A stretch of 64,000 nt of DNA from positions 62,001 to 126,000 of the forward strand of contig OZ176055.1 in assembly GCA_964247055.1 (NCBI GenBank). Direction: 5' to 3'. The notes beneath the pieces are model-generated. The model made no database searches and was not told the DNA's origin. It worked only from the letters and a program-made list of their open reading frames with translations. The position numbers were made by a program, and so were the translations under genes. Positions 1 through 64,000 of this stretch are shown here, one piece after another. This DNA is from Paragordius varius (Eukaryota > Animalia > Nematomorpha). Within the stretch, counting starts at the first letter, position 1. Every line of letters begins with the position of its first letter.

Positions 1-1386
1 ATCTTTCAGAAAATGATCTTTTTTCTGAAGTATCATTAGTTAAAAGATATATTAATAATGAAAAACTTAAATTATGGACAAAAGAAAATATACAGTAGAA
101 AAGAAATAGTTGGAAATATTTCATCATTTTGAAGCCAACTATATTACATACAATAATATTTTAAAAATTGTGGAATTCGCACTATCTTTACCTGGAACCA
201 ACGCTGCTACTGAGCGCGTTTTTTCCACAGTAAATCAGGTGTGGACATCGGAAAAATCAAATTTAAATGTTGAAACTTTAAAGGCCGTTTTATCTGTCCA
301 ATATAATTTGACAAATTCTTGTGAAGACTTCTACAATATTTTAAAAAATGATGACAATCTGCTAAAACGCATTCACTCAAACAAAAAATATACCAAAGAA
401 TAAAATATTTTCTTTAAAGTTTTTGTGTAAAAAAATAAACGAAATCACGTAAAATATTGTATAAGTCTTCATAATTTGTCAAATTATATTTGAACACACA
501 AAATGGCTTTTATTCAATATTTAAATTTGATTCCATGTCCTTACTTAATTTACTGTGGAAAAACGCGTTCAATAGCAGTGGTTCATGTAAAGATAATGCA
601 AATTCTACAATTAAAATATTATTGTATGAAACATAATTTGTTTAAAAATAATTATTTTAACCATTTCTATCCTACGTATTTTTTTCTGTTGTCCACAATA
701 TAAATTTTCATTCAATATATTTATTTAATAATGAGACTTCATCAAAAAGTGTCATTGTGCACCGTCTTGTCTTCCAAATAATCGTTTCTGTTTGTATAAA
801 ACATTTTTATATTCTGGCTATTCATTGAGCCTTGTTTTTCTGGATGCTTTATAATATTGCGATTAGGTAATGGTATAAAATTATTTTCTAACCTTTTTTA
901 ACTTGGAATTTCGACCTTTGTCCTGTGATAAAAAATAGGATTCTAGGAGATCACATTTTTATATACAATATTCAAGCATTTTAACATATAAATTTTCCAC
1001 ATCCAGGGGTAACAAATCAGTAGCTGTTTAAACGTTGTGTATCTGCCAATAATGTTTTGATTTAGATTATTCGCTAAATTGTTAAAAATATTTTTATGCC
1101 GCTTCTTGCATCACCCAGCGCACTTTGTGATGATTTCGTCTTTATTATTTTTTTCTAGAATATTAAAATCACTTCACCCTTTGTTCGTGCACATGGAAAT
1201 TTATTGAATAAGGTACAAACAACCTGTGAGGTACAAATTTTTTTATATTTATAATGAATTTGTGTTAAAAATAAATAAATATTGTAATAAATTTTTTGTA
1301 TAAAAATTTTTGGTTGTACCCCCCAATGACCCACCCCCTTCTCAGATTTGTCCCGCTTTTTCCTTCAAAAAATCTGGTCACCTTAA
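1..1386 (+). mobile_element. hAT DNA transposon 3' remnant: degenerate transposase C-terminus plus right TIR
   Basis: ORF 110-403 carries a hAT dimerisation-type motif (ALSLPGTNAATERVFS...KSNL...LKAVL). The upstream part (3-110) is broken by a frameshift and a TAG. A right-end TIR-like sequence AAATCTGGTCACCTTAA at ~1370-1386 (rc TTAAGGTGACCAGATTT) resembles hAT/Tip100-type ends. Probably lies in a DIP2 intron. Confidence 0.8.
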
Positions 1387-1444
1387 GTATATATAACATC
1401 TAGTAATATTCATGGTTACAATCAAATTTTTTCGATTTTTTTAG

Positions 1445-4400
1445 AGAAAAAATGTATTACTCAAAACGACTATCCACATGAATTGTATGATGGAAAAGAA
1501 AAGCAAGAGCCATATGCTCAAGGTTCCCAATCTCATTCAAGAAGCATCAATCAAAAAATGAAATGTGAGGAAAATAATTCGCCATCAAAACAAAATTCTA
1601 AACAAACGCTTTCTTCTTTTGAAGGTTAGATTGAAAATGAAATGAAATTTTTAAATTATGAATTATAAATTAATGATATTTATTGACTGGGTTTTAGTTC
1701 CATACAAGTTAAGATGGGTTTCCATTAAACGACCAATTTTCAGTTAACAGTATCATGTTGATTAGTTTGTCATAAAACGCTCTATTTTAATTATATCCTT
1801 TATAAAAATAAATTCGAAAAGTATATACATATAGGGACTGCATACGACAAAGTATGATCACATTCTTTAAGATTTATTAACGTGATTTTATAACCATATA
1901 TTCAGTTTTTTAAGCTAAATAATTATAATTGCTTTCAGATCTTCACGGTACAGTAGGCTCATTCAACAATGGATATTAGCCCTTCAAATAAGCCTTTTTT
2001 CGTCCTAGGGGCTACTTAAGTCCCAATATATCGTGTGTTTGATCTAACTTTTTTTTTCAATTATAAAAATGAAATTTTCTTTGTGGTGCCAATTATAGTA
2101 GAGTCACATTTATAAAAGCTCCTAAACTCTATCCACAAGATCCAATAAATATTCTGTGAACCGATTTTTCGGTTAAATCACATTTAGTCATTAATGATTT
2201 ATGTTATAGCCCTTATAAAGTCAATTGAGCGCTTAAAATTAAAGTTTTGAATAGAATTTCCTAGTGACATACTCTTCAAAAATATGGTTGTTTAATAAAA
2301 TTATACTAGGCTTCGATATTTTATTTCGATTTCACTTACAAATATAAATTGAATTTAGTTTGTAAAGAACCTCTTACGAAGAAAATTTCCAAGAAAAAGG
2401 GTCAGACCCCCAATTTTTGTCAAGTTGCTTTCATTCCGGCACCTCATAAAAGAAATTTCTCAAATGATTTATCTAAAACTACAACATCAACAACTAATTC
2501 TAAAGATGTTGGAAATATTAAAATAAGTCTCAATGAACCCAAACAAACGCCTACTGTGCCAAAAAATATTCAAGCAGAAACGATAAAATCTCACGATAAA
2601 GGTAATCCTTAAAATTTTAAAAATATTATAAAATTGTTTTATATTTATATCCTATTTAACCATTTTCAATAGAAATTACCCGTTCTTCCACAAACTTTGA
2701 AAAAGTTGATACATCCGATAAGTAATTTTATTTATATTTTTTTAATTTAGAAAAATTGGGGATTATAATAAAATTTATTGATTTAGGATATCTGAGGGGG
2801 TCACCACCAGTCTTTCAAGCAATTCTGAGAAAAATTCACCAATTTTACTTGGATATTCAAATACGAAAGAAAAAACTGTAAATTTTATATTTTTTTAGAT
2901 TTAATCGGGTTTTTTATGTTTTATAGAAATTTTTATATGTAATTAAATATTTTAGTTCCCAAAGGAAGCGAAAATAGAGATTGGCGAAAAACCAAAGCCC
3001 AAATTTTATTTTAATGGAACGAATGAAAATATGAATGGTAGATTTCATTTTTTTAGATTATTTTAAAAATTAATGAATTAAAAACCAGACTTTAAATGCA
3101 AATTGTGTAATGGTAATATTTACAGTAAAATTGAAATTATACGGAAAAATCTGGAAAATCAAAAACAACTGTTTTTCCTAAGACGACCATACTTTTTTAA
3201 ACCTTAATTTTATCCTATATTAGCTATTTAAATGATTGCTTTAGTAATATATCTCTATTTCACAATTTGCAGTTTAAAATAATGAGTGATATTTAACAAA
3301 TCTAGATTTGAAAAGTATGGTTACCTTTTGAAAATCTTTAAGTCCTTATACCTTTACGTTTCGTTCGTTTAGTTTAATTTTTTCTGTGATTAAATTTTCC
3401 AGAGAATCGCAAAAGACATGTCACCCCAAGAATATCGGCAAAAATTCAACAATTATTAAACACTCTTAAAGTATAATTTAATCAATTTCTTATTACCTTT
3501 ATTTTTTTAATTGTTAATATACCATTTACAATTCAATTTCACCCTTAAACAATTCAAATTCACCCTTGAACAATTCAAATTCACCCTCGAACAATTCAAA
3601 TTCACCCTCAAATAAAATATATGTTTTTGAAGATTAAAAATTATTTATATTTTATAAATTTTCAAAAATAAAAAATTTGTTTTGGATTAAAATAATACTG
3701 AAAAAAATAATAAACTATACCATAAACATATATTTCATAATAATTATGAATTATATTAGTTCGAAAACACATAATTTATTTTTAAAGGTGAATTTGAATT
3801 GTTCAAGGGTGAATTTGAACTGTAAATGGTATATAAATTATGCGCGTTTTTTTTGCGTTGCAGAAAATAGAAAAGAAGCAAGCCATTGATTTTTACAAAG
3901 AAGATCAATTCATTCTTGAAGGCCATTTTGGTAAATTTTGATAAAATTATCATTTCATTTTATTTCATAGATCCTGAAATAGGAAATAAACCCAAAAGCA
4001 GCGAAGGACCAATGGAACCTCTCTGGGGACCCCAGAAAGTTTATTTCCTTAAAAAATATTTGTTATACAGTCAGACTCCTTTTTGTACGAATTAATTTTG
4101 TTTTTTTTTGTAGATTTTCTTTCTTTTTGTTAATTTAGATATAAATAAATAATTTGAAGTTGTTTTTTTGCGCCTGGACAAAACTAATTTATAGGATTAT
4201 AACGATTTTTTAAACAATATAAATAAAAAGAAAATAATATATATTATGGACATCCACATTTTCTCTAAAATCAATTTAATTCATAAAATATTTAGCATAT
4301 ACAGTTTATTGATGTTTTATTAACCTTCATCATAATATTAATAAATTTTATTGAAAAAAAATTTTTTTAACTAAAAAAAATATATTTAACATAATCAAAC

Positions 4401-5409
4401 AGGTATTTTCATCACAATCAGTCAGTTTAACAAGTATGTTACATCATTGGGGAACGACTGCCCCCAAATGGCCCGCTATATCTGTCCTTGAGGCGTCTGA
4501 AAAAACGTGTCTAACACTAACATATGGTAAAGTTTTTTCCTTAAAAATATATGATAATTTTTAGTTAAAAAATAAGTTTTTTTTCCTTTTTACAGTAAAA
4601 ATTGTAAATTTGTTAGAGGCAAATCAATCTTTATAAATCTTTATTTTTTTGATCCGTAATTTTGCCATAAATCGCTTAGGATTATGTGGAATATATAATT
4701 GATGTGTTAGCAATTTACATCTCTATTCCTTATTTCGCCCATCAAAAAACGATATGTTATATGAAATCATGTTTTATTATATGAATATTAGTCTTTTACC
4801 TTTGATAATTATTTTTATTAAACTATATAGGGAAATTATTGAAACACGCTATCAAAATCGCATATAACCTTAAAACTACTTGGCGGTCTAATTCTTCTAT
4901 GTCCTCCTATGATGATGAAACTGGAGGAACTCCTATCAACGCGACAACACCTCCTGAAAAGGTATTTAAATCCTCTTTTCTCAAAAATTGCATTTAATTT
5001 ACTGTGGTCATTTATTAACATTTAAACCAAACTAATTGGTTCTTACTAATTTGCATTTTTCTGATTTTTATAAGTTATAATTGTTTAAAAAGTAAAAAAT
5101 GGAAAAACAAAAAAATGAAATTTAATTATTATTTTATTTCACATATTATTTGGAGAATATTAATAAATTTTACATATTTAAATTTGATTTTATATATATT
5201 AGATCGGACTAATTTATCCGAATTCGAATCCGATTGCCTTCCTTAGTGCTTTCTATGGCGTGCTTTTGGCTGGTATGATTCCTGTACCCCTGGAAATACC
5301 TCTTTCCAAAAAAGTTATTTATATTTTGCATGTCTAAAATAGATTTGTAACTAAAAATGCAATTTTTTTTTAAATTTATTTTACAAAATGAATAATTTAA
5401 AAAATTTTG

Positions 5410-5448
<39 letters not shown>

Positions 5449-8400
5449 AAGCCCGGCCTAAACCATAATATCTAATTTATTAATCATTGCCATTTACACT
5501 GCAAATTCACCCTCGAACAATTCAACACCCTTAAATAATTCAAAATCACCCTCGAACAATACTTAAATCCACCCTAAAATAAATTGTATTTTACTATATT
5601 TTTAAAAAATAAAATTTTGTTTGTAATTAATATAATAATAAACTAAACCATAAAGATATATTTCTTAATATTGTATTATATTAACCCGAAAACAAATAAT
5701 TTATTTTTCGGGTGAATTTGAATTGTTTAAGGGTGATGTTCAAGGTGAATTTGAATTGTTCAAGGGATTGTAAATGGTATAAAACCAAAATAACATAGCA
5801 TTCGATAATATGAAAATATATAAAATTAACCTCTCAACTAATATTTTTATGTTTTACAATGTACTCGAATATAAGATACAATTTGGATTCACTCGCAATG
5901 ATATCATAGAGTCTGGGCAATTAATGTTTAAATAAACCTTACAATGTTGGGATGTTCTAATTCTTTAAGTATAGATATTTCTCTGATGGCAGTACTGGGA
6001 ACACCTTCACATTCACTACAAAAATTAGGTTAACAAAACAATACCTATCTATTCTAATTTTTTTGATTGCCACATAGTTATCCGTTTTTTTATTTTTAGC
6101 TTTATACACTATGCCGTAGGTTCCTTCGCCTATTTTATCAAAATGTTCAAAATTTTCCATTAAAACCGATATAATATAAAATGTTATATTAAAGCCATAT
6201 CTGTCATATTCGTAAAACAGACGAATTTTATTTTTGGTATTCAAAATTCGCGCAATTCAAAAACCATATTATCGTATGATGTGATGATATATCACATCCA
6301 TAAAATAAGCCATATGATAAAATCTTAGAAGTTAAGTTTTACGAGGTAAAAATAATTAATATCCAGATAAAATATACATATTGTGACAGAAAGTTTATAG
6401 GGATTATCATGGTTCTTTTGGATTTTGTACTTACAAATATTTAAGAATATTATTTACATTTTTATTGTAGCTGCCCCATATCAGATAATGGCAAAATTTG
6501 CGCATATTTTATAATAAATTTTTTTGGTGAAAGCTAAATGCTTCATTCCAAAAAAATGAAATATATAATAAACTGTATATAAAAGGCATATGATATTTTA
6601 AAATTTTTTGATATTTATATGTGGGCTCCGAAAGTCTTAATTTCTTTCGCCCTTCTAAAATGGGCTAGTTCTCCTAAAACAAAGGCAATATTGTCAAAAT
6701 ATCGTGATAAAAAAATTTTAATATAAAGTATTTCAAAAAATTGATATTTTGTTTAAATAATATAATTAGTATTTTAATGAAGCGAGTTTTAAAGTATTTC
6801 AAAGCATGGTGGAAACGGTTAAGTTATAACATCTTCTATAAAATTCAATTCATAACATATCTATCACCGAATTAAAATTTAAAAACTCGTTTGCTTTAAA
6901 ATTTGTCAGAATTATAAAAAACAATCTATATTAAGCAAAAACTTCACAAAGAACATTTTTGATCAAATTTAGAGGTAATTGAAATGTTTATCATCGTCGT
7001 ATTATGTAAGAGAATATTTTTTAATCTTAACGCGTTTTAAGACCGTTTCCATCATGAAAACGTTTCAATAAAATTTTTCTAAAAACAAAATTTTGGAAAT
7101 TATGCATTGCAAAATATAATGCCATAATCTTGTTTTACAAAAAAAAGTTATCGCAAAATCGGTTTCCTACTTTAAGGCTTACATTAGAAGGGCGAAAAAA
7201 TTCAGACTTTCGAAACCATCATCTAGAATTCTATCGAAAAATATTATTTCGCCTTTAATTATAGTATATGATATATTATGATATTTTTTGGAATAACGCA
7301 TTTTTTTAAAAAAAAAACATTCAACAACTATTTTTTATGGCCCCTCCAATTTACACGCAGCGTATGATATCCAAAAAATAATATTAAAAATTACTTTATT
7401 TTTTACTAAAAGAAATGCACTTCATATTTGTTGTAGATAGACATCATTATAAATAATTCGATAATGCTGAAAATTTTATCAGCTTAAAAATTCATTAAAT
7501 ATACTTGCTTATAAATTTTAGAGAAGTTTTGCAAAATACACAGCCTAAGTATTTGGTTAAATTTTAGTTGTGTTTTTCAATTTGAGGACAGCCCATTTTT
7601 AACACTTCGATTTAAATTGAGTTCCTAACTACCCCAAACTAAATTTAAGTTAGTATTTCTTTAAAACTATTGAAGAAAACGGTCTTAATTCAAATTTATA
7701 TTTCCTGCTACTAATAATTAAATAAATATGCCAAAATATCTAAATATTTTGTTGTTAAAAAAAGTTCTAACTACTTCGACGCCATTTATTTTACAAATTT
7801 TTTTGCAAAATATCGTCTCCTATAATTTAAAGTGAAAATTTGTGGCTTATTTTTTATTTAAATTACATCTAACATTGATGGATAGAAAAAGCGGTTTATT
7901 TTGTATTATTTTCAATTTTACCATTGCACACATATCACGTTTACTAAATTTTTACCTTTCGGGTTTTACCTTAAAATAAGTAATATAAAGAATTAAATTA
8001 AAATTTTTATATATTTCCGTTTATTAATGTTATATAAGTGCAAAATTTTGCCATAGTTTCACTTCCTTCTATATTTTTAAATTTACCCTAAATTTAATCG
8101 AAGGACTAAAATGAATGTTTTGTATCCAAGCGTTAAATCAAAAATCAGGCTAAAAATGCTTTTATAATAACTTGAAATTTTTTATGCGTTTTCATCATGC
8201 TTTAAATTATCATTAAAGTTTCTTGTCGAAATTTCAGTCACACATTGAAAATTCTTATGGCAAATTTTTGGACTAACTTATTTCAGAGGAGGCCAAAAAC
8301 TTGAGCTTTGAGGCCACATCTAAAATTTAAATTTTTTTATTAATGTTTTATTTTTTAGATTTATTCATTTAGCTTCCACCAAAAAAATATTATTAAATAA

Positions 8401-11400
8401 AATGTGTATTAATTTTGCCATTTATGAGATGGAGCCACAAAAGTTAAATAAGTTTCTTATATCACTAGTAAGGCCCAAAACCAATATCATTATGGAAATT
8501 CTGATACATATATCTATCAGATTATATATTTTATTAGGATATTTTCATGTATTCCAGCATCTAAAATTTATTATCGCCAAATCTAGCCATTTTGCATTAA
8601 TTACGAAAAAATAGCCCATTTTAGATATATCCAAAAGTATGAGATTTTTGGATATAGAGGCATAGCGGAAACGATATAAAAACGCTTTGAGATATTTTAA
8701 AGCCATTTTTTACAATTAATGATGCTTAACATTCTATCATATAAGTTTGGTTAAAAAATTGGTATTTAAATTTAAATTAAATATTACTTGTGTTTTACAA
8801 AAGATCCAAATAAAAAATATTAAAACAATAGAAATTTTTAGGATTATTCTATTTTATAAAAACTATGTATTAAAATAATAATGATTTTATATCTTTTCAC
8901 CATGACAAAATAAGAACACTTTTTCAGGCATTTAGTCTATATTTATATTTTTTTTATCCTGCGATCTGGGCATATTAGTTTAGTTTTAGGCATACAAGCC
9001 CAATATAGAGAGGTCTAAAAAAACTAACCTTTCAATGAAACACAATATAAATACAATATTTTTGGAATGTAACATTTGGCTTTCACCTATTTGATTTTCA
9101 AACCATGTATATACGCCTTACTTAACCATATTGAAATGTATAAATGGTATTTTCCCTATTTAACAGCTCAGAAGGGGTTTTTATTAGTACACAGCGATTA
9201 TTTTTTTGTTACTAATAATAGCATTAGGTCAAACTTTACCATTTTACCAATTAAAATTATTTTATAAATCATTAATATTTTTAATTTATTTATTTTGATC
9301 AATTCGATTTGTTTGAACTTAAGATGGCCTGCCTTTGCTTATCTTCCAAAATATATAATTTTAATCAAAACATGTTTTTAACTATATTACTAGAATTGAT
9401 AATTATTATCAAAAATGGAATTTTTCTTGGTATGATACATGAAAAATATTTTTTCAAATAAATTTTTTGTGAAAATTGTAATTGTTACTCTGTTAGATCC
9501 CATGTTAGAAAAATTTGCACCCAGACGCCATCGTTCAAATTCGCTAAATCAAAACGATTTGTGCAATATCCAATCTGGAAATTTCCACAATTTATCCAGT
9601 TTTTATCCAAGGTTAAACACTATAAACCAGGGGTGTCCAACGCACGGCCTTTCAAAAAGTTTTTGCAGCCCGTGAGAATTGTTAAAAAAATAATTTTACG
9701 AAATCTAAGCATAATTTTCATAAACAAATTTTCTGAATAAATCCTCCCGAATTTCGGCATAGCAAAAAATAGATAAATAGTAGTTTTTACAGTTTTATGT
9801 TAATAATCTAAAAAAATATTTGTTAATGCCTATATATTTTGCGAATACAGCCCGCGGTTTTTTTTATCCAAAAGTGCGGCCCACGAATCCATTTGTGTTG
9901 GACATTCCTGTTTTGACAATAATCTTTTTTTAAATTATGTTTATCTAGATTTTATGATAAAAAGAAATTCACCCTTTCAATTAAATATAAAAAAGGGGAA
10001 AGTACAGTTAATTACAACAGTTATTCGCTTTATTGTTTTTTGTTTCATATTAGCAGTGGATTGATGCTATATTTAGTGATAAAATAAATTTTCAGATCGA
10101 TAGAATACTTCATGATGAATATTTTAATTAAATAAATAATATATTTCAACTAAATAACTTTGATTTCAAGCAATACGGTATAAGAATTAAGTTTTTTTTA
10201 TCTTGTTGAATAAAAATAAAGTTTGATCAAAGTAATAAATAAACAATAAGAACAGAAACGATTCCATTTTTGCAATGAGAATCCCAGACATTATACTATT
10301 TAGCTTATAAAATCTCTTAACCTTATTAAGTCTCAAAAATGCGTCTAGGTTTAAAGAAATTTAGACAAAGCGTAAAAATATAAAGACAAATATTTTTTTT
10401 AAAAACAATCCAATACTACCAATATCCATCTTTATTTCATACTTGCGGTTAAAACAATGAATATTAAAAAAATTGAGTGAAAAAGATGTGGTCTTTTGGA
10501 AAAAAATATTTGTCTTTATGTTTTTAGCCTGTTGTTGCTTTTGTTTCATGGTTAAATCTTTATTAATTATGAAATATACTTTAAATGATAGGCACAAATT
10601 TAACCATTTATTATATCTAAAACTTGAGCACGGATCCGTGATAGGCGTTATTCCTTATGTCCTTTCTCGTAAAAGAACAACTTCTATACACACGGAGCTG
10701 TGGATGGATTTAAATGGCTTAACTCAAACAGATTTGATCTTTTTATATGAAACTGGGTCCCAAGTATTTTACATATACATATATATATTACAGTAAATTT
10801 TGAAATTATATGGACAAGGATTTTTAAAAACCACTATACTTTTTTCAAATTGATTTATTTGGATGTAACTCATTCTTTTAGATTGCAAAGTTTTAAATAG
10901 AGATGTATATCGTTATTACAATCAATTATATCGCTTTGTATATATATATCCAATAGGCTTATATTGAGTTAAAACAGCCCATAGATATTCCACATTTATG
11001 TCACCAAATGTCAAAAAATAAAAGTTCATCCATTTGTTGGCAATTGTATTTGAATGAAGTACGAACTTTGTTTCCTGAAGACTATATAAAAGTATCTAAT
11101 TTATTACATATTGGACCCTGTTTTAATCCGTTTTTTATTACGAACTATTATCACAGCAATAAATTAACAACCTGGGCTAAAAACGGTTTCGATACTTATC
11201 TCTGGTTTAAAATATACACATAAAAGTTTCATATGATATTCAAAATTTAGATAATCGTGATGATCGATAAATATGGCACAAATCTATTTTTGCTGTACGA
11301 AGAGGAATCCACCTTGAATGCAACATTTTTTCAAATTCCGATTCCAATTAAACCCAATGCATCGCTCGCCCATTTATACTATAAAACAGAGTTTGCTGAA

Positions 11401-14400
11401 ACAACTGACCTTGAGAATTATAATATTGTCAAAAATGTAAATATTATCTTGAAAAATTGTAGAGAAGACAAAACATCAGAATCCGGTATACTTTAATTGC
11501 ATAAAATTTATAATTATTTATATTTATTTAATATATTTATATAGGTGTTGATTATACGAAATTCCTTGGGAAAGGTTTTATTTTTCAATATTACTTATTT
11601 TTGCAATCAACTCACTTATTGTTTAATTTATTTTTACAGATGTCATACTTTATGTCAATGATTTCATTTGTTGCAGTTTAAGACCTGGCATTTACAATTA
11701 TGAACTGCAAAATACTGTGCACAGGTAAAACTAAAATCGAAAAAATGTAAAAATTGGTTTCATAATAAAAAGTAAAAATACATGTAAAATTAGTAATTAT
11801 CTAACGGTAAAAATCACAACAAGTCTTAGAATCACTTTAAGTAACTCATTATGAGATAAGGCAAAATAAGGTAACTTTGTAGAAATGTTTATGTTAATTA
11901 AATTAGGTATCCACAGTTTCATAAAAGCTTGTGGCCCTCTTCTTCGTGTGCCCGAGTCAACTTAATAGGGGCTGTATATTATAAAAATTCATTTATATAT
12001 ATAGGCCATTGGTTTATATTTTTTAATTGATAATTTCTTTGATCTTTATTCGAAAAATAATAATGCTAGATTGATGTTACAATTTATTTGCCTAAAAACT
12101 TTATAGAGCAAATCAAATAACTTATTTGTAAACATAAAACATTACCTACCGGTACATTTTATATTTAGAAATGTTCCACTGGTTTCCAATAAAAACGTGT
12201 TATATGCCCAATACATAAATGCCAAAACAACAGATTTAAAAGATGATACTTTAACTCTGACTTTGTTTAACTTTGTTCCACAAAATGTCAATTTTAGAAT
12301 CAAATCAAACGTGAGTTTTCTTATACATTTTTTCCATATTTACTATCGTAAGTTTAATAATAATGTATTATATTATTATCATTTAGCTTTCGTTGACTAT
12401 CAGGTCCAATTTTGCCCCAACAATTTATGCAGTTACTCTTACAGATTTTAAACCTTATGCCATACATTTGAATCTAGGGGTTTAGTTTTACATATAAATT
12501 ACAAAACCACACGTTATGTAAAAACTTTTTTTACACATATCAAAAAAATTTACATGTGTTTTTGTTGAGATATGAAACATTAAACAAATGGAAACAGCTG
12601 AAGTTAAAAAAAATAAAAAAAAACTGTGTTGTCGTTTTGCTAAATTTAAACATGTTAAAATCCAAAAAGAACCGGTTATCAAAAATGTTTTTTTAAATGG
12701 CCATAAATGTATAATTACTATTGTATATAATCATATAAAAAACATTTTATCTCATCACGTAAGCTTTTTAATGGATATTTATTTTAAAGCTTTCAATTAT
12801 TTATGTTCAAATTATTTAAGCACCAGGTAAATCTGTACTCCTAAAAATATTATTAGTTTTAAAAACCTTATTTAAATATTTTTAGATAATTTTACCATAT
12901 TAAAATTTAACAAAACCACAAAAAACGGTTTTATTAACTTTAATTTTTTTAAACTACTTCAACTTGTTTTTTGGTTCTTTGATGATTCTGTATTTAAATG
13001 ACATGAATCTATCCAAAAAATTGAATCTTATAAAACTCACAAAAGGTATTCCCAAATTTGAAACACTATGTATATACTATTATATTTTAGATTGGTATTA
13101 TTGAACAACAGAATGGCGTGATAAAAATTCCAAATGTGACAAAACAGAGAAATTCTCTCATCACAAAAATAATATTTTACAAAAGCAGGAAAGATGATAC
13201 CTTTGTTAACGCTTTCCAAATTCGTCCAACAACCCTAACCATATTGAAAGCCCCCATTTTTAATTGTCATAATCTATGTCATGATTATTAAAACTTAACT
13301 GCGAAATAAATACAGCTAGCGGTTTTATAATGAATTTGATCTTTTTAATCTCCTTTTATTAGAAATTAAAATATTAGGTATGTTTTGAATTGAATAAATA
13401 TTTTATCTTCAACGATACATTAAAATACAATCAGCCATTATACCTCTTTAATTCCAATGTTATAATGAGAAAAAATTTTTAGGCATACCAAAAAAATTTG
13501 ATTAAATCTGATGTAAAAATATAATTTTTGATTAATTTAACGGTTTTGCGCATCACACGTATAAAATTTTGCTTCAAATTCAGAAAGAATGCAATTTAAT
13601 AAAAAACATTTAACTAGAAAGTCTCCCCTAAAAATAAGGATATTTAAGGACATTTTTTTTTCATTGTTTAAAGTTCCTGGAAAATATGATTTATATTTAT
13701 TTATTATAATTTTAATACATTAATATTTTTACATAGATTAAACAAATTGAAAAATAATTTTCCATGTTATAGTAATCATTTATATTTTTTTATGCTAAAA
13801 ATTAATGTCGAGAGATTTACGGTGACTTACGTCGGCGACAAGATAGAGTCAGTCGCTTTTTCATACTTTTTTAGTATTATTCATAACAAAACGAATAAAA
13901 TATTCTGAAAATTTAGATATAAATTACAATTTTTTATCATATAATTTGACATAAAAATGGGCGAATATCTTTGTTAAAATGCAATATTTTAAAAATGATT
14001 AAGACATCTTTTGTGTCACCTTCATTCAATGCTCCAGGTAAGAAAACGACAGCCAGCACTAAACAAACAAATATTGTAATATTACATTTTCTCCCAGTAA
14101 TGTATTTTACATAATTATTATTATATGATATATTATAAAAATAAATGAAACTCAACTTTTTAGGTTGTTTCGGTTAATAGTAAAAAGTTATGATATGTTG
14201 AATTATTATTGATTAAAAATACCCAGAGAAATGATTATTCTTTGAGTAAGTAACAGACTGTTAGGAGTCTCACAAAGATTATTTACGCATCTTTCTTCCC
14301 AAATAACGTCAAAAGTCTTAAAATAAGCCTAATTAAAAGAAATAACGGTAATCAGATATTGTGTGGAAAAAATTGGTTATTTATGAGTTTCCATAATTAT

Positions 14401-17400
14401 AAATATATAGATTTCTTTAATCTCACGCCTTATATGTATAAATGAGAGGGACAGGTAAAAAGGACTTTAAGGTAACTTAATACGATTATTTATAGTTATA
14501 TATATTAATATCTTATCAATACAAGGTTAAATAAAATAATTTGATTTTTTAGTACATTATTTATTAAGTATAACAGCCATTTCAAATTGTATTGAAATTC
14601 GATCAGGTACAGAGTTATAAAATATAGTAAAACAAAATATCTACTGTATTTTAGATCAGAATGAAAAATATTTTAGATGTGTCCAAATAGAGTGTCACAA
14701 TATACTGCCTAGAGAAGTCACTTAAAACGAACAAACATAAAATTTAAAATAGATACCATCCATAAAATTTAAATAATTATCTTTTTTTGTTAGGATAATG
14801 GACAAAATAATAAATCAAATGACATTTGACAATTTAATTATATATATTAGGCAAAAAATATTTTTTAAGCTTTTTTCCATAGTAGGATGGCATGACAAAG
14901 TTTTTTAAATTTATGTGACAATTAAATGCTTTTGCTATGAAAAAAAACTTTATAATTGAATTTTATAATATGTCAAATTTGAAATTTAAAAAATACAGTG
15001 AAGGGTCAAAAATCTTTGAAAATTTTTTTGTCAACCTAATAATATTTAAAAATTAATTGACTTTTGTAATTTAATCATTTAATCTATGGCGTGCTTTTGG
15101 CAGGTATGATCCCTGTACCCCTGGAAATACCTCTATCCAAAAAAGTTATTAATATTCTACAGAAAACTTGCATACTTTATAACAAAACATTGCATTTTTT
15201 TATTGAAAATTTATTTTATTTACAAATACATGATAATTATAATCCAAAAAATTTTTATATAATTTTTATATATCGAAGTCCGGGCTAAAACCATAATACT
15301 GAATTTATTAATTATATACCATTTACACTGCAAATTCACCCTTAAACAATTCAAATTCACCTTTTAAGAAATTCACCCTAAAATAAATTGTGTTTATTAA
15401 ATAAATTAAGCCTTAAAGATCTATTTAGTATTAATAATGAGTTATATTAACCCGAAAATACATAATTTATTTTTTGGTGAATTTGAATTGTTCAAGGGTG
15501 AAATTGTTCATTGAATTTGAAATTAAGGGTGAATTTAAATTGTTAAGGGTCATTTTGAATTGTAAATGGTACATTAAATCCATTGTATAATAACATAGAA
15601 ATTGATAATATAAAATTATATAAATCTAACCTCTCAACTAATATTTTTATGTTTTATAATATGCTCTATTCCATTATTATATTAGGATAGTATATTTCAA
15701 CGTGTGGGAATCGCCCTAAGTCTATGCAATGTAACGACAATCCTAACTTCAACCTCAATAATTCGTGCCTTACCAGCCATATTTGGTCAACACAATGGTG
15801 GAATGATCGCCGAAACGCCACCTCCATCAGCTGATCTGGAGAGCTCAGGTCTGAAAATTGAAACTACTATAAGGACAAAACGCAATAACTTAATAAAGAC
15901 TAATATCCTTATTTTTTTAATGTTGAAATTTTTATTTAAACCTATTGCCTTGGGTTATTATATTTTAATGGGTAACTCACTTATTTATATAGTATACGAT
16001 CGTAATCGAAGTTATATCGAAAAATCAAGGCATAAAAATAATTTCTCTATAAGAAAAATTAATCTCCCTGTTATAACGTTTTGTCTTTATGTGTGTGTGT
16101 GTGTGTGTTATAAGCTAGCCATGTAGTGACTCTTGGCTTTCTCATAAATTAGTTCTGGGATTCTCTCAACTATTGAGGAAAGGTTAGATTTGTTATTGAT
16201 TTAAACATGTCGATCCACCGCTTTTTGGGTCGGCCCCTTCTGCGGGTGCCATCTACCAACCCAAAGAGTATGCTTTTTTCTAGCGAGTCGGATCGCAGGA
16301 TATGACCCAGATATTTTAGCTGTTTGAAGATTATTAAATCGTGAAGTAAAAATTCGGGTTTGATGAGGTTGAGGATATAAGGATTGGAGATGTGGGTGGG
16401 CTTTCCAGGAGATTCTCAATATTTTCCGAAAGCACACCACATTTGAAAAGAGTTAATGCGGGCTTTGTCAATGGATTTGCATATCCATGACTCGGACCCA
16501 TAAATTGCCACGGGGTATATCATATCGCCTTCTGGATGGCAAGTTTGGTTGGAAATCTTATGACTGACCGACGAGTTCCAAATTTTGGACAGTTTACCCA
16601 TAGTAGCACGTCCTAATGCTAGCCGTGCTCGGATGTAATTATGGAGCCTAAATATTTACAGTGATCAGTTAGTTCGATGGTGGAGTTATTGATTGTAAAT
16701 GGTAATTGTGGAGCGTTTAGGCTAACTTATACACAGAAACATTAATACGCAATTGTAACTCTCCCCAACATATTGGGGGCACGGATCGGTGGTCTTACTA
16801 TTTGCCGTCTTCGGTACGCCGACGACACCATCCTCTTGTCAGAATCCCACACGGACATGACCTATCTTTTGAATAATCTCACCATCGAAGCAAGTTTGAT
16901 GGGTCTTAAGCTGAACCCAGCTAAATCTAAAATAATGATCCTAAACGCTCCACAATTACCATTTACAATCAATGACACCACCATCGAACTAACTGTCTTT
17001 ATAGTTTTAATATTTAATTCCGCCAACGCCGTTCTTCAAAATAAAGTGCTTTAATTTTAGTCTTATGATATAAAATGTTTTTTGTTTGATATTAGATAGT
17101 CCCTATTTCTCATCTCCTAATCCAATGCCTCTATATTCTGATGATTTAACCTTTCCTTCAGCGGACACGCCAGAATCCACAAAAGTAAATTATCAGAGGT
17201 ATATTTATAATTTACATTTATAATAATCATTATAAACGCACCTGAGATGGATGTTCAAAAACCCTAGTTTTTTTCATATACTACAGACTTAATCATATTG
17301 TTGGGGTTTAGGATGTAAAAACTTAATGCTTAGTCGCTTTAAAAAATCAAAACATTTTTTTTGTTTTTATATTAGGAGAAACAAAAAACACGTCGGAACG

Positions 17401-20400
17401 ACCAAAAACATAGGTTATTCATCATCTTTGACCAAAAAAATGAATTTTGATCGCCAAAAATCTAAACGATTCCCACACCATTCAACAAAAGGAGGAACAT
17501 TTTATAAAATTGCAAAAACGCCACAAACCAAGAATATTGATAATTCACATTGCTTTAACAAGTTTTTGATGGATCAATCTTTTAATTACAAGCATTCTGC
17601 CAAAAATCAGAGATGGCGCTGTATGAAAGCTCTGAGTACTTCCGCTATAACTATAAATCGTATTGGTGGAACGAAATCTAAGAATCTCGGTATATGGTTT
17701 TTAAATATTATTTATTGACCATTTTTTAAGATAACTTTAAAGACACAATTTTAAAATGTTAACGAATGTTTTTATCAAGAGAATTATAAATAACATATAA
17801 TATAGCCTTCGCAACCCCAAAAAGCAAGGTTTAAAAAATATAAAGTTTTTTTTTCCGAAAAATTATTTAATTTTTGTGTTTTATCTTTATTTTTTAACCA
17901 TTTTTTTTGTCATTTTAGGGTTAGAGATTAGTGGGGCTAAAAATTGGCCCCATCACACTCAATGGTGGTCTACGGATAAACTTGATTATCAAAAAATCCC
18001 CAGAGGTTTTATTCTCATTTGAGTTATAATTAAAATTTTAATTTTCACTCTAATTTTAATTTTGCAAAAATTTATAAATTATAAAAATTTGAATTTTTAA
18101 TGCATTAGGTTGGTTACCTCCTACATTATATTTCCAATCTTCCAATCTTAATTCCAGTTCTCCTTCATCGCTATTCAATCACAATAATCAACAGAATAGT
18201 GATGACTTTGCATTTATTGAAGTAAATTCTTGTTTTATTTTATAAAAATACAGTAAAAATTAAAATTATAAAGAATATTTTAAATTTAAATCAATATTTT
18301 TTTTATAGCCTAATCACATTTTTTAATAATTTTTTTATAACCTATATGAATACGATATTAAATTATAAATTAGGTTTTACCAATTTACATCTCTATTCGT
18401 ATACCATAACATTTAATTACAATGAAAAATTAAAGTTTTTTAAGGTTGTTTTATTAGTCTTTTACTGTTTATGTCTTGTTTTTTTAATATTACTTTCAAA
18501 TTTTATAAATAGTATTTTTTTATTTTAGTGCATTTATGGGAACGATGGAAGCGTTAAAGGATGCCAAATCCCTCAAACCGCAATCCTTCAACAATGCAAA
18601 CTTTTAACAGAAATTTTACCCTTTAAAAACGGTATATTTATACAATTTTAAATATTTTAACATATATATATTTTCTTTTTTTTTGATAATTTTTATATTT
18701 TATAAATTTCTAGGTTGCACTTTAATCAATCTCTTGGATTACAAAAGAGAAGTTGGCCTGGTTTATTCCTTATTAACTGTAAGTTTATTAAATCAGATAA
18801 ATTTAATAATGATTTTATTATTCATTACAACAGGAATTCTATTATTTAATCATCTTGTTAGAAGAAAGCAATTATAAAAGATAATAAATGCGTATTGCTT
18901 TTTTAAAATATGGTTTATAGCAAAAACTAGATTTACCTTTAAGATCTAAAAGTGTTAAAAAATAAATTATTCACCTCTATATTAAAACAATAAGTTATAT
19001 AATCATGGTTAAAAATTAACACTCTCTATTTGATAAAAATATTTGTCTTTTTATCTTTATAATTTTATAATTTAAGTATATATTTAGAGTACATATAATG
19101 GAATCCATACTATTCATATCCCACACGCTTGTGTTAAACGAAATCCTTACTGTTGGTTAAACATAGCTGGCAAATATAGAGGTTGACATTTTTCATCCTT
19201 ATAAACATTTTTTAGCTTGCATGATTGTCGCAAAATCGCGACATTTGCATTGCATTTTACAATCTCCCGCCTTTTCCAACATCAACAAAACGCTCAAAGA
19301 TTTTAATCTTTCCTCCATACAAACTTTATTGGTTGTGGATGGTTGGAATTCTTGTAAAATTTATAATATTACAGTAGAAATTTTATTTATAAATATACCA
19401 GATATAATTCAAATTCACCTTTAAACAATTCAAATTCACCCTAAAAATAAATTATGAAATTTCGGTCTAATATAACTCATCATTATAATTAAAATTTTTA
19501 TGGCAAGGTTATTATTTTAAATACATACCAATATTTTAAAAAAATGTAAAAAATATAGGTAATTTTTAATTAATCTCAAAAAACACATAATTAGGGCGAA
19601 TTTGAATTGTTCAAAGGTGAATTTGAATTGTTCAAAGGTGAATTTGAATTGTTTAAGGGTGAATTAAATTGTTTAAGGGTGAATTTGAACTGTAAATGAT
19701 ATATATAATTTAAAACTTAATGACAAAATACATAAATTAAAATTTTTGTTTTATATTCATCTTAGTATTTCAAATGATCGTTTTTTCTCAAATAAGGAAT
19801 ATAGATTGACCCACTCAATTACTAATTTTATAACTGTAAAATATACTTTTATACAAAAAATGAACTAAAAATATGGCTTTATGAAAACAATATTATTTTA
19901 GGTTTTTTGACTTTATAATTTTTATATTATGAAATGATTTTTTTTATATATAAGACGCCATGTCAACTATGCAATCCTTCTACCAAATGTTTAAAGATTA
20001 CGGTTTAACCGCAAAAGCTATAAAATCCTGCCTATTCTCCACACAAGGCCAAACCATTTCAATTTCGGAGTAATATTTAATTTCTTTTTTGGCTAATTTT
20101 TGACGATTTGATAAATTTATGAATGATTTTACAATAAAAATCTAAATTATCAAGACAAAACTTAAATCTTAAAATACAAATAACGTAAAAAGATAACCGT
20201 ACCTTGATTATTTTATATATTATAGTTGATTTACAAAAGAATAGAGAACTAAATTAATAATCCAATATAATACTTTTCATTAAGAATTTATATTAACATC
20301 AACGTGTTTAAAAAATTATGGCTCTCCTTTTGCAAATGAAATTTTTGTTTTTTAGTTTTTACGTTTTGTCTTTATAATTATATTTTCATAGTGCTTTGTA

Positions 20401-23400
20401 CGAACAATCAAGTTTAAGAATTGATGCATTTTCCGCTTCTTATGGAATCGTTAAGATAAAAAAAGAATTGAATTCTTCTAATTTTCCCCAAAAGCAAATG
20501 ATTCAAAATCAAAACTCACCTTCAAAAAGAAATGGCATAGATTTTGGGACGAATGCTTCTGTTCCATTTTACAACAGTATGCATATATGTATCTTGTATT
20601 AAACACTTTTTTTTCAAATTTTGAATACAGTTAAAATTAAAATTATTATATGGAAAAAACGTAAAAAGTAAAAATTTTATATTATTTATTATTGTATTTA
20701 TTATTGTATATATTAATTAAAAGGCATACATGGATAAAATTGAGAATTTAAAATTGAATGCGTTCTTAATTAACATGTCTAATTTTTATTTAGCGACTTA
20801 ACACGATAGGTATTAAATTCATGATTCAAAAATTTGCTTTTTTATATACAGTGTCGATTAAAATTATGCGGTAAATGCGCAAAAATATAAAGACAAAAAT
20901 GCTTTTAAATAACCGCGTACTTTTTTAGACTTGATTATTTTACTATGATAATAATTCATTGTTTTAGAGTGCAAGATGTGAATTGGTAACACAATATATA
21001 AAAATTATATAATTTATCCAAGAAAATCAAGGTTTAAAAAAGTATGGGATTGCTTTTTTAAATATAATTATCTTTTTGTTTTAACATTTTGTCTGAGTTT
21101 TACTGCAAAACATATACAGTAATATACAGTAAAAATTGAAATTATACGAACAAAAATTAAAAAATATAAAGACAAATATTTTTTATAAAGACAGCCATAC
21201 TTTTTTAAGCTTCATTTTTTTAAATATAACTATTGCATATTATACAATTGATATGTATATTGGTGACACAATTATTTGTATATTTTAAATTTGTAATAAA
21301 ATGAGAAAAATTAAGGATCAAAAAAGTATGGTTGTCTTTTAGAAAAAAATATTTGTCTTTATATTTTTACGTTTTGTCATTCTGTGTAATGTCATTTTTC
21401 ACTGTAAAATCTTTAGCTAGGTATATTATGTCTTAAAAATTTAAATTTTTACCATATATATGTATGTTTTAGGTTGTATTGTTTGTATCAAAATGAATTT
21501 TCTGAACAATGAAAATAAATGCGGCGGCATTCCTAATAATAATGCCGCTATGATTTGTGCCAAAGATGAGATTGGCCAAATTTGTATTTCTAACAATCAA
21601 TCTCCTTCGCCTTCTTTCTCTTACATTGGACTTAAAGGCTTATCCCAATCTATTTTCCAGGTAATTTTATATTTTAGTTTATGGGGAATTGTAAAATTAT
21701 AAAGGAAAACTTATTGTAAATGACTATTCTCATATACTATACTTTTGTATCCTTGATATAATAACTATTTAATAGCAACATAAAATGGAGATCATTATTA
21801 TTAGCCTACCATTGCAATTAGAAGTCATAGTATATCGAGCAATGGGGTGCCTTATGCAATAAAGTGACTGATGAGTCCACAACAAAGATGAAACTCTTCT
21901 CACACTATGATAAACGCTGTCATTTTAAAATTTTCGTTTCATAAAGCTGCCACCTATTGCTTGATAGGAAGTACTATGATTTCTAATAGTAATGGTAGGC
22001 TTATAACAATGATTTCCATATTATGTTGTTAATAAATGGGAAATGGCGTTTTTCGCCAAAAATATTGAAATTTTTAATAAAAATATATATTTCTAAAAAC
22101 CATAATTTTTTAGACCCTATTTTTTTATTTACCTATGCCTTAAATAAAGAATAGAAATGTAATACTCTTTTTGTATCATCAATCACATAGGGTATAATGG
22201 TAAAAAATCAAGGATTAAAAAATACTGTTATCATTATTCCTTATATTAATTGATGCCTACTTTTTTTCGGTTAACCGTAAAATTATAATTTAACAGGTGA
22301 GACCTGTACACAAAGATGGGAGCTTAGTCCTTGAAAATAGTCAATCGTTCATTAGAACTGGATTTTATGGATTTGTCCATCAAGTAAAAATTTATTTGAA
22401 AATTCGACAATTAGAAATTAGTTTTTAGTAAAATCAATTTTTATATTTTAAATTATTCAGCAAAAAATATATGTCCTTGGTCGATGTGACAATCAAATGT
22501 ATGTTAGACATCGCATTCATAACATTGATGATTTGAAAGCTACTGTGTTGGCCATTTCACCACATAAGTTCATTTATAAAGCCAGGTAAATTGCTATTTT
22601 TTTGGATTTAAGATTTTTGGAAAAACTGTAAAAAACTAATCGACAAATATTTTTTTCGAAAGACAATTAAATTTTTTAAAATATTGATATTACCCACATA
22701 AACTATTTGATCACAACTGTAAAATAAATAATTGATGGTGTCACCAATATTCCATATATCTATTTCAAACTTTGCATTTTAATAATGAGATTATATTAAA
22801 AAATCAAGGTAGAAAAGGTATGGTGGTATTTTAGAAAAAAAATATTTGGATATTTTTACGTTTAGTCCGTACATTATTAGTCTTTAATGTATATTTTATA
22901 ATTTTTATTGATTTTTTTACATAGAATAACCATTTTTGCAACACATGTCCTTTGTGACGATAGGATTGTTATAATAGCCGAACAAAGATATGAATACACC
23001 GAAAATGAGGTTTAAATTTTAAATTATAAACTTTTTAATGTATTATATAATATTCACCCTAAAATAAATTATGTGTTTTATAAGATTATATTACCTATAT
23101 TTTTTTATATTTCTCTAAAAAATGAAATGTTTGTCAAAAATAATTCTGAAATAATAAACTATGCGCCATAAAGATATATTCCATATTATCGATGATGAGT
23201 TATATTAGCTGCCCTAAAACACATATTTAAATTGTTCAAGGGTGAATTTGAATTGCTTAAGGTAGAATTTAAATTGTTCAAGGGTGAATATGAATTGTTT
23301 AAGGGTAAATTTTAATTGTTTAAGGTAGAATTTAAATTGTTCAAGGGTGAATATGAATTGTTTAAGGGTAAATATTAATTGTTTAAGGTAGAATTTAAAT

Positions 23401-26400
23401 TGTTCAAGGGTGAATATGAATTGTTTAAGGGTAAATTTGAATTGTTCAAGGGTGAATTTGAATTGTTCAAGGGGGAATTTGAATTTAAATGGTATATTTC
23501 CATACATATGTTGATTAAAATTTAACATTTAATATTTTTAGAGTTTTCAGTGGATGAGTCGCGTTTTACAAACAGTTTCTCAGATTCACGGCACCAATAT
23601 TTATTGCTTAGCTTTGGTTCAGCCGAATCATTTACCTAAAGTAAAATTATAAATTTAGTAAAAAATGAAATGAAAATATTAATTTTAAGATTGCTCTACT
23701 TTTTTAAACTTAATTTATTTTAATATAAATTTTTGTTTTAAACTGCAGAGTATGAATGAAATACAATAAATGATATATTTTACATTTGTAATTAATTTAC
23801 TTTGTCTTTTTTTGAAACAAAATATGGTTGTCTTTATATATAACTTGCAGCCTGTATAAATTCAATTTTACTGTGTACTTTTATCAATTAATTAAACCTT
23901 TTTTTTTTATTTTGAAGACAACTCTAGGAAATGTCATTGTGTCCGAAGTTAGGAAGATGTTTGAAAATGGTTGTCTTTATCCCATAAATCTGGTCATGTG
24001 CCCACACGCTGCAATCCCTAACCTACCCAACAAACGAGAAAAACCTCCAGGTTTTTTTTTCAAAACTTAAAGTAAAAGTAAAAGGGACAAATTTTTTATA
24101 CATATAGTAAAAATTAATTATAAATACAAAACAATTAAAGCGAAGAATGGCAATTTTTTAAAAAAACGCACATAGATCCTTGCCTTGATTTTTTCTATAT
24201 ATATATATATATATATAGTTGAAGTTAGCTGATTTGAGATAAGTTTTAATTGTTGTTTTCCAATTGCTTCTATTTTTCGCTTCTTCTATTTTAGTTTGGT
24301 CTCAGTAGGGTCATTTTTAGAAGGTCTGCCAGAGCCAGTTGTGGAGTAGGACATCATTATATGTATATAATTATCTGGCCTTCTAGGATGGATGTGACCA
24401 CCCCATCTCAGTCTTTTGGCTCTTAGAAAGGGGTTAAGAGCAGTGATTTCGAGGATTTTATAGGAATCAAATTGATTATCAAAGTTATAGAGTTTAGGAT
24501 TATGTAAAAAAGGATCGTTTGGAGTATTTTAGATTCAGAGTTTTGGAATTTACTAAGGTTAGACTTTGTCATGGGCCAACATTCCGTGCCTTACCGCTAT
24601 TCCGTTTCAAATTTGATGTATTTATAATTAATTATGTGTTTTAGTCCATGGTATTTTTTCCATGCTTCAGATGATGATCTGTGTTTGAGGCCATCACTGA
24701 TACCTCCTTTTGCGGATATTTTATCACCCAGATATTTAAACAGTTTCGTAATTGTAGTTATTATTAGAGATTGCGTTTAAATTCGGTTCTGGTATGGGGG
24801 GTAGGTTGTCGATGCAATTCGATCAAGTCAAGGCATCAACTCTAAGTGATTTTGGGTTGGAGCATTTTTTATGAATCCTGAGGAGAAGTCACATTTAGGA
24901 CACAATATAGAATTTGATTTTACAGTTAAAGTGCAAATTCTACATGGGTACTCAATAAAACTTCATTATATTATTATGCATTAGTTTAGTTTTGTTTGGA
25001 TTGATTTTGAGGCCATGTCTTTCCAAGCAATTTCTCCATTTGTCAATAGATAAAAAGAGATTGTCTTCAAATGATTTCATTATTACAGGGTCATCTGTAA
25101 AGAGCAGTTCCTGCGAATGTTCTTTGAAATCTCATCAATACAAAACCTTGGTGTAGCCCCCTGATTGTAAATTGATTGATTCGGATATAGTAGACCATAA
25201 AAAGTTTTGTTTAGGTCTTTGGAGCCGGAATATAGCACATTCTTCAATTCCGTTACTTTTCTTAGGGTCCCCATGTTATCATCGATCTTGGGATAGAGTC
25301 AAAAGCCTTTTCTAGGGGTCGAAGAAGGCATAAAAGAGGGGTATATTTCTGAGATGGGGCTGCTTGTATTTCACGGAGTATAAAAATCGCATCAATTGTG
25401 CTTTTGCCAGATTGGAAGCCAAATTGAATGTCGTCTAGATTAACTTTAAGTTTGAGCTCATAAATTTTAAAGGTGTGTTCCAAGATTTAATGGGCCTGAA
25501 TGAGTGTGGAAGGTTGGAGCGAATCATTTCCCTTGTAGATGGGTATGTGGTGATGGTATGAAGACAAGACATCTGCAAATTGACTCAACTCAAACGCAAA
25601 ATCAGTCTCATCTACAGGAAAAATTCATTTAATGAAAATAAAAAAAACTATCTATGCTCAAAAAGAAATTCTATTATATATATATATATATATATATGAT
25701 TGGAATTGTGTAATAAAATTATACATCTTGACATATTTCGCAACCCAAAACTAATATTTAATTTGAAAAGTTTAAAATGTTTTATATTTCAGGGAAATTG
25801 AGAAAATTACGCATTATAAAATTATGTAATTTATCATAAATTAAGCTTGAATGCGTATAAATTTATACCATTAAAGCTCCATTTATTATAAATTACATAT
25901 TATATATCAGCGTTCATATTTGTCCTATTAACTATTTATAGACATATCTCCCGGTTCCCAATATGTCGGAAACATTGTTAGGGGGCAACGTTTTGCGCGA
26001 ACACAAGGATTAACCTTAAATCAAATGGGAACTTTGGAAAAGGATCCATTCTTACAGGTTGTTAACAATTCAATATTTTAGGTTTGTTTGATATTTCGGT
26101 AAAAATATGAGTATTAAAGATTATTAAAGGATATTTTATCTAATATGTAAGATAAATTAAGATTTTAGTTTAGTTGTAAAATTGTTTTTGGAATTAAAGT
26201 TGAGTTTTTTTAAGAATTATCAAAAAAATAAAAGACCAATATTTCATTATAAACATATTTTATAAAAAGTAAAAGACCAATATTTCATAATAAACAATTT
26301 TAGCAAAAATTCGTTTATTAGCTATTGTTTGGGTTAATTTACCATAATAAAAGGTAATTCATTTCTATGTTTGTTAATATAAGTATTGAAAAATATATAC

Positions 26401-29400
26401 TTTTTTTACATGATTTATGATATGTTAATTATATTTTTACTTTAATAAATACCTTTAGAAATGTCATTTCATAATGGATGTTTTGAGGTGGCGTGCCCTG
26501 AATTTTAACGATTCCGTGGCTTACAATTTTATTTCCTCCAAAGTAAGTAGTAATTTATACTTTTCTATTTATGCTTCAAATTTATTATTAAGCATTTTAG
26601 ATTTCCACTAAAAAGAAATTTTGTGTTAATAGGCTAAATTATCCATATTTGATAATTTTTTAACGAGTATATTAAAAAAAAGAGAGTAAAACTAAAAAAT
26701 GAAGAATTATGCTAAATACAAATTATCTATTATCTTGACTTAGCCCCAAAATATCATATGATTTTAGGGTGAAATTTATTCGTAAACGGCGTGATAATAA
26801 ATTATATTTTTCCTGCATATTTTAGGCTAACTCAAATGGCAATATTTGTACTTTTTATCAAATTCATAAACAAGCCGAACGATTTGCTTTTTCCTTGATT
26901 GATCGCTGGGGTGTTCGGTTTGGAGATCATGTGGCTATACTCATGCCTTCCGGTTAGTTTTTTGGATTAATTGAAAAACGGAGAAATAAAGTATAAAACT
27001 TGAAAATTTTAATAAAATATATTGTTTCAAAAATACGTTTTTATAAGATAAAGTTAATATGTTTTATATATAACTTTTGTTTCATATTGCCCAATAAATA
27101 AGGATTTTAAACAATTTTTTTAAAAAATTAAAGCTTGGAAAATATGTATAAATTTTTTAAGCTTTGTTGGCAAATATATATATATTTTTTAAGCTTTGTT
27201 GGCAAATATGTATCTTCAACCTTTAATTCATAACCCAATCATAAATTAATGAAATATAGGACCTAAAATATTTTTTATAAAATAATGGTAGTTTTTAGTT
27301 TTAATGGTCCCACATATCAATATCTAATATTTATTGTTTTACACCTCATATAATTAAATATTTTTATCTATAAAATAAATATTTTTTTAGGTGTGGATAT
27401 GATTGCTGCTTTCTACGCTTGCCTCTATCTCCGTAAGTTGCTTTTCTTTAATTCAAATTCACCTTTAACAATTTAAATTTACTCTCAAGCAAATCAACCT
27501 TCAAATAAATTATATGTTTTATTAAGATTTAAAATTAGCTATATTTTAGTATATTTTTAAAAATATAATTTTGCTTAAAATTAAAATAATACTGAAAAAA
27601 TAATTATTTATGCCATAAAGATATATTTTATATTAATAATGAGTTATACTAGTTCGATAACGCATAATTTATTTGAGGGTGAATTTGAATTGTAAATGGT
27701 TTATTAAAAAATTTTACCCAATTTTATTACTACATTGTCTTTTGATTTTTTTTATGTTCAGATCTAATCCCTATACCTTTACAAGCCGGTGTTCCTAATG
27801 ACCAATTTGCCCTCATTTTAGAGATTTCAAGATCTAAATTTATCATTACCAATTCTGTTGGAGTTAAATTCCTTAATAATATTATTAAGGTTAATATGTT
27901 TTTTGATCCATTTTAATGCGTAATTTTTTTTGAATTTGATTTTATACGGACAAAACATAAATATCTAATGACAAAAAAATTTTTTTTGAAAAGACAACCA
28001 TATTTTTTTCAAACCTTAATTTATCATATTAAAATTATTAATAACAATGGTCAAATATGTAATTGATTACGTTACCAATATATATCTCTATTCTATACTT
28101 TGGAGATTAACAATGAGTTATATATAAAAAGATTAAAATTTTAAACTATGGATGTTAAGAAAAAAATTTTGTTTCAATTTTTACTGTATCTTTTGTGTTT
28201 GGAATACTATTTTTTTTGGATTTTATAGATAAATGATGGAAAAATAGGGAATATGTCAGAAAATGCAAATTCATGGATTACAATAAATGTTGACAAGATT
28301 GGCAAAAAACCGAAAGGCTGGACCTCTCAAAAATTATTGGGCGAGTTAGGCGTCGTTATAGGTACTATAAATTATGAGTAATTTTAGATATATAGTTTCG
28401 TGTAAAATTTCTTATAAAGGATTATGATTGATTTTATGAAGAGTTAAAGTGCATATTGATTCTTTTGATAAAAATTATTATTATTATTATTTCCTTTAGA
28501 ATAGTTTTAATATGTTGTATATGGTTTGTTTTTACAGTTCAAATTTACCCTTGAACAATTCAAATTCACCCTTGAACAATTCAAATTCACCCTCGAACAA
28601 TTCAAATTCACCCTCAAATAAAATATATGTATTTTAAGATTTAAAATTACCAATATTTTCATATATTTTTAAAAAATAAAAATTTTGTTTTAAATTAAAA
28701 TAATACTGAAAAAATAACAAACTATAACATAAACATATATTTCATATTAATAAAGAGTTATATTAGTACGAAAATACATAATTTATTTTTAGGGTGAATT
28801 TAAATTGTTCAAAGGGGAATTTGAACTGTAAATGGTATATATAAAAAATTGGATTTAAATTGCTAGGTTTTTTTATGGAACTTTTTATTTCTTTTTTTGC
28901 AAAATAGAGTCATATTTATTATTTGCCATAGATCCCGAAATGACAGCATACATAGATTTTAATGTAACACCCTCTGGAACCATTGTCGGAACTAAGGTTA
29001 AAATTATTGTATTTACAGTAAAATTGAAATTATACGGACAAAAACACGTAAAAATATAAGGACAAATATTTTTATCTAAAAAACAACTATGCTTTTTCAA
29101 TCTCAAATTTTTGAATAATAAATAATTATTTAAAATTGCAAAGTATGAAATAGAGATTGGTGAAACAATCAATTATATATATTAATTGAAAATAAATAAT
29201 TTATAAGGAAAATATTTAGATTTAAAAAGTATGATGGTCTTTTAGAAAAAAATATCTGTCTTCAATTTTTATGTATATTTAAAAAAAAATTTGTTTTTAA
29301 ATATTTATATCTAAATATTTAATCTTAAATTTTTTGAAAATGAATTTAGATTAGCCATAAAGCCATAATGAATTTGTGCCGATCTCAGAAATGCGCTTGT

Positions 29401-32400
29401 GAACTTTATCCGTCCCGTTCTGTCGCTATTTGTTTGAATCCATACGCTGATGGATTAGCCTTAAATCTTTGGTGTTTCATGGGGTAAATAATGCTGCTAC
29501 TTTTAAGGAATTGGGAATTTTATGCTAAAATAAAATAGCTTTTTAATTTTCATCATTTTATTGATTAATTCCTACTTTATATACAGCTATTTAAGACAGC
29601 TCTAATATATGATTTTGATATATAAATCTAATATTTTTTGCTTTTATCAATTGATAAAGAGAGAGAAGGCATCGTTTGATATTCAAAATATTTTTTACAT
29701 ATTTAAAGGTGCCCTCTATAGCCCTTAATAACAAACAGTAAAAATTGAAATACAAACAAAATATAAAAATTTAAAGGCAAATTTTTATTCAAGAGATAAC
29801 CATATATTTTGTTTCTTGAATTTTTCGAAAATAACTCATCATTTAGGATCGAAATAGGGAATAGGAATAAGCGTTACGCTCGATTATGTTATCTTAATTG
29901 TAAAATAGTTTAATAATTGGGGAGATATAAGTAGTTTTTTATAAAAAAATTACATTTTGTATTTTTTATTACATTTTGTCAGTTCAACAAATATATTATT
30001 TTGCCTTAGAATATACGCTGGAAATACCACAATAATTGTCCCAACTGAAAGTTTAGAGACTCATCCTTGGTTATGGATTACTACTTTATCTCAATACAAA
30101 AGTTCGCTTTACATTATTAAATTGATATAAAAAAAGCTTATTTAATCAACACTTTAATTTATGTTTTTAGTTCGAGATTCGTTTTGCAATGAAGACGTTT
30201 TGATCAAAAGCTTCCAATATTTTAGTAATCAGGTAAACTATATAATTGAATTATAAAGATAAAACGTAAAAATTATATTAAGTTTTATTTTCAAAAGACC
30301 TATTTTTAAAATATTAATTTTTTCACATGGTTTGACCTATAATATAATTTAGTTGATTTATAATTTAAAAAAGTCGTTTTAAAATCATATCAAAAACAGT
30401 ATGTTGCCTTTTAAAAAAATATTTTCTCCTAGTTTTTGTTGCGTTTTGTCTATATAACTTCAACTTTTACTGTACTAAAAAATTGATAAGAATTTGTTTG
30501 TAATTCTATTCAAATATATATTAAGCAGTCTTGGGACAGATCCACAATTGCGTTATCAAAAAAATCTCAAAATCTTTTCTCCATGTTATTGTACCCGTCA
30601 TCACCATCACCAATCATAAACTCCGACCAATTTTTGTCATTTAGAAGTTCTGAACTCAATTTGTCTCTGCAAATGAATGATCATCTCTCCATGTTAGATC
30701 TTTCCCTCGTGCGCAATTTGATTGTGGTCGGTTGTGGAAGACCGGATGCTCAATTCCTCGCACAATTTGGACTTTTATTCAGTGCACTTTTTCGATTACC
30801 CCCTAAAGCGATAACCGCTTCGTTTGGCTCGTATGTTAATTTCGCAATCTGTTTACAGGTTAGGGTTTGAAATGGTTATATAGGATTTTTTTTGGTTTTA
30901 CCACACTAATATTCAGTAAAAATTTAAATGATACAAGACAAATATTTTTTTAAGACATTCATTCTTTGATAAACCTTACTTTTTCCCACTTTAACTCTGA
31001 AATCAAAATATTTATATATGATAATGAGTTTATTAACAATTTACAACTCTATTCCTTATTTCGCAACCCTAACCCATAGATTATATTATAAAAAATCACG
31101 CATTCAGAAATATGGTTATTTTTAAATAAAAATATTTGCCTTTTAGTTTTTAACTTGTCGGTATAATTTCAATTTTTACTGTATTTACGCTCTCTTAAAT
31201 TGTATCAGTTTATTAAAAGTTTTTTTAACATTTTTAAAGGGAACAACGAATCCTTCCTCAACTCACGTGTACATTGATGCCCGATCCTTGCATTATGATC
31301 GCATCACTTTGGTTGAAAAAGGAAGTCCCTACAGCCTTAAAGTTATGGAGTCTGGAAAGGTTCGGTTCGCTATATATTATTTTTTTGCCAATTTCTAACA
31401 ACTTCAGGATCATACAAAAAAATTAATAAACACACTATGTACTAAATTTTTGAAGCCAAAAATATTTTTTTAAATCGTGCTATATATAATGTATTGTAAA
31501 TACTTTATCAAATAAAATGGGTGTCCTCCTCAAGAAATCCGCATAATTCTCATAAAAGCAAAATGACAAAATTCTTGTAATTTACGTCTAAAAAATGGCA
31601 TTAAGGCTTTTAGGTTTCTCTTGAAAAGTTACTTATATGGCAAGATATAAAAAATCTTTTTTTTAATCCTTTAAATTATTTATATAGTTACTACCTGGAG
31701 TTTCAGTTGTGATTACGAACCCTTCGAATAACTGTTTGTGCGCGGATTCACACTTGGGAGAAATTTGGGTGAATAGTTTACACAATGCCACAGGATACTA
31801 CTCTAGTGCTCAACTTTGTGGTATAATTTGCATTAAACTGTCCTTTTAAATAACAAAGCTTTTTATATTTACAATGGTCAGGCCTTATGAATAAACTAAA
31901 AACTTGCATGTAGTGGACTCTCTTCTTTAATTATGCAAAAAATGGTTAATATCCGCATTATGACCATTTTTCTTTTAATTTTCATTTTTTAAGGAATATA
32001 TGTATTATTTAAAAATTTAATGATAAAATTTTTTTTTTACACATAAGTTCATTCAGTATCCATAATTTATTCACTGACTAGAAAGCTTGCTGGATGGATT
32101 ACTTAACTTTATAGATTTTGATTTAAAAAATTTGAACCTTATATAAATGATGATTACTCTGAGATTTATTAGGAAAAGCCGTTTATTGTGATAGCTTAAT
32201 TATTCTATTTAGGTTTTTTGCCTTCTTCTCACCAAGCAGGAGAAGCCAATGTAAGACCCATAAAGTCATCACTCAATATGGATATTGGTAGTCAAAATCT
32301 TTCAAACGCTGATTTCGCATGCAAGCTGGCTTTGAGTTTCGATGATGATAATCGCACATATGCAAGGACCAGATATCTTGGATTTATACGCCGGACAGAT

Positions 32401-33871
32401 ATGAAGCAATCTGATGGATGTAACATACACACCCTTTACTTTTACAATATATTATATATTACAAAGAGAAAATTTATTTTTCATAACTTAATCAAAATGA
32501 CTTTTCTGAGGGATATGCATTGGGGTTAAATTTTGACCATTTACTGAGTTAAACTATTACTTTTCTAAACAAATAAAAGCTTTTAAGGCCGCAATTACGG
32601 TCAGAATGCATTTTTTGAGACTAAAACTTGTGTGTCTTTACTAATTACCAAGTATTTCGATATTTACGATGAATATAATTTAAGTTAAATTTTTTAATTT
32701 TATGACTTAGCGTATCACGATGCCCTTTATGTGATCGGTTCAATGGATGAAAGTTTGTGGATCCGAAATTTGAGATATTTCCCAGTTGATCTTGAGAACA
32801 CAATCTCTAAATGCCACAGGCATGCTGGTCCAAGGTTAGCTATTATCTGTTTTTAACATAAAATGCTTAATATAAAGTAATAATTAATATGAAGCAAAAT
32901 AGGTATAGGTATAAGAATATTTTTTAGTTTATAAGCCTATTTTTTAAATAAGTTTTTTTAATAAAATTTATATGATTTACAAAAATTAAAGGATAGTATA
33001 AACCGGAAACACTCTCAATTTTATAAAATCATAATCATATTGGAGAAAAACGAGGAATATATTTTTTCTTGTGAAAATACTGTAAAAGCTGAAATTATAC
33101 GGAAATAAATATAAAAAGTCAAATATTTTTTTCAACAAATACTTTTTGAATCTCGATTTTTTTAAATATTACTCGTGGTTGAAAAGTATGAAATTGTGTA
33201 TATCAGTAAAATAATCAATTATATATTTTACAATTGTTGTTTTATAATTTATGTGAGAAAAATTAAGGTTTAAAAAAAATTATTGATTTTAAAAAAATTT
33301 TTGTCTTTATTACTTTACTTATTGTCCGTATAATTTCAATTTTTACTATGTTGCCTTAACTTTTTAGGGAACTATATTTTTAATTCCCTATTTTTAACAA
33401 TAAATCGCTAATTTTTACTGTATTAGTATCGTTTTCACCTGGCCGGATAATCCCGATTTCTTGGTAGCGATTGTGGAATTAACCGTGCCTGAGCCAGCCC
33501 TTTTTTGGTTAACAAAACAAAATTTGGTCGCCTCATCAACGAACAAATTGTCAAAAGGCGAATCCAGGAAAAATAATTATTCAGGCGGAATTGAAACATT
33601 GTTAGCCCTAGATTTAGTTCCAGCAATCACAAATTCTTTGCTACAAACTCATCAGGTCGTAATTGATGTCATATGTATTGTGGATGAAGGAACCATCTCT
33701 AACAACCTCAATCAAACTAATGGAAAAAAAGTGCTTCTTTTATCAAACAAAAACTTAGGCGCCAGTTTATTCGCCAATAATAATTATTGTCGCCAAAATG
33801 TGAGGGCGAGTTTATGCGAAGCTTTTCTCAAAGACGCTTTAGACCCGATTTATGTGGCTTATAATATGTAG
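1445..33871 (+). CDS. DIP2: Disco-interacting protein 2 homolog (two AMP-binding-like domains); 5'-partial, 44 exons
   Basis: Phase-compatible GT-AG exons: 1445-1624, 2359-2601, 2673-2721, 2787-2877, 2956-3037, 3403-3470 ([13 protein letters not shown]), 3864-3930, 3971-4038, 4403-4526, 4831-4961, 5203-5313 ([21 protein letters not shown]), 15686-15848, 17096-17184, 17593-17689, 17919-18005, 18109-18221, 18529-18631, 18714-18778, 19088-19181, 19216-19353, 19955-20069, 20392-20576, 21473-21660, 22297-22383, 22461-22585, 22925-23009, 23542-23640 ([10 protein letters not shown]), 23918-24050, 25942-26057, 26459-26542, 26826-26952, 27391-27432, 27762-27889, 28229-28361, 28932-28996, 29350-29483, 30010-30101, 30171-30232, 30529-30858, 31240-31359, 31688-31820, 32213-32419, 32711-32834, 33427-33871. 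Ends in the canonical DIP2 C-terminus [10 protein letters not shown]. The low-complexity 5' exons and 17096/17593 are less certain. Confidence 0.95.
3522..3829. mobile_element. Foldback-like MITE family F (TIR CCATTTACA + 21-bp tandem units, TA/TATA target)
   Basis: TATA|CCATTTACAATTCAA...(TTCACCCTTGAACAATTCAAA)n...(GGGTGAATTTGAATTGTTCAA)n...TGTAAATGG|TATA. Other copies: ~5490-5777, 15319-15569, ~19398-19699, ~23050-23492, ~27451-27699, ~28529-28835, 40306-40991, 42573-42865, 61443-61801. Confidence 0.85.
5252..5862 (+). repeat. Direct repeat copy A (3' part of DIP2 exon 11 plus ~550 nt of intron)
   Basis: Aligns by eye to 15083-15662, including the same embedded foldback MITE and the same unique flanks (e.g. 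aaccataata..., aattaacctctcaactaatatttttatgtttta). Confidence 0.9.
5411..5446. repeat. (TA)n microsatellite
   Basis: Uninterrupted TA run; others at ~24197, ~25674, ~45593, ~45833 and ~63246. Confidence 0.9.
5858..6160 (-). pseudogene. CDK2: CDK2 5' fragment (exons 1, 2 and part of 3), truncated at the insertion junction
   Basis: Exon 1 6160-6045 (116 nt, [24 protein letters not shown]...), 29-nt intron, exon 2 6015-5938 (78 nt, [25 protein letters not shown]), 25-nt intron, exon 3 from 5912 ([18 protein letters not shown]), then the sequence switches to DIP2 intron. PSTAIRE and the MENF N-terminus favour CDK2 over CDK1. No remaining CDK exons were seen in the window. Confidence 0.85.
6240..6261 (-). 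promoter_or_regulatory. Candidate E2F/CDE-CHR (DREAM-type) cell-cycle element upstream of the CDK2 ATG
   Basis: Minus strand reads TTTGAA-TTGCGC-GAAT-TTTGAA: a GC-rich CDE/E2F-like core, 4-nt spacer and CHR hexamer, ~80 nt upstream of the ATG in otherwise very AT-rich DNA. Motif match only. Confidence 0.45.
6520..7310. mobile_element. Long palindromic (foldback/MITE-like) element
   Basis: Nested inverted pairs: aaagtcttaatttctttcgcccttctaa (~6631) vs ttagaagggcgaaaaaattcagacttt (~7185); catggtggaaacggttaa (~6806) vs ttaagaccgtttccatcatg (~7037). Ends approximate. Confidence 0.7.
7603..8132. mobile_element. TTAA-flanked non-autonomous transposon (piggyBac-like), copy 1
   Basis: TTAA|CACTTCGAT...ATCCAAGCG|TTAA; the interior aligns with 56333-56913. 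Confidence 0.75.
9324..12485 (+). CDS. Unidentified multi-exon gene inside the DIP2 intronic insert; weak resemblance to the C-terminal half of GH38 (Golgi alpha-mannosidase II-like) proteins
   Basis: Stop-free, phase-compatible GT-AG exon chain: 9324-9429, 9497-9611, 10592-10763, 10957-11091, 11251-11485, 11545-11574, 11640-11724, 12169-12310, 12387-12485 (TAG). The last five exons are the best supported. Family call rests on remembered motifs only (IKNGIFLD...F.PRR, SFYP, ELWMD...LTQTD, LSLT...VTL). Confidence 0.6.
9628..9910. mobile_element. hAT-type MITE
   Basis: TIRs CAGGGGTGTCCAAC / GTTGGACATTCCTG with subterminal CGGCCC/GCCCG motifs; no intact 8-bp TSD. Confidence 0.75.
12585..12970. 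mobile_element. Palindromic MITE-like element
   Basis: aaaactgtgttgtcgttttgctaaatttaaacatgttaaaat (~12618) is the inverted counterpart of attttaccatattaaaatttaacaaaaccacaaaaaacggtttt (~12890); outer arms also pair. Confidence 0.55.
15083..15662 (+). repeat. Direct repeat copy B: acceptor-less partial DIP2 exon copy plus intron
   Basis: TCTATGGCGTGC...TCCAAAAAAGTTATT matches 5252-5319. No AG lies between the in-frame TAA at 15067 and the copy, so it has no canonical acceptor of its own. Confidence 0.9.
16091..16993 (-). mobile_element. RTE-clade LINE fragment with an internal inversion, (AC)n tail and 9-bp TSD
   Basis: Minus 16720-16091: [26 protein letters not shown]...YGSESW...FRKILRISW...[12 protein letters not shown] then an (AC)n tail. 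Plus 16721-16995: [10 protein letters not shown]...GARIGG...LRYADD...[11 protein letters not shown]...IELT. TSD TGTCTTTAT at 16082-16090 and 16994-17002. Frameshifts and a deletion are present. Confidence 0.85.
21772..22032. mobile_element. MITE with ~70-bp TIRs
   Basis: caacataaaatggagatcattattattagcctaccattgcaattagaagtcatagta vs tactatgatttctaatagtaatggtaggcttataacaatgatttccatattatgttg (inverted). Confidence 0.7.
23050..23492. repeat. Family F copy with a ~12-unit 21-bp array (63-bp higher-order repeat)
   Basis: Units at 23226-23480 cycle through gggtgaa / gggtaaa / ggtagaa variants about three times. Confidence 0.8.
24219..25620 (-). mobile_element. Degenerate RTE-like LINE (RT region with a PHD-like zinc finger), flanked by (TA)n tracts
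   Basis: Minus-strand pieces: [67 protein letters not shown]...[22 protein letters not shown]. Many frameshifts and deletions. (TA)n at ~24197-24218 and ~25674-25697. Confidence 0.8.
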
Positions 33872-35292
33872 AGATGTCTTTTTTGAACAGTATAATTGAA
33901 ATAATACAGACAAAACGTAAAAAATGGCAGATTTTTTGAAAAAAGACAACCATGTGTATTAATTCTTAATTTTTTTAATATAACTCATTCTTCTGAACTC
34001 TAAAATCTGATATATCGTTGTAAATTGGTAACATCTTAATTATATAATTTCAAGGTTTTAAGTATGGTTTTCGTTTGAAAAAAATGTGTCTTTATATTTT
34101 TAGGTTTTGTCTGTATAATTTCGATTTTTACTGGACAGCTACTTAATATATGATGCAAACTAACTACTTTATATTTTTGATTTTATTACATTAAAAATTA
34201 AAATTATACGGACAAAGCGTAAAAATATAAAGACAAATAATTTTTTAAATACAAGCATACTTTTTAAATTTTGTAATAAATTAAACTAATTGTTTTTGAT
34301 TGCAAAGTGTGGAGTATATTGGTAACACAATCAAATACATATTTAATGTTCTTTTTTAAATAAACATTTTGACTTTATATATTTATGTTTTGTCCATATA
34401 ATTCCAACTTACTATAATTATTTATTGATTAGTGCAATTTTTAAATTCGTTTTTTTGTTCAATCAAAATGTGAAGAGATGCAAAATTCATTACAGCATTA
34501 CGTATTTTGATAATTTATACAACATTGAATATTTTGTGCAAGATAATAAAATGGCGCATTTCACATTTTTTTCATATGAATGGTATTCTTTGCATTTATC
34601 AAAAAACCCCTGTATTTATATATAATGCTCAAATTTTATTAGCACTACAATATTTGTACATTTTTATACTTTAAATTTTTAATTTTAAATAATTTTAGTC
34701 TTATATGCAATAAATATATTATATACTTGGAATATTTTATTCGAGTAGTTCAAAAAATGTAATCGCCAATTTCGGTTTTTTAGCTTAAAACTAAACTAGT
34801 AAAATATTAGTAGTTAAAATATTATGATGTATTGCTCAATTTTCGTAAAGATTTTTTAAATCCTAATAATTGTACACCTTTAAAATGTAAATACAATAAA
34901 ATATGAAATTATATACGGACAAAAAGTAAAAACTAAAAGACCAATTTTTCTTAAAAAGAAAACAAAATTTTTTAAATTTAGATTTCTGTTAAAAATAAGT
35001 TAATTAGTTTATGTGGGAAAAATTAAGGTATAAAAAAGCATAATTCCTTTTGGAAAAAAATATTTGTCTTCTCCGTTCTGCCCGATCATTTTTTAATGAA
35101 AATTCAACGTTAAAACGGTTATAAAAAGGATAACAATTGACTAGAATATTTATTAACATATATATATACATTATGCATAGTTGATATCAATATTACAGGA
35201 TTTATAGTTATGATTGAAATAAATAATTTGGATTGTTGAGAATTTTACCATTTTGATTTGTTCATCACGTTTAGGTTTTTCTTAATATAAAA

Positions 35293-38016
35293 TTATTTGA
35301 AAATATTTTGGCGATAAAATTTAAGTTCCTCAATACTTTCCTTTATATCTTCAAGCGCTCTAAATATAAAATTTTTTAAATACAGTAAAAAATGAATCAT
35401 ACAGACAAATTCGTAAAAATATAAAGACAAATATTTTTATCTAAAAGACAACCATACTTTTTCAAACCTTAATTTTTCCTATATGAGCTATTTAATTACG
35501 ATTGTAAAAAATAAAATTGATTGTGTTATTAATATATATATTATCTTTATTTTACACTTTGCCATTTATAAAGAGTTATTTAAAAAAATCAAGAATTAAA
35601 AAGTATGGTTTTCTTTAAGAAAAAAATATTTGTCTTTATATTTTTACGTTTTCTCCGTATAATTTCAGTTTTTAATATAAAATAAAATAAGTAATAATCA
35701 AAAATTAAAATTTACCTATGATGGTTTAATTTTTCTGGCATTTTGGCATATATACTAGGGTACCATCGTCTAAAAATATATATTAAAGCAAAAATAAATT
35801 TATAAAAAAATAACATAAGATGTAAGATTACCATTTTTTTAGAAATAAAAATAAATTTTTCATAAAATTTATTACATTCTTCTCTATTCCTTATTTAGCA
35901 ACCCAAAACAATAGAATTTTGTTTAAAAAAGGCAAGGTATAAAATATTTTGGTTGTTTTTCAAAAAAGTCTTTTTATTCCAAAGTTTTCGAACTTGGCCA
36001 ATTCTTTGATAGAGCTGACATCCACATTCCTGTAATGGAAATATTCATCAACTTCGGGCATATATTGTTTAAGGAATAAACGGTCCATATAAACCGTATT
36101 TCCTGACAAGGGGCATTTTCCAAAAGGAATATTACAGAATCGAAGCATTGACAGAATTTGTTGGCACGCTTTTTGTTCGGTCACATCACTTTCGCGAACC
36201 AGATTAAGTAAACCGGACTAATTTTCAAGAAAGATATATTATGGATTATAATTACAAATTTTTTTTGTTTTTAGTAAAACTATATTTTAAATATATAACT
36301 ATTACATATATTCAGCCATATTGAGTTTATAATAAATAGATATAATAGATAATTTAGCGCTTGAACAGATATAGTTTTTTGCTCAAAAGAAATTAAAAAC
36401 AATTTTTTTCTATTTCGGATCTGCATGGACATGTGATAAAAAATCTAATACCGCTATATATTGAATTTTGCAAATGATGTTTTTATAGTAAATAATTTTA
36501 CCCTACAAAAAAAGATATAATACAGTAAAAACTGAAATTATACGGACAGAACTTAAAAATATAAAGACAAATATTAAAAAAACAATAGTTTTTATATCTT
36601 ATTTATTTGAATATAACTTATTATTTTAAATGGCAAATGAAATAGAGATATATACTAATAAAACAATCAATTTTATATTTTACAACTGTAACTAAATAAT
36701 TTATATGAGACATAATAAGGTTTTAAAAATATGTTTGTCTTTTAGATAAAAATATTTGTCTTTATATTTTTACGTTTAATCCGTATATTTCAATTTTTAC
36801 TGTAATTAAAATGTATGAGCAAATCAATTGTTTGTGCAGATCAGAGAATGATCATTTCAATTAAACTATACATAAGTGTTAGTAAGTTAGAAAGTTACAT
36901 TTTCAATAAACTAAAAAAAATCTAAAAAAAATAATCCATATCAAAGGTTTATTTGCTTCCGATGTCTGATGTTCTTGGCTTCTAAAAAGATTTTTTAGAA
37001 AGTGGAAAAGAGTTTATAAATTACTAAAAGATGTACTTTTGGAAGAACGTGTTTGTATGTAAAAAAAATTGCAGAATTTTTGATTTTGTACTGCAATCAT
37101 CCGATATGTGATCCGCACAAACAATTAAAACTTGCATATACTTTTTTTTGATTATGGTTACATTTTTTATTTAGTAAACATCACCTGTTGCACATATATA
37201 TAGATAGCACTATTAAATTTTTTAGTTCAATGGATCGCCTATGCAGATGCTATAATATGCATTTGCCATAATAAATTATAAATATTATTTAGACGAGCGA
37301 TCTTTCGACTTTTTGGTTTATGACTGACTATTTTGTTCAAAATTATAAAAATAGAAATTAAAGCATCGAAATTTTTTTGAAGAACAAATAAATAAATATT
37401 TTTAAACAAATTCTAACGAAACAGAAAAAATGTTAAATAAAAAGTTTTATCATTTTAAAATTTAATAAACTATATATTTTTAGATTTGGCCCACGAAGTC
37501 ATTTGAGTTGAGTATGCCTGACATATGAGTTATATACCAGAAAAGTTGGGATTAAACTTTATAAAGAGTTTGGTGATAAAATTACTATAAAAAAAACATT
37601 AAAACCCAAAAACAATACTTATAGAATAATGTACTATACCTCTTGGTGGACTTTCTTACACCAATCATTCATATTTTCCAGCGTTTCCTCATCTTGATGT
37701 AATACTATGACAGGGAACTAAAATTATATTTCATTCAAACTTCTTCAATGACAAATAAATTGGTGTCTGTAACTAACATAGCAATCTCCAAAATTTTATC
37801 TTTGCCAGGATTTAAACCAGTCATCTAAATTATTTTGTGTAAAACAAACGAATATAAAACTTCCATATCCAGCCAGACCATGTGATCTGAAGACAGTATT
37901 CGACTGTCTCTCCGACTAAATCGTCTTGTGGGCGAAGCCATAAAAGTTTTTGGATGAATCGCAAAAAGTTTGACCCAAGTTGAGGGGATGTTTTTTAAAA
38001 CACTCACCCAAACCAT
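35293..38016 (-). CDS. REXO2: Oligoribonuclease (DEDDh 3'-5' exoribonuclease)
   Basis: Exons 38016-37861 (...MVWLDME), 37824-37741 ([15 protein letters not shown]), 37717-37640 (MNDWCKKVH), 36217-35994 (SGL...[15 protein letters not shown]...[14 protein letters not shown]), 35769-35716 (RWYP...HHR), 35359-35293 ([21 protein letters not shown]). Catalytic D, E, D, H, D are present. The start codon is uncertain (38016, 37941 or 37881). Confidence 0.95.
36523..36802. mobile_element. MITE family A copy in a REXO2 intron
   Basis: TA|CAGTAAAAACTGAAATTATACGGACAG...CCGTATATTTCAATTTTTACTG|TA. Confidence 0.85.
36811..37145. mobile_element. Additional palindromic MITE-like element
   Basis: gtatgagcaaatcaattgtttgtgcagatca vs tgatccgcacaaacaattaaaacttgcatatac (inverted). 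Confidence 0.5.
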
Positions 38017-38266
38017 ATGATGAGGAATTAATTTTTGCAAAATATAAATATATATATTTAAATTTCCTCGATTATCTCAAAATTTTAGACTTTCTATAAT
38101 TTATAGCTAATATGTTTTAACGTATTGGCACATGGACATATGGACCTAATTAATTTCAAGCCTCGCTTTTGTCGCCTCTTATGTTGGAAAAACAAGTCAT
38201 TTATATTTTCGATGGATCCATAAATTGCTAAAATCTGTTGATTTAAAAAAAAATATTCTTAATCAA
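38017..38266. promoter_or_regulatory. Probable bidirectional promoter between REXO2 and ZDHHC
   Basis: Divergent start codons only ~250 nt apart and no MITE in the gap. Inferred from gene arrangement. Confidence 0.5.
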
Positions 38267-41200
38267 ATGGCTCGATGTATACGGAAATGGGAAGTTTTTC
38301 CGGGCAAGAATCGTATATATTGCGATGGTCGCATCATTATGGCAAAACAAACTGGCGTCTTTTATCTTACGCTGTTTATAATAGTTGCCATATCTATCCT
38401 ATTCTTTGTGTTTGAGTAAGTTTTTAAAAATACTTATAAAATTTAGTTTTAAATTTTATTTCTGATTTAATTTTTTTTAGTTGTCCATTCCTATCCTACC
38501 ATTTATCATTATCAATTCCAATCCTTGCGGCTGTTTTGCTCATATTCGTTTTACTGACATTGTTTCGAACGAGTTTCATAGATCCTGGAATCATTCCAAG
38601 AGCTTCTCCTCAAGAAGCCGATTACATTGCTAAATATGGTAACTCATATTTTACAAAAAATTATATAACTCAATTTCAAGTTTAATTTAAGAATCATATA
38701 TTTATAAATTATCCATTTGTTTTTGCTTAAATCAAATAATCGTTCGATAATGTTGTATTTTTCGATATAATCTCATTAATAGATGTCCAACACACATTCT
38801 ATACTTTCTAGTCTAGAAATTAATTTTCTATGCTTCCACATTCATATATTTTATTGATTTTTTCCATGTATTTCTCTGTAATTCCACTTTTTCCTCAAAA
38901 GAACCGTAAAATATAAGAGAATGGACTTTATAGTATTTTCTTAGGTAGGTAGGTACATTTCCCTTACAGGTGTTTCTTTGAGAATACGTTTTCTAAAGCC
39001 AACTTGTATAAACTTTGTTGCACACAACATTGTTTAGAATGTAAACTGCTTAAATTTTATTGATTTTTTGTTTAATTTTTTGTTTTTTTGGAATGAACTA
39101 TTGTTAGCCAGGGGCATTTATGCCTCGAATTAATTTTATTAGAACTTTGATGACTTTTTTAAAATTAGTTGATATTATTGGGTATTTTTTGTCTAATTAG
39201 CCAAAATTATTATGGCGAAATTAAATTTTAAAAATTTATTATATATTTAATTTAAGAATCCAAACATGTATTTTATAGTTTTAAAGTTTTAGTATCGCAG
39301 CATCTCTGTTTAAAAAATGAAATTATTTTAAATTATCCAATGTTTATAATTTTATTTATTAGTTGTATATAACAATGTTTTTTATAAATTTATATACACA
39401 TTCATAATCTTTCATATTTTTTATTAATAATCTTTCATTTATTTTGTAAAAAACCTTTTTTTCACCTGGATTTCTATGTATATATTATGAATCATCACAG
39501 TTGACATATGACCTAAATTATGCGCATTTTCATTAACAATATGATAAATAGTTTTAAGATTTAAAAAAACCAATTAGTTCAAAATATGAATCTCTAAAAT
39601 TATCTAAAATTATTTTCCAATTATATATTAACACAGAGTACAAAAAAATTACCATTAAGGTTTATGGTATGAGTAAGTATATATTACTAGAAAGTTATTA
39701 ATTAATTGTTGCCTGGCAATAATTAATAACTTTTTAGCAACATAAAAGGTATAAAGCCAGTATGTTCTATACAATGTATTTAACTTACATGAAAACATTG
39801 TATTGAATAATAAATTTTAGTGTATAATCAATTTACATCTCTATTCGCTATTTGAAAACCCAAAACAGCAATTTTTTCCCACATAAAGGTTTAAAAATGT
39901 GTTTTTTTATCACACAATTTTTTAAATTTTGTCTTAACTTTACTGTTTTTATATGATAGGTAAATTCAAAATTATAGATTATTTCATAGCAAAAACTTAA
40001 AAAATTGTTTTTAGAACTGCTAATCCTTAAAAGAAACCATATTTTTTTGAACATGTTTCTTCTTTATAATTTATATAGGTGTATGGTAAATTGAATGTAT
40101 TATCAAATTATTCCGTATCTAATACTTACTTAGTAACCCAAAACAATAGTGCTTTGAAAAAAAACAATATCTTTTTAAAAATATGGCTTTTTTATGAATT
40201 ATTCTCAAAAAAATTATTTTATTGTTACGATTTGTCCTTATAATTTCAATTTTCTATTCTTTCCCAAAATTATAACTTTTCAAAAAATCATGAAGATTAA
40301 ATATACCATTTACAGTTCAAATTCACCCATGAACAATTCAAATTCACCCTTGAACAATTCATATTCACCCTAAAAATAATTTGTGTTTTCGGGCTAATAT
40401 AACTCATTATTAGTATGAAATACATCTTAATGGTATAGTTTATTATTTTCCCAGTATTATTTTAATTTAATACAAAATTTTATTATTTTTTTAAAATTTA
40501 TAAAAATATTGGTAATTTTTAATCTTAAAAAACATTTAATTTATTTGAGGGTGAATTTGAATTGTTTAAGGGTGAATTTAAATTGTTCGAGGGTGAATTT
40601 AAATTGTTTAAGGGTGAATTTAAATTGTTCGAGGGTGAATTTAAATTGTTTAAGGGTGAATTTAAATTGTTCGAGGGTGAATTTGATTTGTTTAAGGGTG
40701 AATTTAAATTGTTCGAGGGTGAATTTGAATTGTTTAAGGGTGAATTTAAATTGTTTGAGGGTGAATTTGAATTGTTCGAGGGTGAATTTGAATTGTTTAA
40801 GGGTGAATTTGAATTGTTTGAGGGTGAATTTGAATTGTTCGAGGTTGAGTTTGAATTGTTTAAAGGTGAATTTGAATTGTTTAAGGGTGAATTTGAATTG
40901 TTTAAAGGTGAATTTGAATTGTTTGAGGGTGAATTTGAATTGTTCGAGGTTGAGTTTGAATTGTTTAAGGGTGAAATTCAATTGTAAATGGTATATTTTG
41001 TCTTTTATTTCCTATAGCAATAGCTCATTCAAATGCCGCTTTGGGAATTACTAATGCAACAGCTGATTCATACGGACAAACGCCAATTCCCCCACGGTTC
41101 ATGGAGGTTTGCATTAACGGTCAACTCATAAAACTCAAGTATTGTTACACTTGTAAGATTTATCGACCACCCCGGGCCTCCCATTGTTCCCTTTGTGATA

Positions 41201-44200
41201 ATTGTGTCGGTAAGTCAAGTTTATAAAAAGTTTTTGAAAATTGAATTCACTTTTATTCATGATATTCTTGCTATTTTCTATTAAATTTACTCATTTATAA
41301 TTTAAAATAGTTTAGAAATTTTTTATAATAATTTGCACGATAACTTTGATTACAGATTAAAAGTTTGTGGAAGTTTAGTACATTGAGAATAGAATTAGTG
41401 TTACTTCTCAAAAAGATAAATTAAATTAATCTCATGTAATTGTACTATTTTAACTATTAAAATTTACAAATATATATGAATGAATTATCCTTATTATGTT
41501 TTTGACATTTTCCCCCCTCGGTTTTTATCATAAAAGTCCACAAAATATTAGTTTTCTATCCGATTGCCTATAAAAAATATATCTGGTGTGTGCATATTTG
41601 ATTTCTTAATCGCTAGCTTTAAATAATATCTCTAATTTTATTTTGTTTTGTTTAGTACAACAATTTAGAGTAAAAATTGAAATCATACGGACGAAACTTA
41701 AAAATATCAAGACAAATATTTTTTTCTAAAAAACCATACTTTTATAAACCTTAGTTTTTCCATATCAATTATTTATCTACAATTATGATAATATATAATT
41801 GATTGTTTTACCAATATACATCTCTATTTCATACTTTAATTTTAAATAATATTAAAAAAATGAAGATTCAAAAAGTATGATTATCTTTTAAAAAAAATAT
41901 TTGACTTTCTATTTTTACGTTTCGTCCGTATGATTTCAATTTTTACTGTATTTTTCCTTTTAATTGAAGTACGAATAAATATTTTCATATAAAAAAATAT
42001 TTATTTGCTTGTAAGCAAGATGAAAATGAAATTATGAATATGCAGAATGTAATATGAAAATATTTAAAATTTCTAGGTTAAAGGAAAAAAAATCTTATTT
42101 TTTTATGTTTTTAGAAAGATTCGATCACCATTGTCCCTGGGTTGGTAACTGCGTTGGAAAACGGAATTATCGATATTTCTACATGTTTCTAACGTCGCTC
42201 ACAATTCTTTGCATTTACATTCTTGGATTTAGTTTAGCTCATCTAATTATGCGTATGACATCATATTACTTTATTCTAAAATTATTATTTTATATATAAA
42301 GTACCTTTGTAAATCAATTTATATTTTTTTATTTAATATATAGTAACTAAGAATGAAAGTTTACTGTATTCCTCATACACGGGTGCTGATGTAAGTCAAC
42401 CCACAGTTATAACGGACCGACCCATGAGATTCAAAATATTCCAACCATCATTCCCTAATCGACACCAATCTGGTATTTTTACTTTATCAAATATACCACA
42501 CATTTTTTAACACGCTTTAATTTTTTTAAATACTTAGGTACATATATTAAAAAGTAGGGGGATATATATATACCATTTACAATATTCACTCTTGAATAAT
42601 TCAAATTTACCTAAGAATAATATTAATTCACCCTCGAACAATTTAAATTCACTCTAAAAATAAATTGTGTTTTCGGGCAGCTAATATAACTCATTATTAA
42701 TTAATATAAAATATATCTTTATGGCATAGCTTATTATTTTTCAGTATTAAACTTAAAATTTCATTTTTTAAAAATATAAATAAATACAAGTAAATTTTAA
42801 TCAAAAAAAATTTATTTTAGGGGGTGAATTTGAATTGTCCAAGGGTGAATTTGAATTATAAATGGTAAATGTAGACTTCAAGTTTTTTATGAATCAGCAA
42901 TAGAAAGATCAATTAAAGCCACATGATATTATATAATCTGCAATTTTTTATATAACCTGTGTGTTAGTGTATTTAATATAGGGTTATAACCTTAAAGCTA
43001 TATCAAACAACCTTAAATATAAAAGTTGACATATATGATTGGCCTATATCAATTTTACATGGAAGAACCTATAACTTCAAATTTTTGTCTGTATCTCTTT
43101 AATCCTAACCATAGGCTTAGGAACAGGGAATATCAATTTTTTAAATCTTCCAATATGAAAAGACGTTTTATTACTTTTACCATTTAAAAATTACATATAA
43201 AGAAAGTCTTTGATTTTTCAAACTTTTCAAAATCCATTAACTTTTTAATCGATCTATAGGCTTAGGGGGAACAGGGAATCCTAACTTTTCTCCTTTTTCC
43301 AGTATGAAAAGACCTTTTATTACTTTTCCCATTTAAAAATTACATATATAGGGCTAAGTCTTTAAATTTTCGAAATACCATTAATTTTTTAATCAATAGG
43401 CTTAGGAGAAATAGGGAATCCTAACTTTCCTTTTACCAAAATAAAAGGACTTTTTTTTACCTTTACCATTTAAAAATTAAAAAGTTTTTTATTTTTTTCA
43501 AAATTTTAAAATCCTATTAACTTTTTAATCGATTTATAGGCTTTGGGGGAACAATCCTAACTTTTTTTCTACATTTTCCAATACGAAAAGACCTTTTATT
43601 AGTTTTACCATTTAAAAATTACATATATAGATAAATCTTTTTCTAATTTATTTAAATTTTCAAAATTCATTAATTTTTTTTTTTACCATTTAAAAAATTA
43701 CATATATAGCTTTTTTTTCAAAATCCATTATTTTTTAATAAAAAAAACGATTTATAGGCTTTGGAGGAACAGGGAATCCTTACTCTTCTACATTTTTCAA
43801 AAATTTAAAAATTACATATATAGATAAATCTTTTCTAATTTATTAAAATTTTCAAATTCCATTAACTTTTTAATCAAAAAGAAACAATTTATATTGGAGG
43901 AACAGGGAATCCTTCGATAACGTTTGTGGATGCTGTGAAAACACCTTTTATAACTTTTACCATTTAAAAATTACAAATAAAGATAAATCTCTTAATTTTC
44001 AATATCTATTAACTTTTTAATCAAAACTATTTATACGTCTCGGAACAGGAAATTCTAATTTTTTTGTCTTTTTCCAGTATGAAAAGACCTTTTATTACTT
44101 TTACCATTTTAAAATACATATATAGAAAAGTCTTTTTTTACAAAATCCATTAACTTTTTAATCAAAACTATTTGTAGGCTTTGGAGGAACAGGGAATCCT

Positions 44201-47200
44201 AACTTTTTTTTATTTTCCAAATTAAAATGAACATGGTTTTCCTTTTACCATTTAAAAATTACATATATAGATAAATCTTTAAATTTTCAAGATCCATTAA
44301 TTTTCAAAATCCATATTTAGGCTTAGGGGAAACAGGGAATTCTCACTTTGTTTTTAAATTTTCCAAATAAATAGACTTATTTTTACCATTTAAAAATTAC
44401 ATATATAGAAATAAGTCTTTAATATTTTTTCACATTAACTTTTTAATCAAAACTATTTATAGGCTTTGGGGGTGGAACAGGGAATCCTTCGATAACGTTT
44501 GTGGATGCTGTGAAAAGTACACCTGCGACTGTGGTCGTTTGTGTCGTTTGTTTTTTCTCGCTTTGGTCCATTCTTGGATTAACGGGTTTCCACACATATC
44601 TCACTACCACGGAACAAACCACCAATGAAGATGTAACCATTAACTTTTTAGTTTTGAAACTTAAAAAAATAGTTTTTGCTTAGTAAAAATTGAAATTATA
44701 TGGACAAAACGTAAAAATTTGACAAAAACTCTTTTTTGAAAAGGCGGTCGTACTTTTTGAAAAATCTCTGATTTTTTACAATATATAACTTTTATGATTA
44801 CGATCGTGATTAATACGAAGAAAATGTGTCATAAATTAACATTTTTATTTCTTTTTTTGCAATTTAAAATGATCATTTTTTGAAACATTTAATAAGAATT
44901 TGGCTATTTTTTTGCAAAAAAATTGGTCTTTTTTTGTTTTTACGTTTTTCCCTCAGTGAAATTCATTTAAAAATAGTAGCAGCAATCGAAATAATACGGA
45001 CAAAATGGAAAAATTTAAATGCAAAAATCCTTTTTTTAAATGGCGTCTATACTTTTTGAAAAATCATTTTTACAATACATAAGTTTTATGATTATGATTG
45101 TGAAGTATATGAGAGAATGTGTTACCAATTTACATTTTTATTCCTTTTTTGCAATTCAAGCGATAAGAATTTTTAACACACATTTAAAGTTTTTAAAAGT
45201 TGGCTATGTTTTTGTAAAAAATATTGGTCCTTTAGTTTTTACGTTTTGCCTCAGTGAAATTCGCTCAAAAATAGTAGCAAGAATTTAAATTATACGGACA
45301 AAACGTAAAAATATAAAGACGACTGTATATTTTCACCTTGATTTTTTCTTCATTAATTAATCTTAATATTAAATTAATATAAATGAATGTGTTACGAATT
45401 AATTTTTCTATTTCTTTACAATCCAGAACGAGATATGTTTATTCCAAAAACTATGATTTAAAAAAGTATACTCTCTTTTAAAAAATATTTGGCATTTAGT
45501 TGTTTTTCCGTTTTTTCTCTGTAAAACTCAGTCAAACATTGTCTTTTTTAAGCTTAATTTTTATTGAAAATTTATATTTTTTTAGACCCATACATATATA
45601 TATATATATAGATTAAAGGAACTTCAATTTAAAAATATCTCTTCCCTATTTTAAATCCAAAACGACATGGGTTCGATTATAAAAACTAAGCTTTAAAAAA
45701 GTATTACTGTCTTTTACAAAAAAATATTGATGTTTTAGTTTTTTTTTCGTTTTTTCTCTGTAAACTCAGTCACCTGTCTTTTTAAGCTAAATTTTATATT
45801 TTTATATGAATTTATATTTTTTTTATACCCACATATATATATATATATATATCTATAGATTAAAGGAACTTTTTCTCAACGCAAAGGTAGGACAGTAGTA
45901 AATCCTTACAGCACGGGTTCGCCCATTTGTAATTGGTGTAAAGTTATTTGTGGACCTTTAACTCCGAGTTTGATTGATCTAAGAGGACCGCTTCCTGAAT
46001 ACAATAATGATCGCAATCTTACATCGTTCCCAAAGCCTTCGATTATGTCAAATCATAATGCAAATAAAGTATGTATGCTATTTTAGATTAAATATTACGG
46101 TAAAAATTGAAATTATATACCATGGACAAAACGCGTAAAAAAAGACAACAATATTTTTTCAATAAAAGCAACCATATTTTTTCAACAAAAGACAATTGAT
46201 TCAAAATTAATGATTGTTTTGGAGTGCAAATTATGGATTAGATATGTAAATAGTTGATATACTCATTTATATCATTCCAAAAAAATGTAATCAAGTAGTT
46301 TATGGAGGAAAAATTAAGGTTTAAAAAAGTAGGGCTATATCTTAAAAAAATATTTGTCTTTATGTTTATACTTTTTGTCCGTATAATTTCAACTTTTACT
46401 GTAATTATGCTAAAAGTATTTAAGTGTAATTATCATCCAGTAAATATTAGAATTGTAAAAATATAATTTATAAAAAAAACTTAAAAAAAATTTTTTTATA
46501 AGGACAACTAAATTTTTAAACACTTTTTTAAATAACTCATTGGTATGAGTTGCTAAAACTTACTTAATTTTTTATATTATGATCAATATGGAAATTAAGG
46601 ATAAAAAATATGTCATGTTCATGAAAAATTGTTTTATTTTATGTTTTTAATTTTTGCATTTGCTTATATATTTCATTTGTTTTGTTAACTTGGTGATTAT
46701 TAGATGCGAATTCCTAGCGAAAAGGGTATAATTTCCCCACAACAAAGGATTAACTCAAGCCTTAATCCGAGTTACATTGAAAATGGATATCTATCTTCAC
46801 CAAATAATGCTGCAAAGTTTTTTTTACTATTAAATGATTCTTCAAGAATTTTTGAAATTCTTGAGTAAAAAAACTTTTCTTTTATTTCTCAGATATTTTT
46901 CGAATGAAAGTAATCAAGCCAACTCAATCAATACTCCACAAAACTCAACACAAACTAACTTAAAACCGGTTATCAATAATAATAATAATTTTAATACGAA
47001 TATATCGACATCTTATCCATTCCACAATGTACCCCCTGATGACATTGAAAAGATTCATCAATATTTGTTGGAACGCAATTCCAAAAATTTGGATTTGAAA
47101 TCGCCTGGTCAAATATCGCCCGTCAATAATCATATAAATGGTCATTTCAAAACCGGTGACTTGAAACAATCTCCAAGCGAAAAAAGGTATTCTACATAAG

Positions 47201-48588
47201 ACATTTAATTAAATACCCATTTTTGTTTTTAAAAACATTTTATTCAATAACCGAATAATCGAAACTGTAATTAACTTTTTATATTTATACCTAGATTGAT
47301 ACAATTACAAATAGCGAATTCTGACCGTAATGATTCGGATATAGCAATGCGCCAAATCTCGAATGATAACTGCACTGACAAGGTTTTCTGTAATTTATGT
47401 GGTTTTTTTTTACAATAAAAAATGCTCTTTTAAAATCAGGGCTTTTTTTCTTTAATATTCTGACAACACTTACTTTTATTGCGACGTAGATGTTAGTTAA
47501 TATTAATACAATTAACCCTAACACTTCATCTAACATCATCTCAACTAATGTAACCCACGATGAAGGCACATTTAACCAGCCAATTCAATCAATAATACCC
47601 CAAGGTTTAATCAAAAATTAATTTTTTCTTTCTTTTTAAGATTATTTATACTACTAATTACTAATATGTGTTATTCAAAGTTTAAAAAGTTCCCATATTG
47701 TTTTATAACTAAAAATTTCTTCAAATATTCTAGATGGGGGGTTAATTTTATTTTAAAATATTTTATACTAACACACAATTAGACATCAAAAACGCCAGTA
47801 AATACTCAAACTTCAAACCTGTGAAACCGAACAAATTAAATAATCCGATAACTACTTCTTCTGTTCATACAAATGATAAAAAAATGTTTGATTCTGCTAA
47901 AAATATTCATAGCGATATTACTCAAGTCATAAATTGTACTTTATCATCTCCAAACAACTCAAAAAACACGCCGCCGCCTTTTCAAAAAACATCAAGAGAT
48001 AAAAAAGATTGTATAGTCGGTCAAGATGGTTCAATTAAAACTATTTATCCTGATAATATCAAAAATGTTTTCGAAGATTATTATGTTACAAGTCCACAAA
48101 AAACAGCAAATAATTACACTATGACTACTTTGGAAGATCAAATTCCATTATGGAGACCCGATTCCATATCTATTCATACCAATAATAATTTAAACACGCC
48201 AGTTGGTTTAGAAAATTTAGCTTTTGAAGAGGTGACAACACAAAAGAATCGTCGCAAAGACGCCAATAATTATAATAAAAGTTTTTTACAAAAAACCAAT
48301 AATCAATTGATGCCAAATACTTTTGACCCGAATGCTACTCATCATTTGCTAGAGAATCACCCGTTGAAAAAAACGCTGAAATTTTGTTTGCAATCTGGTA
48401 TTCCAACCAACATTCTTTTACCCGCGTCCACGTCCTCATCAATGGATTCTTCAACGCAGAGTTCCAACCTTGAAAGCCCAATGACATTTTTGCCCTCAGT
48501 TAAAACTATTGGTGACCTAACTTCTGAAATCAATGAAAATTTTAATTTTTTACACCATATAGTTTCATCCCCGGTTGATGTCAATTAA
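38267..48588 (+). CDS. ZDHHC14: DHHC palmitoyltransferase, ZDHHC9/14/18 (App-like) subfamily
   Basis: Exons 38267-38415 ([11 protein letters not shown]...[12 protein letters not shown]), 38481-38638 ([13 protein letters not shown]), 41018-41209 ([24 protein letters not shown]), 42115-42252 ([22 protein letters not shown]), 42344-42472 (extra symmetric exon), 44463-44632 (GFHTYL...TTNED), 45859-46068, 46704-46816, 46893-47186, 47295-47382, 47491-47604, 47783-48588. The symbol gives the closest vertebrate resemblance; orthology is to the subfamily. The Asn/Ser-rich tail exons are less certain. Confidence 0.9.
40306..40991. repeat. Family F copy with a ~21-unit 21-bp array in the right arm
   Basis: Array at ~40549-40980; it generates the repeat ORFs 40509, 40541 and 40562 in the ORF track. 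It ends 26 nt before the ZDHHC exon 3 acceptor. Confidence 0.9.
43100..44516 (+). repeat. ~140-bp tandem array (about 10 units) built from the ZDHHC intron/exon acceptor junction
   Basis: Each unit ends with (t)AGGCTT(a/t)GG..GGAACAGGGAATCCT. AGs at 43113, 43258, 43398, 43538, 43756, 44176, 44319 and the true acceptor at 44461-44462. Two units (~43890, ~44035) have lost the AG. Confidence 0.9.
45400..45870 (+). repeat. ~240-bp tandem duplication including a ZDHHC acceptor and the first 12 exon nt
   Basis: (TA)n-TAG|ATTAAAGGAACT occurs at 45612 and 45859 with homologous upstream sequence. Confidence 0.8.
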
Positions 48589-49436
48589 ATTTATATAGAT
48601 TTATATATTTCTGTAATTGCTTGTTCTGTGTAATTTTATACATAATACCTTTGGCATTATTTTCGCCTTTTTTGGATTATTTTTATTGTAAGTAATTCCA
48701 TATACATATATATATCCCGTTTTCTCATTATTGCCTTGTGATACACAAATTGAAAAATATTCATCATTATTTTCTTGTATTGACATATATGACAGAGTTT
48801 TATAATTATATTTCTATATTACTCCGTATGTATATTTTTAAATTGAGATCTTATCTTGTAAATCTAGTTGCGATCAAATCATTGATTGATATTTTTCTCA
48901 AAATATTCCAAGCATTATTTTATGATGATTCCATTATAATAATAATAATATATTTTATGTTTTGCTGCAAATATTTTTAAGGTATTATTGTGCATAATTC
49001 TCAAATGTTTTTTTGAACTTTTATTATAAAGTTGGAAATGAACTAAAATGTTTTTCTGTTATATAAAGAAGGCATAAAATATAAGTAGATTTTACGGATG
49101 TTTGTTGGGAATTTAAAAAAATATGTTTATGGTATTAGTAACTTTAACAACTAAAAATTTAATTTTTGGTTTAAATGATACATTTAATCCTGAGAATTAA
49201 ACAAGAGTTGATGAGCAGGCGATTTATTTGCGTGTTTTTAAACCATAAAAACAACTTGAAATAGATAACCCTTAAAATTTGGACACAACAATAGCCTAAC
49301 TTTTGAATATTAAAAAAATCCAAAAATAATTTATTATTGCTAATAACATTGAATAGGTAATATATCACACTTTGATGACTAGAAATATGTGGTTTATTCA
49401 AATAAAATGAGATTAGTAGGGGCTTGATATGCACCG

Positions 49437-52400
49437 TTAAACACAATGGTAAAAATTGGCCATTGTGGAAAGATCATTGGGGAACATGGTGCTGGCTTTA
49501 TCAGATTCGTCTGAAATCGCTTGAACATATTCCTCAGAATCTGTGAATTTGGCTACACATTTTCGGGAATTTCCTTGCCCAAAATTCTTAGTTGAATAAA
49601 ATAATTGTTTAGGGTAAGCTAATACTTCATTACTTAAAATATTGTAAGCGAGCTTGCTGATATTATGATTGGTTGGTTTATCGATAGCTGTCGAAGTATC
49701 ACACAACATATCATGACACTCTATTAAAATACGGAGTATTTGGGTTTTTACATAAAAAATACATATAATTTAAATAACTAGGCATATAGCTTTACTTTCA
49801 GAGAATTCTAGAGTAGCTTTAGTATATGGACCCATAGTGTGTTCAAGATATTTGGTAAGGTTTGCACATTTTTCAACCAAAAAATTTGAGGATGCCCATA
49901 TAATCTAAGTAAAAATATATTTTTTTTTCAGAAATTTCCAAAAATCAATATTGAAATTAAAAATAAGCCTACTATGCCATCCAAACCCATATCAAGAGCT
50001 TGTCGAAAAGTCAATCGTATATCCCGTGGTTTCAAAAATGTCTCATATCTCGATTTTGGTGGGAAATTGACATATTCGAAACGGAAATAGGGATAAATAG
50101 GCACATAGCGACTATCCGGTATCGATTTTGACCTGAGCCTTAAGCTTTCGTCATATACTATGCACAAAAAAACATTACAATTACAAATTTTAAAAAGTCC
50201 CAAATAATTTCATTTTTTAAAATGTTAAGCTTTCTAAAGTTATTAACTAATATTTAACCATAATATACATTTATTTGCTTGTTACATAAGCGATATATGA
50301 AATTCGACGAAAAAATGGCGGCGAAAAAAGTTTGATTTAGCTATTTTTCACGATTTAAAATTTTTTATATTTTTTAGGCTAACGAATGCTTAATTTGGCC
50401 CAATAAACCAATCCTTGAAATATTTGTATTTTAAATAGCTTTGGGCTACCTTAAAAGGTAATGAAGTATTAAAACTAACTTTTATGAATCCACATGCCAG
50501 AATCGACTGGGCGTTTAAAAGAAGTCGGATACAAATACACGCTTGGATACCAAGCTGTCGAAGCATTATAAAGCCAGAAGATATCATCATTCATTTGTGA
50601 CATTCTAGGGCTACATTTGAGATTGTCATAATCTCTACCAATATATATGATAAAAATTGAAATTATACGGACAAACGTAAAAAACATAAACCACTGTCCT
50701 TTTTAAACTTGATTTTGTTAATTTAACTCATTCTTAAAATTGCAAAGTATGAAATAGATACGTATATTGAAAACACAATCAAATTATATAAATTATACGA
50801 TTTAAATTTATATGGGAAAAATTAAGGTCTGAAAATGTGTGGTTGTCTTTTCAGATCAAAATAAATGTATTTATATTTTTATGTTTTGTGTGTATAAATT
50901 TTTACAGCAGTTACTCGAATATGTTTATATTTCCAAATTATACATGCGATAACAGTAAGGAAATCCGTAATAGCCCCATTTGGCTTTAGGTCTGGATTCT
51001 TTGGATATTTTGAGTGTTTCTTCAAAAAATTTACGTGCAGCTTTGTCAAACAATTCGATCGATTTCTCGCGAAGTTCAGACGGAGTGGCATTTGGAAATT
51101 CCTTGCTGGCAAACGATAAAGATTCATTCTAATGTAGTCATGTTTTTGAGTCATTTATGAAATAGTACTGTAAAATTAGATTGATATTATAATTTTTGGC
51201 CTACCCTATAAATATCACGAATTTTGCCTTGTAGCATTTTCAGGCTCGGGATGTACTCCTCAAAATCAATGATAGCCAAACCCTAAAAAAATAATATATT
51301 AACATAGATTTCATTAGTTAACATTAGAAAAACCAATCTTAAAAATCTTAAAAAATTTTAAAAGATTTACATCAAAATCGGGGTTTGGGATGACTTCATC
51401 GATGGCTTGCTTGAAAAGCAAAAGATGTTTTTGCAAATCTCCGCGTTGTGGAATTCCTCCGTTGATTGGGACAAATCTTTTCCCGTTTTTCGAAACCTGA
51501 AAATTAAAAATTGAAATACAAATATAACGTAAAAACTAAAGACAAATATAGTTTTAAATAAACCATATTTTGTAACCTTGATAATTTTTTTATATATATC
51601 GTTTTATGATGCAAAATAGGAATGAAGTTAATTTACTAATATACTTAATTATTTAATGAATTGTAATATGTGATAAATAACTAAGTCCAGAAAAGGAGTC
51701 TCTTTTTAAAATAATATTTATTTTACTGTATTAAGGGCGTGGTAACACCGTATGCAAAGTTTTATGTTTAAGCTTGCGCAATCTTGATATGAAAATATTT
51801 TATCCAGATCATAAGATACAGTAAAAATGAAATTTTACGGACAAGACGTAAATATATATATAAAGACAAAGTTTTTTTCAAGAAACATCCATACTTTTTA
51901 AAACCAAATCATTTAATTACAATTGTAGGATTGCATTATTTGTATCACTATTTAATACTCTAAAGTTTAAAACAAATTATGTTTAAAAAATCAAGATTTT
52001 AAAAGTATGGTTGTCTTTCAAAAACAAAAATTGTTTTTATATTTTAACGTTTTTTATAATTTCATTTTTTTGTGTAAAAATTTTATGATATTGTAAATAA
52101 TTTTAGCAATATTTAGTGCTTTAGAGAAATTTGTGTTTCAACCCTTTGCGTGTAGCGTTTTACAGTAAAACTGAAATTATACATGCAAAATGTAAAAACT
52201 TAAAGGCAAAAATCTTTTTTGTAAGGCTTGCCATACTTTTTCAACTTGATATGAGTTTTTATTTAATTAACATCCGCAATCATTCCTTGTTTTGCAACCC
52301 AGAACAATAAGTTATATTTGAAAAAAAAAGTTTTATTTGTCTCAGTATTTACATATTACAATGTTTACTATAATGTATATTACAGTAAAAAATGAAATTA

Positions 52401-54138
52401 TACGGACAAAACGTAAAAAGTAAAGATATATATTTTTTCTACAAGACAATCAATCATACCTTATATCTAAATAGTTATAATTGTAAAATATATAATTGAT
52501 TGTGTTAATTATATATATCTCTATTTCACCTTTGCCATGAGTTTTAATAAAACATGATTTAAGAAGTTTTATAGAAAAAAATATATGTTTTTATATTTTT
52601 ACGTTTTATCCGTATTTCACAGTTTTTACTGTGTTATAAAAATGTAATAAAGGGTTTAAAATTTGTCGCTATATAAATAAATCTTAAGTTTTTTAAGTTA
52701 TTCATTAAAAATTTATTTTTAAGATACAGTAATTGTCCTTTTGTTGGGTTTTAAATATAAAATTTAGTATCTTAGTTAATGAAGGGATTTTAACCGGTGT
52801 AAAATAAAAACTCCATCTAATTTCAAAAAGCTAATCGTTCATGCCTTTAAGTTTAATAAAACTTGATAAGAATCAAAATTCCACATATTTTTACATAAAT
52901 TTAAGTTTTATCTCAATATTTGCTTATTACAAAGTTTTTGACTGCATTTGTAAAAATTGAAATTATACAGATAAAATGTAAAAAATAAAAGACAAATATT
53001 TTTTTCAAAAGACAACTCACTATATTTTTAAACCAAATTTTTTGGATATAACTTATCGATTAGTATTGCGAAATAAGAATAGAGATATAATTTTAAAATC
53101 TGATTAGTAAATAGTTTATGGTTGGAATGTCAATGTAAAAGGTACGGGTGTCTTTATTTTAAATGGCTTTTATTTTTTGATTTTTGGTTTATAATTATTT
53201 TTTCCCTCTAAAATTAATTTAAAAGCCAATTAAATTGATATCTCATTATTAATGTGTGATCCAAATAATTTATAACCAGTTATTTCAAATAATTATAATA
53301 CAAACTGTAATTTGAGAGAAGCCTCGTTAAATAAAAATAAGGTGAATAATTTGAATAACACATTTCGGTTGTATTTCATATGTTTTAAAAATAACCTGAT
53401 TATTTAATTCAAAAATCTTATAATAACCTAACCTGAGTTTCTCCAGAATCCTTTACTATATCATTGGATTCATCGAAATTTCTTCTAGCTGAGTTTATTT
53501 CAGAATAATGTGGCCACAAACCGTGCTTCAGGTAAAAAATATTGATGACTTCTCCAAAAAAAGTTTGATTAGCATTTGCTTGTATCCCATACTCTTCCAA
53601 AGGAAGTAATTGCTTGCTCTCTGATTTCAAGCAGACAATGCTTGGAATATTCCAATAAAAATTAAAGGTTGGATTCGTAAAATTGGTTTGTTGGTTTTCA
53701 TTTTTTGTTTGTATTGATTCTACGTTGACTTATAATTAAAAAATTTAATTAAAGACATTTTTTTTCAAAAGACTGCTTTACTTTTTTTACCTTTATATTT
53801 AACTCATTTTTTTAAATGTCAAAATATGAAATAGTGCGTTTGGTAAAACAATCAATTACATATTTTAACATTGTAATCAAATAGTTTGTATGAAAAAAAT
53901 TATGATTTAAATAAGTATGGTTGTTGTTTGGAAAAAAAAAATTTTATATTTATGTTTTTTACGTTTTGTCTGTGAAATTTTAATTTATACTGTCTAATTA
54001 AAATCAAATTGGAATTTTTGTAAAATTTTAAGTAGTAATTTAAAAATTACCTGCATATAAGATGGTGCATGAATAAATTAAAATTATTTTTATAATAATG
54101 AAAAATAAACTCGAAAAATGTAATTTTTTTTCTAACAT
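49437..54138 (-). CDS. HYAL: Hyaluronidase / chondroitinase (GH56), secreted, ~501 aa
   Basis: Exons 54138-54051 (hydrophobic signal-like), 53728-53433 (FYWNIPS..C...NQTFFG...FY..HGLWPHY), 51496-51371 (NGGIPQ), 51282-51205 (GLAIIDFEEY, catalytic DxE), 51128-50944 (RPKAKWGYYGFPYC), 50634-50480 (WLYNASTAWYPSVYL), 50157-49973, 49904-49796 (IIWASS), 49720-49437. All phases are compatible and no internal stops were found. Confidence 0.92.
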
Positions 54139-54729
54139 TTTTATTTTTTAAGACAAAAAGGAGATGTCAACATGAAAAAAAAATGGAAAATAAGGAAGGT
54201 ATATATATGTATGCAAAAAATAATATAAAAGAAAACACTTTTTATTTGAAATTTATCTTTTTTTAATGTTGGAAAAAAAGAATGAAATACGCGGCAATAA
54301 ATGGAATTTCGGGTTAAAAAATAATGGAAAAATCCATTATCAATCCCACCCATGCACGCGTATGTTTATTATCATTTTTATTTATTTTTTTATAAAGAAA
54401 AAAAATTAAAAATTATCATTTTTGCCAATTTTTTTGTCTTTCTTATTTTCAAATGATAAATTAATTCAATAATAATTATCATTATCAAAGGAAGCTTTCT
54501 TTACAAGTTATTTACAAAAATGACACTATGGTGAGAAAATTATTAATAAAACTCCTACAATGTTCGCTAATAATGGTATTTAACAATTTTCTAAAAGTAT
54601 GCAGATGCAGGCTTTTGAAATTTAATATATTTTCAATTAATTTGAAAATATGTAATATATAACCATAATTGAAGAATACTTTTTGGGGCAAATTTTTCGT
54701 ATCTTAAGGTTTATTTAAGTTGTTAAATC

Positions 54730-55230
54730 ATTTTTAATATTAATGAATAGGCATTAAATGATGGATGTGTCTATAACGTAATCCATAGGACTTGCTATGC
54801 AAGTAAGTTAGATTTTGAAACAATATTCCAGAAAACGTGTAGTTTTTCTTAAATTCAACAATGATTTTTTCCATTCTAAGTGGAGGTGGTATTCAACCAA
54901 TTCCTTGTGTTGAATCCTTCTGTAACTAGCGTTGGCCAACTAAATAAGTTCGCACATATAAAAGCATTTTTAGAAAAACGCATCACATCATATCAATTGT
55001 AGAAACCGGCATATTTTTACTGTCCGAACGAGATAAATTTAAACTTTATAATTCGCTCCTGAACAGAGCCCAACCCTATCCAAATTAGACCAACCATATG
55101 ATTTTAAAGAGTATTATACAACCGTTTAAATCTTACCTTTTAAATCTATCATCCTTTATCAATGATGGACTTATTATTGTCAGGCGCGACTATATGCACA
55201 AATTATCAACTGAAATAAACAACGATGCGT
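54730..55230 (+). pseudogene. Possible decayed transposase fragment
   Basis: Relatively GC-richer, codon-like stretch interrupted by stops (ILSGGGIQPIPCVESFCN*RWPT...), loosely like hAT-type P..TRW motifs. Weak evidence. Confidence 0.2.
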
Positions 55231-55769
55231 GACAGGGTACAGTATTATTTATTTTTTCTGTAAGAAAATATCTCATAACTATAAGCTACAATTCGTACTG
55301 CTAAAAAAATTATTATAGGTGCAGACTTATATATATTATATTTACATAAATCAATATTTACATGAGTGTTATGGTTTTGTTCGCTATTGTAATGAGAGCA
55401 TAACACAAGCCATTCTTTTCCCTCTATGAAAACATTTTCACGTGAACAAATTTTATTCCCAGGTGTACTATTTTAGGTGTGTGAGACTTGCTTTTGTTTG
55501 GGATGTTTTGTTATTGGTGCTTAAACTATAAATATTCAATAAAAAATAATATAAATTTAAAAGTATATCAATTTATATACAGATTTGATAAGTTTTTATT
55601 TTTTTCTCCTTCTGCCCCAATAAATTTTCCGAAAAAACGGTTCCTTAAATTCCAATTACTAAGAGTTTTTGCCAAAATATTTTGGAATGGTTTTATTTTG
55701 GGCTTTTTTATGGAGCCTATTATATAAATACATAGTGGATTTTAATAAAATATAAGCATTTAATACGTA

Positions 55770-56327
55770 AATACTTAAACCGCGGCCCATGGGCCGCATG
55801 CGGCTCTAAAAACTTTTTTTATGGCACTGAATTATTTTAAAAAAAATTGATATAATTGAAAATTTTAAGTGATTTTGATTCACAGTATTTAGGACCGTGT
55901 GTTTAATTTGCAAGTTCTCAATTATATATTATTTATATGCTTCAGTCATACGCATCTTGAAGAATTTGTCGATCATGATGATTCCAATTCAGAACTAATA
56001 TTTTAAAAAAATCGCAAAGGATAAGGGTATATTGGTTTTGACATGCGTCATGTATATATTATAATAATATCAAATGTATTAAATAGCCTTATTGTTTTGT
56101 CTCAACTTCCATGCAGGTGACATATTTGAAAATAAAAATCGAAAGACATAGGAATATGAGGTTAGATTGGCCTGTTATTATAATCAAATCTGTCAAAAGA
56201 TATTGGCTAATATTAAAGTACTATTAGGGTTGTCCAACACAAATGGCCTCACAGGCCGCATTTTAAATATATATCACCACTGATTTAAATATTTGCGTAT
56301 GCCCGGGAAAAAACCTTGGTCTACTGA
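55770..56327. mobile_element. Degenerate hAT-MITE remnants
   Basis: CGCGGCCCATGGGCCGCATGCGGCTC (~55781) and TAGGGTTGTCCAAC (~56226) resemble the ends of the 9628-9910 element. Confidence 0.45.
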
Positions 56328-56332
56328 TTTAA

Positions 56333-56913
56333 CACTTCGATTCAAATTGGGGTATCTAAATACCCCAGACTAAATTTAAATTAAAATTTTTAGAAAACTA
56401 CTGAAGGAAACGGTCCCAATTTAAATTTATGCTTCTATCCTGAAAAATATTATATAAATATGCCAAAATATCTTGATAAAATTTTGTTGTGTAAAAAAAG
56501 TTCCATCTCAAACTACTTCGACGCCATTTTTATTTTGTAAAAATTTTGCAAAATATCGTCTTCATTTAATTTTAAGGGTAAAACTAAAGCTTATTTTTTA
56601 TATAAATTACATCTAGCATTGATAGAAATAGAAAAAGCGGTTTATTTTCTATTATTTGTTAATTTTACAATTTGACACATTCACGTTGACTAAATTTTTA
56701 CGTTTCAGTTTTAGCTCAAAATAAGTAATATCAAGTATTTTTGAATAAATTTTTTTATATATTTCGGTTTATTAATGTTGTATATGTGCAAAATTTTGAA
56801 TTAATTTCGATTGCTTCCATACTTTTTAAAGTATTTAATTTTAAACAGGCCTGGGGTATCCAACTACCCCAATTTGAATCGAAGGACTAAAATGAGTGTG
56901 TTGTATCCAAGTG
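56333..56913. mobile_element. TTAA-flanked non-autonomous transposon (piggyBac-like), copy 2
   Basis: TTAA|CACTTCGAT...ATCCAAGTG|TTAA; homologous to 7603-8132. Confidence 0.75.
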
Positions 56914-57905
56914 TTAATAGGTATCTGCATATGATCTGCAACATGTATCATCTTGTGACCCTTTAGACTAAAAAATTATTGTTTGGCCCGTCAAAATAGT
57001 TTGGTGAAAACAACTCATAACTATAAAAGTGGTTATATGCTAATTTTTCTGAAAAATCAAGAATATCACATAAATAAAATAAAGAATAAACTATGTTGCC
57101 TTGCATTAAAAACTAAAAATGAAAATTAAATTTTTTAAACCGTTTTAAACCCTAGTATAATGGTTCTAAAATAGTAAACAAAAAAGGATAATGGTCCCTA
57201 TTTTAATCAATTAAAAAAGTTTCATACTTCGTAGGATTAATAATAAATTTATACGGATTAAAATATAAAATATAAAGACAATTAGCATTTTTAGTCCTTA
57301 ATTTAACCTAAAATATCATTTAATTACTATCGCAAAATATATTGATTTTGTACTAATTTACTTCCTACCAAACAATGAGCTATATTTAAAAAATCAAGGT
57401 TAAAAAATGGTTGTCTTTTTGAAAAAAATATTTGCTTTTATATTTCACGTTTTGTCCGTATAATTTTAATTTTTACTGCAATTTATAACAAAGATATTTT
57501 CAATATAAAATTTTATACAAAATAAATGTGAACGCCATAACACTTGCGCAACAAACCCAATACGTAATTATTCAGTCCTAAAATTAATTTGTATGAGATT
57601 TTAAGAATTATCCATCGCATAAACAGTAAAAATTATTTTTAGATTTTAAGGTTTGTGGGCGCTACATTACAAACAGCGCGGTAGGTGAAGCGTTATAATA
57701 TAACGAGAGCAATTTAAATCTACAAAAGACTCAAATTTTTTTTTACAGCAATCTTTAAAACACAATTAACTTATAAGCCGAGAATCATATAGAAAAAAAT
57801 GGGTTGTGAAACTATGTTAATATTTAAAGCAAATTTTATTGCAGAAACATGTGTCAAACGCACGTTTATAAATCATTCCATAAAATCATATTGAGCGTCT
57901 AAAGA

Positions 57906-60900
57906 ATGTTCAAACCTGAACATTTAAATCTTTTTTCTCACCAATCAACCAATCGTTCAAAATCAAAATCACCTCCAACAAGTCCGACAAAGCCAGTCTT
58001 TAATTCGGAAACGATTCAAAATGAAGCCAAAAACGCCGCTATCAAATTTGTATCACAAATATTACAGGTATTACATTTCGTTAATTTCATATTTATAGAG
58101 ACCAGATCAATTGGATAAAGTTGAACAATATGCCAAACGGATTGAAAGAAAAAAGGTATTTTACGCATTATTAACATATTTTAGGTTATGGACGAATCTA
58201 TGCTAAAATCTATGATTCAAACTCATCTTGAGGGTGTTAATAAAGGTTTAACTCAGCTACAACAAGCCGTAAAAGACATAAAAATTATCGATCAAAAGTT
58301 TAAAAATTTTTATATTTTAGGTTAAAAGAAGTCAAAGAATCTTACAGAGAAGTCGCTCCACTTGTCACCAAACTTAAAACAATCAAAGAAGAAAGTTACA
58401 AATATAATCAGGTTTTTATATTAAGTGTTTAAATAAAAATAAATTTTAAAATTAATATACAAATTTCCTTAAATCTATAGTTGTCGGTTGCAAAATCACG
58501 AATAGAGATTCGTAAAACGCTATATATTTCACAATTTTATTCATTTATTTAGATTATAATCAAAATAAAATTCCATTTTTCTTAAATATTGAATAAGTCG
58601 TAAAGTTTACGTATTTATCTTTATATGTTTAATTTATATTGGAAATTAATTGCTTTGTTATAGTATGCAACTGCGATGGAAAATCTCAAACACATATTCA
58701 ATGTCCCCGAAATTATAAAGAAAACTTTTGTGTTTTTCGAAGAAGGCAATTTATTACATGCGCATCAATGGTAAATTTTTCTATTTTTATTTTTGAAACT
58801 TCTTACATAAAAGTTATTTAATAAGATTTTTATTACAAGATACTACATTTTGGGTTTTTTTGTTAAAATATTAATGTTTTTCTTGTTAAAACTTGAACAT
58901 TAACAAAAATGATATTGTAAAGATTGAATTTTTTTTATTTTTTTAAGAGTATAAAAGAAAATAGGCACAAATCGAAAACTTTTAAGTTTTGATAAAACGC
59001 ACTTATAAATAATTTTAGTTTTTAATCCTAAAATAAATTTATATAATTGAGATAATAATACGCTTAAATAGCCATATTTTTTAAATTTTATTCAATATTA
59101 TGGGTATAAACGATAATTAATTTTATAAAATAACATTTGCTAATAATTTTATAATTTTTTTGTAGTATTATGGACCTTGAGAATTCTCGGGATGATTTGT
59201 TGTTTGAAATGCATAAATTGCCTACGACAGTCAGTCCCATAGATATCAATGTATGTCCATTATTGCATTTTTGCACATTTTTCTAAATAGTAAAACCAAA
59301 ATCATAAACAGTAAAAATTGAAAATGTAGATCTAAAATGTAAAAATTAAAGGACAAATTTAAAAAAACAGCCATATTTTTATAAACCCATCTAAAAATGC
59401 CTAATCATTGTGATCAGAAAAATATGGAATAGATATATAAATTGAAAATACATTATTTTACTTATTTTACATTGGTAATTATTAAAGTTACATAAAAAAA
59501 TTCAGGTTTTAAATTCTGTCTAGTTTAAAATAAAATTTGTCTTTAAGCTTTTATGTTTTGTTGTTATAATTTCATTTTTTATTTTAATTATAAATCGGAT
59601 AATTATTGTTTATAGCAAATTATTATTAATAGCAAATTTTTTAAATTTTCCCCTAATTTCGTACACTGGGAGTATTATATTTGCATTTTTTTCTGAAAAA
59701 ACAAAACCAAAAATATAACTTTTTTCCATACCAAATTTTTTCTAATTCACCAATTACATTTTTTAAGTCAAGAATATTTATCAATTACGTTTTAAATGCA
59801 TATACATGTATTTGATTTTACAAACCATATTAAAGCTCATACATCGATACTATGAAGAGGTGACCAATCTGAATGGCCAAATGGCAAAACAGCTGTTTTT
59901 GGTGGCTGACCGTCTCATTTCTACCACGAGGTTTGATCCCACGCTTGTGGTAACCATGGTCCGTATAATTGAACGCGAAGAACGGAGTGATGAATTCATT
60001 GAGAAGCGAGCCGAACTTACAGGCTTTCGACCACCAGGCCGACCTAAAAACCTTAAAGAACGAATGTTTCAAGTTTTGGCCCAATCTGTTCGAAATAGGT
60101 TAGACGGTTTTTTATAAAAGAGGGGGGGGGGGTGGGGTTATAACTATAAGTAGTAACTAAATATCATTATTAGATCTTTAGTAAATATTTCATGAAGGAG
60201 GAATTTTCGTTAATTTGTATTTTAAAATATATGGTATACAATATAAACCTTAACTTTGCATGAATAACATATATATCAAGTTGATTTTATTTGTAAATTA
60301 TGTCAAATTTGATTAGAATTACCAAGCTTGAGGTTTTTTTTCGAAAGAGGGGGAGGTTATTTTTTTATAAGTATAAACTAAATATCATCATTATTAAATT
60401 ATATTACATGATGGAATTGTCTTCAATTTGTAATGTTATAAATATTATTTGTTATAAAATAAAACCTTTAACTTTACATATATAATTGAGTAAGTTGAAT
60501 GTTTTATTTGTAAATTATATCAAATTTGATTAGAATTTCTTCTGAACTAGGATTCAAAACTATTATTATTTACATTTTACAGTAAAAATTGAAATTATAC
60601 GGACCAAACGCAAAAATAGAAACAAATATTTTTATCTAAAAGAATACCCTACTTTTTTAAACTTTAAACTTTTCTATATAAGCTATTTAGTTGTTACAAT
60701 CGTAAATTATAGAGTAGATTGTGTTAGTGATATATATATATATATCTCTATTTCACATTTTGCCATTTTAAACAATGAGTTTTTATGTTTGAAAAAATTA
60801 AGATTTGATTTAAAAAGTATGGTTGGTTGTCTTTTAGACTTAAAAAAAATTTGTCTTTATATTTTTACGTTTTGTCCCCGTATAATCTTTTACGGATGTA

Positions 60901-63241
60901 AATTTAGTTTGGAAGGCGCGCAATCTGAAGACAGGAATGTTAGTAATGTTTGGCTCGTGAAACATCTCGAACGAATTCGCCTCAAATATTTGGATGATTT
61001 ACGAGTTATAAAGGTTATTTGCAATAATTAATTTAATTTTAAACTTAATTTATAGATTGTTATAAAAGCTATAATTAGAACGGGAATATATATAAAATTG
61101 AAATATATTATTTATCAAGAAAACCATTTTTTTAAACAATTATTTATCAAAACTCTTGTTTGCGGTTTAAAAAACAAATCCAAATGTAAATTGTTAAATT
61201 TTTTTTTGACAATTGTAATCTTTTTAATATTTAGGGTTATAAAAAAATATTTATGTTTTGTCTTTATATTTTATATGTGCCCTCTATAGAAAATTATACC
61301 GCCTTGCTTCCCTCAACACTACAACATTTTTGAAACGATGACGCGAATGTATCATGACGCTTTGATTCGAAGGGTAAAAATTTTTATTCGTAAGATTTTA
61401 ATTTTTTTCAAGAATAATTTAGTTTTAAGCTCCATATATATACCATTTACAATTTAAATTCACCCTAAAATAAATTATGTGTTTTGTAAGATTAAAAATT
61501 ACCTTTATTTTATAAAAAATTTTAAAATATGAAATTATGTTTAAAATTAATATATATAATAATGAACTATTTTGTAAAAAACATATTTCATATTAAAATA
61601 ATGAATTATTTACTGAAAACACATAATTTTTAGGGTGAATTTGAATTGTTTAAGGGTGAATTTGAATTATTCAAAAGTCAATTTGAATTGTTCAAGGAAG
61701 AATTTGAATTGCACGAAGGTGAATTTGAATTATTCAAGGGTGAATTTGAATTGTTAAAGGGTGAATTTGAATTGTTCGAGAGTATATTTGATTTTAAATG
61801 TTATATATATTTATATATATATTATTGCAGTTACGAGATTTGGTCGAAAGCAATTTGCAAGGAAACGAAATTATAACACTACTCACCTGGGTCAATGAAT
61901 ATCAGTAAGATTATTTTTTAATGTTAAAAAACATCTAACATGATAACTTTAAGTTTATTATTGCATTTAAAGAGTTTATTTATAAAAATTGATATACGGA
62001 AATCCTGACATGGATTTTAAATGGAACGGATAAGTCAATTATATATTTTCAAAAAAAATGGTTTTAATTTAATATTTTTTCCAAAATAATTTTAATTCCT
62101 TAGTTTCATCGTTTTTCATAAAATAATTCTAATTTAATTTGTACTTTTTAATTGAGAAATAGTTTATTATTTTGATACTATATGGAATATCAAAAAATTA
62201 AGTTAAAAAAATTTATATTCTGTCGTCCTATTCTGAAAAATTAAAAAACGTTTTTCAAATAAATGAGAAAAAAAATAATAAAATATATTTTTTTCCAAAT
62301 TTTACAGTAAAAATTGAAATTATACGGAAAAAACGTAAAAATATAAATACAAATATTTTTTTCTAATAGACAACCCCATATTTTTGAAACTTGATTTTTT
62401 TAATTATGACTGATTGTTTTAAACTACAAAATTGAAAATAAAAATGTAAATTGGTAGAACAATCAATTGTATAGTTTACTATTGTAATTAAATATTTTAT
62501 ATAGCAAAAATTAAGGTTTTAAAAATAAGAGTTTATCTTTTGAAAAAAAATATTTGTCTTTATATTTTTACTTTTGCTCTCCGTATAATTTCAATTTTTA
62601 CTGTATATAATACATTATATAAATTATTTTTAAAAAAAATTAAAAAACTTTTTTCAAATAAATGCAAAATAAAATTAATAAACTATATTCTTTATTAAAA
62701 TTTTTAAAATGGGAAATAAATGTTATAAATTTCCTTTTATGTCGTTTGAAACCGCAAAAACGATTTAAAATTAAGGCTAATAGTTTAAGTTCCATAAAAA
62801 TAGATGTTGCTTTATACCTGAAAAATAATTTTAATTCACTTTGATTATTTTAGAGGCCGTGAACTATTAGGCCATCCAGATTTACAAATCACTTTTTTGA
62901 GCTCTCCACCCCTCTTGGATCAATCCATCATTGATGGACTTGAAGAAAAGTTTCAAATTCCCTTTTATATCTTTAAAGATTTTTAAGATTTTTTAAAATT
63001 CAGTGTTTTTAATTTAAAATTAACTTTCTATTTAATATCGATTTCAATTCCAAAAATTATATATTTTATTCCTATATATGAATGTAACATTAGTTATTTA
63101 GTAACGCTACAAAATAACGTACAAGAATGGATGAAAAATACGGTTAAATCGGATTCTAAGGTTATATGGAGATCATTTTTATAAATTTTTAAACAAATTG
63201 CGTTAATTATGATTTCTAAAAATTTTTTTATTTTTACCTTA

Positions 63242-63283
<42 letters not shown>

Positions 63284-63843
63284 TATAGGATTGGTATGCG
63301 GAGAAAGCTTAAAAATATAAAGACAAATATTTTTTTCTAAAAGACAATAACCATACTTTTCAAAACCTTAATTTTTGTCATATAAGCTATTTAGTTACAT
63401 TTGTAAAATATAGAATTAATTGTGTTAGTAATATATATCTAACTATTTCACACTTTGCCATTTAGAACAATGAGATTTCCATTGATATAATAAATCTAAA
63501 TTTAAAAAGTATGGGATTGTTTTAAAAAAAATATTTGTCTATATATTTTTACGTTTTGTCCGTACGTATAATTTCAATTTATAGGATTGGTATGCTGAGA
63601 AAGAACCTGATAAGATGAATCGAATGTATTTTAGCACACAAATGCCATTTATACTCAACGATATGTGTCAACAAAATGTATAAATATGATTTTTAAAACT
63701 AATTTTTAAAATTTTATTTAAATGAAATTTATGTGTGATGCTTTTTTAGATTAAAGTTTCTGAACAAGTGAGCCAAAGTTTGACTTCTAAAGTCGTACAT
63801 CTTTTGGTTAATCAAATGAGCGACTTTTCTCATTACTATACGG
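57906..63843 (+). CDS. EXOC3: Exocyst complex component 3 (Sec6); 3'-partial
   Basis: Exons 57906-58067, 58099-58155 (RPDQLDKVEQY), 58185-58297, 58321-58411, 58664-58770 (MENLKHIFNVPE), 59166-59250, 59836-60098 (DPTLVVTMVRIIEREE...GFRPPGRPK), 60908-61013 (WLVKHLE), 61290-61373 (CFPQHYNIF), 61831-61904, 62854-62949, 63094-63160, 63585-63677, 63750-63843. The gene continues past the window. Confidence 0.95.
60100..60545 (+). repeat. Diverged ~230-bp intronic tandem duplication
   Basis: aagaggggg...aactaaatatcat...ttttatttgtaaattat(g/a)tcaaatttgattagaatt occurs twice in tandem. Confidence 0.7.
61443..61801. mobile_element. Family F copy in an EXOC3 intron
   Basis: TA|CCATTTACAAT left end; about 7 right-arm 21-bp units; degenerate right end. 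Confidence 0.75.
62305..62603. mobile_element. Tc1/mariner-type MITE family A, representative intact copy (~280-300 bp, TA TSD)
   Basis: TA|CAGTAAAAATTGAAATTATACGGA...TCCGTATAATTTCAATTTTTACTG|TA with ~90-bp TIRs. About 30 full or partial copies in the window, e.g. 3123-3386, 21127-21404, from 29016, ~30915-31182, ~33080-33350, ~35382-35676, 36523-36802, ~41668-41948, ~46078-46401, 52383-52631, ~57250-57479, ~60580-60880. Superfamily inferred from CAGT ends and the TA target. Confidence 0.85.
63246..63282. repeat. (TA)n microsatellite directly upstream of a decoy EXOC3 acceptor
   Basis: About 18 TA units ending just before CTATAG|GATTGG. Confidence 0.9.
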
Positions 63844-64000
63844 GTAAGATTTTTGAGTTTTAGATAATGAAAATGAAATAAAATATCTAATGTCATACTT
63901 CTTTATGTTTAAATTTGTCAATCTTTATGTGTATTTAATGGTCGCATGGGTTTGAAATTTGAAAAATTTTTGTGTGCCTGGGAATATATTTTATTATTAA

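Follow-up and report, generated by a model that had tools for sequence, protein, structure and literature searches.

Rearrangements arising by replicative template switching (FoSTeS/MMBIR) are known from the human genomic-disorder literature, where they include structures of the type duplication - inverted segment - duplication. Truncated gene copies can, for their part, be conserved, and the function of one such partial duplicate in Triticeae is reported to have been tested experimentally (PMC6092874).

We analysed a window of 64,000 nucleotides of the hairworm Paragordius varius (contig OZ176055.1, positions 62,001 to 126,000), in which an intron of a predicted DIP2 gene contains an inverted block (S') lying between two copies of a target sequence (T and T'). 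Like FoSTeS/MMBIR products, this locus combines an inverted copy of DNA located tens of kb away, a flank duplication, microhomology at one junction and no transposon hallmarks. Unlike the human cases, it is the apparently old, diverged and presumably fixed product of a rearrangement in an invertebrate, and one of its junctions is essentially devoid of microhomology. The truncated kinase gene copy carried by the block (CDK') appears, like the Triticeae duplicate as reported (PMC6092874), to be under purifying selection and not decaying; constraint is nevertheless deduced here from a count of 8 silent changes and no replacement, and nothing but a kinase N-lobe would be produced. CDK' is also reminiscent of the antisense genes nested in long introns, since it resembles a gene, has an upstream region of its own and lies antisense in a host intron, but it is truncated at exon 3 and its expression is hypothetical.

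The second target copy, T', recalls mutually exclusive duplicated exons by its additional exon copy, followed by a donor in the following intron, and by its silent-only differences. Unlike them, it lacks the first 49 nt of the exon and an acceptor, and has an in-frame stop upstream. T' is finally similar to the V-ATPase c exon copies of the same genome, which also consist of the truncated 3' end of an exon with its donor, placed in the downstream intron, and differ from the working exon mainly by silent changes (only by them in the nearest four). In contrast to the V-ATPase c arrays, the DIP2 copy is single, a 9.2-kb inverted duplicate is interposed between copy and parent, and the arrangement further comprises a 5' gene fragment that has two introns and a start codon of its own.

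Organisation of the enlarged DIP2 intron

The features of the locus are the following, in window coordinates.

5203..5313, plus strand: DIP2 exon N, 111 nt, phase 0-0, donor GT at 5314; intact working exon, read directly
5252..5866, plus strand: T, copy A of the duplicated target; final 62 nt of exon N, donor and almost the entire original intron
5490..5781, no strand: MITE-like high-copy element in T and T', with inverted-repeat arms; 2281 first-look candidates, ~73-78% identity
5859..5866, no strand: left junction T/S'; imperfect microhomology of 8 nt, with T' and the source agreeing at 7/8
5859..15082, minus strand: S', inverted duplicate of G000:C6:34710-46541; the source lies outside the window
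5859..5912, minus strand: CDK' exon 3 fragment, first 54 nt; ends at the kinase hinge, matching CDK2 residue ~82
5938..6015, minus strand: CDK' exon 2, with the PSTAIRE helix; 3 silent differences
6045..6160, minus strand: CDK' exon 1, with its ATG preserved; differs from the source at 3 silent sites
7598..8136, no strand: high-copy repeat of ~590 bp in S', common to the source
15083..15666, plus strand: T', copy B of the duplicated target; starts mid-exon at the right junction
15083..15144, plus strand: dead fragment of exon N in T', 62 nt, 3 silent differences, then a decoy donor at 15145
15686..15847, plus strand: DIP2 exon N+1, which has no second copy in the genome and provides the acceptor that now closes the 10,372-nt intron 5314-15685

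The identities of the two genes come from family scans of single exons. For the host gene, DMAP_binding (PF06464) is found at C6:59112-59198 (plus strand, 27.9 bits) and the DIP2-type AMP domain PF23024 at ~33.6 kb of the window (plus strand, 28.3 bits), both above the cut-off. The gene is thus predicted to be DIP2, with an N-terminal DMAP1-binding domain followed, on one strand, by a DIP2-type AMP-binding module. Its remainder is single-copy, and no second DIP2 was found in the genome. DIP2 is predicted to be still intact despite the insertion, and to be a working gene, since the 5' half of exon N still runs on into copy A and copy B is followed by the original acceptor. Its present intron of ~10.4 kb holds the antisense CDK fragment and the decoy donor.

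The initial annotation had described the two target copies as direct repeats, whose exonic parts differ only at silent sites, and both points are confirmed for 5252-5866 and 15083-15666: the 62 shared exonic nucleotides (5252-5313 and 15083-15144) show exactly three differences, GCT/GCA, ATT/ATC and CTT/CTA. About half of the repeat is made up by the MITE-like element, which predates the duplication, since it is also found in T'. Direct reading further bears out that copy B has no acceptor: an in-frame TAA occupies 15067-15069, and AG is absent from the stretch between it and 15083. The missing acceptor and the upstream TAA rule out copy B as an alternative or mutually exclusive coding exon.

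The block between the repeats had been regarded as foreign, captured DNA. It proves instead to come from the same contig: on the minus strand it matches, from end to end, C6:34710-46541, a segment situated 21 kb upstream, of which it is an inverted copy. The copied stretch measures ~11.8 kb at the source and 9.2 kb in the present copy. The source spans the 5' flank of an intact CDK2-like gene together with its exons 1-3a. A third copy of S' was searched for in the genome and none was found, the source being the sole other copy; no other recognisable gene was found within the duplicated segment. With only two copies, a GC content of ~25% like that of its surroundings, no long ORFs and a target duplication of 0.6 kb, the block is neither a transposon nor a foreign insertion. 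Its multi-copy parts are only internal MITE or repeat pieces, and a further copy of the ~590-bp repeat is private to the source (C6:44707-45297).

The source gene is predicted to be a CDK1/2-type cyclin-dependent kinase: GEGTYG (the GxGxxG loop) and PSTAIRE are read in exons 1-2, and exon 3 matches CDK2 with 118 bits and CDK1 with 109. As initially noted, the left junction cuts this gene mid-exon, within exon 3 and after the codons for ..LYLIFEY. CDK' runs antisense to DIP2 transcription. It is not a processed retrocopy, as its two introns, of 29 and 25 nt, are still present, along with 9 kb of the flank upstream. The remaining CDK gene is single-copy, and neither a second full CDK nor relics of the CDK' 3' exons were found in the genome.

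Origin and age of the arrangement

In the single assembly on which the structure is based, a duplication of the 0.6-kb target flanks the insert, giving the order T - inverted S' - T'. At the left junction, a match of at least 7/8 has a chance of ~0.002 at the local composition; at the right junction (15082/15083), microhomology is at most 1 nt.

The best explanation, to which we give a probability of about 0.6, is that one old intrachromosomal event put an inverted copy of the upstream CDK2-like region into the DIP2 intron by template switching. A replicative template switch fits best because a copy of the 0.6-kb target stands at either end of the insert; the right junction, being essentially without microhomology, speaks against it. 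A replication fork, or repair synthesis, could have switched template twice, in the manner of FoSTeS/MMBIR. Synthesis would have passed through T, jumped via the 8-nt microhomology to the opposite strand within CDK exon 3, copied the source leftwards and finally returned, by a second jump, to the middle of exon N. A Campbell-type integration, already envisaged in the initial annotation, in which a circular intermediate joining S to T undergoes homologous recombination within T, would lead to the same order of T, insert and T'. The sequence does not distinguish the circle from the template switch. The circle is formally possible but not needed, since it implies a prior chimeric molecule with the same two odd joins, followed by a second step; the template switch is more direct, and we consider the circle very improbable.

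The rearrangement had also been thought to be recent, which its divergence contradicts. The source and S' differ by 735 substitutions over 8392 aligned nucleotides (mean 8.8%, substitutions only), with 5-7% distally and 15-18% beside the CDK fragment, by 144 indel events and by TE insertions private to one of the two copies. Their non-coding divergence is patchy (5-18%, with 17 indels per kb). Between T and T', intronic divergence reaches 15.6% at well-aligned sites (5446-5858), and 12 indel events are found across the entire intronic part (5314-5858). By neutral divergence, the event thus looks old. A single old event would account for both segments, as the value for the T/T' intron matches that of the proximal S/S' part. 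Divergence along S/S' is nevertheless strongly over-dispersed (index 4.8), so that the history was not one simple clock-like event; later gene conversion probably reduced divergence in the distal part. The low-divergence islands of S/S' are neither coding nor codon-clean.

Two alternatives were considered. In the first one, close to the initial annotation, a recent rearrangement sampled a very divergent working haplotype: through a template switch or an unequal exchange between homologues, haplotype 1 would have received the S' and T' of haplotype 2, the copies being "born diverged" and silent-only. Silent-only exons, diverged introns and mosaic divergence would thus all follow from one event, without any selection on dead fragments. 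This would however require alleles 9-18% apart with kb-scale indels, whereas the sole haplotig-like pair available (contigs C29 and C11) diverges by 0.02-0.24%, and heterozygosity in a related hairworm is 0.55% (10.1101/2023.06.26.546503). Only C29 is informative on allelic divergence, most of the unplaced contigs being (TAAAA)n satellite, telomere-like repeats or mitochondrion. Nor does it account for the seven mutually different codon-clean V-ATPase copies of C11 and C29 (see below). Very divergent haplotypes are thus not supported, on the basis of one allelic comparison and one related species, and we hold this alternative to be unlikely. The former proposal that two long-separated alleles or paralogs were joined is not supported either, given the same allelic comparison and the single-copy state of the rest of DIP2 and CDK.

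In the second one, a mis-join or chimera of the assembly placed alternative-haplotype or mis-oriented sequence in the intron. The locus does lie less than 80 kb from a contig end, but N gaps are absent and the two junctions are precise to the base. Two independent chimeric joins would be needed. The copy is moreover inverted, 5-18% diverged and endowed with private TE content, and no haplotig of the DIP2 locus was found in the assembly. A chimera had been considered equally possible; for an internal, inverted copy whose divergence is ~30-fold or more above the allelic one, we regard it as highly unlikely.

Silent-only change in the truncated exons

Compared with its source, the CDK fragment shows 8 silent and 0 replacement changes, and differences are concentrated in its introns (10/54, against 8/248 in exons; Fisher 2e-4). 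When the CDK and DIP2 fragments are taken together, 11 silent and 0 replacement changes are found in 306 nt, for 10.9 replacements expected (P=2e-5), and exonic indels amount to 0 in 302 nt, for 5.2 expected (P=0.006). The initial annotation had concluded that both copies were coding for most of their divergence. A protein-level filter signature is indeed present (11:0, no indels, intact splice sites), but the significant silent-only signal comes from the CDK fragment and not from the DIP2 piece, whose 3:0 is by itself not significant (~2 replacements expected). Silent-site divergence is ~0.14-0.16; as it at least equals non-coding divergence, homogenising gene conversion of the exons is excluded.

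The same pattern is found at an unrelated locus, where the V-ATPase c exon copies show 41 silent to 6 replacement changes overall and 26:0 in the nearest four. All seven copies are codon-clean and mutually different, and they are nearly unchanged in both C11 and C29. Silent changes private to single copies, among them two-step Leu changes and TGA/TAA swaps, set them apart from one another, and, like T', they are in sense orientation, without start or acceptor. With no acceptor at their 5' edges, they are not alternative last exons. The junction decoys of ZDHHC (43100-44516) were rejected as a second assay of the silent pattern, their exonic parts being too short and indel-rich. Since other truncated exon copies share the codon-clean pattern, silent-only behaviour is a property of this genome and not evidence of a special origin of the block.

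Several mechanisms were discarded, namely gene conversion, "selection by proxy", conveyor-belt snapshots and donor-only cassettes: divergence at silent sites is too high for them, and some states of the working V-ATPase exon occur in no copy. The codon-clean state of T' and of the V-ATPase copies is explained by no mechanism tested here. One tentative possibility, which we consider less probable than its opposite, is that truncated gene fragments are kept, where they lie, under a real protein-level filter. Either CDK' would be a new mini-gene encoding the N-lobe, or the hairworm genome would have an undescribed means of checking exon copies that are not translated for their protein sequence.

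Alternatively, the fragments could be held at the nucleotide level for a role as RNA, the differences being silent changes that occurred in their working parents; CDK', antisense in the DIP2 pre-mRNA, could for instance pair with CDK mRNA. Its orientation and its conserved exons, next to diverging introns that are not in mature mRNA, are in agreement with this, and change in the parent lineage could by itself have given the 8 silent differences. The sense orientation of T' and of the V-ATPase copies speaks against it, however, and the private silent changes between the latter are not predicted, which makes such freezing improbable, slightly more so than the haplotype alternative.

About as unlikely as the haplotype alternative is a late truncation, in which the old event copied a complete CDK paralogue as a nested antisense gene, which remained functional for most of the ensuing time and recently lost its 3' part by a microhomology-mediated deletion that also removed the end of copy A, once longer than today. 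The 8:0 pattern, the ATG, the splice sites and the intron lengths would then be explained without any truncated protein, and the 8-nt microhomology would be the deletion scar. An extra event is nevertheless needed, as well as an observation within a short time after truncation; no 3' exon relics exist anywhere, and T' and the genome-wide pattern are not covered.

The old template-switch event that we prefer would, as a structure, be an ordinary, if neat, duplication leaving its host gene intact. What would matter is the codon-clean divergence of supposedly dead fragments, which is statistically solid here and reproduced at a second locus; if the filter is true, this block extends it to a kb-scale inverted duplicate and to a 5' gene fragment. 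Should the fragments not be translated, the genome would have an unknown process coupling DNA copies to protein sequence; should they be translated, the locus offers a testable new mini-protein.

The simplest reading of CDK' is that it is, or long was, translated, as suggested by its retained ATG and promoter side, by the preserved splice sites and intron lengths, and by its end exactly at the N-lobe/hinge boundary. The putative mini-gene, antisense in DIP2, would encode only the CDK2 N-lobe (glycine loop, PSTAIRE helix and hinge end), and its product could possibly act as a cyclin or inhibitor decoy. To our knowledge, there is no citable precedent for a free-standing kinase N-lobe. The open frame of CDK' continues for 8 codons into T before reaching a stop.

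Origin of the block that splits DIP2

The 9.2-kb block separating DIP2 exon N from the next exon, N+1 (S', window 5859-15082), had been taken in the initial annotation for foreign, captured DNA. An own-genome search identifies it instead as an inverted copy of C6:34710-46541 (S), 21 kb upstream on the same contig (C6, OZ176055.1), and finds no third copy of S/S'. The source locus carries, on the plus strand, a complete-looking PSTAIRE kinase gene, whose exon 3 best matches CDK2 (118 bits), then CDK1 (109 bits), and whose later exons contain WYRAPE and DSEIDQLFKIF motifs. Its truncated counterpart in the block, CDK', is indeed cut mid-exon at the left junction, in exon 3; the CDK gene beyond the copied part is single-copy in the own-genome search. 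A full CDK2 locus and a second DIP2 copy had both been envisaged elsewhere in the genome: the complete-looking CDK gene fits the former, but the upstream DIP2 exons, the 5' half of exon N and exon N+1 are all single-copy. CDK and DIP2 exons were examined singly.

Features of the block, its source and its host gene (window coordinates, the window being C6:62001-126000, unless C6 is named)
C6:46240-46355, plus: source CDK exon 1
C6:46385-46462, plus: source CDK exon 2
from C6:46488, plus: source CDK exon 3
C6:46356-46384 (29 nt) and 46463-46487 (25 nt), plus: tiny source CDK introns, one with a GTT donor
between the CDK gene and DIP2: GT92 glycosyltransferase gene
C6:59112-59198, plus: DMAP1-binding domain (DIP2)
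5203-5313, plus: DIP2 exon N, 111 nt, phase 0-0, donor at 5314
5252-5866, plus: T (copy A), direct repeat with T'
6160-6045, 6015-5938, 5912-5859, minus: CDK', stopping mid-exon 3
15083-15666, plus: T' (copy B), direct repeat with T
from 15686, plus: DIP2 exon N+1, single-copy in the genome
about 33.6 kb, plus: DIP2-type AMP domain

The two direct repeats flanking the block are real, and each takes in the final 62 nt of exon N, its donor and nearly all of the original intron, about half of which consists of a MITE-like element that has thousands of relatives (genome search). Copy B begins mid-exon, as had been described, with an in-frame TAA ahead, and inspection of its 5' edge reveals no AG acceptor. 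It thus cannot be an alternative coding exon, and the initial annotation's alternative of a normally spliced exon is excluded. DIP2 survives, since copy A still adjoins the 5' half of exon N and the acceptor of the original intron lies downstream of copy B.

The overall topology is therefore T - inverted S' - T'. At the left junction, T homology ends at 5866 and source homology begins at 5859, leaving an 8-nt overlap in which T' and the source match at 7/8 positions (chance probability ~0.002); the overlap at the right junction (15082/15083) is one base at most. The block was checked for terminal repeats, a short target duplication, ORFs and a composition shift, and none was found. The simplest route to this topology would be two template switches in replication or repair synthesis: synthesis would have left the DIP2 intron for the opposite strand within CDK exon 3, run back along ~11.8 kb and re-entered mid exon N. 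A circle integrated via recombination in T would give the same product, but in more steps than template switching. We consider the structural account of the block to be very probable.

In copy B (15086-15110), the silent GCT-to-GCA change turns CTG/GTATGA into CAG/GTATGA, a near-consensus donor, and splicing from there would put a short frame, ATG..CAG (15086-15103), in phase with exon N+1; this may be a coincidence, or the site might serve as an alternative first exon. At 23214-23528 and 40509-41054, a ~21-33-nt unit akin to the MITE-like element's GGTGAATTTGAATTGTT motif is repeated in long arrays, which give long spurious ORFs on both strands. DIP2 introns also contain GC-richer (up to 40%) reverse-transcriptase element fragments at 16100-17050 and 24950-25480 (RVT_1, 28 bits, slightly below cut-off), and a hAT dimerisation-domain fragment lies at 110-400. 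The source CDK gene has, besides its two tiny introns, others of 1-10 kb.

Age of the rearrangement

The rearrangement had been supposed to be recent, which the divergence does not support. Substitutions alone separate S from S' at 8.8% of the 8392 non-coding sites aligned. There are also 144 indel events, or 17 per kb, and the source has private TE insertions at C6:44707-45297 and ~38.0-40.05 kb. This divergence is strongly patchy (index of dispersion 4.8): it reaches 15-18% in the 3 kb adjoining CDK' and 5-7% in the distal 8 kb, where some 200-nt windows fall to 2%. In T and T', 15.6% of alignable intronic sites diverge, and their intronic part shows 12 indel events. As the proximal value matches that of the T/T' intron, we read these patterns as a single old event, after which gene conversion probably affected the distal part.

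Silent-only changes in the gene pieces of the block

The 62 exonic nt shared by T and T' differ, as had been reported, at three sites only, all silent; taken alone, this is not significant, ~2 replacements being expected. CDK' nevertheless shows the same pattern, its 8 differences from the source in 246 coding nt being all silent. Together, the two pieces have 11 silent and 0 replacement changes in 306 nt, 10/11 at third positions, against 10.9 replacements expected (P = 2e-5), using base-specific rates from the non-coding alignment and assuming constraint on the working copies only. CDK' also retains its ATG and 4/4 splice dinucleotides, with introns unchanged in length at 29 and 25 nt; it differs from the source at 10/54 intron sites versus 8/248 exon sites (Fisher 2e-4), with 0 indels in 302 nt versus 5.2 expected (P=0.006). 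Other low-divergence S/S' islands have many stops, and their open frames show amino-acid changes, indicating that the silent-only pattern is specific to true exons. The 11 silent changes compare with 6.7 expected at the mean non-coding rate (silent-site divergence roughly 0.14-0.16); as this is no lower than neutral divergence nearby, homogenisation of the exons by gene conversion is ruled out.

The simplest reading of CDK', which has an upstream region, a start codon and splice signals and whose frame ends 8 codons past the junction, is that it is putatively translated. It ends at the residue matching CDK2 position ~82, the hinge closing the N-lobe, and its product would then be exactly the kinase N-lobe. 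A nested CDK paralogue that was complete at first and truncated only late would require an extra event and account for CDK' alone.

The same pattern elsewhere in the genome

V-ATPase c array
C11:656608-656748, minus: last coding exon, with seven truncated exon-end copies downstream
C11:655002-656748, minus: this exon and its seven copies

The seven copies have in total 41 silent and 6 replacement codon differences. The four nearest are 26:0 (silent:replacement), including one site at which all four Ala codons occur, Leu changes that need two steps, and swaps between TGA and TAA; replacements are confined to the three most distal. Each copy retains a TGA or TAA stop in frame, followed ~8 nt later by a conserved donor-like CAG/GTGA; an acceptor was found at 0/7 of their 5' edges. 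The array is nearly unchanged on C11 and C29, and is thus real DNA, not an assembly effect. A CAGCTG motif recurs in its spacers.

The most fitting view of the pattern in the block is thus that it is a further case of a genome property; it does not show, as had been proposed, that long-separated alleles were joined. Sampling of very divergent haplotypes conflicts with the data, as it cannot yield seven different clean V-ATPase c copies and measured allelic divergence is low: C29 (whole, 15.7 kb) has 2-29 mismatches per 9-12 kb (0.02-0.24%) with C11:641509-657099, together with numerous length differences within a tandem array of ~150-bp period. As an alternative version of this segment that was left unpurged, C29 gives a direct estimate for the sequenced animal, resting on the sole haplotig-like contig of the assembly; k-mer heterozygosity is 0.55% in a related hairworm (10.1101/2023.06.26.546503). 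Retention of a frozen copy for some RNA function is conceivable, CDK' being antisense within the DIP2 pre-mRNA, but fits poorly with the private silent changes among the V-ATPase c copies. Our explanation as a whole, from local inverted copy to genome-wide silent-only property, is given a probability of roughly 0.6.

A tandem array at 43100-44516 (period ~137-144 nt), ahead of a real ZDHHC exon at ~44462, is built of decoys of an intron-exon junction of that gene; their exonic parts (20-50 nt, indel-rich) are too short for a codon test.

The assembly comprises 110.5 Mb in 44 contigs, with a GC content (~25%) close to the 26.9% of a published hairworm genome (10.1101/2023.06.26.546503). Most unplaced contigs among C12-C42 are pure (TAAAA)n-type satellite (16-71 kb), and C28 starts with degenerate CCCTAA-like telomeric repeats. 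C44 (15.7 kb), mitochondrial-looking by size and composition, contains perfect hairpins with zero spacer and arms up to 208 nt, such hairpins being a signature of horsehair worms.
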